DNA of 64,000 nucleotides from Clostridiales bacterium (GTDB taxonomy: Bacteria > Bacillota > Clostridia > Oscillospirales > CAG-272). The stretch is taken from assembly GCA_012514145.1 (NCBI GenBank), contig JAAZAV010000003.1, positions 13,516 to 77,515 of the forward strand, read 5' to 3'. Position 1 is the stretch's first letter; the number at the start of each line of letters is the position of its first letter. The translations under genes were made by a program, and so were the position numbers. Of this stretch, positions 1 through 64,000 are shown in pieces. The notes below the pieces were generated by a model. That model had not been told where the DNA came from. It ran no database searches and was given only the letters and a program-made list of their open reading frames with translations.

Positions 1-82
1 GCATACGCATAATTTCCCCCGCGCATCCAAGTCACGGCAACACAATAACAATACATAAAACCCGAAACAAACGGAGGTAAAA

Positions 83-2362
83 ATGGCAGACAAAAGATTA
101 ACGGCACAGGTCAAGGAATTCGCCCGCAAGCTGGGCGCCGACCTGGTAGGCATCGCCAGCATCGACCGCTTCGATACCGCTCCCATTAAGATGAGCCCTC
201 AGGGCATTCTCCCCACCGCCAAATCGGTGGTGGTCTGCGCTGTTCACCATCCCGACGCCACTATCGAGCTTGAGGGCGGCGAGCGGGGCGACAGCCAGAT
301 CTTCGAGTCCTACGCGGTTCAGTATGTGATGAACAGCAAGCTGGATCATCTCTCCTACAACATCGGCCGTTTCCTCGACTCAAAGGGCTACGACGCGGTG
401 CCCATCGTTTCATCCAACATCTGGCGCTACCGCTCCTACAAGGAGCTTGACGCGGTGTTCAGTCCCGACATGTCCCACATCTACAGCTCTGTGGCGGCGG
501 GTCTGTCCTCCATGGGCTGGAACGGCCTTGCGCTGACCCCGGAGTACGGCCCCCGCAACCGCTTCGTATCGATAATCACCGACGCCGAGCTTGAGCCTAC
601 CCCCATGGTGGAGGAGAAGCTCTGCGACATGTGCGGCGAGTGCATACGCTGCTGCCCCACCGACGCCTATCGCAAGCAGTGCGACGGCGCAAAGACCATA
701 TCCTTCAAGGGCAGGGTTCACCGCTTCGCCAACAAGAATCTGTGGCGCTGCGCCTGGGGCGAGCATTTCGACATTGACCTGGACGACGAGATTCCCGAGT
801 ATATCGACGAGGATGTTATCATCAAGCGCCTTGCCGAGAAGGGACGCCGGGGCGGCGAGTTCGGCGTCTGTCTTAAAGTCTGCGTTCCCCCTCAGATCCG
901 CGAGCGCGACGAGAGCTACTCCAAGTACAACCGCCGCCGCCGTCTGAAAGCCGACCTTGACGCGCCGGTAAGCCGCGAGGCATTCGATATCATGACCGAC
1001 ATCGGTCTTAAGTATCACATTGAGAAGATAGTCACCGTACCGGTTTCCAAATTCGCCGAACGCGGCGTCGATCTGACAAAGAAGCTGCCCAAGGCTCAGT
1101 CGGTCATCTATGTCGCCGCCACCTATGAGAACGCTCCCTCCTCTCTGCCGGCAGGCGCCGCCTGGAAGGTTGAGAATCCGATAACCGGCGCAATCCGCGG
1201 CGGTCTGAACTTCGCTTCATATGATATCGCCCGACAGCTTGAGAAGTGGGGCTACGACACCATGGCGATGATGTCCTCACTATACAAGTTCGGTCCCGAG
1301 TTCGTGGAGCAGACCGAGGGCGTGAATACCATCTACGGCGCGGTTCTTACAAACGCTCCCCTGCCCGAGAAGTCCATAGACCTTCGTTCGGGCAGCGAGC
1401 TGAGAGGAGACCTTAAGACAAATCTGTGGGAGATCGCTAAGGAGTTCGGCGCCGACATGATGGGCGTTGCTCCCGCCTCCCGCATCGAGGATATCCGCCG
1501 CCAGCTAAGCCCGTTAAAGGACGGCGAAAAGCTCTTCAACGTCCGCGACAAAAATCCCGCGTTCCATGTATTCGATCCCGAGGTCAGCGAGACAAAGCGC
1601 GAGTTATTCTCGCCCTACCAGTATGTGGAGGGCGCCAAGTCGGTTATCGTGATTGGCTCCCATTATCCCTCCGCACCCGCTCTGAGAGCCGGCAGACCTC
1701 CCGCCGAGGCGATAGGTCCCTTCATCTTCGCGCAGTCCCAGGGTCTCAATGAGCTGAACTTCATCGGCGCCGAGGTCATCGCCGCTCTGAAATCGGCAGG
1801 CTACAAGGCATACATGACCCACGATCTGCTGGGCGCCGGCACTGTCATCTGCTCGCCCCGCGGCATGTATTCCAGCCCCTTCGACTCTGCCCTTGAGGCG
1901 GTTGCGGCGGGTCTCGGACAGCTCACCTACGGCGGCTATCTGAACACCGACAAGTTCGGCACAACACAGAAGCTCATCTGCATAATCACCGACGCTCCCC
2001 TTGCTCCCGACCCGGTACAGGCAAACACCGTCCAGGCGACCTGCGACGACTGCCGCAAATGCTTCGAGAACTGCCCGATGAAGGCTCACCTCTTCGACGA
2101 GCGCATAAACCTGAACATCGGCGGCGTGGATTACACCTATGTTCCGCTGAACACGGTTCACTGCCAGTGGGCTTCCAAGTACGCCCTCACCAAGCGTGAC
2201 GGCTTCGAGTATCTGGGCTGCGAGCTGGACGAGATGCCCGGCGAGAACGAGGACATCACCGTTGAGATGCTCAAGGAGGCGCTCCGCAAGCGCGACCCCA
2301 TCACCAAGGGACGCCCCGCGGCCGCCGAGCAGTGCTTCGTACACTGTCCGCTGATAAAATAA
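83..2362 (+). CDS. Multi-module iron-sulfur oxidoreductase related to the epoxyqueuosine reductase (QueG)/reductive-dehalogenase-like family, with internally duplicated modules
   Basis: SD GGAGG 7 nt upstream of the ATG. Two CxxCxxCxxxCP ferredoxin motifs (CDMCGECIRCCP, DNA ~620-658; CDDCRKCFENCP, ~2038-2078), each followed by a distal CxxxCP (CLKVCVPP; CFVHCP). The N-terminal module signature recurs (LGADLVGIA..AKSVVVCAVHHP / AQSVIYVAATYE / FGADMMGVA..AKSVIVIGSHYP). Confidence 0.6.
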   Translation: MADKRLTAQVKEFARKLGADLVGIASIDRFDTAPIKMSPQGILPTAKSVVVCAVHHPDATIELEGGERGDSQIFESYAVQYVMNSKLDHLSYNIGRFLDSKGYDAVPIVSSNIWRYRSYKELDAVFSPDMSHIYSSVAAGLSSMGWNGLALTPEYGPRNRFVSIITDAELEPTPMVEEKLCDMCGECIRCCPTDAYRKQCDGAKTISFKGRVHRFANKNLWRCAWGEHFDIDLDDEIPEYIDEDVIIKRLAEKGRRGGEFGVCLKVCVPPQIRERDESYSKYNRRRRLKADLDAPVSREAFDIMTDIGLKYHIEKIVTVPVSKFAERGVDLTKKLPKAQSVIYVAATYENAPSSLPAGAAWKVENPITGAIRGGLNFASYDIARQLEKWGYDTMAMMSSLYKFGPEFVEQTEGVNTIYGAVLTNAPLPEKSIDLRSGSELRGDLKTNLWEIAKEFGADMMGVAPASRIEDIRRQLSPLKDGEKLFNVRDKNPAFHVFDPEVSETKRELFSPYQYVEGAKSVIVIGSHYPSAPALRAGRPPAEAIGPFIFAQSQGLNELNFIGAEVIAALKSAGYKAYMTHDLLGAGTVICSPRGMYSSPFDSALEAVAAGLGQLTYGGYLNTDKFGTTQKLICIITDAPLAPDPVQANTVQATCDDCRKCFENCPMKAHLFDERINLNIGGVDYTYVPLNTVHCQWASKYALTKRDGFEYLGCELDEMPGENEDITVEMLKEALRKRDPITKGRPAAAEQCFVHCPLIK

Positions 2363-2385
2363 GAATTTACGGCTTAAATCCGGCA

Positions 2386-2420
2386 TATAGGATATTTCGG
2401 CATTTCGGAATATCCTATAT
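2386..2420. repeat. Perfect 12-bp inverted repeat (atataggatatt/aatatcctatat) downstream of the Fe-S protein gene
   Basis: Read directly from the sequence; 11-nt loop. Confidence 0.6.
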
Positions 2421-2445
2421 ACGTGCCTGAGCCGGACACAATAAT

Positions 2446-2476
2446 AAGGGGAGATACCTGCGCGGTATCTCCCCTT
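2446..2476 (+). terminator. Hairpin (13-bp perfect stem aaggggagatacc/ggtatctcccctt), possible terminator of the 83-2362 gene
   Basis: Perfect GC-containing stem 84 nt after the stop codon. The 3' tract is not U-rich, so terminator function is uncertain. Confidence 0.35.
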
Positions 2477-2649
2477 ATTGACAAAATTATCCTGTCTGTC
2501 CCGATTCGGTTTTCTGCCGCGATATTTTTTGCGGGATTTCCTTGCAGCGGCACCGCAAATACATGATATTCACTATATAAAGGAATTATACAAAATTAAT
2601 TACCGCAAAATAAACAAAATAATCCTTCGAATTTAGTTAGCTTATGTTA

Positions 2650-2678
2650 TTGACATAGTGATAACAATGTGTTAAAAT
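2650..2678 (+). promoter_or_regulatory. Sigma-A type promoter TTGACA-17-TAAAAT with extended -10 (TGT)
   Basis: -35 at 2650-2655, 17-nt spacer, -10 at 2673-2678, about 48 nt upstream of the 2726 start codon. Confidence 0.6.
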
Positions 2679-2725
2679 CTTTTTAAGAAGCCATAACACA
2701 CAAAAAATGAAAGGAATGGAAAAAG

Positions 2726-3625
2726 ATGAAAAGAATCTCGGCTCTCGCGCTCATGGCGCTTATGATCATCGCTATGATGTCCTTCGCGGTTTCGGCAAAA
2801 AACAACGACAAAATCGAGGCTCCTTATTTCAACATCCCGCCGGTCATCGACGGCGTTGTCACCCTCGAAGAGTGGGGCAACGTCTCGGTGCATGTTACTC
2901 CCGAACAGTCAGCGTCCTACTACTGCGACGCCGGAGGGGGCGCCCTCGATATCAGTTTCAATATGTGGCTTCGTTGGGATGAGACCTACCTCTACATAGC
3001 GGTCGTCACCAACGAACCCGACGGACATTCTCTGCCGCAAGGCGAGGGAAGTCTCTGGAACGGCGACGTCATCCAGTTCAGGGCGGACCCCGCGGGTCCC
3101 AACGGCTCGGGCGACAAGAACGCTCCCTGGAGCAACGCTTCGATTCCGAATATTTCGGTAGGTCAGCTTTCCGACGGCAAGCAGACCAGCTGGGATTTCC
3201 AGGCTTCAAAGGAAATACCGGGCGCTAAGTATAAGATCAACGTCGGAAGCAATTCCACCACCTATGAAGTAGCTATTCCGCATGAGTATTTCGGCGGCAA
3301 GGGCAAAGAGAATTTCGTTTACGGCTTCTCTCTCGTCCGCCTGAACGCTCCCAAGGGCGCAACCTACAACGCGTGGCTGACATGGGGTGACGGCATCTGC
3401 GGTCCTCAGGAAAATGACGATCGGGTCGGCTCAAACTCCCTGACCCTCGTTAAAAAGGATGCGATCATCATTCCCGAAACCACAGCCGCAACCGAAGCTC
3501 CCGCAGCGAAAGCCGCAGCGAAAACTCCGGCTGCCCAGACAGGCGACATAGGACTCGCGATACTTGCAATTCCCGCCATTTTGTCCCTCGCTGGCGTACA
3601 CATCGTGAGGAAAACCAGAAAATAA
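2726..3625 (+). CDS. Secreted CBM9/DOMON-like carbohydrate-binding protein with a C-terminal LPXTG-like cell-wall sorting signal
   Basis: N-terminal signal peptide (ALALMALMIIAMMSFAVSA). PPVIDGVVTLEEWGN and WNGDVIQFRADP resemble CBM9. The C-terminus has AAQTGD, a hydrophobic helix and an RKTRK tail. Confidence 0.6.
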   Translation: MKRISALALMALMIIAMMSFAVSAKNNDKIEAPYFNIPPVIDGVVTLEEWGNVSVHVTPEQSASYYCDAGGGALDISFNMWLRWDETYLYIAVVTNEPDGHSLPQGEGSLWNGDVIQFRADPAGPNGSGDKNAPWSNASIPNISVGQLSDGKQTSWDFQASKEIPGAKYKINVGSNSTTYEVAIPHEYFGGKGKENFVYGFSLVRLNAPKGATYNAWLTWGDGICGPQENDDRVGSNSLTLVKKDAIIIPETTAATEAPAAKAAAKTPAAQTGDIGLAILAIPAILSLAGVHIVRKTRK

Positions 3626-3673
3626 CCTGTAAAAAAGAAGGGAACGGTCAATAATCCCTTCCTCAACCTGAAG

Positions 3674-3700
3674 ACAAAGCTCCGAAAGGGGCTTTGTTTT
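3674..3700 (+). terminator. Rho-independent terminator (10-bp stem, GAAA tetraloop, T-run)
   Basis: acaaagctcc-gaaa-ggggctttgt followed by ttt, 49 nt after the stop of the 2726-3625 gene. Confidence 0.6.
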
Positions 3701-3786
3701 ATGCGAAAAAGTCGAAGAAAGGTATCAAAATCGCAGAGAAAGTGATATAATAGAAGCAGGAAAAAATAACGGGAGGAAAATTTCAT

Positions 3787-4632
3787 ATGAAGTTTGACAT
3801 ACGCGAAACGGCAGCCGAACGGGTAATACTCTGCGCACATCGGGGCGTGTGGGGTGGCAACATCCCCTGCAACAACAGCCTCGCCTATGAAATAGCCCTT
3901 GCACAGGGCGCCGACATGGTTGAGATCGACGTGACCATGGCGGGCGACGGCGAGCTGTTCATCTTCCATCCGGGCATGGAGAAGCGCCATATCGGGCGCG
4001 ACGTCCATATCGAACATATGAACTCCGCCGAGGTCAGGGAACTGCGTCTCTGCAACTACGACGGCGCCCCCACCGAGACAGGTCTCAACACCCTTGACGA
4101 GATTCTCGAACAGCTGAAGGGACGCTGCTACATCAACGTTGACAAGTTCGGCGACCATCCCGCCGAGATAATCGAGAAGATCAAGCGGCACGACATGAAG
4201 GATCAGATTATCCTCAAGTGCGCCCCGAAGCCCGAATCACTCGACATCATCGAAGCCTATGCCCCCGACATCCAGTTCCTGCCTATTATCAAAGCCGACA
4301 ACGGCACACATGAGATGCTGAAGTCGCGGAACATCAACTACATCGGCTCGGAACTGCTGTTTAAGTCGATGGATGACGAACTGGCGTCTGAGGAATACCG
4401 GGAGATGCTGCGGCGTGACGGCAAGCTGACCTGGATAAACACAATAGTCTACAACCACAAGGCGGTGCTGTCTGCTTTCCATTCGGACGACACGGCGCTG
4501 GCGGGCGATCCGGAGTACGGCTGGGGCTGGCCGGCTGACAACTTCGACATCATCCAGACCGACTGGATAGGAGCGCTGAACGAATTCCTCGTAAAGACGG
4601 GAAGGCGCTTCAGGAACAGAAACGGAAAGTAA
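3787..4632 (+). CDS. Glycerophosphodiester phosphodiesterase (GDPD) family protein, cytoplasmic
   Basis: AHRG..N(S)L.A...A...GADMVEIDV motif typical of GDPD; SD GGGAGG upstream; no signal peptide. Confidence 0.8.
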   Translation: MKFDIRETAAERVILCAHRGVWGGNIPCNNSLAYEIALAQGADMVEIDVTMAGDGELFIFHPGMEKRHIGRDVHIEHMNSAEVRELRLCNYDGAPTETGLNTLDEILEQLKGRCYINVDKFGDHPAEIIEKIKRHDMKDQIILKCAPKPESLDIIEAYAPDIQFLPIIKADNGTHEMLKSRNINYIGSELLFKSMDDELASEEYREMLRRDGKLTWINTIVYNHKAVLSAFHSDDTALAGDPEYGWGWPADNFDIIQTDWIGALNEFLVKTGRRFRNRNGK

Positions 4633-4733
4633 AACTTCGGGTGTCGGAAATCAAAATAGAATACATGATGTTCATATAAATGTATATTGATATAAAAGGA
4701 GACTGTGTTATGGCGTAAAAGAAACGTGCCATC

Positions 4734-5474
4734 GTGTTCGGGGCGCACAATGATGACCCCGAATACGGAGCAGGCGGCATGACGGCTTTATTGAACGAAC
4801 TTGGCTGGGAAATACTGTATGTATGTGTTGCTCATAAGTGCAGACTGTTCAAAAAAGATGCGGGGACCGAGCTTGAACGTCTTTATACGGAGCCCGAAAC
4901 CTGTATGCGGTATCGCGATCAGACAATGGAATCGGCAAGAATCTTGGGCGCCGACAAGGTGTTTGTCAACGAATCGGACAATAAATTCTACTTCTGGGGA
5001 GATGAAGAGGTACGCAAACTCGTTGATATACTTGAGGATTTTCAGCCGGACATAGCCTTTACCCACTGGATGAAGGACAACCATTACGAACACGTTGAGA
5101 CGGCACGCATAACGATGCTCGCCCTGTCGTACAGCGTGAGCTGTGAGGTGTACGCCTATGAGGCCGGGCCCTGGCAGTCGATGGTCTACTTCATGCCGGA
5201 CTTCACGGTAAACATAGCGCCGGTTATGGACAGAGTTGAAAAAAGCCTCATGTGCTACGACCAGCCGAGAGCAAACGGCAAGTGGCTTGTAAAGGAGAAG
5301 AAAGCAGGTGCCAATCTCCGCGGGCATATGTCGGGCTACGAGTGGGGCGAAAGCTTCAAGGTGCTTCGCTGGCCGACAAAGGATCCGGAGCTTATATTGC
5401 CAAAACTTTTCAAGAGCAACTATCGCTGGGGCGGCAACGCGCAATATATGTGGGGAAATCAATACGAATTTTAA
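4734..5474 (+). CDS. PIG-L/LmbE family N-acetylglucosaminyl deacetylase; 5' end interrupted (possible pseudogene or reinitiation)
   Basis: GAHNDDPE matches the AHxDD motif of the family. The best SD/ATG (4697-4701/4710) is followed by TAA at codon 3 (4716-4718). The annotated GTG at 4734 has no SD. Confidence 0.6.
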   Translation: MFGAHNDDPEYGAGGMTALLNELGWEILYVCVAHKCRLFKKDAGTELERLYTEPETCMRYRDQTMESARILGADKVFVNESDNKFYFWGDEEVRKLVDILEDFQPDIAFTHWMKDNHYEHVETARITMLALSYSVSCEVYAYEAGPWQSMVYFMPDFTVNIAPVMDRVEKSLMCYDQPRANGKWLVKEKKAGANLRGHMSGYEWGESFKVLRWPTKDPELILPKLFKSNYRWGGNAQYMWGNQYEF

Positions 5475-5510
5475 GATGTATTCTTGTTCGATTTAATCAC
5501 ATCCGCAATA

Positions 5511-5552
5511 AAAAAGCTGCAGCAAAACACGGATTTTGCTGCAGCTTTTTTA
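5511..5552. terminator. Bidirectional rho-independent terminator between convergent genes
   Basis: aaaaaagctgcagcaaaa-cacgga-ttttgctgcagctttttt: 13-bp perfect stem flanked by an A-run and a T-run. Confidence 0.85.
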
Positions 5553-5568
5553 TGTTCAGACTGTGAGT

Positions 5569-8500
5569 TTACCTGAAATACTTAACGCCCGACTCGAAGA
5601 TTAACTGATCCTTATTGCCGGGGATGTTGACGACAAGCGCTTCCCCGTCGGCGACGCGCTCGGAGTGACCCATCTTGCCGAAGATTCTGCCGTCGGCGGA
5701 GAATATGCCTTCGATAGCCAGCGCCGAGTTGTTGGGATTACAGCGCACGTCGGAGGTGGGAAGCCCCTCGGCGTCCACATACTGGGTGGCAATCTGACCG
5801 TTTGCCGCAAGGGCTGCCAAGAGCGCCTCGGGAGCGGTGAAGCGGCCTTCGCCGTGGGATATCGGCATAGTGTGGAGATCGCCCACATTCACGCCGGCGA
5901 ACCAGGGAGACTTCACCGAAGCCACGCGGGTAATGACCATCTTTGCCTGATGGCGTCCGATGGTGTTGCAGGTGATGGTGGCGCTGTCGGGGGCGCATCT
6001 GTCGGTTATCGAGCCGCCGGGCAGGAGTCCCGACTTTACCAGAGCCTGGAAGCCGTTGCAGATGCCAAGCGCCAGACCGTCACGCTGACCGAGCAGCCTG
6101 TCCACCGCGTGGCGGACGCGGGTATTCCGCAGCACGGCGGTGATGAACTTGGCGGAGCCGTCCGGCTCGTCGCCGCCCGAGAAACCGCCGGGGAGCATGA
6201 GGATCTGTGCCTCGTCTATGAGCTTTGCCAGCTCCTCCATGGACTCGGCGAGAGCGGCGGGAGTGAGATTGCGCAGAACGAATATGCGCGAGTCGCCGCC
6301 GGCGCGGTTGAATCGGAGCATGGTGTCATACTCGCAGTTTGTGCCGGGGAACACCGGTATGACTACCCGCGGCTTTGCGAAGCTGCCGGCCGAATGAGCG
6401 CGCCCGCGATCGGTGCAGCTGTACGCCTCGTAGTTCCTTATCGCCACCTGCGGGGTGGAGGCGGGGAATATCTTTTCAAGCGGTTCCTGCCAGATTTCCT
6501 CAAGGCAGTCGAGGCAGAGAGACGCGCCGTTGAAAGCAATGCTTCTATCGTCTGTCGTCTCACCTATGAGGGTTGCGCTGCCCGAATTGACGGGTTTTAA
6601 CTCACAGCCGGGAGCGGTTTCAACGACGAAGGAGCCTAAGAGCCGTCCGAAAAGCTGACGGGAGCTGAGGGGGCGGCATGCCGAGAAGCCGATACCATTG
6701 CCCAGCGCCGATTTCAGCAACCGCTCCGCCGTGCCGCCGAAGCCCACAGCAGAGCAGGAGCGCAGACAGCCGCCTGCCGCGAGAGTGTGTATGTATTCAA
6801 ACAGGCTGCGCAGCGAATCAAAGTCCACAAGCCCTTCGCCGGTATACTTGGGGGACAGAAGCCAGACGCCGCTGCCCGCCGACTTGAACTCGGGGGTGAC
6901 CAGCTTTGAGGCTGAATTTGTGGTGATGACGAATGAAACCAGGGTAGGCGGCACGTCGATATCCTCGAATGAGCCGGACATTGAGTCCTTGCCGCCTATC
7001 GCGGGGATGCCCAGCTCAAGCTGAGCGGTAAGCGCGCCCAGCAGCGCCGCGAAGGGCTTGCCCCAGCGGGCGGGGTTCCCCCTGTTGCGCTCGAAATATT
7101 CCTGCAGGGATGCCCGGGCGGCGCGGTAATCACAGCCGGCTGCCGTCAGCTTGGCGGCAGAGGATATAACCGCCCAGTATGCGCCGTGATAGGGGCTGAG
7201 GGAGGAAATATAGGGGTCAAAGCCGTATGCCATGACCGACGCGGTGTCGGTCCTGCCGAGCACCGGCAGTTTGGCCGCCATATATTCGGCGGGGGTGAGC
7301 TGGTTCTTTCCGCCCAGGGGTACCACAACGGTGGCGGCGCCCACGGTGGAGTCGAAATGCTCTATAAGTCCCTTCTGCGAACAGACGTTCAGGTCGCCAG
7401 CCAGATTCCTGAATGCCGCTTCGGTGGCGGAGGCGGAGGGAATGTCATCTGCGGGGGTATTAATGAAGGCGGCGCCGTCAAAGAGGGCGTTCACGCCGCT
7501 GACGTCGGCGGGAGTGACCTCCACGTCGGTGTGTTTGGGCGCGCCGTTGGAGTTGAGGAAGGTGCGGCAGATATTTACTATGACCTTGCCGCGCCAGCGC
7601 ATGACAAGGCGGGGAGTCTCGGTGACCACGGCGACCGCGGTTGCCTCCAGGTTCTCGGCGGCGGCGTACTCGATAAAGCGCGCCTCATCCTCGGCGGCGA
7701 TGACCACCGCCATACGCTCCTGAGACTCCGAAATCGCCAGTTCGGTGCCGTCCAGACCCTCGTATTTCTTCGGAACTCTTGAAAGGTCAATTGACAAACC
7801 GTCGGCAAGTTCGCCTATCGCAACCGATACGCCGCCCGCGCCGAAGTCGTTGCAGCGCTTTATCATGCGGGTGACACGGGGATCGCGGAAGAGACGCTGA
7901 ATCTTGCGCTCCTCCGGCGGGTTGCCCTTCTGCACCTCGGCGCCGCAGGTATAGAGCGATTCAGCGGTGTGAGCCTTGGAGGAGCCGGTAGCGCCGCCGC
8001 AGCCGTCGCGTCCGGTGCGGCCGCCCAGCAGTATGACAACGTCGCCGGGCATAGGCTCCTCGCGCACCACATATGATGCGGGAGCGGCGCCCACCACGGC
8101 GCCCAACTCCATGCGCTTAGCCACATATCCGGGATGGTATATCTCGTAAATCCCGCCGGCGGGGATGCCGAACTGGTTGCCGTATGATGAATATCCGGCG
8201 GCGGCGGTCTTGGTCAGCTTGGACTGGGGCAGCTTGCCCGGCATGGTCTCGGACACCGGCAGACGGGGATCGGCTGCGCCGGTGACGCGCATCGCCTGGT
8301 AGACATATGAGCGCCCCGACATCGGGTCGCGTATCGCGCCGCCCAGACAGGTGGCAGCTCCGCCGAAGGGTTCTATCTCGGTGGGATGGTTGTGAGTCTC
8401 GTTCTTGAACATCAGGAGCCAGTCTTCCGGCTTGCCGTCCACGTCAACCGTAATCTTCACCGAGCAGGCGTTTACTTCCTTGCTGCTGTCCAGGTCGTCC

Positions 8501-9372
8501 AGGCGGCCGGTCATACGCAGGTATTTCGCGCCGATGGTGGCTATATCCATGAGGGAGATGTCCTTGTGACGGCTGCCGTAATACTCGGCGCGGGCGGCAA
8601 GATAGGTCTCGTATGCCTCGCGGATAAAGGAATCCTCTATCTTAACGCCGTCTATTGCGGTGAGGAAGGTGGTGTGGCGGCAGTGATCCGACCAGTAGGT
8701 GTCTATCATGCGCAGCTCGGTGACGGTTGGGTCGCGCTTTTCCTCGTCCCTGAAGTAGGCGACGCAGAAGCGCAGGTCGTCGCGGTCCATTGCCAGCGAC
8801 CAGCTGTCGATAAAATCCGTCAATTCGCTGTTGTCCGAAAGGGCGGTGAAGCCTTCGATGATCTCCACATCGGGGGGCGTCACCGGCTCGTCGCGGAGGG
8901 TCTCGGGCAGGTCAAAGGATGCCTCCCGGCTTTCGACGGGGTTGATGAGATACTTCTTAATCTTCCCGAAGGTCTTGTCGTCAATATCGCCGTAAAGGGC
9001 GTAGACTTTGGCTGTGTGAACCATGGGGCGCTCGCCGCCGGTCATAAGCTGGACGCACTGCGCGCAGGAGTCGGCGCGCTGATCGAACTGCCCGGGCAGA
9101 TATTCGATGGCAAAGAGATGCGCTTTTGCGCCGTCCGCGGCGCCCGCGCCCGCATCGAAGCTGTCGGACACAATGTCGCTCTGCGGCTCCGAGAAGATGG
9201 TGTAACGCGCCGCGTCAAGGTCGGCCTTGCTGATTCCCTCGACGTCGTAGCGGTTGGCGATTCTGACGGCGGTCAGACCGGAAACGCCGAGATTCTCGCG
9301 CAGGTCGGCCGAGAGCGCGGCTTCCTCGACCTTGAAGCCCTCCCGCCTTTCAACAAACAGTCTGTATACCAT
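5569..9372 (-). CDS. purL: Phosphoribosylformylglycinamidine (FGAM) synthase, single-chain large form
   Basis: 1267 aa. AIR-synthase-like repeats (HNHPTEIEPFGGAATCLGGAIRD), C-terminal glutamine amidotransferase domain (GICNGFQ, HSE). Confidence 0.95.
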   Translation of the reverse strand: MVYRLFVERREGFKVEEAALSADLRENLGVSGLTAVRIANRYDVEGISKADLDAARYTIFSEPQSDIVSDSFDAGAGAADGAKAHLFAIEYLPGQFDQRADSCAQCVQLMTGGERPMVHTAKVYALYGDIDDKTFGKIKKYLINPVESREASFDLPETLRDEPVTPPDVEIIEGFTALSDNSELTDFIDSWSLAMDRDDLRFCVAYFRDEEKRDPTVTELRMIDTYWSDHCRHTTFLTAIDGVKIEDSFIREAYETYLAARAEYYGSRHKDISLMDIATIGAKYLRMTGRLDDLDSSKEVNACSVKITVDVDGKPEDWLLMFKNETHNHPTEIEPFGGAATCLGGAIRDPMSGRSYVYQAMRVTGAADPRLPVSETMPGKLPQSKLTKTAAAGYSSYGNQFGIPAGGIYEIYHPGYVAKRMELGAVVGAAPASYVVREEPMPGDVVILLGGRTGRDGCGGATGSSKAHTAESLYTCGAEVQKGNPPEERKIQRLFRDPRVTRMIKRCNDFGAGGVSVAIGELADGLSIDLSRVPKKYEGLDGTELAISESQERMAVVIAAEDEARFIEYAAAENLEATAVAVVTETPRLVMRWRGKVIVNICRTFLNSNGAPKHTDVEVTPADVSGVNALFDGAAFINTPADDIPSASATEAAFRNLAGDLNVCSQKGLIEHFDSTVGAATVVVPLGGKNQLTPAEYMAAKLPVLGRTDTASVMAYGFDPYISSLSPYHGAYWAVISSAAKLTAAGCDYRAARASLQEYFERNRGNPARWGKPFAALLGALTAQLELGIPAIGGKDSMSGSFEDIDVPPTLVSFVITTNSASKLVTPEFKSAGSGVWLLSPKYTGEGLVDFDSLRSLFEYIHTLAAGGCLRSCSAVGFGGTAERLLKSALGNGIGFSACRPLSSRQLFGRLLGSFVVETAPGCELKPVNSGSATLIGETTDDRSIAFNGASLCLDCLEEIWQEPLEKIFPASTPQVAIRNYEAYSCTDRGRAHSAGSFAKPRVVIPVFPGTNCEYDTMLRFNRAGGDSRIFVLRNLTPAALAESMEELAKLIDEAQILMLPGGFSGGDEPDGSAKFITAVLRNTRVRHAVDRLLGQRDGLALGICNGFQALVKSGLLPGGSITDRCAPDSATITCNTIGRHQAKMVITRVASVKSPWFAGVNVGDLHTMPISHGEGRFTAPEALLAALAANGQIATQYVDAEGLPTSDVRCNPNNSALAIEGIFSADGRIFGKMGHSERVADGEALVVNIPGNKDQLIFESGVKYFR

Positions 9373-9409
9373 TGTTCAGTCCTCTTTTATATATAATATA
9401 ATATGTCTT

Positions 9410-10750
9410 TTACGCTGTTTCGATACCGCACAGGGTCTCGCCGTCATGCCCGGCCGCTTTTGCCAATATAAGCTCTCCCCGCGGCACATCCCTGTCGGTC
9501 TTAACCCGCATGGGGGCGAAGAAGGGGGTATGACCCGTAACGATACCTTCATCGCAGCTCTCGCAGAGAATCTGAAGCGGCTGCTCCGGACGGACATATT
9601 CGTCAAGCACACCGCTCTTGACCTCTTTCATCAGAGCGGTAAGAGCATCGGCGCGTGAAGCGACGACATTCCCCGGCAGTCTGCCCGGCATGTCATACGC
9701 CTCTGTTCCCCGCCGCGCCGAGAACGGGAAGACGTGCACGTGCAGGAAGCGCACCTCCCGCACAAGCTCTAAAGTTTTCTCGAAATCTCTTTCGGTCTCG
9801 CCGGGAAAGCCGGCTATCATATCGGCGGTGAATCTGATGCCCGAAATTTTCTGCCGCAGATAGTCAATATTCTCAAGCATTCTCTCCCTTGTGTAGCCGC
9901 GCCGCATGGCGCGAAGCACCGAATCAGAGCCCGACTGCGCCGAAAGATGCAGGTGAGGCATGAGCTTTGGGATCGCCGCCATGTCGTCGGCAAAGCGTCT
10001 GCCGACAAACGACGGATCAAGGGAACCGAGCCGCAGCCGCTCAATGCCTTCGACTTCGGCGGTGCGCCCGATGAGGGGGATAAGCCCCGCGCCGTAGGCT
10101 GCCGTCTCAATGCCGGTGAGCACAACTTCCCGATATCCCGCGGCTGCCAGCGTTTTCACCTCGTCTATGATGTCGTCGTGGTCTCTAAGAACCACTCTGC
10201 CACGGGCGTTTTTTATGACGCAGTAGGCGCAGCGGCCGTTGCAGCCGTCCTCGATTTTCACATATGCCCTTGTGCGCGCGCCCTCGCTCTCGGGACCGCG
10301 GCGCAGGCTCATTCTTTCGTACGGGAGACTGTCGGGCGGGGTAACGGCTATCAAAGGGGATTCGGGACGCTGTCTTTTACCGTCAAGGTATGCTATTATT
10401 GCGTCCGCCGCCTCTAATTTATTGCGGGAGCCTGCCGCGAAATCGGCGCCGGTGTTCAGCGCCATTCCCTCGGGGGCCAGCTGGGAGGCGCAGCCCGCCA
10501 GGGCGATAAAGGCGCCGGGGCTGCTCTTCCGCGCGCGGCGTATCATCTGCCGGCACTTGCGCTCGCTTTCGGCGGTGACCGCGCAGGTGTTTATAAAGCA
10601 GGCGTCGCATCCCGAAAGCTCCTCGCTGAGGCTGTATCCGGCGGCGGCGATCCGCTCGGCGACTGCCCGGCTCTCGTAGAGATTCACCCGGCAGCCAAGG
10701 GTGTATATACCCACTTTCGCGGGTCTTTTCCTGTCGTTCATGGCGCCCAT
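9410..10750 (-). CDS. mtaB: MiaB-family radical SAM methylthiotransferase, MtaB-like (tRNA ms2t6A)
   Basis: N-terminal VGIYTLGCRVNLYES (UPF0004 domain), radical SAM CNGRCAYC, C-terminal TRAM-like region. Start is uncertain: ATGs at 10750 and 10741 have no clear SD, and the longest ORF reaches 10837 via TTG. Confidence 0.8.
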   Translation of the reverse strand: MGAMNDRKRPAKVGIYTLGCRVNLYESRAVAERIAAAGYSLSEELSGCDACFINTCAVTAESERKCRQMIRRARKSSPGAFIALAGCASQLAPEGMALNTGADFAAGSRNKLEAADAIIAYLDGKRQRPESPLIAVTPPDSLPYERMSLRRGPESEGARTRAYVKIEDGCNGRCAYCVIKNARGRVVLRDHDDIIDEVKTLAAAGYREVVLTGIETAAYGAGLIPLIGRTAEVEGIERLRLGSLDPSFVGRRFADDMAAIPKLMPHLHLSAQSGSDSVLRAMRRGYTRERMLENIDYLRQKISGIRFTADMIAGFPGETERDFEKTLELVREVRFLHVHVFPFSARRGTEAYDMPGRLPGNVVASRADALTALMKEVKSGVLDEYVRPEQPLQILCESCDEGIVTGHTPFFAPMRVKTDRDVPRGELILAKAAGHDGETLCGIETA

Positions 10751-10845
10751 TATAGCACACCGTGTTCGATAAATCAAGGTTTTCGGCATGGTCTGACATC
10801 CAAATCGCGGCGCCGTTCGCCCCTTGTTTTTATGCAAAAATCAAC

Positions 10846-12123
10846 TCATTCGGCGATGACGCAGGAGATGCCCTCGGGGATTACCGTTATGTCCCCCGGT
10901 CTGCCCAATATCGAATCGGCAGCCGCAAGAGCTTCCTCTATCGAGTGCGCCGGCGTCATGCCGAAGGCGCGTATCATCTCGTCGGGGGCGGAGGAGATCA
11001 TGACCACGCTGTGACGCGACATAATCCGCGCCAGAACCTGCGCCTCCCACTGATCCGCAACAGTTTCGCTCTGGGGCACCGCTTCGATGCGGCGCAGAAT
11101 CCCGGCAGGCGAATCGCCCCCGGCAAAGGTGTCGAAGAAGCTCTGACCGCCGTGACCGTCGGCGCACTCGGCGCACATTATTATAACGCCTCCTTCGCGG
11201 CAGGTCGACTCACCCGCCGTCATGCCCTTCACCGCCTGATAGACATTCTGATCCAGCGGCGCGCCGTTGTTGGTGGTAAAGACGATGTCCGCCGGCAGGG
11301 GCTTTGAACGGCAGAGACCCTCTAAAAAGCTCACTCCCGCGGCGTGCGCAGCGAAGGCGTCGCCGGCGAAGGCTCCTATAACCTCGTGGCGTGAGTTGAT
11401 AACAGCGTTGACGATGAATTTCAGACCCGCCTTTTCGGCGGCGTAAACCATGTCGCGGTGTATGGGATTTCCATCCAAAATGCCCGCCCGGGAATTCGGG
11501 TCGGCGATGAACTTCGAACAGTGGTTGGCGTATACCGTCTTTTTTGATGCTATGCCCGGAAGTACGCTCTTGCGCCCGCCCGAGTAGCCGGCGAAAAAGT
11601 GGGGCTCGATAAAGCCCTCAGCCACCAGCAGATCCGCCTCGGCGGCTGTGCGGTTAATTATAAGCTCGCCTCCCGAGGGGAGAGTGCCCAGCTTCACCAT
11701 CATGCTCTCGTCGGCGCAGTCGTGGATGACTATCCGCTCTTTTTCGAATATTTCGTCTCCCAGCTTCGCCCGCAGTTCGTTATCCGATGTGGGGCGGTGG
11801 CAGCCGGTGGCGACCAGAAGTATTATCTCGGCGTCGGGGGAGCCTTTCCTCAGTTCCTCAAGCATCGGGGGCAGTATGGCTTTCGACGGCACCGGACGGG
11901 TGTGGTCGCTTATTATGACGGTTATTTTCTTCTTCCCCGCCGCCAGTTCATACAGACGGGGGGAGCCGGCGGGGTTTTCCATAGCCCGGCGGACAATGTC
12001 GATCCCCGGCATATCCGGCTTCACCTCGTCGATGCGCCCTCTGATGAAGCCGTTCAGACGCTTCTTCGGCAGACCGCCGGTTATATGCCCCTTCCCGTAG
12101 GGCAGCGATATATTTATCTTCAT
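10846..12123 (-). CDS. LarA-family (nickel-pincer cofactor dependent lactate racemase-like, DUF2088) protein
   Basis: MKINISLPYGKG..., ISDHTRPVP and a G-rich C-terminal domain are typical of LarA homologues. SD AGGAGA lies 7 nt upstream of the ATG at 12123. Confidence 0.7.
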   Translation of the reverse strand: MKINISLPYGKGHITGGLPKKRLNGFIRGRIDEVKPDMPGIDIVRRAMENPAGSPRLYELAAGKKKITVIISDHTRPVPSKAILPPMLEELRKGSPDAEIILLVATGCHRPTSDNELRAKLGDEIFEKERIVIHDCADESMMVKLGTLPSGGELIINRTAAEADLLVAEGFIEPHFFAGYSGGRKSVLPGIASKKTVYANHCSKFIADPNSRAGILDGNPIHRDMVYAAEKAGLKFIVNAVINSRHEVIGAFAGDAFAAHAAGVSFLEGLCRSKPLPADIVFTTNNGAPLDQNVYQAVKGMTAGESTCREGGVIIMCAECADGHGGQSFFDTFAGGDSPAGILRRIEAVPQSETVADQWEAQVLARIMSRHSVVMISSAPDEMIRAFGMTPAHSIEEALAAADSILGRPGDITVIPEGISCVIAE

Positions 12124-12203
12124 GTGACCGTTCTCCTGACCGCTATCCGTTTTAATTGTCGACAGCATTATATCACACATCGGGAACGCCCGTCAATAAG
12201 CGG

Positions 12204-12239
12204 CAAAAAAAGCGCGCTCCGCCGGTTGCGGAACGCGCG
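12204..12239 (-). terminator. Rho-independent terminator of the rpsF-ssb-rpsR operon
   Basis: Minus strand: gcgcgttccgcaaccggcggagcgcgc followed by tttttttt, 9 nt after the rpsR stop. Confidence 0.75.
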
Positions 12240-12247
12240 ATTATTCA

Positions 12248-12580
12248 TCAGTCGGAGATATAGGGGAGCAGTGCGACCTGACGGGCACGCTTTATGGCTA
12301 TGGTAAGCTGACGCTGATGCTTGGCGCAGCAGCCGGTGATTCTTCTTGGAAGAATCTTGGCGCGCTCGCTGATACACTTGCGGAGCCTTACCGTGTCCTT
12401 GTAATCGATGTCCTCTATCTTGTCGACGCAGAACTGGCAGACCTTTCTTCTTCTGCGGTTCATGCCGGGTCTGTAGGGACGGCTCTGAGTGCGACCGGCC
12501 GAGGCGGCATTCTCTGTCGAGGCCGACTCCTCGTTATCCTGCTCGTCCGCCTTAACTTCTCTCTCTCTGTCTTTATTCAT
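12248..12580 (-). CDS. rpsR: 30S ribosomal protein S18 (with a possible ~39-aa acidic N-terminal extension)
   Basis: [10 protein letters not shown]...DYKD...L..FISERGKI-like core. SD AGGAGG is 12 nt upstream of the ATG at 12580. An internal ATG at 12463 would give a canonical-length S18 but has no SD. Confidence 0.9.
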
Positions 12581-12624
12581 TTACTTTAATTACCTCCTGT
12601 TAAAATGGGGTTCCGACTCTCTCG

Positions 12625-13161
12625 TCAGAAGGGAAGACCCGTATCTTCTTCCACCGTTTCGAATTGCGCCGGGGGTGCCGACTGACTCGGCGCATAGCTG
12701 TCCGGGGTGTATCCGGAAGTCTGACCGGCTGCCGCCGGCGACTGGTAGGCTGTGCCTCCGAAGGAGGAACCGCCGTAGTTCTGCTGCGACTGCCTCTGGC
12801 TCTCAGCAAGGGAATCAACAAACTGTATCTCGTCGGCGACTATTTCGGTGGAATAGCGCTTCACACCCTGCTGGTCGGTCCAGTTGTTGTTCTGAACAGA
12901 CCCGACCACGAAGATCGAGCTGCCCTTCCTGAAATAGCGCGCTACAAACTCGGCTGTCTGCCGCCATGCGACCACATTGAAAAAGTCGGCGTCCGACTTC
13001 TGCGGCGCGTTGGGATCGGCGTTCTGATCCTGGCGCTGGAATCTGCGATTTACGGCTATCGAAAATCTTACATTCGAGATTCCGCTCTGCGTCTGACGCA
13101 GTTCGGGATCGGCGGTAAGTCTTCCTCCGAGCATGACTTTGTTGAAGTTGAAGTTGGCCAT
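12625..13161 (-). CDS. ssb: Single-stranded DNA-binding protein
   Basis: MANFNFNKVMLGGRLTADPELRQT OB-fold N-terminus, G/Q/S-rich linker, acidic C-terminal tip ending LPF. Confidence 0.95.
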   Translation of the reverse strand: MANFNFNKVMLGGRLTADPELRQTQSGISNVRFSIAVNRRFQRQDQNADPNAPQKSDADFFNVVAWRQTAEFVARYFRKGSSIFVVGSVQNNNWTDQQGVKRYSTEIVADEIQFVDSLAESQRQSQQNYGGSSFGGTAYQSPAAAGQTSGYTPDSYAPSQSAPPAQFETVEEDTGLPF

Positions 13162-13179
13162 CTCGCCGCTCCTTTCTTT

Positions 13180-13216
13180 ATGCTTATGCTTATGCTTATG
13201 CTTATGCTTGATGCTT
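13180..13216. repeat. Hexanucleotide microsatellite (ATGCTT)5 plus one extra copy after a 1-nt interruption
   Basis: Five perfect tandem copies at 13180-13209, then G, then ATGCTT at 13211-13216. On the coding (minus) strand this is (AAGCAT)n, immediately 5' of the ssb SD. Confidence 0.95.
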
Positions 13217-13303
13217 GGGTTTGTGTCGAATCGTCAGTTATGCCGATATATGTCGGGATACCCGTATCACGGGCATTCCGATATTACGGGCATCGGGCGC
13301 CCT

Positions 13304-13642
13304 TTATTGCGCTTCCTGCTGATTCGGCTGCTTACGCTTCAGATGGTGGGGCTCCTTCACTACGGTCATCGAGCGCATGATACCCTCGGTGATGTTGAAG
13401 ACACGGTCAAGCTCTTCCGGGAAGTCGGAGGGAGCCTTGTAGTTTGCGAGGACATAGTAGCCCTCCCAAAGGTCGTTGATGGGGTATGCAAGTCTGCGCT
13501 TGCCCCACTCGTCCCAGGATGTGATCTCGCCGTGCTCGGCTATGAGGGTCTTGAACCTCTCAACCAGCGCCGCGCATTCATCCTCTCCGTCAGCCAGGTT
13601 GACGATGAAGATGGTCTCGTAAAGTGCGTTGTGCTTCTCCAT
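13304..13642 (-). CDS. rpsF: 30S ribosomal protein S6
   Basis: MEKHNALYETIFIVN...WGKRRLAYPI signature; SD AAGGAGG upstream. Confidence 0.95.
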   Translation of the reverse strand: MEKHNALYETIFIVNLADGEDECAALVERFKTLIAEHGEITSWDEWGKRRLAYPINDLWEGYYVLANYKAPSDFPEELDRVFNITEGIMRSMTVVKEPHHLKRKQPNQQEAQ

Positions 13643-13742
13643 TTATTTGCACCTCCTTATGGTCATTCAGGCTGCGGACACTGTTAATATTATCGCCCGC
13701 AGCAAGGAGAAACCTTTACGTTGAGGAATTCTCAACCTGTAT

Positions 13743-13771
13743 ATTATAAGCGTTATCAGAAATTTTGTCAA
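13743..13771 (-). promoter_or_regulatory. Consensus sigma-A promoter TTGACA-17-TATAAT for rpsF-ssb-rpsR
   Basis: -35 at 13766-13771 and -10 at 13743-13748 (minus strand), both perfect hexamers with a 17-nt spacer. This leaves a ~95-nt structured leader. Confidence 0.75.
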
Positions 13772-13903
13772 GTAACGGGCGGAAAGCCGATATGTAAAAT
13801 AACCGTGAACGCCCCACATGTTTCTGCCTGCTTCCGCCCTGTATCGCGGCGGGCGGCGCGGTTCGTGAAACGGGATTTGTAACGGCGAATTAACAAAAAA
13901 TTG

Positions 13904-13932
13904 TTGCGTTCCGACTCACACTATGTTAAAAT
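13904..13932 (+). promoter_or_regulatory. Sigma-A-like promoter TTGCGT-17-TAAAAT with TGT extended -10
   Basis: 30 nt upstream of the 13962 start; shares the tgttaaaat element with the promoter at 2650-2678. Confidence 0.45.
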
Positions 13933-13961
13933 GACAATATCACACCACAGGGGGTTAAATT

Positions 13962-15443
13962 ATGATATTTAAACGAATCACAGCGCTGCTGCTGGCGTCC
14001 GTCCTGCTTTGCGGCGCACTTGCGGCATGTTCGGGAGGCGGCGGAGAGACCTCGCCGGACGGTTCCGACACAACCGCGGCTGAGACAACACCCGAGGAGA
14101 CTACTCTCTTTATGCCCGACGACCTGCCTGCCGACCTTGACTTCAAAGGCGCAAAGGTCAATGTTTTCTGGTGGGAGGAGAACCGTGAGTTCTGCGATGA
14201 GCAGGACGGCGATATCGTAAACGACGCGCTCTACTTCCGTGACATGAACGTCGAGGATCGTATCAATGTGAAGATTCAGAACAATCCCATGTCCTACACC
14301 TGGGCGACCCGAAATGTCTATCTTGACACCATCCGTTCGGCGGTTCTTGCCGGCGACGGCACCCAGGACATAGCCTCCTGCCAGTACGCCACTCTGCCGG
14401 CGCTGGTGCCCGACGGCAACTTCCTCGACATCGCCAAACTGCCCTATGTGGACCTTGACAAGCCCTGGTATGTGCAGGGACTTATCGAGGAGACCACCAT
14501 TGACGGACGGCTCTATCTCGTGGGCGGCGCCTACTCCAAGATATCCATCTCCGGCGCCTACGGCATCTACTTCAACAAGATGCTGCATGAGAACTACAAG
14601 CTTGAAAACCTGTACGACCTGGTTGACAGCGGAAGCTGGGTCATCGCCAAGATGCAGGAAATGACAAAGGGCGTATATTCCGACATTAACGGCGACGGCA
14701 CTGCCGGCAATGAGGATCAGTACGGTTTCGCAATCTTCGCGGGCAACGCAATTACGCCTTTCATCCAGGCTTTCCGGCTGGGCATAACCACCAACAACAA
14801 AGAGGGTTACCCCGAGCTGACCATGAACACACCCAAGTGGGTAGAAGCGGTCGACCTGATGCACGCCTATATCCACACTTCGGGCGACTGCGTAATGGGC
14901 AACGACAATATCGCAGGCGAGATCAGCGCCATATTCGTGGACGACCGCGCCCTGTTCATATCCCATTCCATAGGCGCCGCCTCCTCCACCTTCGGCGAGA
15001 TGGAGACCGACTTCGGCATAATTCCGCTGCTCAAGTGGGATGAGGCGCAGGAGGGTTACAACACCGCCATCGGCGAGGGCAACACCCTCTTCGGCATAGT
15101 CACCTCCACTTCCAACGCCGAGTGCACCGCCGCCGTCATGGAGGCATGCTTCTCCGAGAGCTACCGCACCGTGGCTCCCGCCCTCTTTGAGGTGGCGATG
15201 AAGGTGAAGTATTCCCGCGACAACGAGACGGCTCAGATGTTCGACATAATCCGCGAGGGCATCCTCTTCAACTTCGGCTCCATATACGGCTTCGGCCTAA
15301 AGGAGATCAACACCCGCTGGAAGGCCTATCTCGCCAACAAATCCGGCTCGGGCTGGGCTTCATTCATCGCTCAGATCGAGGAGCCTGCCACCGCGGCTAT
15401 CAACGATTATATCGAGGCCGTCAGGAACCTGCCGGAACGGTAA
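13962..15443 (+). CDS. Extracellular solute-binding lipoprotein (ABC transporter family-1 SBP, large LplA-like type)
   Basis: Lipobox LAAC at the signal peptide end plus an S/G/T/E-rich linker. Paralogous to 21822-23255 (shared METDFGI[IL]P block). Confidence 0.75.
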   Translation: MIFKRITALLLASVLLCGALAACSGGGGETSPDGSDTTAAETTPEETTLFMPDDLPADLDFKGAKVNVFWWEENREFCDEQDGDIVNDALYFRDMNVEDRINVKIQNNPMSYTWATRNVYLDTIRSAVLAGDGTQDIASCQYATLPALVPDGNFLDIAKLPYVDLDKPWYVQGLIEETTIDGRLYLVGGAYSKISISGAYGIYFNKMLHENYKLENLYDLVDSGSWVIAKMQEMTKGVYSDINGDGTAGNEDQYGFAIFAGNAITPFIQAFRLGITTNNKEGYPELTMNTPKWVEAVDLMHAYIHTSGDCVMGNDNIAGEISAIFVDDRALFISHSIGAASSTFGEMETDFGIIPLLKWDEAQEGYNTAIGEGNTLFGIVTSTSNAECTAAVMEACFSESYRTVAPALFEVAMKVKYSRDNETAQMFDIIREGILFNFGSIYGFGLKEINTRWKAYLANKSGSGWASFIAQIEEPATAAINDYIEAVRNLPER

Positions 15444-15468
15444 GATACAAGTATGCATAAATAACTCC

Positions 15469-15493
15469 GGGGCTGACCGAAAACGGTCAGCCC
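15469..15493. terminator. Hairpin terminator between convergent genes (11-bp perfect GC-rich stem)
   Basis: ggggctgaccg-aaa-cggtcagcccc, followed by attta on the plus strand and preceded by ataa. Confidence 0.65.
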
Positions 15494-15511
15494 CATTTAT
15501 ATTGATTCGGT

Positions 15512-17515
15512 TCACACCGAGAATTCCGGCAGTCTGTCGCACAGGTGCATGGCATCGTAGAGGGGCAGATCCTGGTCATTAGCCCAGCTGTCGAAGAATT
15601 CGCCCTTTATGCCGTTGACCGTGTGGGGATATACATGCGCCGCATAGCCGTGACCGTCGTCGTCCACAAGGCAGAGGCAGTTCCGGATATTCTCGCCGGC
15701 GCGGCGCAGGTATGAAGCGTCGCCGCTCAGCTCCGAAAAGGCGGCAAACGCCCGGGCGCTGAGACAGCTGAGGTGATGGGGCAGCGTGTCGCCGAAGCAG
15801 CGTTCGCCGCCGAACCAGAAGTCGTCCCAGTAGCGGATAGCGATTTCGTTCAGATAGCAGCTTGGCTGACAGCCCGAGAAGCGGTCGAGACATTCGAGGT
15901 GCATCTTGGCGTTCCGCAGATATTCCTCCCTCTCGGCTCCCCGGCGGAACACTCCCAGCTCGGAGATGCAGGTGACGGCGGGAGTTACGATGGTCTGTTC
16001 GTAGTTCACCTCGTGCTTGGGGTAGGAGGTGCCGTTTTTCAGCATATTCCCCACATGCAGCCCGAAGAAGTCAAGCATCCGCCGGGCGTCATCCTCCCGC
16101 TCCTCCCCCGCAAGCGAGAAGGCGTACATCACCTTGCGCACCGCCACCGCGTTGGAGTAGCATTTTTCGCCGCCGATGCTGTAATATTTCTCCGCCAGCC
16201 GCAGTATGTTGTCGAGATAGCGCTCCTCCCGGGTCAGGCGGTAGAGTTCGGCAAAGACCAGCATAACCCCCGGCGCGTTGTAGAGCCGCAGGGCGTCCCG
16301 GCTCTTGCCGATGTTGTTGAACACCTCGCCGGTGCTTTCCTCGTAGAACTCACGAAAGAGGAACTTCACAAAGAGATCGAGCGACGCCCGCAGATATTCG
16401 TCCTCCCGAAGCTGCAGATAGCGTATCATGGTGAGCGCCATGTTCAGCCGCTCCCGGCAGGCGTTGTGGTCTGTGTTGAAGAAGTCGAAATATTGACTTT
16501 CGGTTTCGTTATCATATACCAGATAGGCGCCGTAAAGCGGGCTGTCGGGGTCAAGGCACTGCTGGCGCCCGGCGATGAAACAGAGCCGCCGCCGCACCAG
16601 TTCGGCAAAGGGCGGTTTCACATTGAATTCGGCGAAAGTCGATATCTCTCCGCACGCTATGTCGAAGCGGTGATATCCCCGCCGCCGGGGCGTATATTCC
16701 ACATGTCCGTCCGAAACGGCAAGCTCTTCGCCGTCTAGGAATACTCTCGCTTCACCGCCGTTGTGGGAAGTGACTTTGAATCTTATCGCTTCTCCCTCGA
16801 ATACCGTGTAATGTTCCGCTTCGATGCCTATATAGCTGTCATAACCGGCAAGGCGGGTGAAGAAATCGCTCTTGCCGGCGTGGGGGAACAGCTCCCACTC
16901 AAGGACATACTCCTCACCGCTCTTGAGAATCCGGCTCTCCGGCTCGAATCCTAAACAGCCCCGCACATTGCTGCGGCAGCCGTACTGGCTGTATGAGACA
17001 AACGCTCCCTCGGTCAGCACCATGCCGAGATTCAGCTCGGATGCGCCCATTCTGAGGGCGTTCACATAGCTCACATTCCCGCCGCACCGGATGTGTGTAT
17101 TGCAGCGATTTGTCATGCAGTCATCGGCATAGGTGTAGCGGTCGTTAAAGGGGAAGGCAAGCGAGAAATTATCGCGGCAGACGGTATAGGGCATGTGGGC
17201 TATGTTCTTTATCGCTGCCCTCTCCCGCAGATTGCCCGCCCCGGTAAAGCGGCGGGAAACCGTTACCCTCAGCCGCTTGTTTTCATATACCGCCTCCGCG
17301 AAATTATCGTCCTCGCTGAATGATAACAGCACCGGCTCGGAATCGTTCTTACGGTGAAACTCCGAATGGGTGCGGGTGGAGGTGTCTATCCCGCCCCACT
17401 CATAGCCGTCGTCGCAGCACACCCAGTTCATTTTGCAGCTGTCGCCCGCAAGGACGACGGAGGTTATACAGCCGGTCTCGGGATTATGCGTTATCTCAAA
17501 CAGTCTGCTTTTCAT
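15512..17515 (-). CDS. Hypothetical protein; C-terminal half looks like an alpha/alpha-barrel (six-hairpin glycosidase-like) fold, function unknown
   Basis: ATG at 17515 with SD AGGTGA. No signal peptide. I could not identify a catalytic motif; the fold assignment is an impression from the helical repeat pattern only. Confidence 0.35.
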   Translation of the reverse strand: MKSRLFEITHNPETGCITSVVLAGDSCKMNWVCCDDGYEWGGIDTSTRTHSEFHRKNDSEPVLLSFSEDDNFAEAVYENKRLRVTVSRRFTGAGNLRERAAIKNIAHMPYTVCRDNFSLAFPFNDRYTYADDCMTNRCNTHIRCGGNVSYVNALRMGASELNLGMVLTEGAFVSYSQYGCRSNVRGCLGFEPESRILKSGEEYVLEWELFPHAGKSDFFTRLAGYDSYIGIEAEHYTVFEGEAIRFKVTSHNGGEARVFLDGEELAVSDGHVEYTPRRRGYHRFDIACGEISTFAEFNVKPPFAELVRRRLCFIAGRQQCLDPDSPLYGAYLVYDNETESQYFDFFNTDHNACRERLNMALTMIRYLQLREDEYLRASLDLFVKFLFREFYEESTGEVFNNIGKSRDALRLYNAPGVMLVFAELYRLTREERYLDNILRLAEKYYSIGGEKCYSNAVAVRKVMYAFSLAGEEREDDARRMLDFFGLHVGNMLKNGTSYPKHEVNYEQTIVTPAVTCISELGVFRRGAEREEYLRNAKMHLECLDRFSGCQPSCYLNEIAIRYWDDFWFGGERCFGDTLPHHLSCLSARAFAAFSELSGDASYLRRAGENIRNCLCLVDDDGHGYAAHVYPHTVNGIKGEFFDSWANDQDLPLYDAMHLCDRLPEFSV

Positions 17516-17524
17516 TATATTCAC

Positions 17525-18859
17525 CTATGCATTTGAAGCGGCATGGCTTCTTGTAAGTCTGTTGAATTCGAATATATAGGCGCCGGTGAGGAATACCGCC
17601 AGTATCAGCCAGATAATCGCGTCGGTCAGCGGCACCGCGGCAAACCCGAGTAAAGGCGTCAGTGTCAGCGGCACTATGTAGCGCACCGCCACCTCGATAA
17701 AGCCCGAAATCGTTGGGAAGAGCGGCCTGCCCAGCGCCGCCAGCACAGGTTTGAACACCGCCGCCAGCGTGAGAATGAACATTGCGGTGCAGCGCACCCT
17801 GAGATACAGCACTCCCGCGTCCACCGCCACACTGCCGCCGTCGATCATAAGCGACATAAGGGGGCGGGCGGCAAAGAGCATCACCGTAAAGAGAACGGCG
17901 TTGATTGCCGTAATGAGCAGCAGCACCTTGCGGACGCCCTCTTTTATCCGGTCGAGCCGTCCCGCGCCCAGATTCTGGGAGACGAACACAGAGGCGGCTG
18001 TGGCAAATCCGAATATGGGCGTTGTGATGATATAGCCGGTCTTTGACGCGGTGGAGTACGCCGCCACATAGTCGGTGCCTATCCTGTTGGTGACGAACCC
18101 GAGGATTATGACGCCGAACATAACGACGAAATTCGTGGTCGCCATGGGTATGCCGATGCGCAGGCACTCGCCCAGTACCTCACGGTCGGGTTTCATGTCT
18201 CCCGGCAGAATCCTGAATTCGGGCACCTTCTTTTTTATATAGAGGGCGCACATCAGCGCCGCCCCCGCCTGCGAGATAATTGTCGACAGCGCCGCGCCCA
18301 CAATGCCCAGATCGAAGACAAAGAGCAGAACCAGCAGAAGAAGGAAATGCACCGCCGAGGAAATAATCAGGAATATCAGCGGCGTCCGGCTGTTGCCGAT
18401 GGCGCGCAGCATCTCGCAGAGGAAATTGTAGAACACCGTCGTCCACATGCCCATAAAAATAATGGTGAGGTAGACTGTCGCGCCGTCGATGATGTCGGCG
18501 GGGGTCTTCATAAGGCTCAGCATGCCTCTCGCAAGCAGCGCCCCGAACAGCGACACGAAAAGCCCCGCTCCCGCCGATATGATGAGCGAGTTGGCAAAAA
18601 CCTTCCGCAGTCCGGCGTGGTCGCCGCTGCCGCAGCGCCGCCCCGCGATTATCGAGAAACCCGACATAAGACCGATTATCGTGTCGGTAAACAGCCCTAT
18701 TATCGAGCCGGTGGCTCCCACCGCCGCCAGCGCGTTCATGTCCAGCGCCTGACCGGCAATTACCGAGTCCACCAGGTTATTGAGGTTCTGCAGCACTCTG
18801 CCCAATATGCAGGGCGCCGCGAATATGCAGATTTTCTTTAAAATGCTTCCGCTTGTCAT
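17525..18859 (-). CDS. MATE family efflux transporter
   Basis: MTSGSILKKICIFAAPCILGRVLQNLNNLVDSVIAGQ is a typical MatE N-terminus, and about 12 hydrophobic segments follow. The ATG at 18859 was chosen over the longer ORF. Confidence 0.85.
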   Translation of the reverse strand: MTSGSILKKICIFAAPCILGRVLQNLNNLVDSVIAGQALDMNALAAVGATGSIIGLFTDTIIGLMSGFSIIAGRRCGSGDHAGLRKVFANSLIISAGAGLFVSLFGALLARGMLSLMKTPADIIDGATVYLTIIFMGMWTTVFYNFLCEMLRAIGNSRTPLIFLIISSAVHFLLLLVLLFVFDLGIVGAALSTIISQAGAALMCALYIKKKVPEFRILPGDMKPDREVLGECLRIGIPMATTNFVVMFGVIILGFVTNRIGTDYVAAYSTASKTGYIITTPIFGFATAASVFVSQNLGAGRLDRIKEGVRKVLLLITAINAVLFTVMLFAARPLMSLMIDGGSVAVDAGVLYLRVRCTAMFILTLAAVFKPVLAALGRPLFPTISGFIEVAVRYIVPLTLTPLLGFAAVPLTDAIIWLILAVFLTGAYIFEFNRLTRSHAASNA

Positions 18860-19049
18860 ACGCCGATGCCTCTGATGAATGATTATACCGTACCGGAAAA
18901 ACATAATGCAGATATATGTGCCATTATACAACAGCGGGCGGGGGATTGCAAGTGCCGACGCGGCATAATGTCATAATCGGAAAGTCGGTGTTGAAAGCGG
19001 GCTGCCGATGTGGTATTATATTCATAAGAACGGACAAGGAGAATACACA

Positions 19050-19865
19050 ATGTATACAAAACAGGATATTCACAGACAGCTCAGCGAGATGGGAGTTCCC
19101 AGGGATTCGATAATACTGATGCACACCTCCCTGCGCGCCGTGGGCGAGGTGGAGGGCAGGGGCTGCGGACTGCTTGACATCATGATCGAATACGTCACCG
19201 CCGAGGGAGGGCTCCTCTGTATACCCACCCACACCTGGAAGAATCTCGAGGACCTCGGCAAGCCCACTCTCGACCGGAACTCCGACTATACCTGTATCGG
19301 CACACTGCCCACGCTGGCGGTGCGGCATACGGCATATATAAACGGCAAAGAATATAAACCCCACCGCTCCCGGCATCCCACCCACTCTATGGTGGTGTAC
19401 GGCGACGAGGAAAAGGCGAAGAAATATATCGCAAGCGAAGAACTGTCCGAATCATCCACGGCGCCCGGCGGCTGCTACGGCAAACTGCCGGCTATGGGGG
19501 GCTATATACTGCTTGTGGGCGTGGATCACGGCAGCAACACCTACCTCCACTCGGCGGAGGAGATACTCGGCATCCCCGACCGGCTCACCGATCATCTCCG
19601 CCCCACCACCATACTGAACGAAGACGGAACGCTCGTCAGCCGTCCCATTCACTCCCACAAAGGGGCGGTTTCCCGCTGGTATCCCAAGTACGAGCCGGCT
19701 TTCCGTCACCACGGCTGTATCCGTGACGGCTATGTGGGGGCGGCTAAGACCCAGCTCTGCAGCGCAGCCGGAATGTTAGAGGTAATGAGGCTGATACGCG
19801 ACCGCTCGAAGGGCGCCGAACTGCTCGGGCACGACGACCCGATCGATCCGGCGTTTTACGAATAG
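19050..19865 (+). CDS. Aminoglycoside N3-acetyltransferase (AAC(3)) family protein
   Basis: ILMHTSLRAVGEVEG, IPTHTW and NTYLHSAEE blocks match the AAC(3) family. SD AAGGAGA is 8 nt upstream of the ATG at 19050. Confidence 0.75.
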   Translation: MYTKQDIHRQLSEMGVPRDSIILMHTSLRAVGEVEGRGCGLLDIMIEYVTAEGGLLCIPTHTWKNLEDLGKPTLDRNSDYTCIGTLPTLAVRHTAYINGKEYKPHRSRHPTHSMVVYGDEEKAKKYIASEELSESSTAPGGCYGKLPAMGGYILLVGVDHGSNTYLHSAEEILGIPDRLTDHLRPTTILNEDGTLVSRPIHSHKGAVSRWYPKYEPAFRHHGCIRDGYVGAAKTQLCSAAGMLEVMRLIRDRSKGAELLGHDDPIDPAFYE

Positions 19866-19931
19866 ATACGAACAGAGTTTGACGAACAGGTAAATATAGC
19901 GCTTTACTGATGAATACAGCAGGAGGACTTT

Positions 19932-21686
19932 ATGTGGTACCTTGAAAAGATGAAGGAGCTGCTCTCCCCGCAGGATGAACAGCTTTTGAAGGAAATTTAC
20001 GCGCCGCAGATTGTGGCTGTACAGCCCGAGGACAGCCGCCGCTCGATCTGCGTCATGCCGGACGGAGAACTGCGGGTCTACGGCCACGAGAATCAGACTC
20101 AGCCTTACAGGCACAGCTCGGGTCGGCCGGTTTATATATCCTCCCGGGACTGCGGGCTCAGCTGGAAGAAGCATCTCATCGAGGGCGGCGGAGTTCTGGG
20201 CGCCGCGGTGCGCAATCCCCGCACCGGCGGATATCTGACCATAAAGACCCACGACTACAACCGGGGCGAGAAGGGAACCTGGGCGTTTCTCTCGGACATC
20301 GGATCCGACGACAGGGAGCCGAAGGCGGTGAAGGTCTCCGACCTGCCCTATCAGGACGTGTTCCAGCCCAAGCCCATGAAGCGGCCGGGCAGCTGGATGG
20401 TCTCCATGTCCCGCCCGGACAACGGCTGGAACATACCCGCCTTTGCCCGCAGCGACGACGACGGACTGACCTGGCGGGTGACCGAGTTGAAGTCCACCCC
20501 AAAGCACGAGCCGGTTTGGCCCCATGTTGACGTGCGCTGGCAGAATACCGGCGCCGAGCCGATAGTTACCGAACTTGAGGACGGCACTCTCGTGATGCTC
20601 GCCCGCAACTCCACCGACTTTTTCTATATATACCGCTCACATGACGGCGGCGAAAGCTGGACTGACGGGGAACCTTCCCGCTTCCGGGGAACTCTCACCA
20701 CCCCCTATTTCCTCGAGCTGAGCGACGGCAGAACGATTCTGTTCTGGAACAATACCCAGCCGCTGCCCGAGACCAGACATACAAACGTCTGGCCGCCTCT
20801 CGACAGCGGCACTGTTGCGGGCTTAGGCGAGGACGTCTTTACCAACCGGGATGCCGCCCACGCCGCCATAACCTCCGACTTCAAAAACTGGCAGGGCTTC
20901 CGGGAAATCGCGCTGAACGGCATACGGAACGAACCCGACTTCAGGGTGCGGGGCGGCTGGCAGTCCTCCGCCGACAAGAGCGTGCATCAGTTCCAGGCGC
21001 TGGAACTGCCCTTCGGCAAGGTGCTTGTGGCGTACGGTCAGAATGTTTCGGCGCGGCGCATGGCTATATTCGATATCGGCTGGCTGTATGAAAGCTCCCG
21101 CACCGAAGACTGGCAGCAGGGACTTATCAACCTGAGCACGCATATGTTCGTCAAGAGCATATACGGCAGCCACCTGGGCACCGGCTACGGCGGTCACTGC
21201 GCCGCCAACCGCACCGACGGGGCGCTGCTCATACCCGATCCCGACGCCACCTTCGGCGAGGTGCTGCAGATCTGCCGCATAACCGACCCGCGGCTGCTCT
21301 GCGAGAAGCAGGGCGCGGCGTGGAACTTCCCCGCCGCTCACAAGGGCAGCCTCAGGCTGCGCGTGAGGATCGAGGGCGCCGGACTGCATGTCTCGCTTCT
21401 CGACCGCTGGATGAACCCCACCGACATCACCGCCCGGCTGCTCTCGCCCATGACCTTTGACCTCACCTCCGACACCCTCTCAACCGGCGTATGGCACGAT
21501 GTGGAGATAATCTGGGACACCGGCGGCATGACACGGGTGTTATCCGACGGAGAGCCGCTATTCGGCGTCAGATGCTCATACCGGCCGGAGAACGGAATAT
21601 CCTACCTGCATCTCCAGACAATGGCGGAAGGGTACGACCCGAAGGGCACCCTAGTGGGGCGCATGGAGATGAAGGCAATCGGTTAA
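19932..21686 (+). CDS. BNR/Asp-box repeat protein, sialidase (GH33)-like beta-propeller with a C-terminal beta-sandwich-like domain; no signal peptide
   Basis: Three Asp-boxes: SRDCGLSW, RSDDDGLTW, RSHDGGESW. SD AGGAGG upstream. Confidence 0.65.
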   Translation: MWYLEKMKELLSPQDEQLLKEIYAPQIVAVQPEDSRRSICVMPDGELRVYGHENQTQPYRHSSGRPVYISSRDCGLSWKKHLIEGGGVLGAAVRNPRTGGYLTIKTHDYNRGEKGTWAFLSDIGSDDREPKAVKVSDLPYQDVFQPKPMKRPGSWMVSMSRPDNGWNIPAFARSDDDGLTWRVTELKSTPKHEPVWPHVDVRWQNTGAEPIVTELEDGTLVMLARNSTDFFYIYRSHDGGESWTDGEPSRFRGTLTTPYFLELSDGRTILFWNNTQPLPETRHTNVWPPLDSGTVAGLGEDVFTNRDAAHAAITSDFKNWQGFREIALNGIRNEPDFRVRGGWQSSADKSVHQFQALELPFGKVLVAYGQNVSARRMAIFDIGWLYESSRTEDWQQGLINLSTHMFVKSIYGSHLGTGYGGHCAANRTDGALLIPDPDATFGEVLQICRITDPRLLCEKQGAAWNFPAAHKGSLRLRVRIEGAGLHVSLLDRWMNPTDITARLLSPMTFDLTSDTLSTGVWHDVEIIWDTGGMTRVLSDGEPLFGVRCSYRPENGISYLHLQTMAEGYDPKGTLVGRMEMKAIG

Positions 21687-21733
21687 ATATACATCAAATC
21701 CATGTTAAAAATCAATCAATTTCCTGCTTATCA

Positions 21734-21762
21734 TTGACAAATTGCCCTTTTCGGCGTACAAT
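21734..21762 (+). promoter_or_regulatory. Sigma-A promoter TTGACA-17-TACAAT
   Basis: -35 at 21734-21739, -10 at 21757-21762, 60 nt upstream of the 21822 start. Confidence 0.65.
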
Positions 21763-21821
21763 GGGGCTGTATAGAAATATCATCTCACTATACTTATCAT
21801 TGCATATACCAGGAGGAAAAA

Positions 21822-23255
21822 ATGCACAAACGTATCGCTTCAATTCTGCTTGCCCTGCTTATGGCGCTGACCGCCCTCACCGCCTGCGGAGGCGGCTCGG
21901 GCAGCGGCTCTGATGTGACCGCCGCCGGTTCGGATGTCGCCGAGACGGTGACCGAGCCTGTTGTGACCGCCGACCCCACCAGAATCCCCCCGGATTTCAA
22001 GGTCAACTTCGACGGACAGGTCTATAAGATTTTCAACGGCTACTCCAAGGAGACCAAATACATCAGCCGCGATATCTATCCCGAGGAGATAACCGGCGAG
22101 TCGCTCAACGACTCCATGATCGAGCGCTGCACCGCCACCGAGGAGAAGCTGGGCTGCGTCATAGAGGTCACCGACGGCGATCTGGGCCGCATAAAGAGCA
22201 ATGTGGCGGCGGGCGACGACTTCGCCCATGTCACCTATGTGGACCTGAGCAACATAATGAACATGGTGGTGTCGGGCTACTGCCTCGACTTCTACGACAT
22301 GCCCAACATAGAGTTAAGCAAGGTATGGTGGGACCGCAACGCCGAGGCGAAGCTCTCCTTCCAGGGGCAGCTCTATTACACCTTCAATGACTCTATCTTC
22401 ACCCACATGGACAACTGCCGCGCCGTCTACTTCAACAAGCAGCTTGTCAATGACTTGGGGCTTGGCAACCTCTATGAGAAGGTGGAGGACGGCACCTGGA
22501 CCATGGCCGAGATGTTCCGCTGCGGCGTCGCCGCCGTAGCCGACCTTGACGGCAACGGCGTCTGGAACAACCAGGATCGCTACGGCACCCTTATGTGGGG
22601 CGTGACCGGTATCGGCGAGATGCTGCTCACCGGCTGCGACAGCGAGATCATGCTCCAGGGCGACGACGGCAACCCCTACTTCTACTGCTTCACCGAGCGC
22701 TTCGCCGAGATATATGAAAAGGTGCTGGACTTCATTAAGAAGGATCACAACTACTTCACCAGCGATGTCAACGCCTTCATGAACGGCAAATCCCTCTTCT
22801 TCGGGGCGGCGCTGAACAGCACCGGACCCATGAGAGCCATGGAGACCGACTTCGGCATTCTCCCCGCTCCCAAATATACCGAGGATCAGGAGAAATACTG
22901 GAACGTCTCCCCCAACGCCCACGCGATGATGCTCCCCGTCACCATCACCGACACCGAGTTCGCCGGCACGGTCATGGAAGAGCTGGCATACCAGTCAAGC
23001 ATCTCCCTTCTGCCCGCCTACTTCGACATAATGCTCAAGGGCAAATCCGCCCGCGACGAGGAGTCGGAGGCCATGCTCGACCTTATCCACGACAGCATTT
23101 CATATATCATCAAGATAATCGGCGTCAAATTCTCCGACAGCATCTACAGCGAAATGTCAAAGGGCAACTATGCCATATCCTCCTTCCTCGCCTCCAAGCA
23201 GGAGAGCGTGGAGCTGGAGCTTCAGAACGTGCTCGATCAGTTTGCCGGTGGCTGA
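21822..23255 (+). CDS. Extracellular solute-binding lipoprotein (paralogue of 13962-15443)
   Basis: Lipobox LTAC, G/S linker, shared internal blocks with the other SBP. Confidence 0.75.
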   Translation: MHKRIASILLALLMALTALTACGGGSGSGSDVTAAGSDVAETVTEPVVTADPTRIPPDFKVNFDGQVYKIFNGYSKETKYISRDIYPEEITGESLNDSMIERCTATEEKLGCVIEVTDGDLGRIKSNVAAGDDFAHVTYVDLSNIMNMVVSGYCLDFYDMPNIELSKVWWDRNAEAKLSFQGQLYYTFNDSIFTHMDNCRAVYFNKQLVNDLGLGNLYEKVEDGTWTMAEMFRCGVAAVADLDGNGVWNNQDRYGTLMWGVTGIGEMLLTGCDSEIMLQGDDGNPYFYCFTERFAEIYEKVLDFIKKDHNYFTSDVNAFMNGKSLFFGAALNSTGPMRAMETDFGILPAPKYTEDQEKYWNVSPNAHAMMLPVTITDTEFAGTVMEELAYQSSISLLPAYFDIMLKGKSARDEESEAMLDLIHDSISYIIKIIGVKFSDSIYSEMSKGNYAISSFLASKQESVELELQNVLDQFAGG

Positions 23256-23369
23256 ACAGCCGAAAGCAGAGCTGAACGGGAGGCTAAGCGGCAAAACGCT
23301 TTGAAAGAGGCAAAGGAAGCGTCAGCCCGCTTCGCCGAACAGCTTGCGGAGGTAAAGGAGAAAGGAAAA

Positions 23370-24140
23370 ATGAAGGAATACATACTTGAAGCCCATAGGG
23401 GCGCGGCATTCGACTGCCCCGAGTCCACCATGGCGGCGTTCAGAGCCGCACATGAGCGGGGCTACGGCATGATAGAGCTTGACACCAAGTTCACCGCCGA
23501 CAATGTCTGCGTCATACTCCACGACAACACGATAAACCGCACCGCCCGAAACAGCGACGGCAGCGCTCTGGCGAATGACATCCGCATATCCTCGCTGACC
23601 TTTGAGGAGGCTCGCAAATACGACTACGGCATCTGGATGGGCGAGAAGTTCAAGGGCGAAAAACTCGTCACCCTTGAAGAAATCCTGACATTCGCCAAGG
23701 AGAAGGAAATACCGCTGAAATTCGACAATGTGGTTCAGTCCCACAACGCCGACCAGCGCAAGATTTTCTTCGACACCATCGAAGCGGCGGACATGCCCGA
23801 CGGGCTTGTGGGCTTCACGGCGAACTCTTTCACCTACATTGAGGAGGTGCTCGGGCGCTTCCCGGACGCCTATATCCACTATGACGGACCGGTAAATGCC
23901 GACACGCTTGAACGGCTCGGCAAGCTTGTGGACAAAGAGCATCTCACCGTCTGGCTGCGCTATGACAACGCCAACACCGCCTGGAACAAGAACAAGCCGG
24001 TGGACGCCGAAAGCTCCGCCATGGTGAAGAAATACGGAAAATTAGGCGTCTGGCTGCTGACGAAGGACGAGGAACTGGTGAAGGCGGTAAACGAATTTAA
24101 CGCCGATGTCGTCGAAACCGACGGATCGCTCAGACCTTAA
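23370..24140 (+). CDS. Glycerophosphodiester phosphodiesterase (GDPD) family protein
   Basis: EAHRGAAFDCPESTMAAF..A...GYGMIELDTKFTADNVCVILHD. SD AAAGGAGAAAGGA lies upstream of the ATG at 23370 (the longest ORF starts at TTG 23301). Confidence 0.8.
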   Translation: MKEYILEAHRGAAFDCPESTMAAFRAAHERGYGMIELDTKFTADNVCVILHDNTINRTARNSDGSALANDIRISSLTFEEARKYDYGIWMGEKFKGEKLVTLEEILTFAKEKEIPLKFDNVVQSHNADQRKIFFDTIEAADMPDGLVGFTANSFTYIEEVLGRFPDAYIHYDGPVNADTLERLGKLVDKEHLTVWLRYDNANTAWNKNKPVDAESSAMVKKYGKLGVWLLTKDEELVKAVNEFNADVVETDGSLRP

Positions 24141-24157
24141 TACAACCGAACATGGAA

Positions 24158-24199
24158 CAGGGAGACCGCACGATTTTTCGGTCTCCCTGATTTCTTTTT
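24158..24199 (+). terminator. Rho-independent terminator
   Basis: cagggagaccg-(10 nt loop)-cggtctccctg followed by atttcttttt. Confidence 0.8.
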
Positions 24200-24232
24200 G
24201 TCTTCAGATCTTAGATCGTTACGGTTCGGCGC

Positions 24233-26419
24233 CTATTTGTCGCTAATCCCGCATTCGTAGAGTCCGGTGATCTCTCCGCCCAGCTTTGCGGCGTAATCGT
24301 GATAGAAGTATATCGGTATCGCCGACCAGGCGTGGCAGAGGCTTCCCGCGTCGCCGAAGGCAAGGGCGCCGTCGATGGTCTCCCAGAAAGTGGTGGCGTT
24401 ATTCGAGAGCATATGCCCCCACTTGCCCGCGATGTCGCCGAAGACATACCGGGCGTATTGCTCGGGCTCCTGCATAAGAGCTTCGTATTTGAATATGCTG
24501 TGGGACAGGGTGACGGGTATGAGCGTCTCGTCTTTAAGAGCCTTCAGCACCCGCCTTTCGCGCCCCTCATGCTCCCCGGCGGCGCCGCAGCAGACGATAA
24601 GCGCGTTGGTAAGTTCGGCGTAGTGGAAGCGCTCAAGTTCTGCGTCTTCAGCCGTCGGCAGCGGCACGCCCGCTCCCCTGATGTAGGAGGCATATGCGCC
24701 CTTATCCGCATCCCAGAAGTACCTGTTTATCGCCTCGTTGAGAGCGAAGTGGGCGTCAACATAGGTCTGTGCCTTCTCGTATTCTCCCAGCGCCGCGCAG
24801 ATGTTGCCCAGGGAATTGAAACCCATTGACACGAAGGCGCAGAGCGGAGCGTCGAAGGTCATTTTCTCCGGCGGCACGCTGCCCGAGATGGAGCCCGACA
24901 GTCCTGTCTGCCATTCGTAGAAGTTCCAGTATTGAGGCTCGGCATAGCAGGTTAAAAGTCCCTGCCTGTTGCCGAGGCGGCGCATAAAGCCCTGTGCTAT
25001 TGTCTCAAGGGCGGGAAAAATCTCCCTCAGGAAATCCACGTCCCCCGAATACTGTAAGTATTCCGCCGCCTGGGTGAGGAATATGGCGGTAAACGAGGGT
25101 ATGGTTATCGCCACCCGGGCGGGTGAGCAGAGTTCCAGCATGTCGTCATCCCGCAGCGACTGCGCCATCAGACGGATCGACGCCTTGGGGAAGTCGTACT
25201 CATCGAAGGCATAGTAGCCGCAGAGCATCTGATTCCGGGAGTCCATGGAGTAGAGCGCCTGCTCGCGCCAGGGGCAGTCCTCGTAATGCTCGTGCATACA
25301 CATGAGCAGCGTGCGGCGGCTCACCTCGTCGATCTTCGTGTGCAGGCTGTCGGCGCAGGAGAAAACCTTCTCGCTTCCCAAGGGATAATCGGTGGTGCGG
25401 ATGCCGGCGTAGAAGATATTCGCCGATTTCGCGTATATATGAAGCTGCATATATCGCATACCGAGGCGGCGGAAGGTGTGGATAAACCTGTTCCGTCCGG
25501 CGCGGGCATGATAAGAGGCGCAGAAGTTCCGGCCGCCCACATAGGCGCGTACCCGCATGTCCTCCAGATGCTCGCCCCAGCCCACAAGTATCTCGCAGTC
25601 ATTTTCGAGTTCGATGTCCAGCGACAGCACGCCGGCGTTCTCCCTGCCGGTGTCTATTAAAGCAAATATGCCCTGACTGTCCTCGGGCGCGGTGAGTTTT
25701 ACTCCCCGCTCCGAAGGCAGGCGGCGGGTGTGGCTTATGCCGCCGTAGGCAAGCGCCGCATACTGCATGCGCTGACCCAGTGTGCCGCCGGATTTCGCCT
25801 CGGTGAAGCCCCCGTTTACCGTGAGCAGCACCGGCTCGTCGTCTCCGACTATGAGTTTCTTAATCGGGCGGGCGCGTACCGGCTTCGCTTTGTCGGTCTG
25901 TATGACCTTTCGGGTGTTCGCTCTCGGATCGATGCGTTCGTCGCAGCGGAAGGAATAGCCGAGCTGTCCCGAAACCTTCTCCACTCCGGCGCCCATGGTG
26001 TAGCGGGTGTCGGCATAGCCGCCCAGAGCGGTCGAACTGGCGGCAAGAATGGCGTGCTCGCCGCTGCCGGTATCCTTTTCCTGGGTCAAAACATAGATAA
26101 GTCCCGCCGTCTCGCCCCTTATAGTGCTGCTGTCGTCGCCCTGATGCCAGCAGCGTATCTCCACCTCGTTCTCCCCCGCCTTCAGCGCGGCGGTGATGTC
26201 AAGCACATCGTAAACCTTGTCGAAGGGGTAGTCGGCAAACTGCCCGAACTCGTTGAGTTCGCCGTTTATGTAAAGGGCGTAGTTGGTGTCAACCGAAATG
26301 TAGAGCGTGCAGCGTCCGGCCGCCGGATCGGCGCTGACGGTATCGATAAATGTTGCGTAGGCGTTTACCTTTTCGATATCTTCAAGCCATATCCATTCGG
26401 CCTTGTCAAAGAGTTTCAT
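24233..26419 (-). CDS. GH78-like alpha-L-rhamnosidase family protein (six-hairpin glycosidase)
   Basis: N-terminal KAEWIW motif, central HEHYEDCPWREQALYSMDSR block typical of the Bac_rhamnosidase catalytic domain. SD GGGAGG upstream. The start overlaps the preceding gene by 14 nt. Confidence 0.7.
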   Translation of the reverse strand: MKLFDKAEWIWLEDIEKVNAYATFIDTVSADPAAGRCTLYISVDTNYALYINGELNEFGQFADYPFDKVYDVLDITAALKAGENEVEIRCWHQGDDSSTIRGETAGLIYVLTQEKDTGSGEHAILAASSTALGGYADTRYTMGAGVEKVSGQLGYSFRCDERIDPRANTRKVIQTDKAKPVRARPIKKLIVGDDEPVLLTVNGGFTEAKSGGTLGQRMQYAALAYGGISHTRRLPSERGVKLTAPEDSQGIFALIDTGRENAGVLSLDIELENDCEILVGWGEHLEDMRVRAYVGGRNFCASYHARAGRNRFIHTFRRLGMRYMQLHIYAKSANIFYAGIRTTDYPLGSEKVFSCADSLHTKIDEVSRRTLLMCMHEHYEDCPWREQALYSMDSRNQMLCGYYAFDEYDFPKASIRLMAQSLRDDDMLELCSPARVAITIPSFTAIFLTQAAEYLQYSGDVDFLREIFPALETIAQGFMRRLGNRQGLLTCYAEPQYWNFYEWQTGLSGSISGSVPPEKMTFDAPLCAFVSMGFNSLGNICAALGEYEKAQTYVDAHFALNEAINRYFWDADKGAYASYIRGAGVPLPTAEDAELERFHYAELTNALIVCCGAAGEHEGRERRVLKALKDETLIPVTLSHSIFKYEALMQEPEQYARYVFGDIAGKWGHMLSNNATTFWETIDGALAFGDAGSLCHAWSAIPIYFYHDYAAKLGGEITGLYECGISDK

Positions 26420-27446
26420 CGGTTTTTCCTCCCGTTTTGTTGTCTTTCATTGCGATGTAAAAGCAGCCGGGGGCGATATCCGGCGATGGGTGATTTTCAT
26501 TCAGCCATGCGCGGATATTGAAGCAGAGGGCGCATTTCGTTGCGTACCCTCCCCCGTCGGGCGTGAAGCCCAGACCGGCGGCGTATTCGTACAGCGCCCC
26601 GATGCCGCCGCCGAGCAGCCGGGCAAATGCCGGATATCTGCCGCGGTCGACCCGAGCCGCTAAGAACTCATCCAGCGGAAGCGCCAGTCCCGGGCAGCCC
26701 GAGGGCACCACATTGCCGTAAAGGTCGATGTGGCAGTGCCGGGGGCTGAGCAGATTGCAGGTCTCCCCGTCTTTTATGAACGCCTGAGCCGTCCGCTTCG
26801 GGTATATTCCCCCGGCTATTTCCAGCGCCCTGCCGTTCATGCCGATGCCGTATTCCCGGGCGGTGGCGGCCACATAGTCGTCCCCCAGGATTTCGCATAA
26901 TTCCTCATGGCTGTACGTACGGCCGTGATCGAGTTTGTAAAGCCGCCGCAGATAGCGCTCCTGCCAGATGAAGTAGTCCAGCCCTTCTTCCCGCAGCAGC
27001 TTACAGAGAAGCAGCACCCTCCCCAGCGGCACGAACTCGATGTGGAAAGGGTCCACCGAGGGCATGACGGTAGTCACGCCCAGTTTTCGGAGCCGTCTCA
27101 GCCGTCTGCGGACAAAGCTCTCCTTAACTGCCCAGAAGGCGTTGGTCTCGATGTAGTCGATGCCGATTCCCCGCTTCCCCAGCGCCTCAATCAGCCCGCA
27201 GAGAGCGGCGAAGTTGATAAACGGCTCTCCGCCGCCGATATGCACCGAATCCACCCCCGCGGCCGACAGCTTTTCGGCAAGCTCGCCGGCTTTCTCCCGG
27301 GTGATGAAGTCGCGCATTCCCCCGACGCCGCGAAGACTTTTGCTGTATCGGTAGGAAGAAAACATACAGTGCCGGCAGGCGGCGGTACATATATAGTTTG
27401 TTATAATCCCCGAATACATCGGGGTGTTTGCCCGACCTCTTATCAC
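26406..27446 (-). CDS. Radical SAM protein (non-PflA type), with C-terminal Cys-rich region
   Basis: CTAACRHC = CxxxCxxC at residues 20-27 (DNA 27366-27389), GGGEP SAM-binding motif, extra cysteines CNLLSPRHCHIDLYGNVVPSGC and CALC. The GTG start overlaps the upstream stop (GTGA). Confidence 0.8.
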   Translation of the reverse strand: MIRGRANTPMYSGIITNYICTAACRHCMFSSYRYSKSLRGVGGMRDFITREKAGELAEKLSAAGVDSVHIGGGEPFINFAALCGLIEALGKRGIGIDYIETNAFWAVKESFVRRRLRRLRKLGVTTVMPSVDPFHIEFVPLGRVLLLCKLLREEGLDYFIWQERYLRRLYKLDHGRTYSHEELCEILGDDYVAATAREYGIGMNGRALEIAGGIYPKRTAQAFIKDGETCNLLSPRHCHIDLYGNVVPSGCPGLALPLDEFLAARVDRGRYPAFARLLGGGIGALYEYAAGLGFTPDGGGYATKCALCFNIRAWLNENHPSPDIAPGCFYIAMKDNKTGGKTDETL

Positions 27447-28681
27447 TTGGCGGTCACAAGTACCCCGCCGCAGGAGGCAATTTCAAAGGAATAGACTCCG
27501 TCCTCCGATCTTAGAAGGGGAATATCCGACCCGGCGGTCAGTTTCACCGAACAGCCGTCGGCGGCGCGGAAGGTCACCTTATGCATACCCGGAGAGGTGT
27601 CATAGGGGTCGGCGGCAGAGCAGACAAAGAGAGCCGCTCCGCTGCAGCCGCTCCGCGGCGCCATCTGCCCGACTATCAGCGGAGAGCCGTCCCCGGCTTT
27701 GAAGTCGAAGAATACGCCGGTATCCAGCGAGTCGACGGCCTTATAGCCGAAGGAAGCGGTACGGGCGAAGTCCTCCCTGCCCCCGAAGCCCACAAAATGG
27801 GTTGAGACGCGGCGGAACTTCATGTATTCCTCGCTCAGCGCGCGAAGCTCGGCGTTGACCGTCTTTAACTTTTCGTACTGCTCTGTTTTCTTGCCCTCTC
27901 CGTCAAGCACCTGATTATGCCACCAGCCGGCGGTGTAGCATGCCCATATGATATTCTCCGCGCCGAACGCCAGGGAGGAATATGCCTGCATACGCAGCTG
28001 GTTTTCGGTTATCCACTTTTCGGGATGCAGCGAATTTACCTGCAGCACTATCCACATGCCGCGTCCGGTATTCCGGCAGGCATCGGCGACTATCGCCAGA
28101 TTCTCATAATGCCCGGCTACCGACGCCGAATACATGTAGAAGTCATAGCAGATGTAGTCGGACGCCACACATTGGCAGTAGCGCTCGATATGCTCGGCAT
28201 AGGTGGCGGTGCCTAATTGGTTAACCGTCTCGGTATCGTTGTTTTTCGCCACCGAGGCGTAATTCGGATAGAGATTCAGATAGGCGAACTGATTGGGGAA
28301 TAGCCGCTCCATGCGGTTGAGAACTTTGCCGTAATGGGGGAAGTCAAGCGCCGAAGGCTCGTCTCCGGCGTCGATGCCCCAGATCGCCGGATGGTCGGCA
28401 AAGGAAGCCGCGGCGGCATCGTATTTTTCGAGGGGATTTGTCGCCGCCATTTTGCCGGCGTTGTCGCCGTCGCCGCCCCACCAGCCGGGAACGACACCGC
28501 TCACTATGGCGCCCACACCGTATTTCTCAAACAGGTCGAGCGCCGGGCGGTCGTTGCCCATGCAGACGACAAAATCTATGCCGCATTCGCTTAACTCCTT
28601 TATGTGCCGCTCGCTGCGGGCATAGGGCTGGAGTATATAGGTTCCTACATTGAGCCTGCTTCTGTCCATGCGTCTGTTCAT
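27443..28681 (-). CDS. Hypothetical protein, possibly a clan GH-A-like TIM-barrel glycoside hydrolase with a C-terminal beta-sandwich
   Basis: IDAGDEPS and NLYPNY blocks are reminiscent of GH42/GH5-type acid/base regions. No signal peptide. Weak assignment. Confidence 0.35.
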   Translation of the reverse strand: MNRRMDRSRLNVGTYILQPYARSERHIKELSECGIDFVVCMGNDRPALDLFEKYGVGAIVSGVVPGWWGGDGDNAGKMAATNPLEKYDAAAASFADHPAIWGIDAGDEPSALDFPHYGKVLNRMERLFPNQFAYLNLYPNYASVAKNNDTETVNQLGTATYAEHIERYCQCVASDYICYDFYMYSASVAGHYENLAIVADACRNTGRGMWIVLQVNSLHPEKWITENQLRMQAYSSLAFGAENIIWACYTAGWWHNQVLDGEGKKTEQYEKLKTVNAELRALSEEYMKFRRVSTHFVGFGGREDFARTASFGYKAVDSLDTGVFFDFKAGDGSPLIVGQMAPRSGCSGAALFVCSAADPYDTSPGMHKVTFRAADGCSVKLTAGSDIPLLRSEDGVYSFEIASCGGVLVTAK

Positions 28682-28697
28682 ATATCATTCTCCCGTT

Positions 28698-29717
28698 TCA
28701 AAGTATTGTTTTCAGTGCTTTCATCACCTCATCCGCGTAGATGCGGTGGCCGAGGTTGTTCACATGCCAGTTGTCGGCAAAGAGCCGTTCAAAGCGCTCC
28801 GCCTCGCCGAGTCCGGCAAGCTCCCGCTCCATGGCGGCGTTGGCGTCCGCCATAATCAGGGGACAGTTAATCTTCAACCCCACGGCCGCCCCGCGTGAGG
28901 CTTCGATGAAGTCGTTGTAGGGCGAATCGTTATGGGGCATCGCCTGTGCGCCGCACACCGGCGACACGGTTAGCAGTATGACAGCCCGTTCGGCGATCCC
29001 GCCGAATTTCACCAGCAGCCGGGCAAGGTTCTCCCGGTAGGTCTCGGGGGTGCAGCGGGTGAGCCAGTCGTTTATCGTATGGGCTTCGGCTGCAACAATG
29101 TGCGGTCTGAACACTTCCGCGCAGTAGGGGAAACATGTGTCAGCCATGCGAACCGTGCTGCAGCAGCCAACTCCCTGGCGGATGACCGCGTACTCCCCCG
29201 CGTAGCGGGCTGCCGATTCGATCAGCACCTCGCCGCTTATAGGGGCGACGGTCACGCTCCCGCCCGCTTCCAGCCATACGGGAATGTCGAAGAAGGACAG
29301 CTCGCCGTATCGGGGCTGCTTTACCGCAAGGGTCAGTTTTTCATCCCGCCCGGGCGAAGTCAGCCGCACCTCGGCGGGCTCTGTACGGGCGGCGAACCGC
29401 AGGGTGTAGAACGAATCGCGCGACTCATCGCCCTTCAGGGTAATCGGCTTTGTCACAATGGCGCAGCCGGAGCGGGTGTCAAGCACGAACATCCCCGCAA
29501 GACGGTCGAATGTTAATTCAACCGATTCGCTGCCGGTGAGCTTATCCACTTCCTCGCGCACAAGGTTCACATAGTCGCGGCCGTAAAAACGCATGTTGCG
29601 CCCGATGCCCTCACCGTTGTATGGATTGTACGCCACGCTTTCGTCGGTCATCGTGAAGCCGTCGGCTCCCTGCCCGCAGGTGTGGGAATCGCCGGTGAAG
29701 AGGATGATTTTGACCAT
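28698..29717 (-). CDS. SGNH/GDSL family hydrolase (esterase/deacetylase)
   Basis: Block I ILFTGDSHTCGQG, block V DNWHVNNLGH (DxxH). Confidence 0.8.
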   Translation of the reverse strand: MVKIILFTGDSHTCGQGADGFTMTDESVAYNPYNGEGIGRNMRFYGRDYVNLVREEVDKLTGSESVELTFDRLAGMFVLDTRSGCAIVTKPITLKGDESRDSFYTLRFAARTEPAEVRLTSPGRDEKLTLAVKQPRYGELSFFDIPVWLEAGGSVTVAPISGEVLIESAARYAGEYAVIRQGVGCCSTVRMADTCFPYCAEVFRPHIVAAEAHTINDWLTRCTPETYRENLARLLVKFGGIAERAVILLTVSPVCGAQAMPHNDSPYNDFIEASRGAAVGLKINCPLIMADANAAMERELAGLGEAERFERLFADNWHVNNLGHRIYADEVMKALKTIL

Positions 29718-29720
29718 ATG

Positions 29721-30815
29721 TTATACCAACAGAGCCTTGGTTGTGCGCCGCGCCTCAAGGTCGGCGTAGGCTTCGTTTATCTTCTCAAGGGGATAGTCTG
29801 TGGCGGTGGCGGCAATGGCGGCATGCAGCTCGGGATGCTCACAGAGGAAGTCGACATAGGCGTAGACGTCGGAGAATGAATACTGTGAGGAGCCTATGAT
29901 CCGCAGCGCGTTGAAGGTGATAAGATGTGGCTCGATCGCCACCGGTCCACGGTCGGAATACTGCCCCGGAACGAGGTAGACACCGCGGTTGCGAAGCAGT
30001 CTTATGCCGAAGGGCAGAGCATTTGCCCCTCCGCTCGCCTCTATTACAAGATCCGCGCCCAGTCCGCCTGAAAGCTCTTTGACGACAGCGGTTATCTTCT
30101 CCTCGCCGTCACCGGCAAGTGAATACACCTGTTTCAACCCAAGGGAGGCAAGCATTGCGCGCTTTCCGTCGTCGGGTCTGCCCGCGGTGACAAGCAGCAG
30201 GTTCGGCACCCCGGCGGCGGCAAGATACATAGCCGCGAAGCAGCCCACGGCGCCGCTGCCCTGCACCACCGCCACATTCACGCTATCAAGCGACAGTCCC
30301 GCGCCGGCGCCGAGTTTGAACGCATGCATACAGGTGGGACCGGCGCAGGCGAACACCGCCGCGGTCCTGGGGTTGACGGCGGCGGGAATCCTGATAAGAT
30401 TCGACACCGGCGCATAGCACATTCTGCCGTAGCCGCCGTGGAAATGTGGGATTTCGGCGGGGTCGCCGCTGTTTGTCACCCCCATATTCACGCAGTTGGC
30501 GTCGTCGCCCGTTTTGCAGAGCAGGCACTCGCCGCAGGGAACGGCAATGTCGGAGATGACGTAATCCCCCACAGCCAGACCGTTGGTGTCGCCCTCGCCC
30601 AGCGCCTCAACTTTTCCGACAAACTCATGGCCGATAATGCGATCGGGGGTTGAGCCAAGTCTGCCGCTGTGAATGTGCAGGTCCGTGCCGCAGATTCCCG
30701 ACGCCACAAGGCTCATGGCGGCGGTTCCGGCGGAGGGCTTTGTCACCGGGTACTCTCGAAGCTCGAAGGGCTTGTCAATTCCCGTGAATATAGCTGCATA
30801 TGATGTTTTATTCAT
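29721..30815 (-). CDS. Zinc-dependent medium-chain alcohol/polyol dehydrogenase
   Basis: GICGTDLH, GHEFVGKV, structural-zinc CGECLLCKTGDDANC and a GSGAVG Rossmann motif. Confidence 0.9.
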   Translation of the reverse strand: MNKTSYAAIFTGIDKPFELREYPVTKPSAGTAAMSLVASGICGTDLHIHSGRLGSTPDRIIGHEFVGKVEALGEGDTNGLAVGDYVISDIAVPCGECLLCKTGDDANCVNMGVTNSGDPAEIPHFHGGYGRMCYAPVSNLIRIPAAVNPRTAAVFACAGPTCMHAFKLGAGAGLSLDSVNVAVVQGSGAVGCFAAMYLAAAGVPNLLLVTAGRPDDGKRAMLASLGLKQVYSLAGDGEEKITAVVKELSGGLGADLVIEASGGANALPFGIRLLRNRGVYLVPGQYSDRGPVAIEPHLITFNALRIIGSSQYSFSDVYAYVDFLCEHPELHAAIAATATDYPLEKINEAYADLEARRTTKALLV

Positions 30816-30872
30816 GTCAATCCTTTCGCTGGTTATGTCTTATCTATGTTTCCTATTATGCGTGTCGGACTA

Positions 30873-32978
30873 TCATCCGTGCTCGGTGCGTTTCAGAATG
30901 TCCTCCTGGACGTCGCGCCCCAGGTGGATATAGTATGCCGAGAAGCCCGACACCCGCACCACAAGCGAGGCGTATTCGGAGGGATTCTCCATGGCGTCCT
31001 TCAGCACGGCGCGGGAGACCGAGTTTATCTGCATCTCCTGACCGCCGAGGCTAAAATAAGTGCGGATTATCGACGCCAGCTTTGCGCGCCTGTCGTCGTC
31101 GGAGAACATCTCGGGGGAGTACTTCTGATTTACCACCGTGCCGCAGGCGGCGTAGGTGTAGTCGGGGCGGGACAGGGAGCGCACCGCCGCGGTGGGTCCC
31201 TTCTTATCTCTGCCGTGCATGGGAGAGGCGGCGTCGCTGATCGGCTCGTGGGCTTTGCGCCCGTCGGGAGTGGCGCCGATCTCTCTGCCCGCGCCGATAT
31301 TGGCAACGTTTGAGGCGATGGCTATGTAGAAGCCGCCGCCGTCCCGGGTCTTGTGATTTTTGAAGATATTGTAGTGAAATTCGTTGAACCAGACGGCGTA
31401 CTTGTCCACCTCCGGCTCGTCGTTGCCGTACTTGGGGAGCCCCAGAAGCAGCTGCCGCTCCTCCTCATAACCCTCGAAGTCGGCTTTCAATATGTCGCGC
31501 AGATGTTCGAGGGTGAAGAGCCCGCGGTTGTATACCGCCTCCTCTATCGCATAGAGCGAGTCCGCCATGGTGGCGATGCCCATGGCACAGGCGCCGTGTA
31601 CCGAAGGGTACTTTGTGCCGCCCCGGTTTATATCAAGCCCCCGCTCGATGCACTCGGGACAGCCGCAGGACAGGAAGGGCTGCTGATAGTTCTTATAGTC
31701 GTAGCGCTCGTTCTCGTTGCGGAAGCGGCGCACATATTCGTCTGCGCCGTGCTTCATCTGAGCCTCCAGCGCCGCCATGAAGTCGCCCATGGTCTTTAGT
31801 TCCCCGGCGGGCGGAGTTTCCACGCCGAAGGATTTCCCGTCGAAGCCGAAGCCGCCGCAGAGGGCGCGCTCGATATAGACGGGAGAGTTGTAGCGGCCGT
31901 CCGACCAGGGCGGCTGCTTGCCGGGCAGGAAATTCTCGATACAGCCCACCATGCAGTAATCCCTGGCGTCCTCAAGCTCGTAGCCGTAGCGCATGAGGGC
32001 GGGGATATTCACCTCGTCGTTCATCAGCGCCGGATAGCCGAGACCGGTGCCGATTACCTTCAGACATTCGTCGAGGAAGCGGGGTTCGGCGTCCTTGTGG
32101 AGCCGCGCCGACAGGTTGGGACCGGGAATGTTGCAGCGCCGCACCGCCTCCAGCACCGCATAGGTCAGGTCGGTCACCGCGCTTTTGCCGTCCTCCCGCT
32201 TAACGCCGCCGATGGCGATGTTGCAGACGTTGTCGCCGCCGAAATAGCGGGATTCGCCTATTTTCAGCAGGGTGCAGGCGAGATAATCCACCGCGCTCTC
32301 GTAATCCAGTCTCCCGGCGGCTGTGTCCGCCTCATAGTAGGGGTAAAGATAGCGGTCAAGCCTCCCCAGAGCCTGGGCATAGCGCCCCTCAAGGTAGTAG
32401 ACCGTGTGCACCAGCCAGACGAACTGCAGCGCCTGGGGAAAGGTTTCGGGGGGCTTATCCGCGATATGCCGGCAGTTGGCGGCGATCTCTTTCATGCCTT
32501 TAGCCTCCGCGTCGGCGGCATATGACAGGGCATGGCGGGAGAATGCCTCCATGGTTATCCGGGCGGAGCGCAGGAAGTCCTGCTTCTCGGGCTCCTTGTG
32601 ACGCTCGAGAGAAGCGTCGATGTCGGCGATGATGCCGCCAATACCTCTCGACAGCATGTAGGGATAGTCGGGGGCGAAATGGTCGGCGTTTGTGCCGAAG
32701 TGGTTGCGGCCGTAGGAGTTCACCATAGAGTCGGCGTAAGCGCCGAGATTGTCCGCGTCATGACCGAAAAAGCCGCGTATGGTGCCGGCTATAAGGTCGT
32801 TTGCGTAGACCGGCGTCGCCGTTCCGTCGAGCAGCGACGCGAAGGCATAGGCTCTGCCGATGACATTCGCATCGTTCAGGTGCTCACGGTAGCCCTTCCA
32901 CATAAGATAATTGCGCAGGCAGCCGCCCTCGGGTCGTTTGTTGACCTCTGAGCGGAGCGCCTCAAGTCGTTCTGACAT
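30873..32978 (-). CDS. Glycyl radical enzyme (PFL2/dehydratase-lyase type), unusually short at 701 aa
   Basis: Glycyl loop VVRVSGFSAYY (Gly678, DNA 30945-30947) 24 aa from the C-terminus. Thiyl loop MVGCIEN (Cys346 at DNA 31941-31943, Glu348). SD GGAGGAAAA upstream. Confidence 0.9.
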   Translation of the reverse strand: MSERLEALRSEVNKRPEGGCLRNYLMWKGYREHLNDANVIGRAYAFASLLDGTATPVYANDLIAGTIRGFFGHDADNLGAYADSMVNSYGRNHFGTNADHFAPDYPYMLSRGIGGIIADIDASLERHKEPEKQDFLRSARITMEAFSRHALSYAADAEAKGMKEIAANCRHIADKPPETFPQALQFVWLVHTVYYLEGRYAQALGRLDRYLYPYYEADTAAGRLDYESAVDYLACTLLKIGESRYFGGDNVCNIAIGGVKREDGKSAVTDLTYAVLEAVRRCNIPGPNLSARLHKDAEPRFLDECLKVIGTGLGYPALMNDEVNIPALMRYGYELEDARDYCMVGCIENFLPGKQPPWSDGRYNSPVYIERALCGGFGFDGKSFGVETPPAGELKTMGDFMAALEAQMKHGADEYVRRFRNENERYDYKNYQQPFLSCGCPECIERGLDINRGGTKYPSVHGACAMGIATMADSLYAIEEAVYNRGLFTLEHLRDILKADFEGYEEERQLLLGLPKYGNDEPEVDKYAVWFNEFHYNIFKNHKTRDGGGFYIAIASNVANIGAGREIGATPDGRKAHEPISDAASPMHGRDKKGPTAAVRSLSRPDYTYAACGTVVNQKYSPEMFSDDDRRAKLASIIRTYFSLGGQEMQINSVSRAVLKDAMENPSEYASLVVRVSGFSAYYIHLGRDVQEDILKRTEHG

Positions 32979-33028
32979 TTTATTTTCCTCCGTTGCGGGT
33001 TTCGGATGCGGTTATTTACATCTTAATC

Positions 33029-33057
33029 ATTATATCAGATATTCCCCGTTCTGTCGA
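33029..33057 (-). promoter_or_regulatory. Sigma-A-like promoter TCGACA-17-TATAAT for the glycyl radical enzyme operon
   Basis: -10 at 33029-33034 and -35 at 33052-33057 on the minus strand, about 50 nt upstream of the GRE start. Confidence 0.55.
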
Positions 33058-33146
33058 CATGTTTGTCGGAATTTTTATGACGTGTACGCGGCACCGACAT
33101 GTGTCATGAGCCGATATGCCGGCGAAAAAAGACATTCAACCCGCGA

Positions 33147-33175
33147 TTGCCATATATCCCGGTTTGTGGTATAAT
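33147..33175 (+). promoter_or_regulatory. Sigma-A-like promoter TTGCCA-17-TATAAT (TG-extended)
   Basis: -35 at 33147-33152, -10 at 33170-33175, 24 nt upstream of the ATG at 33199. Confidence 0.6.
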
Positions 33176-33198
33176 AAAAAATGACAAGGAGTGACGGC

Positions 33199-36100
33199 AT
33201 GAAAAAAATAATATTATTTGGCATCATATTTTTGCTGACGCTGACGACGCTGGCGGGATTTTTGCTGTTATCCTGCAGCCCGGAGGGCGGCGAAACAACA
33301 AACGAAAGTGAGGTTACAGCCATGCAGACCACACAGAAGATCACGATTCCCGACGCAGAGGTGACGAAGCGCCCCGCTTCCTACCTGCTGCTCCACGACA
33401 CCTCCTACAACGGGGCAAAAGAGGGTATACGCTCGGGCTGGCGCTATGACTGCCGGGGCGGTATACCCGCCGAGGAGCTGAAACTGAACTACGGCACCCT
33501 GACCGACATAAGCACCGAATACGGCACCGCCATGATACGCGAATTCAACCGCATCGACTCGGGCATACTGATGCTCGAGACCTCGGTTTCGCTCACCGGC
33601 GGCTTCGACGGGTTCTCGCTGGAGTTCCGCAACGACGCCGATGAGCCGGTGTATAAGCTGATAACCCGTAACGGCGGCTGGTGCGCGGCAACCGACAGCG
33701 GCGAAGTGCCGATCGAGGGCGCCTCGGGGCGCGAGTCTTACAGCTTCCGGGTTTTCATCGACTTTGACCGGGGCGAGAGCATTACATATATTGACGGGGT
33801 ACAGAGAGACAACCGTTCGCTGATAAAATTGGGACCTGCCGCCAATATTCTGAACTTCCGCTTCGCCACCGACGAGGCAAGCACCGCCATCGCGACTCTC
33901 GGCGGGATACGCATCACCGCCAACTACGCCGTGAACGAGGACTTCGGAACCCACCCCGAGGGCAGCCTCGGCTTCGGCTGGCAGGGCGAGGGCGCGGCTG
34001 CATCCGGCGGCATGCTCAAAGTGACATCGGGTTATGCAAAGCGCTCCTTTGAGCCGGTGGGAGGCGTGGTTTCGCTGCTCACCGAATTCAACCTTACCAG
34101 AAGCCAGGCGATAACCGTCACCGCGGCGGCCGGAGGCGAGCCGGTGGTGTCATTCACCACCGATAAAATCGCTTTCAACGCCAACGGCAGCGAGATTTAC
34201 ACTCCTTACATGCCGAATCTCTGGTACCGGCTGCGCATGGACATCGACACGGCGGCGTCATCGGCGCTGATATGGATAAACGGCAGGAAAACAGCCGAAG
34301 TTCCACTGCTTGCCGTGACAAATCATATCGACAGCGTGCGCATTGAGAATTCCGACAGCTCTCCGGTGAGCTTCGACGGCGTGTCGGTGTTCGAGAAGAT
34401 ACTCGCCGACGACTACCCCGCCGCACCCGTAAAACCGGCGGGCGAGAGCGAATATACCGTGGGCATGAACGTCTGCTCCCTCTGGAAAGAGGGCACCCAC
34501 TGGGGCTGGAGCTGCGTCTCGGCATATGAGGATCCCGAGCCGGTGTTGGGCTACTACGATGAGGGCGTGCCCGAAACCGCCGACTGGGAATTAAAGTATA
34601 TGGCCGAGCACGGCATCGACTTCCAGGCGTTCTGCTGGTACGCCACCGCTTCCGACGCTCCGCTGAAAGCCGGCCACCTTGCCGCCCAGCTGCACGACGG
34701 CTACATGTACGCCGAGTACAGCGACGCGGTGAAGTACTGCCTTATCTGGGAGTGCCAGAACGCCGCCCGACCCTCGAATTTCAACTCATGGCGCGACTAT
34801 TTCGTGCCCTATCTGCTTGAATATTACATCAAGGACAGCCGCCATATGGTGATTGACAATCAGCCGGTGCTCTGCGTTTTCGGCGCGGGACGGCTCAGCG
34901 AAACCCTGGGCGGCGAGGCAAATGTCAAAAAGTGCTTCGACTATCTCGAGGAAGAGGTGCGCAAGCTGGGCTTTGACGGTATGATCTACCTCTCCTGCGG
35001 CTCGGCGTCCGATTCGCTTGCCAAGATGGGCTTTGACGGCAGCTATGCCTATAACTGGGGTACCTCGGGCTGCGAGCTTGCCACCAACGTAAACGGCATA
35101 CTGAACAGCGCCCGCAACAAGTCGATGTATACAGTTCCCACCATAAGCGTGGGCTTCAACAGCATCCCCTGGCACGGCATCCGCTACCCGATGATGACGG
35201 TTGAGGACTTCAACGCCGCCCATACCTGGGTGCGCGATGAATATCTGCCCAAGTACGCGGATAAAGACAGCTGGCAGGACAAGTTTGTCATGCTCTCCAC
35301 CTGGAACGAGTACGGCGAGGGAACCTATATCATGCCCTCGGCGGGCAACGGCGGCTTCGGCTATCTTGACGTTATCCGTTCGGTTTACGCCGGCGCCGAG
35401 CCGGACGAGAGCCTGAACACCGTCCCCACCGCCGCCCAGAGGGAGCGGATAAATCACCTTTATCCCCAGTACCGGCGGCTGCTGCGCAAGACCGGCTACT
35501 ACTCCGAGACGGTGGACGTGTCGGCCCTCACCCCGATATTCGAGATTGATTACAGCTCCAAGGCTGATGTATCGGTCGGCAGCGCGCTGAATCCGGTGTT
35601 CGCCGCCGACGGGCTCAGCGGCACGGTAAACGGCGACACGCTTATTATTAAGAGCGGCATCAGCGTCAAGGCCTCCGAATCGCCCTATATTCGGGTGACC
35701 CTGGACGTGCCGAAGGGCACCCCCTGCGAAGTGTTCTACATCACCGACAAGGACACCTCCTGGACGCAGAACAAGAGCGCCCAGTTCACCGCCAAGGGCG
35801 AGGGGCTCACCGAGTATCTCATAAACATGAGCGAAAAGAACCTGTGGCGGGATACCGTTGTGGGCTTCCGCGTCGACCCGGGTCAGACGGCTGCCGGCGC
35901 CGGCGACCCCGAACACAACTACTTCCGGCTGGTCAAAGCCGAGTTCCTTAACTGCCCCGAACGGCCTTCCCGCACCATATATATAAACGGCCGCGAATGT
36001 GAACTGCAGCTTTGGCCCGAGCTGTCGGAGAAGGGCGAAATCCTCATCTCCTGGGACGGCAGGGTGGCGCTTCACTACCGGCTCAGCGCCTTTGATACCT

Positions 36101-36795
36101 GGGATTATGCCGCAAAGACTCTCACCATCGAGATGAACGGCCATACCGCCGTATTCACCGTCGGCAAGGACAGCTGGACGCTGGACGGCGAAACCAGACA
36201 GCTTGGCTATCCCCTCTACGCCACAGACGGACTGCCCATGCTGCCCCTCGCCGATCTCTGCGAGGCGGTGGGCTACGCCTGTTCGCTCAACGAAAAGGGC
36301 GAGCTGTGTATCGACACGCCGCTCAAAGCCCACTATGAGCATGTGGGGAGCCGGATAAAGGGTCAGTGGGAGTTCGACACTCTCGGCGACACCGAAGGCT
36401 GGAGTTCATCACACATGTCGCTGTTCGTCTCGGGCGGCGGACTTACGGTCAACTCTATCTCCGACACCACCGATCCCATAATCTCCTACGGCGGGGATAT
36501 CGACCTCACCGCCTCCGAATACACCGCCCTTGAGGTGCGCTGCCGCTACAAGTATACTTCGGCATACGCCCAGCATATTTCGGTCTACTTCACCACCGAC
36601 AGCGACGGCACCATGAGCGAAACCATGTCTATAAAACTGCCCATGAGCTCCACCGATTCGGGCGGCGAATGGGAGACCCTGCGCGCCGACCTTACCGCCA
36701 TTCCGTCATGGAAGGGCATTATCAAGCAGCTGCGCTTCGATCCCTTCAACGCGGTGGGCAGCATGGAGATCGACTATATCCGATTCGTCAGATAA
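33199..36795 (+). CDS. Large surface lipoprotein with a central WbsX/GH99-like domain and a copper-amine-oxidase-N-like (stalk) domain
   Basis: Lipobox LLSC after a hydrophobic signal. LGYYDEG..HGIDFQAFCWY and STWNEYGEGTYIMPS blocks (WbsX/GH99-like). YINGRECEL...LPMLPLADLCEAVGY (Cu_amine_oxidN1-like). Confidence 0.6.
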   Translation: MKKIILFGIIFLLTLTTLAGFLLLSCSPEGGETTNESEVTAMQTTQKITIPDAEVTKRPASYLLLHDTSYNGAKEGIRSGWRYDCRGGIPAEELKLNYGTLTDISTEYGTAMIREFNRIDSGILMLETSVSLTGGFDGFSLEFRNDADEPVYKLITRNGGWCAATDSGEVPIEGASGRESYSFRVFIDFDRGESITYIDGVQRDNRSLIKLGPAANILNFRFATDEASTAIATLGGIRITANYAVNEDFGTHPEGSLGFGWQGEGAAASGGMLKVTSGYAKRSFEPVGGVVSLLTEFNLTRSQAITVTAAAGGEPVVSFTTDKIAFNANGSEIYTPYMPNLWYRLRMDIDTAASSALIWINGRKTAEVPLLAVTNHIDSVRIENSDSSPVSFDGVSVFEKILADDYPAAPVKPAGESEYTVGMNVCSLWKEGTHWGWSCVSAYEDPEPVLGYYDEGVPETADWELKYMAEHGIDFQAFCWYATASDAPLKAGHLAAQLHDGYMYAEYSDAVKYCLIWECQNAARPSNFNSWRDYFVPYLLEYYIKDSRHMVIDNQPVLCVFGAGRLSETLGGEANVKKCFDYLEEEVRKLGFDGMIYLSCGSASDSLAKMGFDGSYAYNWGTSGCELATNVNGILNSARNKSMYTVPTISVGFNSIPWHGIRYPMMTVEDFNAAHTWVRDEYLPKYADKDSWQDKFVMLSTWNEYGEGTYIMPSAGNGGFGYLDVIRSVYAGAEPDESLNTVPTAAQRERINHLYPQYRRLLRKTGYYSETVDVSALTPIFEIDYSSKADVSVGSALNPVFAADGLSGTVNGDTLIIKSGISVKASESPYIRVTLDVPKGTPCEVFYITDKDTSWTQNKSAQFTAKGEGLTEYLINMSEKNLWRDTVVGFRVDPGQTAAGAGDPEHNYFRLVKAEFLNCPERPSRTIYINGRECELQLWPELSEKGEILISWDGRVALHYRLSAFDTWDYAAKTLTIEMNGHTAVFTVGKDSWTLDGETRQLGYPLYATDGLPMLPLADLCEAVGYACSLNEKGELCIDTPLKAHYEHVGSRIKGQWEFDTLGDTEGWSSSHMSLFVSGGGLTVNSISDTTDPIISYGGDIDLTASEYTALEVRCRYKYTSAYAQHISVYFTTDSDGTMSETMSIKLPMSSTDSGGEWETLRADLTAIPSWKGIIKQLRFDPFNAVGSMEIDYIRFVR

Positions 36796-36804
36796 GGAGA
36801 GCTT

Positions 36805-38157
36805 ATGAGCAGCGTTACACTGAAAATAAACCGCGAATATGTATGTGATGTGCTGGTCTGCGGCGGAGGCGTCTCCGGCTTCTCGGCGGCGGTATCGGCT
36901 GCAAGGAGCGGCGCCGACGTGATTTTGGTGGAGCCGGGCGGCTTTCTCGGCGGCACGGCAACAAAAGGCATGGTGGGTCCCTTCATGACCTGCTACGACG
37001 CCGCCGGAAAAAACCGCATCATCCGCGGTCTGTTTGAGGAACTTGTGGAGCGGCTGGTGAGCGAGGGGGGCGCGGTGTCATACCTCGACTGCCCCGGCTC
37101 GGACAGCCGCAGCGGCTACCGCACTTCCGGACACATCGGCGTCACACCCTTCGATATCGAGGCGCTCAAGCGGGTAACCGAGGCAATGTGCCTTGAAGCC
37201 GGCGTTCGCCTGCTTTACCACAACACGGCGGTTGGCTGCGACACCGACGGCGGCCGCCATATCACCCGGGTCTACACCGCCGACAGCGAGGGCATCAATG
37301 CCATAGACGCCTTGGTATTCATCGACGCCACCGGCTGTGCGGCGCTGGCTGCCAAGGCGGGCGCCGGCACCATGCGGGGCGACGAGGACGGCTTCGTCCA
37401 GACTTCATCCATGTTCTTCACCATATCGGGCGTTGATAAAGAGGAGCTGGACAAACACATGTACCTCGACGGCGACATGCGCCGCCGCTTCTACATGGAC
37501 GAGATTGAGGAGGCGAAAAGCGAAGGCCGCTTCTCGGGCGGCACGCTGAAACTCCGCATCTTTGAGGGACTTGGCGGAATCTGGGTAGTCAACATGGCTC
37601 AGCACGACGACCCCTACAACGAGCTTGACAGCGGGGAGCTGACGAAGGTCGAGATATCCCAGCGGCTGCAGATACTTCAGATATTCAACTGGATGAAAGA
37701 GACGGTGCCGGCTCTCAAAAACATAAAGTTAGTCGCCACCGCCTCCGACATGGGCATACGGGAGAGCCGCCGCATTATCGGCAGGAAGATATTCACCGGC
37801 GAGGACATTATGAACGCCGTCCTCTTCGACGACCGGATAGCCGTCTGCGCCAACTCCATCGACATTCATCAGAAGGTGGGCGTCAGCTACAGCACTTATA
37901 AAGCCGAAAGCAATTACAGCATCCCTCTCGGCGCACTGATTTCCCGGGATATCGACAACCTTATGGCGGCGGGCAAGTGCCTGTCTGCCGACAAGTACGC
38001 CTTTGCCGCGGTTCGGGTCATGCCCCCCTGCATAGCCATGGGTGAGGCTGCCGGCATAACAGCAGCGATAGCCGCCCTTGACGGTATCGATGTCTGCGAT
38101 GTCCCCGCCGAGTCGGTTCAGGTCGAGATCGCCGCGAGAGGAGGTTATCTGGAATGA
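36805..38157 (+). CDS. FAD-dependent oxidoreductase (FAD_oxidored/PF12831-like)
   Basis: VLVCGGGVSGFSAAVSAARSGADVILVEPGGFLGG dinucleotide-binding motif; 9-nt gap after the lipoprotein gene. Confidence 0.75.
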   Translation: MSSVTLKINREYVCDVLVCGGGVSGFSAAVSAARSGADVILVEPGGFLGGTATKGMVGPFMTCYDAAGKNRIIRGLFEELVERLVSEGGAVSYLDCPGSDSRSGYRTSGHIGVTPFDIEALKRVTEAMCLEAGVRLLYHNTAVGCDTDGGRHITRVYTADSEGINAIDALVFIDATGCAALAAKAGAGTMRGDEDGFVQTSSMFFTISGVDKEELDKHMYLDGDMRRRFYMDEIEEAKSEGRFSGGTLKLRIFEGLGGIWVVNMAQHDDPYNELDSGELTKVEISQRLQILQIFNWMKETVPALKNIKLVATASDMGIRESRRIIGRKIFTGEDIMNAVLFDDRIAVCANSIDIHQKVGVSYSTYKAESNYSIPLGALISRDIDNLMAAGKCLSADKYAFAAVRVMPPCIAMGEAAGITAAIAALDGIDVCDVPAESVQVEIAARGGYLE

Positions 38158-39137
38158 AGGTACACGCGGAATTATTCATGCCCTTTATAAACCCCACCCG
38201 CAGTGAATCGGTGAAGGCGAAATATGCCGACAATCCCGCTCTTTCGTCGGCTCTGAGCCGCTATCGCAGCATACAGGGCTTCACGGCTTACGGCGATTGC
38301 GGCTTTGTGTTCTTCCATACCGGAATCTGCGGCGTGTATGACCTTGCCGCCCGCAATCCCGAGCCGACAGGCGTGTTCCTGCTCGGCTCATACAACGAGG
38401 GCGACCCCGACTCCCGCTATACAAATCACGCGAATCAGGCGATGTTCCCCGACGTCACGCTTTTGGAATGCAGCCGGGCGTTTTATCCCGGGAACAGCGA
38501 TTTCCCTCTGCTCCGGGTCACAACCGGCAACAGCGGCGAGGCGGACGATACGGGCTATATCGCCCGCTGCGCCGTCGAGAACGTCACCCTTGACCGCGAG
38601 ACGGGCGTGTTCACCTCCGAGACGGTGCAGACGATTGCCTACTGCAACAGCGGCATAGAGAATACCTCATATGAAACGCCCTGCTGGGGCTGGCCTGCCT
38701 GGGTGGCGGATGTCGAGAAGGGGCGCTGTTACATATTCTCGGCGCGCTACCGCACAAAGAAGGAGTTTCTCGACAAATACGACATAAACGCCTACATAGT
38801 CACCGAATTCGCCCTGCCCGAAATGGGGGAGAAGGGCGGAACGGTTATCCTGCGCCCGGGCGATATACTTGACCAGTTCACACTGCCCTTCAACGTCCTC
38901 TTTACTCAAGGGGGCATGCTGCGGGAGGGCAGAATATACCACACTTTCGGCGCCGGAACCGAGACATATCCCAACGCCCTGCGGGTCATCGACTTAGCCG
39001 GACGGCGGTTCGAGGTTGAAGCCGACCTGTCGCAGACCTGTTTCGCCGATGAGGAGATCGAATGCTGCGCCTTCTTCAGGGGGCGGATGCTGGTAAACAC
39101 CCAGGGCGGCAAACTCTACACACTTGATTTTCAGTGA
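38154..39137 (+). CDS. Hypothetical protein, no recognisable family
   Basis: ATGA start/stop overlap with the FAD gene; codon usage is consistent with neighbours; no signal peptide or TM segment. Confidence 0.5.
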   Translation: MKVHAELFMPFINPTRSESVKAKYADNPALSSALSRYRSIQGFTAYGDCGFVFFHTGICGVYDLAARNPEPTGVFLLGSYNEGDPDSRYTNHANQAMFPDVTLLECSRAFYPGNSDFPLLRVTTGNSGEADDTGYIARCAVENVTLDRETGVFTSETVQTIAYCNSGIENTSYETPCWGWPAWVADVEKGRCYIFSARYRTKKEFLDKYDINAYIVTEFALPEMGEKGGTVILRPGDILDQFTLPFNVLFTQGGMLREGRIYHTFGAGTETYPNALRVIDLAGRRFEVEADLSQTCFADEEIECCAFFRGRMLVNTQGGKLYTLDFQ

Positions 39138-39240
39138 AAGGATGGGGGAAATGAGCGGTTACAACAATCCCGTGCATCCCGTGCCTGCGCGAAGTGAGTG
39201 AATTACCGCTTGCGGGCATGATATAACAAGTACAATATAA

Positions 39241-39288
39241 AAGAACGGAGATGTGCCGAATCGGCACATCTCCGTTCTTCTCTTTTTA
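39241..39288. terminator. Bidirectional rho-independent terminator (18-bp perfect stem)
   Basis: aagaacggagatgtgccg-aat-cggcacatctccgttctt, followed by ctcttttt and preceded by an A-rich tract. Confidence 0.85.
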
Positions 39289-39489
39289 TTGGTCTGTGAT
39301 CGGCTCTCCGCCCGGGTTATCGCCTTTTCCGCGCCGCAGTCGTATAGCTCGCTTATCTCCTCGGTGTCCTGTTCCGAGGTGTTTTCCGGCTCGTTGTACC
39401 ATTCGCAGACACCGTATTTTTCGCAGCGGCGCAAGCGATGAAAGGTTGATGAAATCCGTTCTTAATCCTCCCTTAAGACTGTCTGACGG

Positions 39490-40857
39490 TTACTCCCGCG
39501 TTTCAAAATATTCGGCAAGCCGGGCGGCAAGCAGCTTCGAGAAAGCCGTGCTGCCCTTTGTGTTCATGTGTCCCCAGTCGGAGAAATTGGTGTGGTCGGC
39601 GTTTATCTCTCCCGCCAGCTCAATGTTGTAGTTGAAGAAGGTTATCCCACGGGCTTCGGCTATCTCCTCAAGGCGCCTGTTGCCCATATCGTCCATGCTC
39701 CTCGCCCGTCTGCCCTCGATATACTCGGGGCATTCTACAAAGACCACATGAATTCCGTAATCCTCGAACACATCCAGCAGCCGGTCAAGCGCCGCCCACT
39801 GATCCTCTTTCAGGTCGCAGGGCTGATCCTTGGCTCTGCCGTTGTAATCGGCTTCCCAGGGCACATAGCCCTTGTAGTATTCGCTGGTTATGTTGTTGTC
39901 CTTGTCCACCTGCCGCTCGTGGACATAAACCGGGACTTCGGGCAGCGGCGCGTCTGAATCGATGTCGTCAGCCGTCTCCTCCTGCCCTTCGGCGGCGGGG
40001 AGCGCGTCCGCGTCCCTTCCCCCGATATACCAGCCCAGCATCTCGGGTATGCGGTCGCGGGAGTAGATGACGGGTATGCGGTTGAACGCCCAGGTCAGCA
40101 CTTCGTCAAGGTCCAGCCAGTTGATTTTATCAGCCCGCGTGGCTTCTTTTTCGGCTTCGGCCGCCTCCTGAGCCGCTAATTTTTCTTCAATCTCGGCGGC
40201 GCGTTCGGCGTCCTCTGCCTGCATGAGTCGGGTCTTGCGGATCTTGCGCATTATAGCCGCCGGACAGTCGGGGTTGGTGTCAAAGTCAATCCGCCTCCAC
40301 AGCCAGCCGTCGTCGCACATGAACCAGTCGACCGAAAAGACTATCGTTTCGGGTATCGGGTAGCCCGATTCGAGAAACACCTTCCACCAATCTAAATAAT
40401 ACTTCGGATTCGATCCGTTCAGGGCGAAGTTGAACCAGGAGCGCCGGGGTATGGCTTCTTCGAGATATTTCGGGTTGATGCCGTGAGCCGCGTGGGAGGT
40501 GCCTATGATTATGGTGTCGGCGTTATACAGGTTCTCGAACATCTCGTAGAACTGGCCGTAGTAGTGGTAGCAATGGCGGGTCTTGTATTTCTGATAGAAC
40601 TGCTCGTACTGCTCCGCCTTGCGCACGGCGGCTTCTGCCGCCAGACGAGCGGCCTCGGCTTCGGTTTTCGCGCCGGCAAGGGCTGCTTCGGCTGCGGCGG
40701 CACGGGCGGCAGCCTCCTCCACCACCGCCAGTTCGGCGTCAAGAAAGCCCTGCATGGCGGCGTTCAGCCCGAACACCATGAGAAAGGCGGCTGCCGTCAC
40801 GATAAGCCCCTTAATGAAAAATTCGGGCAGTGATTGTAATTCGTGTTTTTCTGTCAT
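39490..40857 (-). CDS. Membrane-anchored DltD/AlgJ/SGNH-like partner of the MBOAT O-acyltransferase
   Basis: One N-terminal TM helix, an Ala/Glu-rich coiled segment, IIIGTSHAAHG and a C-terminal SDWGHMN (DxxH-like) block. Sits 11 nt downstream of the MBOAT gene. Confidence 0.45.
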   Translation of the reverse strand: MTEKHELQSLPEFFIKGLIVTAAAFLMVFGLNAAMQGFLDAELAVVEEAAARAAAAEAALAGAKTEAEAARLAAEAAVRKAEQYEQFYQKYKTRHCYHYYGQFYEMFENLYNADTIIIGTSHAAHGINPKYLEEAIPRRSWFNFALNGSNPKYYLDWWKVFLESGYPIPETIVFSVDWFMCDDGWLWRRIDFDTNPDCPAAIMRKIRKTRLMQAEDAERAAEIEEKLAAQEAAEAEKEATRADKINWLDLDEVLTWAFNRIPVIYSRDRIPEMLGWYIGGRDADALPAAEGQEETADDIDSDAPLPEVPVYVHERQVDKDNNITSEYYKGYVPWEADYNGRAKDQPCDLKEDQWAALDRLLDVFEDYGIHVVFVECPEYIEGRRARSMDDMGNRRLEEIAEARGITFFNYNIELAGEINADHTNFSDWGHMNTKGSTAFSKLLAARLAEYFETRE

Positions 40858-40868
40858 AATTTACCCGC

Positions 40869-42317
40869 TCAGAACTGGAAATAGATGAAGGATTTGTTGT
40901 CGTAGGCGCCGAACACCACAATGATAAATAACAGCAGCGCGTAGGATACCAGCCGCACAACCTGCGCCGCCCTGGTGCCGCCGGTGTACCAGCCGGTCAC
41001 CGCCGGGAGCTTTGTCAGCAGCTCGGTGCCGAAAAGGATAACCGGCGCACCGATTGCGATGTATGCCCGGAATATTTCAATATGCGTAAATTCGCATTTC
41101 GTGCCGGCGAAAAGGTTCCCCAGCACATAGAAGCAGTCGGAGAAGCTTTCGGCGCGGAAGAACACCCAGGTCACCGAAATCAGGCAGAAGGTAACGGCTA
41201 TCTGCAGTCCGGCGTTAAGCCAGCCTATCCGGTCGATGCGCAGAAGCGATTTTACCCTGTCCCGAATATCCTTTGTCAGCCGCGACAGGACAATATACAC
41301 GCCGTTTAAGAGTCCCCAGACAACGAAGGTAAACGATGCGCCGTGCCAGATGCCCGAAATGCCGAAGGTCACCAATTGATTCAAGCACCAGCGGGGTTTC
41401 GACACCCGATTGCCTCCAAGGGGGATATAGACATAGTCGCGGAACCAGGTTGACAGCGAGATATGCCAGCGCCGCCAGAATTCGGGCACCGACCTCGAGA
41501 AATAGGGCGTGTCGAAGTTCTGCATGAGCCGTATGTCCATTATCCTCGCCGCTCCGATGGCTATGTCCGAGTAGCCCGAGAAGTCGCAGTATATCTGCAC
41601 CGTGAAGCAGAGTATGCCGATGATAAGTCCTCCGCCCGAATAGGCGCGGGGGTCGGAGAAAACCGCATCGGCAAAGAGCGCCAGGTTGTCGGCTACCACC
41701 ACCTTCTTGAACATGCCCCAGAGCATCATTCGGCCGCCGTAGGAAAGATTGTCGTATTTTATATAACTCTCGGCTTTGAGCTGCGAAAACAGATTGCTGC
41801 TGCGCTCGATGGGACCCGCCACCAGCTGGGGGAAGAACATGAGGAAAAGCGAGAAATCGATGAAGCTGCGCTCCGCCTTCTCGCGCCCCATGTAAACATC
41901 TATGAGATAGCCCATGCTCTGGAAGGTGTGGAAGGATATGCCGATGGGCAGAACCATTTCGGGCAGCACCAGGGTGCGCATGTCAAAGAGCCGCCCGAAG
42001 AAGTTCACGGTATCCTCGAACATCCCCAGATACTTAAAGACCACCAGCAATGCCACGTTCAGCGACACGGCGGTTATGAAAATCCCCCGGCTCAGCCGTT
42101 TTGACCCCGATTCCCGGGCTTTCTCGCAGCCCAGGGCGCCGAAATAGTCGACGCAGGTGGTGAAAAGCAGTATGAGGATGTACTTCGGTATTAATGACAT
42201 GTAGAAGTAACAGCTTGCCGCCAAAAGGAAGTAACGCCTGAACCGATGGGGCAGCAGAAAGAAGATTATTACGGTTATCGGGAAGAATATTAGAAACTCT
42301 ACTGAATTGAAAAGCAT
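40869..42317 (-). CDS. MBOAT family membrane-bound O-acyltransferase (AlgI/DltB/PatA-like)
   Basis: MLFNSVEFLIFFPI N-terminus, FWRRWHISLSTWFRDYVYIPLGGNR and GISGIWHG (conserved His) blocks. Confidence 0.9.
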   Translation of the reverse strand: MLFNSVEFLIFFPITVIIFFLLPHRFRRYFLLAASCYFYMSLIPKYILILLFTTCVDYFGALGCEKARESGSKRLSRGIFITAVSLNVALLVVFKYLGMFEDTVNFFGRLFDMRTLVLPEMVLPIGISFHTFQSMGYLIDVYMGREKAERSFIDFSLFLMFFPQLVAGPIERSSNLFSQLKAESYIKYDNLSYGGRMMLWGMFKKVVVADNLALFADAVFSDPRAYSGGGLIIGILCFTVQIYCDFSGYSDIAIGAARIMDIRLMQNFDTPYFSRSVPEFWRRWHISLSTWFRDYVYIPLGGNRVSKPRWCLNQLVTFGISGIWHGASFTFVVWGLLNGVYIVLSRLTKDIRDRVKSLLRIDRIGWLNAGLQIAVTFCLISVTWVFFRAESFSDCFYVLGNLFAGTKCEFTHIEIFRAYIAIGAPVILFGTELLTKLPAVTGWYTGGTRAAQVVRLVSYALLLFIIVVFGAYDNKSFIYFQF

Positions 42318-42548
42318 GCCGCGACCTGCGTCTTTCCTGGTATTTGATGTCCGCATCATTTTACTCCATCGGCGCAACGATTTCCAGTGGTTGATGCAAT
42401 TTTGGTAATATGCTGAAATTCACGATGCCGATTTGGGCATTATGCGGATAACAGGGAGGATGGGTCAACCTGACATCATGCATTCGGCAAGATACCCTCC
42501 GTGTCCGCCGTCAAAGGCATACCCGGAGGGTATTTGATATGCTGCGGA

Positions 42549-43325
42549 TTATGATCCGGCAGACTGATATTTTCTCAGCCCCAGTCTGAACACCGCCGCG
42601 CAGGGAATGACAAAAAGCATGGCGGCGAGCGGCGCCAGCATTAGCCGCATATCCTCCGAGCGGCCTGTCAGATAGAGAAAAGGCCAGTACTGAAACAGGG
42701 CTATCGGAACCACATAGGTGTATATGCGCAGTATCCCCCTGCCGTAGATTGAAAGAGGATAGCGGGCGAACTCGCGGCTGCCGTCGGTTAGGATGTTTGT
42801 GAATTCAAGTCCTTCTATCGTGAAGAACGACACCCCGGCGTGCATCACAAAGAGCGACGCAAAGACGGTCACTCCGCTTACAAGCATGAGAATCAGGGTC
42901 AGCACCCTTGCGGGATTCCAGTCGATTTCGCAGGTCAACAGGGCATAGACAAGCATAATCACCGCCTGCGCCAGCCGCCCGATTCGCGAGAACTCCATGC
43001 TTGAGGTCAGCACCTGGAAGACCACACCCCGGGGGCGCACCAGCAAACGGTCAAGCGAGCCGCTGTTTATAAGCCGCTGGAAGGAGTCGAATCCCCGGAA
43101 GAAACATTCGGCAAAGGCGAACGCCGCCAGAACAACCGAGAAGCAGATGAGAATCTCGGAGAACGAGTAGCCGTCCACCCGATGAAACCGCGCCAGCATG
43201 AAATATACTCCGGCAAAGGCGGTGAAGGAGACAAGAAACTGCCCGATTATCGTCATGAGAAAGGACAGCCTGTACTGCATCTGACAGCGCAGCAGCATGC
43301 CGAGATAACGAAAATATAACTTCAT
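42549..43325 (-). CDS. ABC-2 type transporter permease
   Basis: About 6 hydrophobic segments, 18 nt after a paralogous permease, in an operon with the ABC ATPase. Confidence 0.6.
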   Translation of the reverse strand: MKLYFRYLGMLLRCQMQYRLSFLMTIIGQFLVSFTAFAGVYFMLARFHRVDGYSFSEILICFSVVLAAFAFAECFFRGFDSFQRLINSGSLDRLLVRPRGVVFQVLTSSMEFSRIGRLAQAVIMLVYALLTCEIDWNPARVLTLILMLVSGVTVFASLFVMHAGVSFFTIEGLEFTNILTDGSREFARYPLSIYGRGILRIYTYVVPIALFQYWPFLYLTGRSEDMRLMLAPLAAMLFVIPCAAVFRLGLRKYQSAGS

Positions 43326-43343
43326 TGTCTTGTCACCAACCCG

Positions 43344-44147
43344 TCAGCCTCCCTGTACCACTACCCGTCTGAGAGCCGAGCGCATGAACAGCCCTCCGGC
43401 CGCCAGCAGCGCCGTCAGCCAGATAAGCTGCATCGCCAACGCGCCGAGTGCCTCGGTACCGGAAATATGCCCCGTCCATATGAGAAACGGCGTGCTCTGC
43501 ATGGAGGCGAAAGGCAGGGCACAGAACACTCTCTGCAGCGGCTCGGGGAAGAAGGGGATGGGTATTATCGCCCCCGAGAAAAACTCGGTGACCGCAGCCG
43601 CGAGGATGCGCACTCCCGAGGTGGTGAGCGTGTAGAAAGCCGATATGTATACCAGCATCGAAAATGCCGTCACCACCGCCAGTCCCATCGCCATGGACAA
43701 GAGAAAGAGCGGCGCCGCCGGTAGAGACGCCGGGAGCGAAATACAATAGGGTTTTGGCAGCAGGGCGGCGAAAACCAGGATCGGCAGACAGCGGAGCGCC
43801 GCCCTTGACAGCCGGACCGCGCAGTTCTTTATGAACCACATGGCGTAGAGGTCGCAGGGACGACACAGCTCATAGCCCACCGAGCCGGTGGTTACGCTGT
43901 CCAGTATCTCGCCGTCATAGTACCAGCCCATGAACAGGGCTAAGAACGCCTGCTGCAGCCAGATGTAGGAGGACAGCGCCGACATCGACATGGGGAATGA
44001 AGCCGGATCGCTTTTGTAAAAGGCGCGGTACATCAGTATTGTCATGCCGCCCCAGAAGAACTGGGTAGCCATCCCCGCCCATGCCGCCGCCCGATACTGC
44101 AGGCCGGCTATGAAGCGTATCCGAAGGAATGATAGATATTTCTTCAT
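43344..44147 (-). CDS. ABC-2 type transporter permease
   Basis: Polytopic membrane protein immediately downstream (18 nt) of the ABC ATPase. Confidence 0.6.
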   Translation of the reverse strand: MKKYLSFLRIRFIAGLQYRAAAWAGMATQFFWGGMTILMYRAFYKSDPASFPMSMSALSSYIWLQQAFLALFMGWYYDGEILDSVTTGSVGYELCRPCDLYAMWFIKNCAVRLSRAALRCLPILVFAALLPKPYCISLPASLPAAPLFLLSMAMGLAVVTAFSMLVYISAFYTLTTSGVRILAAAVTEFFSGAIIPIPFFPEPLQRVFCALPFASMQSTPFLIWTGHISGTEALGALAMQLIWLTALLAAGGLFMRSALRRVVVQGG

Positions 44148-44165
44148 GTCTTAATTCTTATACCC

Positions 44166-45161
44166 TCATACCCCTATGCCGAATTCCCGATAGAGCGATA
44201 CCACCGTCTCGTCGATACTCTCGCCGCTGACCGATATGTCGCGTATCTCGCACTTCTCCGAGATGAGGGATATGGCTGCCGACACCGGAAGCCGCTCGGT
44301 GTCAAGGGTGAACACCGCCCGCCCGGGTCTCGATTCGCTTTCAGACAGGGTCAGTCCGTCAACTTTTACACCCGCCACATCCTCGCCGCCGGAATATGTT
44401 ACGGTGAGGGTGCGGACAGCGGAATGTCTCTCCCGCAGTCCGGCAAGTGAGCCGTCAAGCAGGATTCTGCCGCCGCCGATGAGGATTATCCGCTCGGTCA
44501 GCGCTTCAATATCCTGCATGTCGTGGGTGGTGAGTATTACCGTTGTGCCCCGCTCCCGGTTCAGTGCGCGGATGAAGTCGCGCACCGCCAGCTTCGACAC
44601 GGCGTCAAGCCCTATCGTCGGCTCGTCAAGGAACAGAATTTTCGGGTCGTGGAGCAGAGAGGCGGCGAACTCGCAGCGCATTCTCTGCCCGAGTGAAAGC
44701 TGACGCGCCGGAGTGCGCAGCAGCTCCCCAAGCCCCAGCAGTTCGGTGAGGCGGTCAAGGTTTGCCTTATAATCGGCTTCCTTTATTCTGTATATATCGC
44801 GCAGCAGCTCAAAGCTGTCGATGACCGGCACATCCCACCAGAGCTGGGAGCGCTGGCCGAAGACCACGCCGATCTCCGCCGCGTGGCGCCGCCGCTCCTT
44901 CCAGGGCACTCTGCCGTTTATGACGCACTCGCCGCTGTCGGGGGTGAGTATGCCGCTCATTATCTTTACGGTGCTGCTCTTGCCCGCGCCGTTGGGACCG
45001 ATGTAGCCCACCATCTCGCCCTCTCCTATGGTGAAGGACACATCGCGCAGCGCCTTAATACAGGTGTATTCCTTCTTGAAGAGAGCCTTAACCGCCTCGC
45101 CGAAGCCGGGATTCCTCTTCGCAACACGGAAAGTTTTGTTTATGCCTTTAAGCTCGATCAT
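44166..45161 (-). CDS. ABC transporter ATP-binding protein
   Basis: Walker A GPNGAGKSS, signature LSLGQRMR, Walker B ILFLDEPT. Confidence 0.9.
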   Translation of the reverse strand: MIELKGINKTFRVAKRNPGFGEAVKALFKKEYTCIKALRDVSFTIGEGEMVGYIGPNGAGKSSTVKIMSGILTPDSGECVINGRVPWKERRRHAAEIGVVFGQRSQLWWDVPVIDSFELLRDIYRIKEADYKANLDRLTELLGLGELLRTPARQLSLGQRMRCEFAASLLHDPKILFLDEPTIGLDAVSKLAVRDFIRALNRERGTTVILTTHDMQDIEALTERIILIGGGRILLDGSLAGLRERHSAVRTLTVTYSGGEDVAGVKVDGLTLSESESRPGRAVFTLDTERLPVSAAISLISEKCEIRDISVSGESIDETVVSLYREFGIGV

Positions 45162-45284
45162 GCCCGCATGCCGCCTCCTTTTCGCCTGTGGTCGTATGGA
45201 GCAAAAAGGCTTTTGTACGCGGAACGGGGGTTGCCTTTATCCGTGAACGCAAGCCTTGCTTTATCGCGTTTTATGAAATATCGT

Positions 45285-46655
45285 TTATATATCGTCCGCC
45301 AGTATCCGGCGTTTTTTCCATACCCCCGACAGGAAGTAAATAAGTCCGGGTATGGCGCAGCCGTATGCCGCCGCGCCGAAGCCTAAAACGAAGCCGTAGA
45401 AGCCCCAGCCGAGAACTACACCGCAGAGCCGGCTCAGCCCTATGCGCAGTACAACGCCGTCAAGCATGGCAAGCAGCATGCTGAGCTTTGCGTTCCCGAT
45501 GCCCTGGATAAATGCGCTGGTACCCCGCATGACCGCCAGAGCCGGGAACATCCAGAGTATGGCGCGGATGAACACCCCCGACATCTCGTGAACCGCCGGG
45601 TCGTCGGAGAAGACCATAAAGAGCTGCTTCCCGAAGACAACATACAGCACCATGAAGATAACCGTCAGCGTCCCCGAGAAGACCCAGGCGCAGTGCACCA
45701 CTCTCTGCGCCCGCTCTTCCTTCCGGGCGGCGATATTCTGGCTTATCATCGGCGTGGCGGCGAGGTGGATGCCCTGGGAAACCCTGTTTGCTATGTCGTC
45801 TATGCGGATGCCCACGCCGAAGGTGGCGGATGCCACCACGCCCAGGTCGTTCACCATTGAGTTGACATATAGCATGGAGATATTTATGCAGCCCGACTGT
45901 ATCGCCATCGGTGTGCCGAGGCTTAAAATCATACCGGCATATTTGCGGTTTATGCCCAGATTCGAGAGGCTTAAATGAAAACCGAAGCCCTCCCGGTTCC
46001 GGTACAGGTAGAAAAGCGAGAAGACAAAGGAGACGGCCTGACCGATTATGGTAGCCCAGGCGGCGCCCGCCACTCCCCAGCCCCAGATGCCGGTGAAGAG
46101 AATGTCGAGCACAAGATTTATCACCGAGGCTATGCTTATGAAGATAAAGGGGCGCTTTGAATCGCCCATGCCCCGCAGCACCGCCGATACCATATTGTAG
46201 CCCGCGGTGAAGATAAGCCCCGCGCCGCATATGATAAGATAATCCAGCGCCATATCTCTTGACTCGGCGGGCATGTTCATCAGCGTCATTATAAGATCTC
46301 TCGCCGAGAGGACAATTCCCGACAGCGCCGCCGCCAGTATGACTATGAGACTGAACATGGTGCCGATTATGTCGTTCATCTCCCGCCGCTTGCCGGCGCC
46401 CAGCGCCTGAGATATCAGCACCTGACCGCCGTTCGAGAAGCCGAAGCAGACCATGGTGGCGAAGTGGAGGATCTGGCTGCTCTGTGCCACCGCCGACAGC
46501 CCTGCCGTTCCGACGTACTCGCCGACTATTATCATGTCCACCGTGCTGTAGAGTACCTGCAGGGCGTTTGACGCCATAAAGGGCAGCGCAAACAGTATAA
46601 GCTGGCGGGGTATACTGCCCTCCGTAAAGTTTTTTGACAGGGTTTTTGCGCTCAT
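45285..46655 (-). CDS. MATE family efflux transporter
   Basis: LILFALPFMASNALQVLYSTVDMIIVG N-terminus, 12 hydrophobic segments, SD GGAGGA upstream. Confidence 0.85.
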   Translation of the reverse strand: MSAKTLSKNFTEGSIPRQLILFALPFMASNALQVLYSTVDMIIVGEYVGTAGLSAVAQSSQILHFATMVCFGFSNGGQVLISQALGAGKRREMNDIIGTMFSLIVILAAALSGIVLSARDLIMTLMNMPAESRDMALDYLIICGAGLIFTAGYNMVSAVLRGMGDSKRPFIFISIASVINLVLDILFTGIWGWGVAGAAWATIIGQAVSFVFSLFYLYRNREGFGFHLSLSNLGINRKYAGMILSLGTPMAIQSGCINISMLYVNSMVNDLGVVASATFGVGIRIDDIANRVSQGIHLAATPMISQNIAARKEERAQRVVHCAWVFSGTLTVIFMVLYVVFGKQLFMVFSDDPAVHEMSGVFIRAILWMFPALAVMRGTSAFIQGIGNAKLSMLLAMLDGVVLRIGLSRLCGVVLGWGFYGFVLGFGAAAYGCAIPGLIYFLSGVWKKRRILADDI

Positions 46656-46750
46656 TTATCCTCCGATTTGTTAAGATAACATGCTCTTGCCTCACGGGTG
46701 GAGGATAAACGAGCATAACTGAAGGCGGGAAGGCAAATATCCGACCCGCC

Positions 46751-46783
46751 AAAAAGTGAGGGGTCGGTTTTATCTGACCCCTC
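46751..46783 (-). terminator. Rho-independent terminator after the SDR gene
   Basis: Minus strand: gaggggtc-agataaaacc-gacccctc followed by acttttt. Confidence 0.7.
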
Positions 46784-46788
46784 CGAAG

Positions 46789-47553
46789 TTATTTGATTTT
46801 ATCCCAGATGCTCATCAGCAGCTTGTCGGGCAGACAGAGCATCAGCGAACGCAGGCATTTGACCGCCGCGCCGCAGACCGAAACCGCCCGCCGCCTCTCG
46901 CTGTCGTCGAGTGCGGTTTTCACCACCTGTTCGGGCTTCTTCATGAGCATGAAATTCTTTATGTAGCCGTCGGGATTGGCGATACCTAAAAACTCGGTAT
47001 CCACCCAGAAGGGCGAGACGGCGGTGACCGTTATGCCGTCGTCCTTAAGCTCATGTCCCAGCGCCACGGCGTAACTCTGAACAAACGCCTTGGTGGCGGC
47101 GTAGACATTGCCGCCGGGGATCGGCATATATGCGGCTATGGAGGACATCAAGATTATCCGTCCGCCCACCGGTATGTAGGGCAGGATGACATGTGTCAGA
47201 TCGGCGGTGGCAGCCACGTTCAGGGCTATCATGTTGTCCACCTCGGCTCTGGTCATGTCAATGGTTCTGCCGAATACTCCGACGCCGGCGGCGTTTATGA
47301 ACATGCCGACTATCGGGCGCTCCTTCTCCAGCATCCCTGCCAGCGAATCGATGCTCGCCGGGTCGGTCAGGTCGAAGGGCAGCATCCGTGCGGGGGCGTC
47401 CAGCTCCATTGCAAGCTCGCGCAGCCGTTCGGCGCGGCGGGCAATGAGCCATATCTCGTCTATTCTGTATCTTGCGTCCGACTGTCGGGCGAATTCCCGT
47501 CCTATTCCCGAGGACGCGCCGGTGATTATCGCTATCTGCTTGCGTTCTGCCAT
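46789..47553 (-). CDS. Short-chain dehydrogenase/reductase (SDR)
   Basis: TGASSGIG cofactor motif and the YAATK catalytic YxxxK. Confidence 0.9.
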   Translation of the reverse strand: MAERKQIAIITGASSGIGREFARQSDARYRIDEIWLIARRAERLRELAMELDAPARMLPFDLTDPASIDSLAGMLEKERPIVGMFINAAGVGVFGRTIDMTRAEVDNMIALNVAATADLTHVILPYIPVGGRIILMSSIAAYMPIPGGNVYAATKAFVQSYAVALGHELKDDGITVTAVSPFWVDTEFLGIANPDGYIKNFMLMKKPEQVVKTALDDSERRRAVSVCGAAVKCLRSLMLCLPDKLLMSIWDKIK

Positions 47554-47587
47554 TTTGTTACCTCACATCCGCTTAAAAACAGCGGTC

Positions 47588-48388
47588 TCATTCGGCGGCG
47601 GGGTATGTGTTCATTATCAGCTCTATCATCTCTGCCATGAAGCCCTGATTGTTGGGGCTGAGAACATGTTCAGACAGCGCCTGCACCTCTTCAAGGGCGT
47701 TGGAGGGACAGCAGGCAACGTCTGCGGCTTCAAGCATGGGCAGATCGTTTTCGAAATCGCCGCATGCCCAGACCTCAAGGGGTCTGCCCAGTTTCTTTTC
47801 CATATGTTTCTTAAGTGAGCGGAGCATACTGCCCTTTGTCGCTCCCGCTTCAAGTATCTCCAGCACCTCTGGATAGGACTTTGAGAAGGCGTAGCGGCTG
47901 CCCGAGCGTTCGATCATGAAGTCCCGCGCTTCGTCAAGCCGGTCGGGGTCGCCCATGAAGATTATCTTGTACCAGGGCTCATCTGTCGGCAGTTCCGAAT
48001 CGGGGATATCCCTGCCCTTTTCCCGCAGATAAAAGAGTCCCTTCTCGCAGGTAAGCCGCGAGTCGATATCCGGAAACGCGGCGAGCATCTCACGGCTGAG
48101 TTTAAGGGCGGGCAGCGGCTCCAGCGGGCAGGTATCGATAAATTCCTTGGTGTAGAAATCGCGGCAGTAGGCGCCGTTGCAGAAAATGCCCGGGGCGTTC
48201 ATCAGCTCCCTGTAACAGGGCACGCCTTCGGCGAAGGAGGGTTCGTAGCGCCCTGTGGCGAAGGTGAAATGTCCTCCCGCCGCGATGAAGCGCTTCACCG
48301 CCTCGGCGTTCTCCTCGGGCAGAACCGATTCGTCGCCCAAAAAGGTGTTGTCTATGTCGGTTACTATAAGTATGTTCGAAATATTCAT
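47588..48388 (-). CDS. Cof-type HAD-IIB family phosphatase
   Basis: TDIDNTFL (DxD) motif I and GDFENDLPML motif IV. Confidence 0.85.
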   Translation of the reverse strand: MNISNILIVTDIDNTFLGDESVLPEENAEAVKRFIAAGGHFTFATGRYEPSFAEGVPCYRELMNAPGIFCNGAYCRDFYTKEFIDTCPLEPLPALKLSREMLAAFPDIDSRLTCEKGLFYLREKGRDIPDSELPTDEPWYKIIFMGDPDRLDEARDFMIERSGSRYAFSKSYPEVLEILEAGATKGSMLRSLKKHMEKKLGRPLEVWACGDFENDLPMLEAADVACCPSNALEEVQALSEHVLSPNNQGFMAEMIELIMNTYPAAE

Positions 48389-48406
48389 TCTGTCGTTGGT
48401 TATTGG

Positions 48407-49357
48407 CTATATGTTTTTTTCGAGTATGTCCAGCACCGCCGCAAATTCGGCGGGCAGGGGCGAATCAAAGCGCATGTATTCCCCGGTGATCGGATGCTCA
48501 AAGGCAAGCGTTCGGGCGTGGAGGCACTGACCGGCCCTCACCGCCGGGTATTTTGTTTCAAGCGGACAGGGCGAGCCGGAATACAACTCGTCGCCCACCA
48601 GGCGATGACCGAGAGACGCCAAATGCACCCGTATCTGATGGGTCCTGCCGGTTTCAAGCGAGCAGCCTATGTGGCTGTAGCTGCCGAGCGACTTTGTGGC
48701 ATAGCTTCGAATCACCCTGTAATGTGTGACGGCGTGTCTGCCGCCGGGCACAACTGCCATGCGCTTTCGGTCCACCGGATGGCGGCCTACGGGGGCGTCC
48801 ACGCTCCCCGATTCCTCCCGGAAACTGCCCACCGCCACCGCCTCGTAATGCCGTTCCATATGTCTGTCGGCGAGCCGGGCGGCAAGCGAAAGGTGTGCCG
48901 CGTCGGTCTTGGCAACAACAAGCAGACCGCTTGTATCCCGGTCTATCCGGTGCACAATGCCGGGACGGATGACGCCGTTTATCCCCGACAGCGAATCGCC
49001 GCAGTGATAAAGCAGGGCGTTCACCAGTGTGCCGTCGGGGTTGCCGGGGGCGGGGTGCACCACCATGCCCTTCGGCTTGTTCACCACTATGAGCGAACTG
49101 TCCTCGTATATTATATCAAGCGGTATATCCTGGGGCAGGACTTCGGTAAGTTTCGGCTCGGGCAGGCTCACCCTTATGACCTCTCCCGGCTTTACCGGGC
49201 GGCGCTTTGACACCTCCTCGCCCTCTGCCGTCACGCTGCCGCTCTCGATGAGCTTCTGCGCGGCGGAACGGGTCAGATCGGTATTGGCGGCGACGAAAAC
49301 GTCAAGCCGCATGCCCTCGTCCTCCGGGGAGGGGATGAGCAGTATGTCGTCGGTCAT
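48407..49357 (-). CDS. rluD: RluA-family 23S rRNA pseudouridine synthase (RluD-like)
   Basis: N-terminal S4-like domain and the HRIDRDTSGLLVVAK catalytic motif. Confidence 0.9.
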   Translation of the reverse strand: MTDDILLIPSPEDEGMRLDVFVAANTDLTRSAAQKLIESGSVTAEGEEVSKRRPVKPGEVIRVSLPEPKLTEVLPQDIPLDIIYEDSSLIVVNKPKGMVVHPAPGNPDGTLVNALLYHCGDSLSGINGVIRPGIVHRIDRDTSGLLVVAKTDAAHLSLAARLADRHMERHYEAVAVGSFREESGSVDAPVGRHPVDRKRMAVVPGGRHAVTHYRVIRSYATKSLGSYSHIGCSLETGRTHQIRVHLASLGHRLVGDELYSGSPCPLETKYPAVRAGQCLHARTLAFEHPITGEYMRFDSPLPAEFAAVLDILEKNI

Positions 49358-50043
49358 TTTGACGGTCCGGTATCGGATCCAGTATCGGGAGTGTCAGAAG
49401 TTTGAGCGCCGCTGTCGGGGGTGTCGGTATCGGGAGTGACACTTTCATGGGTATCGACAGTTTTGTTCCCGGGTTCGTGGGCGGCATGGGCGTGGGCGTT
49501 TTCATCCCCCGATGCTTTTGCGGCTTTCCCGACCCTGCCTTTGGCTGCCGTTTCGGCTTTCACCGTTTCGTTTTTTCCCGATTTCCCGGTTTTCAGCTCG
49601 CCGAAGAGCACCCAGAGGAAGAGCAGTCCGGCTCCTATGCAGACAAAGGAATCTGCGGCGTTGAACACCGCGAAATTGATAAGCGTGAAGTCGATGAAGT
49701 CGACCACATAGCCCGCGGCTATCCGGTCGATCATGTTGCCTATGCCTCCGCCTATCACCATGCCCATGGCGACCGACAGCAGGGGCGAGGGCTTGTCCCT
49801 GCGGCAGATGTATACCATATATGCCGCCATAGCCACTATGGCGACGCCCGACACAATCATGAAGAGCCACCGGTGTCCCTTGAGCATTCCGAAGGCGGCA
49901 CCGGTGTTCTCCACATATGTCAGATGAAGTACGTCCTGCCAGAGGGGCACACTGCCCAGCGGCTTGAGATATGTCACAGTCAGGTACTTGGTCAGCTGGT
50001 CGATGCCGATGACCGCAAGTGCCGTGATAATCCAGAGAAACAT
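49354..50043 (-). CDS. lspA: Lipoprotein signal peptidase II with a ~79-aa low-complexity C-terminal tail
   Basis: NTGAAFG, IGNMIDR and FNAADS motifs. The tail (residues 151-229) is K/T/D/A-rich. The stop overlaps the rluD start. Confidence 0.9.
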   Translation of the reverse strand: MFLWIITALAVIGIDQLTKYLTVTYLKPLGSVPLWQDVLHLTYVENTGAAFGMLKGHRWLFMIVSGVAIVAMAAYMVYICRRDKPSPLLSVAMGMVIGGGIGNMIDRIAAGYVVDFIDFTLINFAVFNAADSFVCIGAGLLFLWVLFGELKTGKSGKNETVKAETAAKGRVGKAAKASGDENAHAHAAHEPGNKTVDTHESVTPDTDTPDSGAQTSDTPDTGSDTGPSK

Positions 50044-50090
50044 CCGATTATGTTAATAATGTTATATTATTGCTTTTCGATTGCGTCTGC

Positions 50091-52886
50091 TCACTGCAAT
50101 GCCCTGACCGCGGCGGCGCAGCGCGGGCAGAGGAATCCGCCGTCCTCGGTCTCTTCGCCCGGCACCGAGTGCACCCAGCAGCGGTCGCACTTGCGGCCGG
50201 CGGCTACCGATACCTCGGCGGTGAAGACGTCGTTTTCGCCTGACACCAGCTCCACACCCGACACGATGTAGACCATAGCTAGGGTCTCTACGCCGAAGCT
50301 CTCAAGGAGTGCCAGCCTGTCGCCCGAAGCGGTTATCTTCAGCTCCGCCTCAAGGGATTTGCCGATGAGACCGGCGGCGCGGGCATCCTCAAGCGACTTC
50401 ATCACGTCGTCGCGCAGTTCGAAGAGGGCGTCCCATTTTGCGTCTATCTCGGGGAAATTGTATTCGGGATTCGCCGAGGGCATGTCGTTTAACAGCGGGG
50501 AACGGGTATCGTCGCCCGCGGGGTGGGGCATTGCCGCCCATATTTCCTCGCCCGTGAAGGCAAGCAGGGGGGCTATCATGCGGGTCAGACCGTCGAGGAT
50601 TATATACATGGCGGTCTGGGCGCGGCGGCGGGCTTTGGAGCCGGCGTTTTCGCAGTAAACCCTGTCTTTTGTGATGTCTATGTAGAGTTTTGACAGGTCT
50701 ATGGTGCAGAAGTTGTTTATATCGTGATATATAAAGTGGAATTCGTAGTCGTCGTAAGCCCGGCGGACGCCGGCGACCAGCTTATTGTAGCGGCTGAGCA
50801 CCCACTTGTCGATATCTTCCAGCTCGTTGACGGCTGTCATGTCTTTGCCGGGGTCGAAGTCGCCCAGGTTGGCAAGCAGTATGCGCACCGTGTTGCGTAT
50901 CTTGCGGTAGATCTCGGAGAGCTGTTTCAGTATATCCTTTGATATCTTGACATCGTTGGTGTAGTCCACCGAGGACACCCAGAGACGCAGTATGTCGGCG
51001 CCGTAATCCTTTATAACCTCGTCGGGGGAGATTGCGTTGCCCTCGGACTTGTGCATCGCCTTGCCGTTGGCGTCAACCGTCCAGCCGTGGGTAATTATCT
51101 GACGGTAGGGTGCGATGCCCTTGGAGGCTATCGAAGTAAGCATCGACGACTGGAACCAGCCGCGATACTGGTCTCCGCCCTCCAGGTATATGTCTGCCGG
51201 GGTTGAGTGGCCTTCGCGCTGATCGAGGACTGCGGCGTGGGTGGAGCCCGAGTCGAACCAGACGTCCATTATGTCGGTTTCCTTATCGAACTTCGCGGCT
51301 TCACAGCCGCACTCGCACCTGAAGCCGGCGGGCAGTATCCTGTCGGGGGTATATGTGTACCAGGAGTTGGAGCCTTCCCTTCCGAACAGTTCCGAGACCG
51401 CCTTTATGCTCTCGGCGGTGATTATCGCCTTGCCGCAGTCGGGGCAGTAGAATATGGGCAGCGGGACGCCCCACCTGCGCTGTCGGGAGATGCACCAGTC
51501 GTCTCTCTCGCGGATCATGGCTATCATCCGTTCCTTGCCCCAGGCGGGATGCCACCTGATATTGTCGCAGGCGGCGACGGCGGCGTCGGTCATAGCCGAT
51601 ACCGAGGCGAACCACTGTCTGGTGGCGCGGAAGATTATGGGGTTCTTGCAGCGCCAGCAGTGGGGATACTGGTGAACCATGCTCTCGGCCGCCAGCAGCG
51701 CACCGCTCTCCCTGAGGTCGGCAAGAATCGCGCCGTTTGCCTTGTCGAAGCGCAGCCCCTGATATTTGCCCGCCTCCTCGGTGAGAACGCCCCTTCCGTC
51801 CACCGGAACCACAACGCCTATCTTGGTGAGTCCGGCGTCGTCGTAATGCTTGCAGATGTTGAAGTCGTCTGCGCCGTGTCCGGGAGCGGTGTGAACGCAG
51901 CCGGTGCCCGCGTCAAGGGTGACATGCTCGCCGTTGAGAACCACCGACTTGCGGTCGATGAAGGGATGATATGCGGTCATCAGCTCGAAATCCGAGCCCA
52001 TGAGCCTGGCTGTGATCTCGTATTCATCGATGCCGGCGACCTTCGCGGTCTGCTCCGCCAGTTCGGCGGCGACTATATAGGTCTCGCCCGAGGGAACCTT
52101 CATCAGCACATACTCATAATCGGCGTTGAGGCATATCGCCAGGTTCGCCGGGAGCGTCCAGGTGGTGGTGGTCCAGATTACGAAATAGGTCCTGTCGATA
52201 TCGCAGAGGGAGGAGAGCTTCCCCTTGTCGTCGGCAACCTTGAATTTCACATATATCGAGTCGCAGCCGTCGTCCTTGTACTCGATCTCGGCTTCGGCTA
52301 AAGCTGTCTCGTCGTCGGGACACCAGTAAACCGTCTTGAAGCCGCGGTAGATGTAGCCCTTCAGCGCCATTGCGCCGAAGACCTCTATCTGCTTCGCCTC
52401 GAAATCGGGCGTCAGGGTGATGTAGGGATTGTCCCAGTCGCCGATAACGCCGAGACGCTTGAAACCCTCCCGCTGACGATCCACAAATGAAAGGGCATAG
52501 TCGCGGCAGAGATCGCGGTACTCGGTTACGGGCATTTTGTTGCGGTCAACCTTTTTATTCTTGAGCACCGCCTTCTCGGTGGGCAGACCGTGGCAGTCCC
52601 AGCCGGGTATGTAGGGGGAGTCAAAGCCGCTCATGTTCTTATAGCGGACAATGATGTCCTTGAGAATCTTGTTCAGCGCATGTCCGATATGTATATCGCC
52701 GTTTGCGTAGGGCGGGCCGTCGTGCAGAACGAAAATCGGCTTGCCCGCGTTGCGCTCACGAACCAGCTTGTAAAGATCCTGCTCGTACCAGCTTTTGAGC
52801 CACTCCGGCTCCCGCTGGGGCAAGCCGGCTCTCATGGGGAATGAGGTCTGCGGAAGGTTCAGCGTTTTTGTATAATCGGTTGACAT
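50091..52886 (-). CDS. ileS: Isoleucine--tRNA ligase
   Basis: 931 aa, HIGH motif ([11 protein letters not shown]), KMSKS-like KMHKSEGN, C-terminal Zn-finger cysteines. Confidence 0.97.
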
Positions 52887-53065
52887 ATTACTCTCCTGTA
52901 ATGCTCACGCGGAGTTTCTGATTTACGGGTTTGCCGGTTCAGGGCTCTGCCCGTAATTTATGCTGATAAAGTATTTATCCGAACGTCTGACGTCCGGACA
53001 AATACGCTTGATTCTGATAAAAGTCTCTGCCTGCTCGGCAGCGGCAGCGGGTGCCGTCCTGCTGT

Positions 53066-54688
53066 TTATTTCTTTTTCTTCTTGTTTGCGGCGTTCAGGA
53101 AGGCGTTGAAGTCGTCGTCGAAGCTGTCGTTCGCAGGCGCCGGCTTCGCGGAAGCCTGCTTCGTCCCGGGTCTGAAAGGAAATGCGGGCTTATTGGCGGC
53201 AGGCGGAGTGTTTGCGGCGGATGTCTGCGCAGGCCTGTTTGCGCCGGCGTTAACGCCGGTGTTGGCGGCGGGCTTAGCCGACGACTTGCCGAAGGAACGC
53301 ATCATCGCTTCGAATTCTTTTTCGTCGTCGCTCGAAATGGCGTCAAGCTGAGCCTTGACCGAACCGTCTGTTTTCTTCTTTGTGCCGCCCAGCGTTTTAT
53401 CCATATTAGCCAGCATCGACTCGATGTCGCCCTTCTGTGCCGGCTTCACTCCCTGTCTCAGCACATCGGCGAGATGGGAGCGCTCCTGCTCCAGATCGTC
53501 ATCGTGAACCTCGGCGGAAACGGGCATACCGCCTTCGTCTTCGGCAGCATCGGCGTCGGCTTCCTCATCGGCATACTGTTCGCCGTCGGTGCCGTCCGCA
53601 TCGTCCGTGTACTGCTCATCGGCATACTGCTCGTCTGCATACTGCTCGTCGGCGGCGTATTGCTCGTCATAGGCTTCGTCTGTATACTGCCCGTCCTCTG
53701 TATAGGGACCGTCGTCCTCATAGGCGTCATCGCCTTCATAGACTTCGCCGTCTTCGTTGGCATCGCCGTCTTCATATTCCTCGCCGTCTTCGTATGCCTC
53801 GCTGTCCTCATATTCCTCGCCGTCTTCGTATGCCTCACTGTCCTCGTATTCCTCGCCGTCTTCGCAGGCTTCATCTTCTTCATCGGCGGGGATGTCGGCG
53901 GGATTCACGGCGGTGAACATTCTGGTAGGCGCCTCGTCGGGATTTATCGGCTCCTCATCGGGGTTTACCGCCGGCTGCCACTGCGGCTGAGGGGGCTGGG
54001 TGGGTTGTGGTTGGGGTTGGGGCTGTGGTTGGGGTTCGGGAGCGGCGTACCGGTGCTGCTGTTCCCGCTCCTGTTCCTGTCCCTGCTCCTGCTCCTGTCC
54101 CTGAGAATACATCTGTTCCCCGGCGGCGGCAATATCGCGGTTTGCGGCATACTGATTCACAAATGCCGAGATATCGTCCTTCACGGCGGCGATCACCACC
54201 CGGGTGTAGTCCTCGTCGGTGAGCTCGAGACCGCTGAGTATATCGTCGGGCGACAGCTGCTCAAGGAATTCGATATGCGCGCTGTACTGCTCGTAGATCC
54301 GGGACTTGAACTCATTCACCACGCCCCGCAGGGCTGCCAGCCTGTCCCGCTCCACGTCAAGCTGCTGGCGGAAATCGGCTATGACCTTGTCGCAGTTGGT
54401 TTTGGATGAGCGCACCAAAAGATCGGCGCGGGCGTTCGCCTCGTCGATGATCCGGGCGCCGGTGCGCTGCGCGCTGACAACGGCGTTGCGGATGGTAGCC
54501 TCATCCCTGTGATATTTATCAAGCTCGGTGAGCGCAGCGGACAGCTGTTTCTCCAGCTCGTCGTTCCGGCGGTAGAGCTCGGTATATTTCTCAATTACGA
54601 AGTCGAGATGCTCGTCGACTTCAACAGAGGCATAGCCTCTGACCACCTTGGTAAAATCCTTCTTTTTCAGTTCATGCGGCGGTATCAA
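53066..54688 (-). CDS. divIVA: DivIVA domain protein with a very long acidic low-complexity/repeat region
   Basis: N-terminal PHELKKKDFTKVVRGYASVEVDEHLDFV DivIVA domain and coiled coil, followed by (PQ)n, EDGEEYEDSEAY repeats and DEQYA repeats. Confidence 0.85.
   Translation of the reverse strand: MIPPHELKKKDFTKVVRGYASVEVDEHLDFVIEKYTELYRRNDELEKQLSAALTELDKYHRDEATIRNAVVSAQRTGARIIDEANARADLLVRSSKTNCDKVIADFRQQLDVERDRLAALRGVVNEFKSRIYEQYSAHIEFLEQLSPDDILSGLELTDEDYTRVVIAAVKDDISAFVNQYAANRDIAAAGEQMYSQGQEQEQGQEQEREQQHRYAAPEPQPQPQPQPQPTQPPQPQWQPAVNPDEEPINPDEAPTRMFTAVNPADIPADEEDEACEDGEEYEDSEAYEDGEEYEDSEAYEDGEEYEDGDANEDGEVYEGDDAYEDDGPYTEDGQYTDEAYDEQYAADEQYADEQYADEQYTDDADGTDGEQYADEEADADAAEDEGGMPVSAEVHDDDLEQERSHLADVLRQGVKPAQKGDIESMLANMDKTLGGTKKKTDGSVKAQLDAISSDDEKEFEAMMRSFGKSSAKPAANTGVNAGANRPAQTSAANTPPAANKPAFPFRPGTKQASAKPAPANDSFDDDFNAFLNAANKKKKK
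53777..53866. repeat. 36-bp tandem repeat, about 2.5 copies, inside divIVA
   Basis: Units start at 53777, 53813 and 53849 (tattcctcgccgtcttcgtatgcctc[g/a]ctgtcctc[a/g]). They encode the EDGEEYEDSEAY repeats on the minus strand. Confidence 0.9.
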
Positions 54689-54806
54689 TTCGTCACCTCA
54701 AAATCTCTCTCCCGGCTCCGGTTCTGTTGTTTATGCGTCTGTCTGCCGGATAACATTGGTTTTATTGGCTTTCAAAATATAAATCAAACATATATGCCGG
54801 CTGAAA

Positions 54807-55562
54807 TCATATATACCTGCCGGCGGCAAGTTTTATCCGGTCCCGGCGCGTGCGGTCGCCGGTCCCGATAATAACAAAGCGCCCGACCCCGCGGACGGAT
54901 ATAATATCCCCTTCGGAAATCGGAGCGTCACTGTTTTGATTCACCGAATAATTGAGCCGGATATTACCCGCGGCGATATCAGCCTTTGCTTTTTCTCTTG
55001 AGGTATGGGCAAGGAGCGCCACGACACAGTCAAGCCGTGCCGATGCTATGACGCCGTTTATCCTCTCAATCTTTCTGCCCGCGTCGAAATTCTCCGGCGG
55101 GCTGTATTCGCTGACAGTGACGGCATCGCGGCCCACGCGCAGCAGCGGGTTCTCATAACCGGTGAGCAGTCCGGCCGCGGCCGAGGTCATGAAGACGACA
55201 GCACCGCCCTCCACCGGCACAATATCGCCGATGCAGGAGCGCTCGATCCCGCAGCCCAGCAGCGAACCGAGATAATCCCGGTGGCTGAGGGTCACATAGC
55301 CGCTGACCCCGATTTTCACTGCCGAAAGCCGTTCGGAGTACTGCGGCTCGGGCTGGTAAATCGCCCAGTCGGGGAGCACGAAGAGCATCGCCCGCTCGGC
55401 GTCCTGATAGCCGCCCCAGAAGAGACAGCCCTCGCCGCCAACCGAGGCGATATGCGTCTTTGCCTCATACTGCTCCGCAGGGTCGAGAAAGGCGGTGGCA
55501 GAGGGTACGCCGTTGCCTGCCGCCCTGAGCATATCGTCTATTCTTTCGGTAAAAAACTTCAT
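54807..55562 (-). CDS. ylmH: YlmH-like RNA-binding S4 domain protein (cell-division associated)
   Basis: Position between yggT and divIVA; C-terminal S4-like region (RLD..VA....SR..A...I..G.I.LN). Confidence 0.75.
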   Translation of the reverse strand: MKFFTERIDDMLRAAGNGVPSATAFLDPAEQYEAKTHIASVGGEGCLFWGGYQDAERAMLFVLPDWAIYQPEPQYSERLSAVKIGVSGYVTLSHRDYLGSLLGCGIERSCIGDIVPVEGGAVVFMTSAAAGLLTGYENPLLRVGRDAVTVSEYSPPENFDAGRKIERINGVIASARLDCVVALLAHTSREKAKADIAAGNIRLNYSVNQNSDAPISEGDIISVRGVGRFVIIGTGDRTRRDRIKLAAGRYI

Positions 55563-55752
55563 ATTCGTCTGGTTTTCGGATCCCGGGCGGACATTTCCCC
55601 TTCGGCGTCTTATATCACCTGAACCGCATGTGATTTACATAATACGGCATCGGTACGCCTTCCGCGGCTCCCGCCCTCACGGCGGGCGCAGACCGGCGCG
55701 CACATCCTCATCGCGATGCGGCGGCACGCCGCGGCGGAAACCACATCGGAAA

Positions 55753-56040
55753 CTATATCGCCGCGGATACAGCCGCCTGCAACGCGGCAAGCAGCAGGTA
55801 TGTCACAAGGAAGGATATGTCTATGGGAAGCCCCCTCAGAGCCTCAAACTTTGACAGAACAGCCCTTACCGGCATTATGAGCGGCTCGGTTACCGATATC
55901 AGAAACTCGCTTACCCGGCTGCCGCGCATATCGGGAATCCAGGACAGTATCGCCCTGGCAAACAGCAGAAGCTGCAGAACGGCCAGCGTCGTATTGGTGA
56001 AAGTGGCTGCAATTCTGACAAGGGGCATCGGTATAGGCAA
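55753..56040 (-). CDS. yggT: YggT family membrane protein
   Basis: 95 aa, two hydrophobic segments, FARAILSWIP motif, 5 nt downstream of sepF. Confidence 0.8.
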   Translation of the reverse strand: MPIPMPLVRIAATFTNTTLAVLQLLLFARAILSWIPDMRGSRVSEFLISVTEPLIMPVRAVLSKFEALRGLPIDISFLVTYLLLAALQAAVSAAI

Positions 56041-56045
56041 GCCTC

Positions 56046-56603
56046 TCAGCTGCCGAAGGTATTAAAACCCATGTCGCCGGCCTGATGAGCCTGCGGATTG
56101 GAGGCAGCGCCCTGATCGGAGATCGGCACGGTGTTGGGAGTTATTATAAATGTGCGGGCGGCAACCTTCTTTATGCTGCCGTCTATTGAATAGACCACGC
56201 CCTGGAGGAAGTAGAGGATGTTGCGGATAACCTCTTCCTTAGCGGTATCCAGGTTGAGAACAACGGTGCGCTTGTTCAGCAGATGGTCGGCCACGGGGCG
56301 GGCGATATCGAAGCTGTCGGAGCGAATAACCTTGATCTCGGTGTGCGACTCGATGGACATCGGAACATTATGCATTTGATTCATGGGGTTTCCTCCCTGA
56401 TGAGGCGCATATTGCGTTCTAATTTGATTGTATGCCATGGTCTGACCGCCGGGATTCATGCCTGCCTGTGTCTGCTGGTCATGATATCCGTCGTTGTAAT
56501 ACTGACCGTCGCCATCGGCGGGATCATCATATTCGAGATCGTCGTCATACAGGTCATCCCTGTCCGGATTGACGGCGTTTTTGATTCTGTCGAATAAACC
56601 CAT
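56046..56603 (-). CDS. sepF: Cell division protein SepF
   Basis: MGLFDRIKN N-terminal amphipathic helix, D/Y-rich linker, conserved C-terminal domain (VIRSDSFDIARPVADHLLNKRTVVLNLD). SD GGAGG is 6 nt upstream of the ATG at 56603. Confidence 0.9.
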   Translation of the reverse strand: MGLFDRIKNAVNPDRDDLYDDDLEYDDPADGDGQYYNDGYHDQQTQAGMNPGGQTMAYNQIRTQYAPHQGGNPMNQMHNVPMSIESHTEIKVIRSDSFDIARPVADHLLNKRTVVLNLDTAKEEVIRNILYFLQGVVYSIDGSIKKVAARTFIITPNTVPISDQGAASNPQAHQAGDMGFNTFGS

Positions 56604-56758
56604 TTTTAACCTCCGCACTGCCTATAAGTGTTGGTATTGAATTGAGATTTTCCTGTATCTGCCGCACCGCAGGTATATGTGTGCCGCTTGCGCAAAATGT
56701 TTCCCGCTTCGGGAACATGCGTGAACCGCTCTGCGTCCGTCTGCGGTATCGGCGGCTT

Positions 56759-57547
56759 TTATATCTGCCTTATCTGCCTTGCGCCGAATATCGCCGAACC
56801 GGGACGCACCATTGTAGCGCCGCATTCGACCGCGACAGCGTAACTGCCGCTCATGCCCATCGAGAGCACCGGCGGCTCCTCCGGGCGGTAATAGCCCATG
56901 AGCGACTCGAATATCTCCCTCGCCCGGGTGAAATACTCCCTGTACTCCTCCCCCTTTACGAGCGGAGCCATTGTCATGACGCCCGCAATCGCAATGCCCG
57001 GCATCCCGTGAACCGCTTCCGCGAAGTCCTCCGCGTCCCCCGGCAGCACGCCGCCTTTATTCGGCTCGCAGCCGACGTTCAGTTCAATAAGGCAGGGCAT
57101 GACAAGCGAATGCTGTTCGGCGCGCCGGCCGATCTCCTTCGCCAGGCTCATCCGGTCAAGCGACTGGATCATGCAGACCCGGTTTATTATCTGCCTCACC
57201 TTGTTGCTCTGGAGGGTGCCGATGAAGTGGAGCGCCGGGAGATTTTTCGATGCCGATGATTCTTCGCCCGGCACGGGGTACTTGGCGCAAAGCTCCTGTA
57301 CCCGGTTTTCGCCGGCTTCACGCAGTCCGCACTCGCCGACCGCGTATTCGATAAGCGGCAGCGGAACATTCTTGGTGGCGGCGACTATCCGTATATCGCG
57401 CTCGCCCCAGCGCGACCGGGTATCGGCCTCCGCTTCGGCGATGCGCTTTCTTATCAGCTCGAGATTGCCCGCAATCGACTCGCGGCTGCATACATCAGGC
57501 GCGGGCTCGATGCCGCCGGCGGTCTCAGCTGATGATCTTGCTTTCAT
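56759..57547 (-). CDS. yggS: YggS/YlmE family pyridoxal-phosphate homeostasis protein
   Basis: VAATKNVP (PLP Lys), HFIGTLQSNK and LSMGMSGSY blocks. The start is uncertain: as drawn it overlaps the upstream gene by 23 nt. Confidence 0.85.
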   Translation of the reverse strand: MKARSSAETAGGIEPAPDVCSRESIAGNLELIRKRIAEAEADTRSRWGERDIRIVAATKNVPLPLIEYAVGECGLREAGENRVQELCAKYPVPGEESSASKNLPALHFIGTLQSNKVRQIINRVCMIQSLDRMSLAKEIGRRAEQHSLVMPCLIELNVGCEPNKGGVLPGDAEDFAEAVHGMPGIAIAGVMTMAPLVKGEEYREYFTRAREIFESLMGYYRPEEPPVLSMGMSGSYAVAVECGATMVRPGSAIFGARQIRQI

Positions 57548-58784
57548 AAAGATTTTTGCCTCTGGTAATAATGAGATCGTGCAGGTTCAGCTTGTTGTAG
57601 TAGTATTCGTCGTTGAGAGGATCACGCCGCGCCACTATGAAGTAGCCGCCCACCTCGGTCAGCGGAACTATTTCGCGGAAGCGCACAAGCCTGTTGTCCA
57701 GCACATAAACGCCCTGGCGTCCGTCGTTGATGCGAACCGCCGATATGGGAACCCGGTAGCCGGTGTATGAGGCTTTGACTATCTGAACCGGCTGACGGCG
57801 CAGGAAGTTGAAGTTTTCGGGAATCTCGCCGGTGGAGAACACCAGCAGCACCCGTTCGCCGTTTGTCTCGGTGACGATGCGCGTAAGGGTCATGCGCAGC
57901 TCTGTGTCGCTCGAATAGGGGAATACCACCGTGTAGGCGCCGTTGTAGCGGAAGTTCCGCAGCATATCCTGGGTGCTCTCGCAGACTATGTACCATGTGA
58001 ACGCCGTCACCAGCTTGCCGACGCCGTAACCGCCGTAGCCCGAATAATCGCGGGGCTGGGTCTCCTTCAGCCTGTCGAAGCGCTCCACCGTCAGGGTGGG
58101 CACCTCGTTCGCGTGAAACGCCGTCTCGTAGCCGTCAAGGCTGGTATAGAAGTAGCCGGCGCCGGGGGCTTTCACCGTTTCGGCGGCGCCCGCCATGTCG
58201 GCGGCAGTAAGCAGCTTTTCGTTTCCAAGACGGGTGATCTCTTCGTTGTAGTTCTGTACCGTCCGGGTGATTATACTGCGCCTGTTGAGCAGTATGAGCA
58301 GCTCATCCCGCTTGCGCACCGCGTAGGCGAGGTCGCCGTTCTCCACGCCATTGCGCAGAGATCCGAACAGGGCGTTAATATCGCTGTCAAGGGCGGCGGT
58401 GTCGGTGACCGTAATGCTGCCGCTTATGTTGCTGTCCTCGAGAATGCCTATCTTACGGTCGATCTCGATAATACGCCGGCGGGCGTCTTCTCCGCCGCCT
58501 TCGCTGTATACGCTGACCAGCTCCCTGCCGGCGGCGACATGCTCGCCGTCAACGGCGCTGTAGCTCAGTCCGCCCGAACGCGCGGAGTAAAGCACCGTTT
58601 CCGAGCGCATAACATAGGCTTCGAAATTCTCGGTAGCCCGCTCGGTGGCGACTTCGGTGAGCATGGTCTCGACCTCGCTTGTGACCAGGGAGGAGAGAGC
58701 GCGGATTATAAGCAGTATCACAAGCAGCGAAACCGCCGCCGTGAGCACATAAGCCGCGACATTTTTTAAGTATTTTGTATCCAT
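57525..58784 (-). CDS. Membrane-anchored HlyD/barrel-sandwich-hybrid-like protein of unknown role, first gene of the ylm-divIVA cluster
   Basis: N-terminal TM helix, SGGLSYSAVDGEHVAAGRELVSVY lipoyl-like hairpin, coiled region and a C-terminal beta-barrel-like segment. Confidence 0.45.
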   Translation of the reverse strand: MDTKYLKNVAAYVLTAAVSLLVILLIIRALSSLVTSEVETMLTEVATERATENFEAYVMRSETVLYSARSGGLSYSAVDGEHVAAGRELVSVYSEGGGEDARRRIIEIDRKIGILEDSNISGSITVTDTAALDSDINALFGSLRNGVENGDLAYAVRKRDELLILLNRRSIITRTVQNYNEEITRLGNEKLLTAADMAGAAETVKAPGAGYFYTSLDGYETAFHANEVPTLTVERFDRLKETQPRDYSGYGGYGVGKLVTAFTWYIVCESTQDMLRNFRYNGAYTVVFPYSSDTELRMTLTRIVTETNGERVLLVFSTGEIPENFNFLRRQPVQIVKASYTGYRVPISAVRINDGRQGVYVLDNRLVRFREIVPLTEVGGYFIVARRDPLNDEYYYNKLNLHDLIITRGKNLYESKIIS

Positions 58785-59023
58785 CAGTTATCCGTGGAAT
58801 ATTTGAAACAGGCAGACAGGCGCATACCGCAGTCACGCCGCACATCATCGGCAGCGCACGAATCGCCGATGAGCAGGTACATGCTGTCCGCCGCGGGAAA
58901 CACCGCCCGCCGCAGAATACACAGCCATGCCGGGCAAGACACTCGGCGCCGGAGAGCCGTTTCATAAAATTATGAGGGCTTTTCCGCCCCTTTTAACGCC
59001 CGTTTTCCGCCTATATCTGCGAT

Positions 59024-59052
59024 ATTATATCACAAGCCTTCAAATAAGGCAA
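59024..59052 (-). promoter_or_regulatory. Sigma-A promoter TTGCCT-17-TATAAT with TGTGA extended -10
   Basis: -10 at 59024-59029 and -35 at 59047-59052 on the minus strand, about 235 nt upstream of the 58784 start. Confidence 0.55.
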
Positions 59053-59144
59053 ATACTGAAATAATTTTTTACCTCGCGGACATAATATATTTACATTATT
59101 TGTCGGTCTGTTTCCGCCTCGGATTTGTCGGCTGTCAACCGCTT

Positions 59145-60164
59145 TCATCCGATTTCGGCGAGGCGGCGGGCGGCGTCGGCGCAGACCTCATCGCCGGCGG
59201 CGCCGTTCAACGCCGAAGCGTCCAGCCAGACCATGTCGGGATTGCGCCTGAACCAGGTGAGCTGCCGCTTTGCGTAGCGCCGAGTCGCTTGTTTTATGTC
59301 GTCGGCGGCGTTTTCAAGGGTATATGAGCCGTCGGTGCAGTCGATATGGCGCAGCATCTCCTTGTAGCCTATGGCCTGGGCGGCTGTGGGGGCTTCTCTC
59401 AGCCGCGGAGCCAGGCGGCGAACCTCGGCTTCAAGCCCCGCTTCAAGCATCAGATCCACCCGTCGGTCGATGCGCTCGTAAAGCATTGCCCGGTCGGGAA
59501 AATCAAGCCCGAATATGACCGGCGCGAAGTCGGAACCGCCGGTTCGTGAACGGGCGTCAAGGGCGCTTTTCGTCTCGCCGGTGGTCAGGTATATTTCAAG
59601 AGCGCGTATAACGCGCCTCACGTTGTTCGGGTGTACAGCCGCCGCCGACTCCGGGTCGACCGCTTCAAGCCGAGAGTAAAGCTCGTCCGGGGGCAGGGCT
59701 TCAAGCTCCTCCCGAAGTCCCCGCGGGGTCTTCATGTCGGCAAAGACGTTGCCGGTGAGCACCGCGTCGAGATACAGCCCGGTGCCGCCGCAGAATACCG
59801 GCAGCTTTCCCCGTGAGAAAACCTGACGGGCGATTTCCGAAGCCCGGGCTGCGTAATCGGCGCAGGAAAGGGTGTCGCCTATGTCGGCAATATCTATCAT
59901 GTGGTGTGGTATGCCGCGGGTTTCCCCGGGGGTTGGCTTTGCCGTGCCGATATCCATGCCCCTGTAGACCTGCATCGAGTCGCAGGATATGACCTCGCCC
60001 CCCAGCCGGAGGGCAAGGGCGATAGCAAGGGCGGTTTTGCCCGACGCTGTGGGACCGGCTACCGCCAGAACCTTGATTTTTGATTTTTTCTCTGAGTTTG
60101 TGTTTGCGTTTGAGTTTATGCGGGTCATGCCGTCATGTGTCATGTTATATGCCGACTGATTCAC
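59145..60164 (-). CDS. miaA: tRNA dimethylallyltransferase
   Basis: P-loop AGPTASGKTALAIALA, DSMQVYRGMDIGTAKP and QLTWFR blocks. The N-terminal start is uncertain (M1, M8 or M13). Confidence 0.93.
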   Translation of the reverse strand: MNQSAYNMTHDGMTRINSNANTNSEKKSKIKVLAVAGPTASGKTALAIALALRLGGEVISCDSMQVYRGMDIGTAKPTPGETRGIPHHMIDIADIGDTLSCADYAARASEIARQVFSRGKLPVFCGGTGLYLDAVLTGNVFADMKTPRGLREELEALPPDELYSRLEAVDPESAAAVHPNNVRRVIRALEIYLTTGETKSALDARSRTGGSDFAPVIFGLDFPDRAMLYERIDRRVDLMLEAGLEAEVRRLAPRLREAPTAAQAIGYKEMLRHIDCTDGSYTLENAADDIKQATRRYAKRQLTWFRRNPDMVWLDASALNGAAGDEVCADAARRLAEIG

Positions 60165-60168
60165 GCGA

Positions 60169-60915
60169 TTATATGCCGACGAATTCTCGGGCGGCGGCAG
60201 CGTATGCCGCGGTGTTGGTCCGTCCGCCGTATGTTCCGAATTCGATCAGATCCTCGCCGTCGTAGCCGGCAAGCGAATCGGTCACCGATCGGTCGTGTAT
60301 ATACCGGTCGGCGAAAGCCTCGAAGCAGCCGATGTCCGGGTCGGACTCGGGATTGCCCGGCCGCCTGGCGGTCAGGTGGCACTTCACCGCATAGCAGAAG
60401 AAGGTGAGCTTGTCTCTTGCGCCCAGCCGGTTCCAGAGCTGGTTATAAAAGGCGCGCTCGCCGATCCACGCCGAGAAATGCATTCCCTTGTGGTCGGCGT
60501 AGACCGCCGCATCGTGGGTGGGTATCGATTCGTCCCCCTCGGCGACCCGGGCGAGCATGCAGCTCACGTCCTCCTCGCAGGCATCCGCCGGCACGGTTAT
60601 CCCCAGATCCCCGGCATAGTCAAGCTGCTCCCCGGTGGGCTTTCTCGGCGGACGGAGGGTGAGCACCGGGTCGGTTATGCCGCTCTGAATCGCCTGTTCG
60701 TATGCTGCCTGTTCGCTCACCGTGTCGATGCGCAGACGGCGCGCCTTTCCCTCTTCATCTTTTCCCGACGCCTGAAAGGTGCAGTAATTGATTTTCCCCA
60801 GCGGCGCGCGGGAGAATATCCCCGCCTCGATATAGGGCAGATTTCCCCGGGGCGTCTCCCCGCTTCGCCCGCCCGATGCCGGTTCCCCGGCGGACTTTCC
60901 GTTTCCGAACAGCAT
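60169..60915 (-). CDS. Hypothetical protein, no recognisable family
   Basis: SD GGAGAAGG upstream of the ATG; stop is 4 nt before the miaA start; no TM segment or signal peptide. Confidence 0.5.
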   Translation of the reverse strand: MLFGNGKSAGEPASGGRSGETPRGNLPYIEAGIFSRAPLGKINYCTFQASGKDEEGKARRLRIDTVSEQAAYEQAIQSGITDPVLTLRPPRKPTGEQLDYAGDLGITVPADACEEDVSCMLARVAEGDESIPTHDAAVYADHKGMHFSAWIGERAFYNQLWNRLGARDKLTFFCYAVKCHLTARRPGNPESDPDIGCFEAFADRYIHDRSVTDSLAGYDGEDLIEFGTYGGRTNTAAYAAAAREFVGI

Positions 60916-61233
60916 TTTGCCTTCTCCGTTCTTTCCGATTCAGCACATCGGGAGCGCGCTCCCGACATATGCCGGTCAGTCGTATTCCCCGCGGGGAATA
61001 CAAACCATTTATCATACATCTAATCTTACATCAATAATAGCATTTTTTGTGATATCTGTCAATGATTAACTCGTAAATTTGCGCCCTGCCGCCCGGCGGC
61101 ATGATAACTTCCGCGGTTATTTACACCGCGTTCACAAATAACGGCGCGATTTGTATTACAATGCAACAATGAGGTATTGTCCTCACCGACATGCCGACAT
61201 AAAAGTAAATTATATAAACCGGAGGAAACAAGA

Positions 61234-62298
61234 ATGTCCGAGAAAATGAAAGTAGCCGTTATAGGCTGCGGCCGCATCGCCAACTCCGCCCATATCCCGT
61301 CCTACCGCAAGCTGGACGATGTGGAAATCAAGTACTTCTGCGACCTTATCCCCGAGAAGGCTCAGAAATCCGCCGACGAATACGGCTCGGGTATTGTCAT
61401 AACCGACTACAAGCAGGCTCTCGCCGACCCCGAAGTAAAAGCCATTTCTGTCTGCACCCCCAACAAGGATCACAAGTTCATCTCCATCGACGCCCTTCAC
61501 GCGGGCAAGCACGTGCTCTGCGAGAAGCCGGCAGCCCGTGACTACTCCGAGGCTCTCGAGATGCAAAAGGCTCAGCACGAGACCGGTCTCACCCTTAATA
61601 TCGGCGTGGTCAACCGCTTCAGCAACGCCGTTCGTCTCATAAAGGAGATGATCGACGCCGGCGAGCTGGGCGAGGTTTATCATGTTTACGCCGCTTTCCG
61701 CCGTTACCGCGGCATCCCGGGTCTGGGCGGCGCTTTCACCACCAAGGCCATTTCGGGCGGCGGCGCGCTCATCGACTGCGGCGTTCACTTCATCGACATC
61801 GTCATGTTCTGCACCGACGACCCCACACCGATTACCGCATCGGGCAAGGCTTTCTCCAAGCTGGGCGTCGACATGAAGAACTATGTCTACAACTCGATGT
61901 GGGCTGAGGACACCAAGGACCTCAACGGCACCTACGACGTCGACGACTTCGTGACCGCTTTCATCCGCACCTCGGGCCCAACCCTCTCGCTCAACGGCTC
62001 CTGGGACCAGAACATCGGCCAGCCCGAGAGCTACATCGACTTCCTGGGCACCAAGGCCGGCATCCGCCTCAATTACGGCGGCAGCTTCACCATCTGGGGC
62101 GTCAAGGACGGCAAGCTCACCTCCGAGGTTCCCGCCTACGAGCCCAACGACGCCTTCGCCACCGAGATCGCAGAGTTCTGCAAGTGCGTCCGCACCGGCG
62201 AGAAGCTCCCCTCTCACATCGACCGCAACATCCTCACCTCCAAGATCATGCAGGGTATCTACGATTCCTCCATGGCCGACAGAGAGATCGTATTCTGA
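61234..62298 (+). CDS. Gfo/Idh/MocA family NAD(P)-dependent oxidoreductase
   Basis: MKVAVIGCGRIANSAH Rossmann N-terminus and the EKP motif (LCEKPAA). SD GGAGGAAA upstream of the ATG at 61234. Confidence 0.9.
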   Translation: MSEKMKVAVIGCGRIANSAHIPSYRKLDDVEIKYFCDLIPEKAQKSADEYGSGIVITDYKQALADPEVKAISVCTPNKDHKFISIDALHAGKHVLCEKPAARDYSEALEMQKAQHETGLTLNIGVVNRFSNAVRLIKEMIDAGELGEVYHVYAAFRRYRGIPGLGGAFTTKAISGGGALIDCGVHFIDIVMFCTDDPTPITASGKAFSKLGVDMKNYVYNSMWAEDTKDLNGTYDVDDFVTAFIRTSGPTLSLNGSWDQNIGQPESYIDFLGTKAGIRLNYGGSFTIWGVKDGKLTSEVPAYEPNDAFATEIAEFCKCVRTGEKLPSHIDRNILTSKIMQGIYDSSMADREIVF

Positions 62299-62321
62299 TT
62301 CAGATTTCCCGTATATACAGA

Positions 62322-62360
62322 GGGAGACAGGGCAAAAAAGCTCTGTCTCCCCTGATTTTC
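62322..62360 (+). terminator. Rho-independent terminator
   Basis: gggagacagggc-aaaaaa-gctctgtctccc (12-bp stem with one G-U pair), then ctgatttt. Confidence 0.75.
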
Positions 62361-62520
62361 TGATAATTCGGTATTTTTTAACAAGTTTCGGTTGCTTTTG
62401 ACACCCCGCCGGAGTATAATGTATCGGTTGATGATGAAACAATTCACGATACTCCCCGTTTCACTCCCCGCTTCGGCAGAAAATACCAGCCGAATACAGG
62501 CTGTTTTAAGACCGGATCAC

Positions 62521-62563
62521 AAAAAAGAAAACTCCTTAAAATCGTTGAGATTTCAAGGAGTTT
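62521..62563 (-). terminator. Rho-independent terminator after the tRNA pair
   Basis: Minus strand: aaactcctt-(17 nt)-aaggagttt followed by tctttttt. Confidence 0.6.
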
Positions 62564-62569
62564 GGAAAC

Positions 62570-62643
62570 TGGAGCGGATAAGGGGAATCGAACCCCCATA
62601 GCCAGCTTGGGAAGCTGAAGTTTTACCACTAAACTATATCCGC
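62570..62643 (-). tRNA. tRNA-Gly (anticodon CCC), CCA encoded
   Basis: Manual cloverleaf: GCGGATA/TATCCGC acceptor stem, TTCGATT T-loop, anticodon loop TTCCCAA. Confidence 0.85.
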
Positions 62644-62646
62644 GTA

Positions 62647-62723
62647 TGGTGCTTCCTGCGGGGCTCGAACCCACGACCTCTCGCATGTGAAGCGAGCGCT
62701 CTGACCGGCTGAGCTAAGGAAGC
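62647..62723 (-). tRNA. tRNA-Val (anticodon CAC), CCA encoded
   Basis: Manual cloverleaf: GCTTCCT/AGGAAGC acceptor stem, TAGCTCAGCCGGTCAGAGC D-arm, anticodon loop TTCACAT, GGTTCGAGCCC T-arm. Only 3 nt separate it from tRNA-Gly. Confidence 0.85.
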
Positions 62724-62794
62724 ATAAAGCATAAAACATAAAAACAGAAGCGCAAAGGAAACAGATCGGAGGAGCCGACCCCTCCGCACTATTG

Positions 62795-62823
62795 ATTATA
62801 GCACCGCGGTATTGTTTTGTCAA
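62795..62823 (-). promoter_or_regulatory. Consensus sigma-A promoter TTGACA-17-TATAAT driving tRNA-Val/tRNA-Gly
   Basis: -35 at 62818-62823 and -10 at 62795-62800 on the minus strand, both perfect hexamers, about 70 nt upstream of tRNA-Val. Confidence 0.75.
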
Positions 62824-62857
62824 CCGTTTTTTTGAAATCGCAAGGAGATGTCACCAA

Positions 62858-64000
62858 GTGGCTTTTGAGTTTACCGACAGAATAAATAAACTTACATGCG
62901 ACGCCGAAGAAGCGCTTGCGGAGCGGTTTGCCGAAACCGACGAAATCTCCCTCGCCAACACGGCAAAGGTGCTGGACGCCTTCCGGGAGCACCGGGTGAG
63001 CGACGCCATGTTCGCGCCCTCCTCGGGCTACGGTTACGACGACCGGGGACGCGACACGCTGGAGACTGTCTGGGCGGAGGTGTTCGGCGCGGAGGCGGCG
63101 CTGGTACGCCACTCGATAGTAAACGGCACCCACGCGCTGACAATAGCCCTCTTCGGGCTGCTGCGGCCGGGCGACACCATGCTTTCGGTGACCGGCAAGC
63201 CCTACGACACACTTGAGGGCGTCATCGGCATAGGCGCGGCGGGCGAAAAGCTGAAGGGCTGCGGTTCGCTTGCCGACTTCGGCGTGAAATACCGCGAACT
63301 GCCCATAGGCGCCGACTTCGAAAGCGTCCTTCGGGATAATCCCACGGTAAAAATGGTCTACCTGCAGCGCTCCAAGGGCTACTCCGACCGGGTCACTCTG
63401 TCGGCGGATGAGATCTCGGCCGTAACCGCGAAGGTGCGGGCGATATCCCCCGATATCTTCGTGGCGGTTGACAACTGCTACGGCGAATTTACCGATTTAC
63501 GCGAACCCGCCGCCGACCTTGTTGTCGGCTCGCTGATAAAGAACCCTGGCGGCGGTATCGCCGAGTCGGGGGGCTATCTGGCGGGTACGAAACGCGCCGT
63601 GGAGTTAGCCTCCTACCGCATGACCACGGTGGGCGCGGGCGCCGAGGTGGGCGCGTCGCTGGGGCAGACAAAGAATATGTATAAGGGTCTGTTTCTTGCG
63701 CCCCATGTGACCGCCGCGGCGGTCAGGACGGCGCTGCTTGCCGCCTATATCTTCGAGGCGCTGGGCTTTGAATGTTCGCCCCGCTGGACCGAAAAGCGGC
63801 AGGATATCATACAGGCGGTGCACATGAAGACCCCCGAGGGGCTGTGCGCCTTCTGCCGGGGCATACAGAGCGCCTCTCCGGTCGACTCCTTCGTCACCCC
63901 CGAACCCTGGGCTATGCCCGGCTACGACGACGAAGTTATTATGGCAGCCGGCGCCTTCACACAGGGATCGTCAATCGAGCTGTCTGCCGACGGCCCCCTG
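62858..64000 (+). CDS. Methionine gamma-lyase-family PLP protein (YnbB / 'aluminium resistance' family), 3' end outside the window
   Basis: I translated this ORF myself; it is absent from the ORF track because it has no stop in the window. GTG start with SD AAGGAGA. Product MAFEFTDRINKLTCDAEEAL...SSGYGYDDRGRDTLE...NGTHAL is typical of the family. Confidence 0.7.
   Translation, partial: MAFEFTDRINKLTCDAEEALAERFAETDEISLANTAKVLDAFREHRVSDAMFAPSSGYGYDDRGRDTLETVWAEVFGAEAALVRHSIVNGTHALTIALFGLLRPGDTMLSVTGKPYDTLEGVIGIGAAGEKLKGCGSLADFGVKYRELPIGADFESVLRDNPTVKMVYLQRSKGYSDRVTLSADEISAVTAKVRAISPDIFVAVDNCYGEFTDLREPAADLVVGSLIKNPGGGIAESGGYLAGTKRAVELASYRMTTVGAGAEVGASLGQTKNMYKGLFLAPHVTAAAVRTALLAAYIFEALGFECSPRWTEKRQDIIQAVHMKTPEGLCAFCRGIQSASPVDSFVTPEPWAMPGYDDEVIMAAGAFTQGSSIELSADGPL

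Follow-up and report, generated by a model that had tools for sequence, protein, structure and literature searches.

The window, i.e. the whole 64-kb stretch of DNA that was analyzed, carries a tightly packed block of six genes on the minus strand (ORF calls, 24233-32978). In the direction of transcription, genes 1-6 encode a glycyl radical enzyme (GRE), a Zn-dependent dehydrogenase, an SGNH hydrolase, a 412-aa protein, a radical SAM protein and a GH78-like protein. The block and its flanking features are listed below.

21822..23255, plus strand: 477-aa protein without a Pfam family; its family recurs beside the GRE clade, and the gene is not part of the operon
24159..24188, no strand assigned: GC-rich hairpin AGGGAGACCG-N10-CGGTCTCCCT with a 10-bp stem, read directly from the sequence, between the convergent GH78 and GDPD genes
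24233..26419, minus strand: GH78-like alpha-L-rhamnosidase candidate, 728 aa, Bac_rhamnosid6H
26406..27446, minus strand: radical SAM protein, 346 aa, GTG start, Radical_SAM and Fer4_12
27443..28681, minus strand: 412-aa protein without Pfam hit, predicted (beta/alpha)8 barrel and C-terminal beta-sandwich
28698..29717, minus strand: SGNH hydrolase, 339 aa, four SGNH blocks, no signal peptide
29721..30815, minus strand: Zn-dependent medium-chain dehydrogenase, 364 aa, ADH_N and ADH_zinc_N, conserved GRE partner
30873..32978, minus strand: GRE, 701 aa, PFL-like and Gly_radical domains
33029..33057, minus strand: promoter-like site of the sigma-70 type, TCGACA-17-TATAAT with TG extension, 11/12 positions matching

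The spacings along the block from the GRE to the GH78 gene are 57, 3 and 16 nt, after which adjacent genes overlap by 4 and 14 nt; the 4-nt overlap GTGA was confirmed in the sequence (...GCC AAG TGA / GTG ATA AGA...). The TCGACA-17-TATAAT site was the top-scoring predicted minus-strand promoter-like site in a scan of positions 23900-33300. Gene order, spacings and the near-consensus promoter were all as described in the initial annotation. No convincing intergenic terminator was detected within the six-gene block by scanning the region. The hairpin at 24159-24188, which the terminator scan had skipped because its loop is longer than 8 nt, has a T-run on its 3' side on the plus strand and is the probable end of the transcription unit. 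It is the spacing that suggests co-transcription of the block as a single unit. An independent metagenome contig (L097) was 100% identical over the junction between the SGNH and 412-aa genes, and this junction is therefore not an assembly artefact.

The product of gene 1 was assigned to the GRE superfamily by its two domains, which scored far over the Pfam cut-offs (PF02901, PFL-like, 412.5 bits; PF01228, Gly_radical, 102.1 bits), and by its Gly loop RVSGFSA (G678) and Cys loop GCIEN (C346, E348). The Gly loop and the catalytic Cys are invariant in its clade, as is the Cys-x-Glu (CXE) motif of eliminases and isomerases (C346-I-E348). Relatives were found in 304 Clostridia species genomes. The clade is large and uncharacterized, occurs in gut and digester Clostridia, and consists of short enzymes (about 700-720 aa) with the CXE motif; approximately 200 invariant clade columns are all intact in the GRE of the window. 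The initial annotation had set this enzyme apart from characterized GREs, which agrees with scores below every curated NCBIfam equivalog cut-off for known GREs and of about 300-345 bits in comparisons with all solved GREs. The score was 451.5 bits for the PFL2/glycerol dehydratase subfamily (TIGR01774, cut-off 678.2). The equivalogs of CutC (TIGR04394), HypD, HpfG/HpsG, PflD-type (PRK09983), HPAD, IAD and PFL gave scores/cut-offs of 348/1050, 342/1100, 335/1000, 315/1000, 337/1109, 220/1150, 205/1100 and 121/994.

Linkage to the GRE was counted over 64 informative GRE loci, and some homologue searches were performed over 77 GRE loci. The dehydrogenase was classified as a Zn-dependent medium-chain enzyme (Zn-MDR) by its domains (Pfam; ADH_N 69 bits, ADH_zinc_N 52 bits) and by the motifs GICGTD, GHE and CGECLLCKTGDDANC in the translation. 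It reached no cut-off of an NCBIfam equivalog, and the closest solved structure was only TM0436 (1vj0, 111 bits). Homologues with 48-74% identity were encoded on the same strand as the GRE in 48/64 informative loci.

The SGNH hydrolase possesses all catalytic blocks of its superfamily, namely GDSH (S11), G (G174/G182), NDW (N216-D217) and DxWH (D315, H318). These blocks are kept in an alignment of 13 GRE-linked members, and GDS[HL] plus DxxH are kept in about 95% of 92 full-length representatives of the family. The four blocks are also the likeness to the SGNH rhamnogalacturonan and xylan acetylesterases, and members of the family lie beside GH28, GH95, GH36 and CE15 genes and other GDSL esterases. 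The operon's enzyme differs from these carbohydrate esterases in its weak match to the GDSL Pfam family (18 bits, cut-off 32.9), in a unique insertion of about 110 aa, in its cytoplasmic location and in the narrowness of the family (123 representatives in 1.84 billion proteins). GRE-linked members account for about a third to half of the family's informative loci.

Genes 4-6 have a different distribution. The model of the 412-aa protein (pLDDT 83) matched structures of GH158, GH35, GH66 and GH42 enzymes with TM scores of 0.4-0.56 (Foldseek), and invariant DEP (107-109) and AEN (241-243) motifs with E108 and E242 are located on strands 4 and 7, the strands after which clan GH-A enzymes carry their acid/base and nucleophile Glu, respectively. 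By this predicted fold, the protein is probably a new clan GH-A-like glycoside hydrolase. It has more than 1200 homologues, none of them GRE-linked, and one distant match was obtained over 77 GRE loci. The GH78-like protein carries the six-hairpin domain Bac_rhamnosid6H (Pfam; 76 bits, cut-off 24.5) and matched Bacillus RhaB (2okx) with E=5e-42 over residues 252-706. No full-length GH78 homologue was found in the 77 GRE loci, and one match to a 71-aa fragment was obtained in L057. The radical SAM protein shows a CX3CX2C motif (C20/C24/C27) and conserved C-terminal cysteines (C229, C238, C251, C305 and C308), which suggest an auxiliary cluster. Its predicted fold was closest to EpeE/YydG, MoaA, BlsE and viperin, with PFL-AE outside the top 50 matches (Foldseek), and the comparison with NCBIfam gave weak YydG and MoaA matches only. 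More than 500 homologues occur in unrelated contexts, including four homologue loci without a GRE; none was found in the 77 GRE loci. Judged from the distribution of homologues, the GH78, GH-A-like barrel and radical SAM genes are apparently lineage-specific additions, each drawn from a widespread family.

Across the 64 informative loci, the most frequent neighbor of the GRE was the dehydrogenase (48/64), followed by a canonical ferredoxin-type activase immediately behind the GRE (39/64), an AraC regulator divergently oriented upstream of it (about 30) and the SGNH esterase (11/64). As only about 17% of the loci contain the latter, deacylation is not obligatory for the whole clade. In the subclade of the window (L001, L095, L038 and L096), an adjacent activase is never present and the SGNH gene always is. 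The conserved GRE neighborhood looked for on the basis of the initial annotation thus comprises the dehydrogenase and the SGNH esterase, but not the GH78, 412-aa and radical SAM proteins, which have unrelated neighborhoods of their own. Genes for homologues of the flanking 477-aa protein immediately follow the GRE in L048, L052 and L059 and come after the dehydrogenase in L001 and L044, and in L012 the homologue lies upstream; a role in substrate capture is possible. Neighbors other than the dehydrogenase, activase, SGNH and AraC genes are heterogeneous from locus to locus, and the link to glycans is therefore circumstantial. It is nevertheless plausible, as had been proposed, since not only the SGNH family but also other clade members adjoin glycoside hydrolase genes (for the GREs GH51, GH31, GH106, GH10 and GH38) or a CUT1 ABC sugar transporter. 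The SGNH family and the scattered neighbors point to plant cell-wall glycans.

It appears rather unlikely that the block came under one promoter by chance and lacks a functional connection, with genes 4-6 having unrelated substrates and cooperation limited to genes 1-3. Such an arrangement would agree with genes 4, 5 and 6 never accompanying this GRE elsewhere, with the varied neighborhoods of each of their families, and with cassette neighbors that change between loci. The tight or overlapping spacing without an internal terminator, the recurrence of several glycoside hydrolase families beside clade GREs and the occurrence of the SGNH family in glycan-degradation loci argue against it and make a loose functional theme likely.

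As a second alternative, the GRE was considered as a divergent glycerol or 1,2-propanediol dehydratase, with the dehydrogenase forming 1,3-propanediol or propanol. Glycerol would then be derived from glycerophosphodiesters or lipids by GDPDs and esterases, and propanediol from rhamnose released by the GH78 enzyme. Clostridium butyricum glycerol dehydratase (DhaB1, 1r8w) and propanediol dehydratase (5i2a) have the PFL-like fold, the Gly loop and the CXE Cys loop in common with the GRE, and a neighboring dehydrogenase probably reduces the carbonyl product in either case. Glycerol dehydratase was, together with CutC, one of the two best PDB matches (about 340 bits). In a pairwise HMMER sequence alignment, the catalytic residues C433, E435, H164 and D447 of 1r8w as well as N156 correspond to C346, E348, H100, D360 and N92 of the GRE. 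The window contains two GDPD genes, genes for secreted lipase-like proteins come after the cassette in five loci, and rhamnosidases adjoin clade GREs (GH78 here, GH106 in two other loci). In the same alignment, however, the glycerol-contacting or pocket-lining residues H281, S282, Y339 and Y640 of 1r8w are replaced by the smaller or different residues Y200, A201, C252 and A555, which are conserved clade-wide; together with the retained residues, these exchanges would be compatible with an unchanged kind of reaction on a bulkier substrate. The score against the TIGR01774 model is far under its cut-off, the match to 5i2a amounts to only about 311 bits, and the N-terminus of the GRE is shorter by about 60-90 residues. 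Known dehydratase systems contain Fe-type alcohol dehydrogenases, and those for propanediol also microcompartments, whereas the partners of the GRE are a Zn-MDR enzyme and an SGNH hydrolase, without a microcompartment. Moreover, the GDPD genes do not recur with the clade GREs and lie either on the opposite strand or at a distance of 20 kb. A dehydratase of this kind is considered improbable.

Other characterized GREs were also distant. The GRE isomerases YbiW (8id7) and PflD (8id0), which are 1,5-anhydrohexitol-6-phosphate C-O lyases, act on carbohydrates, carry the CXE motif and lack microcompartments, and the way in which they cleave a C-O bond beside a deprotonated hydroxyl could plausibly serve as a model for sugar-ring chemistry. 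The GRE scored only about 297-321 bits against them. According to a review, both use sugar phosphates delivered by a PTS and have aldolase partners; the clade, in contrast, has no conserved kinase, PTS or aldolase, and its GREs are accompanied by a dehydrogenase and an esterase instead. CutC (choline trimethylamine-lyase) was the top PDB match (345 bits) and has the CXE motif as well, but the score against TIGR04394 (348 bits) lies under the cut-off of 1050 and no BMC genes were found in the window. The earlier view that no pathway of such a kind has been described was upheld by the searched literature, including a GRE review of June 2026, in which no such system was found.

A PflA-type activase was not detected in the 64-kb window, either by Pfam scans of ORFs of at least 200 aa or by tblastn, and the same scans together with a PduA probe revealed no BMC shell gene. 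The tblastn probes were a real clade activase as well as PflA and PduA sequences as approximate queries. None of the three gave anything meaningful on the window at E<=10; the PflA probe matched 53 related loci and served as positive control. The absence of both gene types reported in the initial annotation was thus confirmed, but not the weight placed on it. BMC genes are absent near many GREs, which is ordinary, and the most common families in a set of 117 clade neighbors included no BMC domain. An activase follows the GRE in 39/64 relatives, and loci without one recur in several subclades, including the whole subclade of the window. The missing activase is, by the gene order within the clade, apparently a frequent variant and not new biology. 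Activation in trans would be the simplest reading, given the recurrence of activase-less loci in the clade. In L001 and L008, a second GRE-activase pair is located a few kb from the first GRE, which indicates a route by which activation in trans could arise. The activase of the clade is a typical one (about 290-300 aa, ferredoxin insert).

That the 346-aa radical SAM protein replaces the PflA-type enzyme as a non-canonical activase is highly improbable and was rejected: it is the sole plausible candidate in the operon, has an N-terminal CX3CX2C like activases and the same generic Pfam pair, and its gene overlaps its neighbors, suggesting co-expression, but BLAST with the clade activase and PflA gave no similarity at E<=10, the alignment shows neither a DGxGxR glycine-loop motif nor a ferredoxin insert, the Cys-rich C-terminal region and the predicted fold place it on the EpeE/MoaA-like branch, and its homologues are missing from the other activase-less GRE loci and found in contexts without a GRE.

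The block is best described as a two-layer unit in which a conserved cassette (genes 1-3) is combined with lineage-specific genes 4-6 and a GRE pathway operates on a sugar-like substrate, an assignment that we consider fairly probable. The first layer, GRE, Zn-dependent dehydrogenase and SGNH esterase, would be the local copy of the clade's conserved cassette. The cytoplasmic SGNH esterase, with its catalytic blocks intact, may deacylate an imported O-acylated sugar or polyol from plant glycans. As suggested by the clade, a canonical activase with its gene elsewhere than in the 64-kb window would install the radical of the GRE. By analogy with known GREs, the glycyl radical on G678 would be transferred to C346, which would take a hydrogen atom from the carbinol carbon; E348 would deprotonate the carbinol hydroxyl, and the adjacent C-O substituent would depart. 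The residues are present, and the reaction may be a 1,2-elimination or a YbiW-like cleavage of a ring or ether C-O bond. Most likely, by this analogy, the GRE would perform a 1,2-elimination on the deacylated sugar-like substrate and the dehydrogenase would reduce the carbonyl product with NAD(P)H, providing an electron sink for the fermenting cell. Alternatively, the dehydrogenase could make the substrate of the GRE, as sulfoacetaldehyde reductase does for IslA. In the second layer, the two predicted glycosidases among genes 4-6 would plausibly trim glycosides and thereby feed the pathway.

For the clade as a whole, it is tentatively proposed that the GREs catalyze an undescribed radical C-O cleavage on a free plant cell-wall sugar or derivative, with the dehydrogenase reducing the resulting keto-sugar. 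Examples would be the dehydration of a hexose or deoxyhexose, or the elimination of methanol or acetate from one. If true, the two enzymes together would constitute a new anaerobic route of carbohydrate metabolism and an electron sink, widespread among gut Clostridia.

The operon comprises six minus-strand genes (24233-32978), numbered here from the promoter. The open reading frames, their lengths and their spacings were found exactly as the initial annotation had given them:

30873-32978, minus strand, gene 1, glycyl radical enzyme (GRE, 701 aa)
29721-30815, minus strand, gene 2, Zn-dependent medium-chain dehydrogenase
28698-29717, minus strand, gene 3, SGNH esterase
27443-28681, minus strand, gene 4, 412-aa protein
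26406-27446, minus strand, gene 5, radical SAM protein (346 aa)
24233-26419, minus strand, gene 6, GH78 protein

Counted from gene 1, the first three gaps measure 57, 3 and 16 nt, and the last two gene pairs overlap by 4 and 14 nt; the 4-nt overlap, GTGA, was seen in the sequence itself. An independent metagenome contig (L097) was identical where gene 3 meets gene 4, and contigs of 98-100% identity are present in Logan and ENA assemblies (P0001, P0121, L097). The top minus-strand promoter-like site of the region was TCGACA-17-TATAAT (33057-33029; 11/12 matches plus a TG extension). An intergenic scan of the block revealed no convincing terminator between the operon genes, and a GC-rich hairpin of 10 bp (24159-24188) is located between gene 6 and a convergent GDPD gene. 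Divergent from the operon, a 1204-aa protein with WbsX-like and copper amine oxidase N-terminal-like domains is encoded at 33181-36795 (plus strand), with a promoter-like site of its own (33147-33175, 11/12). It was considered as kin of the GH99-like lipoproteins near other GREs of the clade described below and found to be unrelated.

Gene 1 was assigned to the GREs by its PFL-like (412 bits) and Gly_radical (102 bits) Pfam domains; its Gly and Cys loops read RVSGFSA and GCIEN, respectively. A protein search recovered a dense family of 700-760 aa, 55-71% identical and mostly from Clostridia MAGs, including a near-copy of 98% identity. Counting one genome per GTDB species, Clostridia of gut, rumen and digester origin encoded relatives in at least 304 genomes. 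These short GREs with a Cys-x-Glu (CXE) motif are referred to as the clade. All characterised GREs of solved structure were about equally distant from gene 1 (250-345 bits). Every NCBIfam equivalog model scored about a third of its cut-off or less, and the PFL2/glycerol dehydratase subfamily model was missed (451.5 versus 678.2 bits). Because of this even distance and these sub-cut-off scores, gene 1 does not group tightly with any characterised enzyme, the case that the initial annotation had set against its own reading.

In an alignment with glycerol dehydratase (1r8w), the thiyl Cys, the general-base Glu, His164, Asp447 and Asn156 were kept in gene 1 as C346, E348, H100, D360 and N92, and H281, S282, Y339 and Y640 were replaced by Y200, A201, C252 and A555. 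The numbering and roles of the glycerol dehydratase residues are taken in part from the literature. All aligned active-site positions were invariant or nearly so across the clade. From this alignment we infer that the GRE would perform the same type of chemistry as glycerol dehydratase, namely 1,2-elimination via a carbinol radical, but that its substrate would be larger, Y200, A201, C252 and A555 being predicted to enlarge the pocket.

A clade activase and the proteins of all six operon genes served as tblastn queries for comparing gene neighbourhoods at 80 or more loci (the best 80 of at least 304 members). The 64 loci whose sequence extends 2.5 kb or more downstream were taken as informative. 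On the same strand as the GRE, the dehydrogenase was present in 48/64, a canonical ferredoxin-type activase in 39/64 and the SGNH esterase in 11/64 of these. The commonest gene order in the clade was GRE-activase-(SGNH)-dehydrogenase, and an AraC regulator was encoded upstream and divergently in about 30 loci. Gene 2 was classified by Pfam as a Zn-dependent medium-chain dehydrogenase; PDB comparison gave no characterised close relative, the top match being the structural-genomics protein 1vj0 (111 bits). In one member of the window's subclade, an Eis-like GNAT acetyltransferase gene (Acetyltransf_9 plus SCP2_2; L096:12117-13244) is located between the SGNH and dehydrogenase genes, so that the cassette there pairs a transferase of acyl groups with a hydrolase. 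The tblastn survey thus upheld the dehydrogenase and the esterase as conserved partners of the GRE, and the coupling to the GH78, radical SAM and 412-aa genes turned out to be peculiar to the lineage of the window.

A review of June 2026 lists GD, PD, HpfG, HypD, HpyG, HpzG, CutC, IslA/IseG and HpsG as known GRE eliminases and HplG, YbiW and PflD as known isomerases, and states that entire GRE clades still lack assignment. The open-access papers searched for a GRE tied to an SGNH/GDSL protein, an esterase or a dehydrogenase gave no description of this clade, and none joins a GRE to an SGNH or GDSL protein. The enzyme is best placed as an unassigned GRE among the CXE eliminases/isomerases, distinguished by its conserved pairing with a dehydrogenase and an esterase.

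Neither an activase nor a microcompartment shell (BMC) gene was found in the window. Pfam scans of the long ORFs detected no second GRE, activase or BMC domain; the ORFs encode housekeeping proteins (PurL, IleRS, DivIVA, MiaA, LspA) and accessory functions. Probes for the clade activase, PflA and PduA (the latter two approximate sequences) gave no meaningful tblastn match in the window even at E<=10. As positive control, the PflA probe matched 53 related loci. The only other radical SAM gene of the window encodes a MiaB/RimO-like methylthiotransferase, which is not an activase; it is located beside a LarA-like lactate racemase family gene (9410-12180, minus strand).

These absences had been taken as special features of the operon; both were judged ordinary for the clade. 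In a neighbour-joining tree, the window grouped with loci L001, L095, L038 and L096, all of which have an SGNH gene and no adjacent activase. The activase-less arrangement was also present in at least five other subclades. Since it recurs across subclades and most relatives carry an activase, the missing activase is a recurring gene-order state, ordinary activases being used otherwise in the clade. In two loci of the closest relatives (L001:3393-6130 and L008:1467-4201), a second short GRE (about 660 aa, only 28% identical) with its own activase is encoded a few kb from the cassette, and this activase could serve both enzymes.

Gene 5 was considered as a new kind of activase and rejected on the basis of sequence, motifs, fold and linkage. 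Pfam identified it as a radical SAM protein; its family (more than 500 members, about 326 aa) keeps CX3CX2C plus five C-terminal cysteines in the alignment, from which the DGxGxR activase motif and the ferredoxin insert are absent. The nearest fold to the model of gene 5 (pLDDT 84) was the peptide epimerase EpeE/YydG, followed by MoaA, BlsE, viperin and PqqE; the canonical activase PFL-AE was absent from the top 50 fold matches. No homologue was detected by tblastn in any of the other GRE loci compared, and no GRE was present in the examined loci of gene 5 homologues. In one of these, a GH92 gene starts 14 nt after the homologue (L087:8001-8978); in the others, the homologue stands alone. This arrangement and the overlap of gene 5 with the GH78 gene hint at a carbohydrate-related role.

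Gene 4 had no Pfam or NCBIfam match and no meaningful PDB sequence match. Its AlphaFold model (pLDDT 83) consists of a (beta/alpha)8 barrel and a beta-sandwich and matches GH158, GH35, GH66 and GH42 structures, with an invariant Glu on each of strands 4 and 7. Its close homologues (64-68% identity) number more than 1200 and occur in varied carbohydrate contexts, with neighbours including an MGH1-like GH, an AXE1-like esterase and GH42; none of the loci examined had a GRE beside the homologue. The model makes the family a candidate new glycoside hydrolase family with a GH-A-like barrel plus beta-sandwich. In gene 6, a six-hairpin domain of the GH78 type was identified, and the protein resembles Bacillus RhaB (E=5e-42). 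In other GRE loci, gene 4 had one weak, distant match and gene 6 no full-length match, only a 71-aa fragment (L057). On these grounds, genes 4 to 6 are regarded as additions to the cassette that are peculiar to this lineage.

Clues to the substrate were sought in gene 3 and in the clade neighbourhoods. Gene 3 scored below the Pfam GDSL cut-off; in an alignment of 13 GRE-linked homologues, the Ser-Asp-His triad and each of the four SGNH blocks were nevertheless present, and about 110 residues are inserted. This is a narrow family, 123 representatives having been found among 1.84 billion proteins, and about 95% of its full-length members have intact catalytic motifs. A scan from the SGNH side gave about 16 informative loci, 6 of them linked to a GRE and one more to the dehydrogenase, so that the SGNH-GRE linkage is frequent, not exclusive (6-7 of about 16). 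The remaining SGNH loci adjoin genes for GH28, GH95, GH36, CE15 glucuronoyl esterase, other GDSL esterases and EamA transporters, and scattered neighbours of clade GREs include GH51, a CUT1 ABC transporter, GH31, GH106, GH10 and GH38. The context of the SGNH family and of the clade GREs therefore points tentatively to plant cell-wall sugars or polyols, possibly O-acylated, as substrate.

When 117 neighbours encoded on the same strand as clade GREs were assigned to Pfam families, the outcome was heterogeneous, with the top family in only 5 loci and no consistent kinase, aldolase or transporter, and identification of the substrate from it was rejected. The glycan link of the initial annotation is thus plausible from the SGNH loci and GH neighbours, but the neighbours are too heterogeneous to name a substrate.

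A protein family of about 480-495 aa, lacking a Pfam hit, occurs directly beside clade GREs in at least six other loci. Its members include:

21822-23255 of the window, plus strand, 1 kb past the operon end
L001:13316-14788
L044:11963-13435
L048:12195-13676
L052:11981-13468
L059:12191-13675

The members outside the window carry an N-terminal lipoprotein signal, and the protein could bind or process the GRE substrate outside the cell. In one activase-less subclade, the GRE-dehydrogenase pair is followed by secreted lipase-like proteins (Lip_C, HSFGG motif), sometimes in two copies:

L033:13350-14597, secreted lipase-like protein
L049:13360-14604, secreted lipase-like protein
L028, L035 and L032, further loci with such proteins

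Because these genes adjoin the cassette, an ester/lipid rather than glycan context is suggested for some clade members.

Other accessory genes of the window were recorded separately. An MBOAT O-acyltransferase gene followed by one for a weakly DUF1574-like protein (39490-42377, minus strand) resembles DltB/AlgI-type polymer O-acylation pairs and adjoins ABC-2 transporter genes (42549-45161). Two GDPD-family glycerophosphodiester phosphodiesterases are encoded (3787-4632 and 23301-24140, both plus strand); one is fused to DUF4996 and is followed by a PIG-L-type deacetylase gene (4734-5474).

GREs give anaerobes access to reactions that would otherwise require oxygen. To our knowledge, each newly assigned GRE clade has so far revealed a gut-relevant metabolite flow. 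Such flows include choline to TMA, hydroxyproline, sulfonates to H2S, and anhydro-sugars. The present clade, spread over at least 304 species-level genomes and equipped with a clear partner set, has no assigned reaction. The analysis removes the tempting idea that gene 5 is a new kind of activase and defines which genes belong with the GRE: the activase, the Zn-dependent dehydrogenase, the SGNH esterase and the AraC regulator do, the other operon genes do not. The comparative data supply clade activases, such as the one in L003 (12126-13022), with which the GRE could be activated, and they restrict the substrate search to sugars or polyols derived from plant glycans and possibly O-acylated.

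Follow-up and report, generated by a model that had tools for sequence, protein, structure and literature searches.

A compact glycyl radical enzyme (GRE) of 701 aa is encoded on the minus strand at 30873-32978 of the window (the whole 64-kb stretch of DNA that was analysed), and it is predicted to be a functional, oxygen-sensitive radical enzyme of the CxE branch, that of the 1,2-eliminases and isomerases. It belongs to a conserved, uncharacterised clade of compact GREs common among uncultured Clostridia of the gut and of digesters, and its sequence sets it apart from every known eliminase. The predicted function, to which a probability of roughly 55% is assigned, is that of a radical dehydratase whose substrate is a larger hydroxy compound of carbohydrate origin, with reduction of a carbonyl as a coupled step. 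The features of the gene are listed here from the promoter onwards.

33029..33057, minus strand: sigma-70-like promoter, TCGACA-17-TATAAT, TG-extended, 11/12 matches
32987..32991, minus strand: Shine-Dalgarno sequence GGAGG, 8 nt before the GRE ATG
30873..32978, minus strand: compact GRE with PFL-like and Gly_radical domains, 701 aa (ORF list, Pfam)
32703..32762, minus strand: short linker, residues 73-92, standing in for a segment of ~74 aa in GREs of normal length (YbiW ~85-158), the main compacting deletion
32679..32684, minus strand: Asp99-His100, both invariant, His100 aligning with His164 of glycerol dehydratase (GD)
31935..31946, minus strand: Cys loop GCIE, residues 345-348, with Cys346 (thiyl radical) and Glu348 (general base) assigned by alignment
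30939..30956, minus strand: Gly loop RVSGFS, residues 675-680, with Gly678 as the predicted radical site; 6/6 residues invariant in 46 family members

The open reading frame starts at the earliest ATG after the in-frame upstream stop, and its product matches the Pfam families PFL-like (E 4.9e-123) and Gly_radical (E 3.1e-29). The start codon is supported by homologs of 701-704 aa, since their alignments cover 100% of the query. A longer upstream start was ruled out, because the ATG is the first start after the stop, the N-termini of the homologs coincide with it, and it is well placed relative to the Shine-Dalgarno and promoter-like sites. A degraded gene was ruled out by the clade-wide conservation together with a confident full-barrel model.

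The C-terminal fingerprint of the GRE superfamily, RVxG[FWY], which holds the radical glycine, occurs as RVSGF at residues 675-679, and Gly678 stands in the context VRVSGFSAY (residue numbers checked by script). A C-x-E motif on the Cys loop is the mark of GRE 1,2-eliminases and isomerases; here it is C346-I-E348, which is invariant, as is the surrounding MVGCIENF in the 46 family members. His100 lies within ADHFAPD, and alignment to GD gives the catalytic equivalences His100=His164, Cys346=Cys433, Glu348=Glu435 and Asp360=Asp447. In a GRE review, His164 of GD was proposed to give a proton to the leaving hydroxyl, and the catalytic role of Glu435 is taken from the same review. All 16 pocket and loop residues inspected are invariant among the 46 sequences. 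The aminoacyl radical enzymes (AAREs), eliminase-like GRE homologs of unassigned function found mostly in gut Eubacteriales metagenome-assembled genomes (Fu et al. 2024), carry Ala, Ser or Thr at the radical site, whereas the present family has Gly678 in 46/46 members and does not belong to them.

The superfamily is also marked by a conserved catalytic Cys on a mid-protein loop that faces the Gly loop within a 10-stranded beta/alpha barrel. The AF2 model of the GRE (pLDDT 90.5, pTM 0.91) has strands at every expected barrel position and places the Cys-loop and Gly-loop hairpins as expected, so that in the predicted structure the 10-stranded barrel, the cap helix, the Cys loop and the glycyl radical domain are shown to be complete. 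In the Foldseek search, the best matches were GD 1r8w (TMq 0.90), PD 9rco/5i2g and CutC, and within the top 50 matches the TMq to solved PFL-like GREs was 0.82-0.90. The spacing from Cys346 to Gly678 is 332 residues, compared with 332 in CutC and 330 in GD. The preliminary description of this gene had named the same two loops with Gly678, Cys346 and Glu348, placed the enzyme on the dehydratase/lyase branch, noted a Cys-to-Gly spacing close to that of known enzymes, seen no better upstream start and expected an intact catalytic barrel; all of these points held, the last through the structure prediction it had called for, with its full set of barrel strands and a TM-score of 0.90 to GD 1r8w.

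Compared with its characterised relatives, the protein lacks 75-150 aa, the solved eliminases that match it having 776-849 aa. Residues 22-74 align with YbiW 32-84, so the first helices are retained, and the major loss is internal, amounting to ~58-64 aa (YbiW ~87-150) directly ahead of the strand that bears His100. Lesser deletions of ~4-16 aa and ~6-9 aa are located in the helical hairpin 105-159 and near residues 243-246, respectively, and all missing residues precede the Cys loop; relative to GD the deficit is 86 aa, made up of 64 residues ahead of the His and ~22 from there to the Cys. The shortness is ancestral, as the same length is found throughout the clade, showing that a peripheral helical segment of ~58-64 residues was lost in the clade ancestor. 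The truncated N-terminus postulated earlier therefore gave way to an internal deletion, while the compact subfamily proposed along with it was retained, and the suggested 90-140 missing residues overstate the deficit against GD. Likewise, "unusually compact" is apt against characterised enzymes only, since the clade members (700-725 aa) occur in 326 species-level genomes, nearly all of uncultured Clostridia, and the family is nested in a broader compact clade of 690-726 aa.

The length distribution of the nearest clusters, a further check that had been recommended, gave at least 120 clusters at 55-71% identity to the GRE, each of 701-725 aa, so compactness is clade-wide. The sources are human, livestock and digester microbiomes, and the bacteria that carry the gene (Oscillospiraceae, Christensenellales) are represented here by metagenome-assembled genomes only. 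The clade has a pocket signature of its own: D99-H100, Y200-A201, D249, N253, CIENF, W358-x-D360 and A555-x-N557. A literature search on the cassette or on compact GREs found nothing specific.

Sequence identity to known eliminases is 24-29%, and none of the curated NCBIfam cut-offs was reached: the GRE scored 451.5 bits against a cut-off of 678.2 for TIGR01774 (GD, PFL2-3 subfamily), 348 bits against 1050 for TIGR04394 (CutC), and 121-342 bits against 994-1150 for the HypD, HpsG/HpfG, HPAD, IAD and PFL equivalogs. CutC is the top phmmer match (E 8.5e-102) and shares the CxE motif, but its trimethylammonium-binding residues are not kept, its Thr-Ser after Trp aligns with Ser359-Asp360, and the aromatics of its 'AGYQPFIN' are missing from the corresponding 'GGDNVCN'. 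GD (Clostridium butyricum DhaB1, PDB 1R8W/1R9D) is the best structural and second-best sequence match, with an identity of 28%, and has in common with the GRE the CxE Cys loop, the RVxG Gly loop and equivalents of His164, Asp447 and Phe333. PD (Roseburia inulinivorans 5I2G; 9RCO) has the same fold (TMq 0.88-0.89), the CxE motif and the His, at an identity of 26-28%, the GRE being 95-140 aa shorter.

The catalytic residues match those of the dehydratases in the alignment that had been recommended, and the pocket positions are unlike those of every known eliminase. Glycerol is bound in GD by His164, His281, Ser282, Tyr339, Asp447 and Tyr640. Pocket positions were mapped by sequence alignment, in which His281 is replaced with Tyr200, Ser282 with Ala201 and Tyr640 with Ala555, all invariant in the family, and Tyr339 with Cys/Val252, accompanied by a one-residue deletion and an invariant Asp249. 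The cap-helix Phe (GD Phe333) is retained as Phe246, and out of the six members of the glycerol-binding set only the equivalents of His164 and Asp447 (His100 and Asp360) are kept. According to the HypD paper, three of these sites line the pocket of HypD, namely the strand of GD 281/282, the GD 339 site (beta3) and the GD 640 site (beta8). Smaller or different residues, invariant in the family, thus stand where GD, PD and CutC accommodate glycerol, 1,2-propanediol or choline, which suggests that the substrate is a different hydroxylated molecule, probably a larger one. The divergence of these positions, like the absence of an activase at the locus, had been overlooked in the preliminary description.

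These replacements bear directly on the idea of a short orthologue of B12-independent GD or PD, with the alcohol dehydrogenase of the operon acting as a DhaT or propanol dehydrogenase in a redox-balancing branch. GD and PD are the best structural matches and among the best sequence matches, and His100, Glu348 and Asp360 are conserved. The operon logic of GRE, activase and alcohol dehydrogenase is common to GD and the compact family: the order parallels the dhaB1-dhaB2-dhaT operon of Clostridium butyricum, which encodes GD, its activase and 1,3-propanediol dehydrogenase. The absence of a transporter would also suit a freely diffusing diol. Orthology is nonetheless decidedly unlikely, since identity is just 28% and no equivalog cut-off is reached (TIGR01774, 451 vs 678), His281, Ser282 and Tyr640, common to GD and PD, have given way to an invariant Tyr, Ala and Ala, respectively, Val or Cys stands at position 339, where GD has Tyr and PD has Phe, and the GRE has no microcompartment genes, which form the context of PD. 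In addition, its alcohol dehydrogenase is of the Zn type, unlike the Fe-type DhaT.

The GRE gene is part of a tightly packed operon, in which the following genes come after it.

29721..30815, minus strand: Zn-dependent medium-chain alcohol dehydrogenase (ADH), 364 aa
28698..29717, minus strand: SGNH/GDSL hydrolase, 339 aa, with GDSH and DNWH motifs and an inserted beta-sandwich
27443..28681, minus strand: 412-aa protein of the same operon with weak local similarity to GH42 beta-galactosidase
26406..27446, minus strand: radical SAM protein of the same operon, 346 aa, CX3CX2C, weakly YydG-like
24233..26419, minus strand: GH78-like six-hairpin glycosidase, 728 aa, the final gene of the operon

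The model of the SGNH hydrolase (pLDDT 96) has a fold closest to Ape1, YxiM and CE2 esterases, Ape1 being a peptidoglycan O-acetylesterase. The 412-aa protein is not conserved with the GRE, and the last 14 nt of the radical SAM gene are shared with the start of the GH78-like gene. PDB sequence searches with the ADH, the SGNH hydrolase, the 412-aa protein and the radical SAM protein gave generic or weak matches only. Outside the operon, the window holds an AAC(3)-like gene at 19008-19865.

A cognate radical SAM activating enzyme encoded close by is a further mark of the GRE superfamily. No PflA-type activase (tblastn best E 0.66), no AraC homolog and no second GRE were found in the 64-kb window, so the activity of the GRE in the organism would depend on genes outside the window. 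The radical SAM protein at 26406-27446, the sole CX3CX2C protein of the window, was considered as a non-canonical activase and ruled out, as a PflA signature is missing and its only resemblance is a weak one to YydG; none of 79 related GRE loci holds a homolog of it, and its homologs adjoin a GH92 or WbsX-like gene, not GREs. The missing activase and AraC regulator could be taken to mean that the GRE is a decaying or non-functional remnant, shortened and orphaned from both. Such a fate is scarcely credible and largely refuted by conservation, since the ORF is full-length with good promoter-like and Shine-Dalgarno sites, the catalytic motifs and inspected pocket residues are invariant in 46 members, the equal length across the clade makes the shortness ancestral, the AF2 model is confident, and about one-third of the homologous loci also lack an adjacent activase.

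Across the homologous loci the cassette of the family is made up of an AraC regulator, the GRE, a canonical activase and the Zn ADH, sometimes with an Ape1-like SGNH esterase. In the 53 loci with adequate flanking DNA, to which the counts apply, the ADH is the most conserved partner (41/53), followed by the adjacent canonical activase of ~300 aa with a ferredoxin insert (34/53), a divergent AraC regulator (27/53) and the SGNH hydrolase (9/53). A solute-binding lipoprotein of ~490 aa lies within or beside the cassette in 8 loci, GH31, GlgB-like and Gfo/Idh/MocA genes occur in some, two loci (L039 and L053) have an ADH with a fused AAC(3)-like domain, 3 further ones encode such a domain nearby, and an Eis-like GNAT is present in 5. 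A Pfam census of 118 flanking genes revealed no family in more than 5 and nothing conserved beyond the core, and the cassette has no regular neighbour that is a transporter, kinase or aldolase, an absence also compatible with a small diffusible diol. Members of the wider compact clade adjoin Gfo/Idh/MocA and aldo-keto reductases; among the distant relatives, P0123 is solitary with a Gfo/Idh/MocA gene nearby and P0125 adjoins an activase and a Gfo/Idh/MocA-AKR fusion, the contig of P0127 being too short for its context to be read.

In the proposed dehydratase reaction, a PflA-type activase, which in most homologous loci stands beside the GRE and would here be encoded outside the window, would put the radical on Gly678, from which it would move to Cys346. 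The resulting thiyl radical would take a hydrogen from the carbinol carbon of the substrate, Glu348 would remove the proton from the carbinol hydroxyl, and His100, aided by Asp360, would protonate the vicinal oxygen leaving group, with loss of water to give a carbonyl product. The co-transcribed Zn ADH could then reduce this carbonyl, resulting in a net reductive deoxygenation; alternatively, the ADH might make the hydroxyl substrate. The Ape1-like O-acetylesterase, the sugar-binding lipoproteins, the glycosidases and the acetyltransferases point to a carbohydrate-derived polyol or amino-polyol as the substrate, possibly from an acetylated precursor.

Taken alone, the CxE-branch sequence would fit both elimination and isomerisation. 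As in the GRE isomerases YbiW, PflD and HplG, hydrogen abstraction and deprotonation by Glu348 could be followed by ring opening at a C-O bond, here in a cyclic ether or anhydro-sugar that is not phosphorylated, and the keto isomer would then be reduced by the ADH. YbiW and PflD, which open the ring of 1,5-anhydro-alditol-6-phosphates, share the CxE motif, the His and a carbohydrate-related setting with the GRE, for which the GH31, GlgB-like and Gfo/Idh/MocA genes at some loci can be cited. The identity to YbiW (29%) is no lower than that to any eliminase, and YbiW has a Ser at the GD Tyr640 position, small like Ala555 and as expected for a sugar-sized pocket. The isomerase reading is still unlikely, because 10/14 compared pocket positions differ from YbiW and the cassette comes without aldolase, kinase or PTS genes, whereas the YbiW pathway uses sugar phosphates followed by aldolase cleavage and fsaA adjoins ybiW-ybiY in E. 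coli. YbiW (810 aa) also retains the segment (~87-150) deleted in the compact GRE, which by pathway context and pocket residues does not belong to the YbiW/PflD group.

The acetyltransferases bear on a further alternative, a lyase that would cleave a C-N (or C-S) bond in an amino alcohol or amino sugar, in which Asp99, Asp249 and Asp360 would bind ammonium and N-acetyltransferases would handle the amine. Several invariant Asp residues do align with pocket positions, and the AAC(3)-like fusions and neighbours, the Eis-like GNAT loci and the AAC(3)-like gene in this window would agree with it, but such genes occur in a minority of loci only. Position 100 is a His, as in dehydratases, at which CutC has Asp216 and the sulfonate lyases have Gln or Arg, the CutC equivalog score is 348 vs 1050, and neither cut nor microcompartment genes were found with the GRE. 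This alternative is quite improbable.

The radical dehydratase reading can be extended, more tentatively, to a GRE reaction not yet described, in which an unphosphorylated polyol or amino-polyol of carbohydrate origin would lose water, or have a C-O bond cleaved, by radical chemistry. With the linked reductase as the final step, the outcome might be a reductive deoxygenation by which uncultured Clostridia of the gut dispose of electrons, enzymes handling acetyl esters and acetyl amides might feed or protect the substrate, and the loss of ~60 residues in front of the barrel throughout the clade could mark a minimal GRE scaffold whose dimer interface or substrate channel is altered.

Among anaerobic radical enzymes, no class is growing faster than the GRE eliminases, and to our knowledge each newly assigned member has exposed a gut route, from choline to TMA, hydroxyproline, isethionate to H2S, and anhydroglucitol. 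According to a 2026 review, entire GRE clades are still without experimental validation. The compact clade is tractable in this regard, with 326 species-level genomes, an invariant pocket signature of its own and a simple conserved cassette, and a GRE of ~700 aa is a naturally minimised scaffold that may aid expression and engineering. Assignment of the substrate would extend the reaction repertoire of GREs and would explain a function in bacteria known here from metagenome-assembled genomes only.

The compact glycyl radical enzyme (GRE) gene and the sites in front of it are as follows.

30873-32978 (-): compact GRE, 701 residues, from ORF calling
8 nt 5' of the GRE ATG (-): Shine-Dalgarno sequence GGAGG, from sequence inspection
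33057-33029 (-): strong sigma-70-like site TCGACA-17-TATAAT with TG extension, from sequence inspection

The ORF was verified as real, and no better upstream start exists, as the preliminary description had held, since the ATG is the earliest start codon available downstream of the in-frame stop that precedes it. Pfam recognized PFL-like (E 4.9e-123) and Gly_radical (E 3.1e-29) domains, and the numbering of Cys346 and Glu348 (in GCIENF), Gly678 (in VRVSGFSAY) and His100 (in ADHFAPD) was verified by script, confirming the thiyl and glycyl loops and the spacing of 332 from Cys346 to Gly678 described earlier. The matching solved eliminases and isomerases comprise 776-849 aa, so the GRE is indeed clearly shorter than every characterized relative.

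Querying 5.8 billion proteins yielded 1378 hits, the best 120 of which share 55-98% identity over 96-100% of the query and are nearly all 701-725 aa. Scanning one genome per species found a relative encoded in 326 genomes, and the best 80 of them are all metagenome-assembled Clostridia (Oscillospiraceae, Christensenellales-like and 'Eubacteriales'), recovered from anaerobic digesters or from the guts of humans, chickens, ruminants and horses. In an exhaustive HMMER search of 1.84 billion cluster representatives, the tight family consisted of three representatives at ≥50% identity, surrounded by a wider clade of compact proteins (690-726 aa) that share 38-45% identity, with normal-length GREs (780-825 aa) appearing from ~34-40% identity. 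The proposed compact subfamily is borne out. The alignment of 46 family sequences has a mean column identity of 62% and invariant blocks including D99-H100, R199, A201, D249, N253, MVGCIENF, QPPW and RVSGFS. These blocks and the near-uniform length of the best 120 homologues ruled out a degraded gene; the compact GRE is a member of a conserved family, and an inactive remnant is extremely unlikely.

Profile alignment paired query residues 22-74 with 32-84 of the E. coli sugar isomerase YbiW, indicating that the first helices are kept, while ~20 residues (73-92) replace ~74 YbiW residues (85-158). When 13 compact GREs were aligned with 13 of normal length by MAFFT, the main gap recurred at YbiW 87-150 (58 columns), and two smaller deletions emerged, one near residue 129 (4 columns) and one near residue 246 (9 columns), all common to the whole compact clade. 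By pairwise phmmer, the helical hairpin 105-159 is short by ~16 more residues relative to the B12-independent glycerol dehydratase (GD), 1,2-propanediol dehydratase (PD) and choline trimethylamine-lyase (CutC). Compared with GD, the query lacks 64 residues before His100 and ~22 from His to Cys, but none after the Cys loop. The expected loss before the Cys loop therefore stands, whereas the supposed truncation of the N-terminus does not, and the alignments define the shortness as an internal, clade-wide deletion. The helices ahead of the barrel form the conserved GRE dimer interface (2026 GRE review).

The AlphaFold2 model built from the family alignment (pLDDT 90.5, pTM 0.91) agrees with the earlier view of an intact catalytic barrel. 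Its DSSP strands (100-102, 201-205, 251-257, 288-293 and 317-320; 461-466, 549-554, 615-620 and 648-652) fall at the expected positions in both half-barrels, with a Cys-loop hairpin at 342-344/348-350, a Gly-loop hairpin at 673-676/679-682 and, in the expected place of the cap helix, short helices that link strands 2 and 3. The top Foldseek match in the PDB was GD (1r8w, TMq 0.90), followed by propanediol dehydratases, CutC, YbiW, HplG, HypD and others; as all matches showed 24-29% identity and TMq 0.82-0.90, the GRE is about equidistant from every characterized eliminase or isomerase.

In sequence alignments, His100, Cys346, Glu348 and Asp360 correspond to GD His164, Cys433, Glu435 and Asp447, giving the GRE a dehydratase-type acid/base set in a predicted pocket unlike that of any known eliminase. 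During GD catalysis, the C1 hydroxyl loses its proton to Glu435, while the C2 hydroxyl receives one from His164 as it leaves (2026 GRE review). The pocket-shaping sites in solved eliminases are the GD 281/282 strand, cap-helix Phe333, GD 339 (beta3) and GD 640 (beta8); residues of HypD at these sites are substrate contacts (HypD paper). At the aligned sites the GRE bears Tyr200, Ala201, Phe246, Cys/Val252 and Ala555, which are invariant or near-invariant in the 46-sequence alignment; site 252 features a one-residue deletion with the invariant Asp249 and Asn253 close by, and Asn557 accompanies Ala555 at the site aligned with GD 640. A compact orthologue of GD or PD would share the acid/base set, but is unlikely, as three pocket sites are occupied in both GD and PD by His, Ser and the beta8 Tyr, with Tyr (GD) or Phe (PD) at the beta3 site. 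Across the wider compact clade a core signature persists (D99, H100, A201, N253, C346, E348, F350, W358, D360, A555, N557 and N560), with positions 200, 249, 252 and 349 variable. A YbiW-like isomerase reaction appears doubtful: YbiW is among the structural matches, but it and the normal-length neighbours lack this signature. None of the NCBIfam cut-offs scored was reached, including those of TIGR01774 (451 vs 678), CutC (348 vs 1050), HypD (342 vs 1100) and HpfG/HpsG (~315-335 vs 1000). C-N or C-S cleavage is very improbable.

ORFs were called in 79 related loci, clustered and compared, and neighbours were counted in the 53 loci whose flanks extended ≥1.5 kb on the upstream side and ≥3.5 kb on the downstream side.

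Neighbours of compact GRE genes
41/53 loci: Zn-dependent medium-chain alcohol dehydrogenase (ADH)
34/53 loci: canonical ~300-aa PflA-type activase with ferredoxin insert
27/53 loci: AraC-type regulator, divergently transcribed
9/53 loci: SGNH hydrolase, ~330 aa
6/53 loci: solute-binding lipoprotein, ~490 aa

Nothing further was conserved beside this cassette in a Pfam census of 118 bordering genes, in which any family had ≤5 matches, mostly mixed glycosidases, sugar isomerase-like TIM barrels and GNATs; an Eis-like GNAT was present at 5 loci, at one of them within the cassette. In two Christensenellales-like MAGs (L039 12770-14764 and L053 12815-14764), the ADH is C-terminally fused to an AAC(3)-like N-acetyltransferase domain. 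A separate AAC(3)-like gene lies in the window at 19008-19865 (+), ~10 kb from the GRE (Antibiotic_NAT, E 3.9e-35). Two ~480-aa window proteins, 13962-15443 (+) and 21822-23255 (+), have no Pfam match and share 27-30% identity with the solute-binding lipoprotein 3' of GRE/ADH in 8 related loci. In more distant compact relatives, the GRE adjoins Gfo/Idh/MocA and aldo-keto reductases plus an activase. For instance, locus L100 (3972-9157) encodes a Gfo/Idh/MocA-aldo-keto-reductase fusion (687 aa), an activase and the 718-aa compact GRE P0125, in that order, P0125 being 43% identical to the query; a reductase partner is still there, although from another family than ADH.

In the window, the operon order is GRE, ADH, SGNH hydrolase, a 412-aa protein of unassigned function, a radical SAM protein and a GH78-like glycosidase, with intergenic gaps of -14 to +57 nt.

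28698-29717 (-): SGNH hydrolase, GDSH and DNWH motifs kept
26406-27446 (-): radical SAM protein, 346 aa, CX3CX2C, weakly YydG-like
33181-36795 (+): lipoprotein-like protein, 1204 aa, WbsX-like and Cu_amine_oxidN1 domains, upstream of and divergent from the GRE
36805-38157 (+): PF12831 FAD-dependent oxidoreductase, upstream of and divergent from the GRE

The SGNH hydrolase family is very small, with only 48 homologues among 5.8 billion proteins. Its model (pLDDT 96) shows an SGNH fold with a beta-sandwich insert as in Ape1, and is closest to the peptidoglycan O-acetylesterase Ape1, YxiM and CE2 acetyl-xylan esterase; no signal peptide was seen in the N-terminal sequence. An MBOAT-family O-acyltransferase adjoining a weak DUF1574-match protein (39490-42377, -) resembles an AlgI/AlgJ-like polysaccharide O-acetylation pair, another acetyl-handling function nearby.

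Neither an AraC homologue, a PflA-type activase nor a second GRE was found within the 64-kb window. The operon radical SAM protein, whose gene shares 4 nt with the gene before it and 14 nt with the GH78-like gene after it, was rejected as the activase: the family signature is missing, its only matches are weak ones to YydG-like models, and none of the other 79 related loci has a counterpart. Its family counts >500 Clostridial homologues of ~326 aa, with members (L093 7001-7978; L097 7001-7990) immediately 5' of a GH92 gene or beside a WbsX-like 1194-aa gene, which looks like a recurrent pairing of radical SAM enzyme and glycosidase-like genes. The 1194-aa protein near the radical SAM homologue in L097 is a homologue of the 33181-36795 product. 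An adjacent activase is absent from about a third of homologous loci, and in the closest relative (L002/L009) an activase lies 6 kb from the compact GRE, beside a second GRE; the activase for the window GRE is thus probably encoded elsewhere in the genome. The second GRE of L002/L009 (4145-6130, -; 661 aa) adjoins a 253-aa activase, is 29% identical to the query, and bears the Cys loop AACWEF and the Gly loop VVRIWGWSAYF, with RIWGW in place of RVxG[FYW].

The best-supported reading is a functional GRE of the Cys-x-Glu class whose hydroxylated substrate, neither glycerol nor propanediol nor choline, undergoes dehydration or some other cleavage of a C-O bond vicinal to a carbinol. The carbonyl product would then be reduced by the linked ADH, as in the GD-activase-DhaT logic of C. 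butyricum. Replacement of two bulky Tyr by Ala and Val/Cys, the invariant Asp/Asn, and the company of carbohydrate-related esterase, binding protein and glycosidase together make a larger polyol or amino-polyol derived from carbohydrate a plausible substrate. The 2026 GRE review counts six eliminases for C-O, one for C-N and three for C-S bonds alongside three isomerases, with whole clades still without validation. Since none of these enzymes shares its length, pocket or cassette, and literature searches found no description of the compact family, the GRE is an uncharacterized variant within a well-known superfamily, and hence a good target for enzyme discovery, though no categorical surprise.
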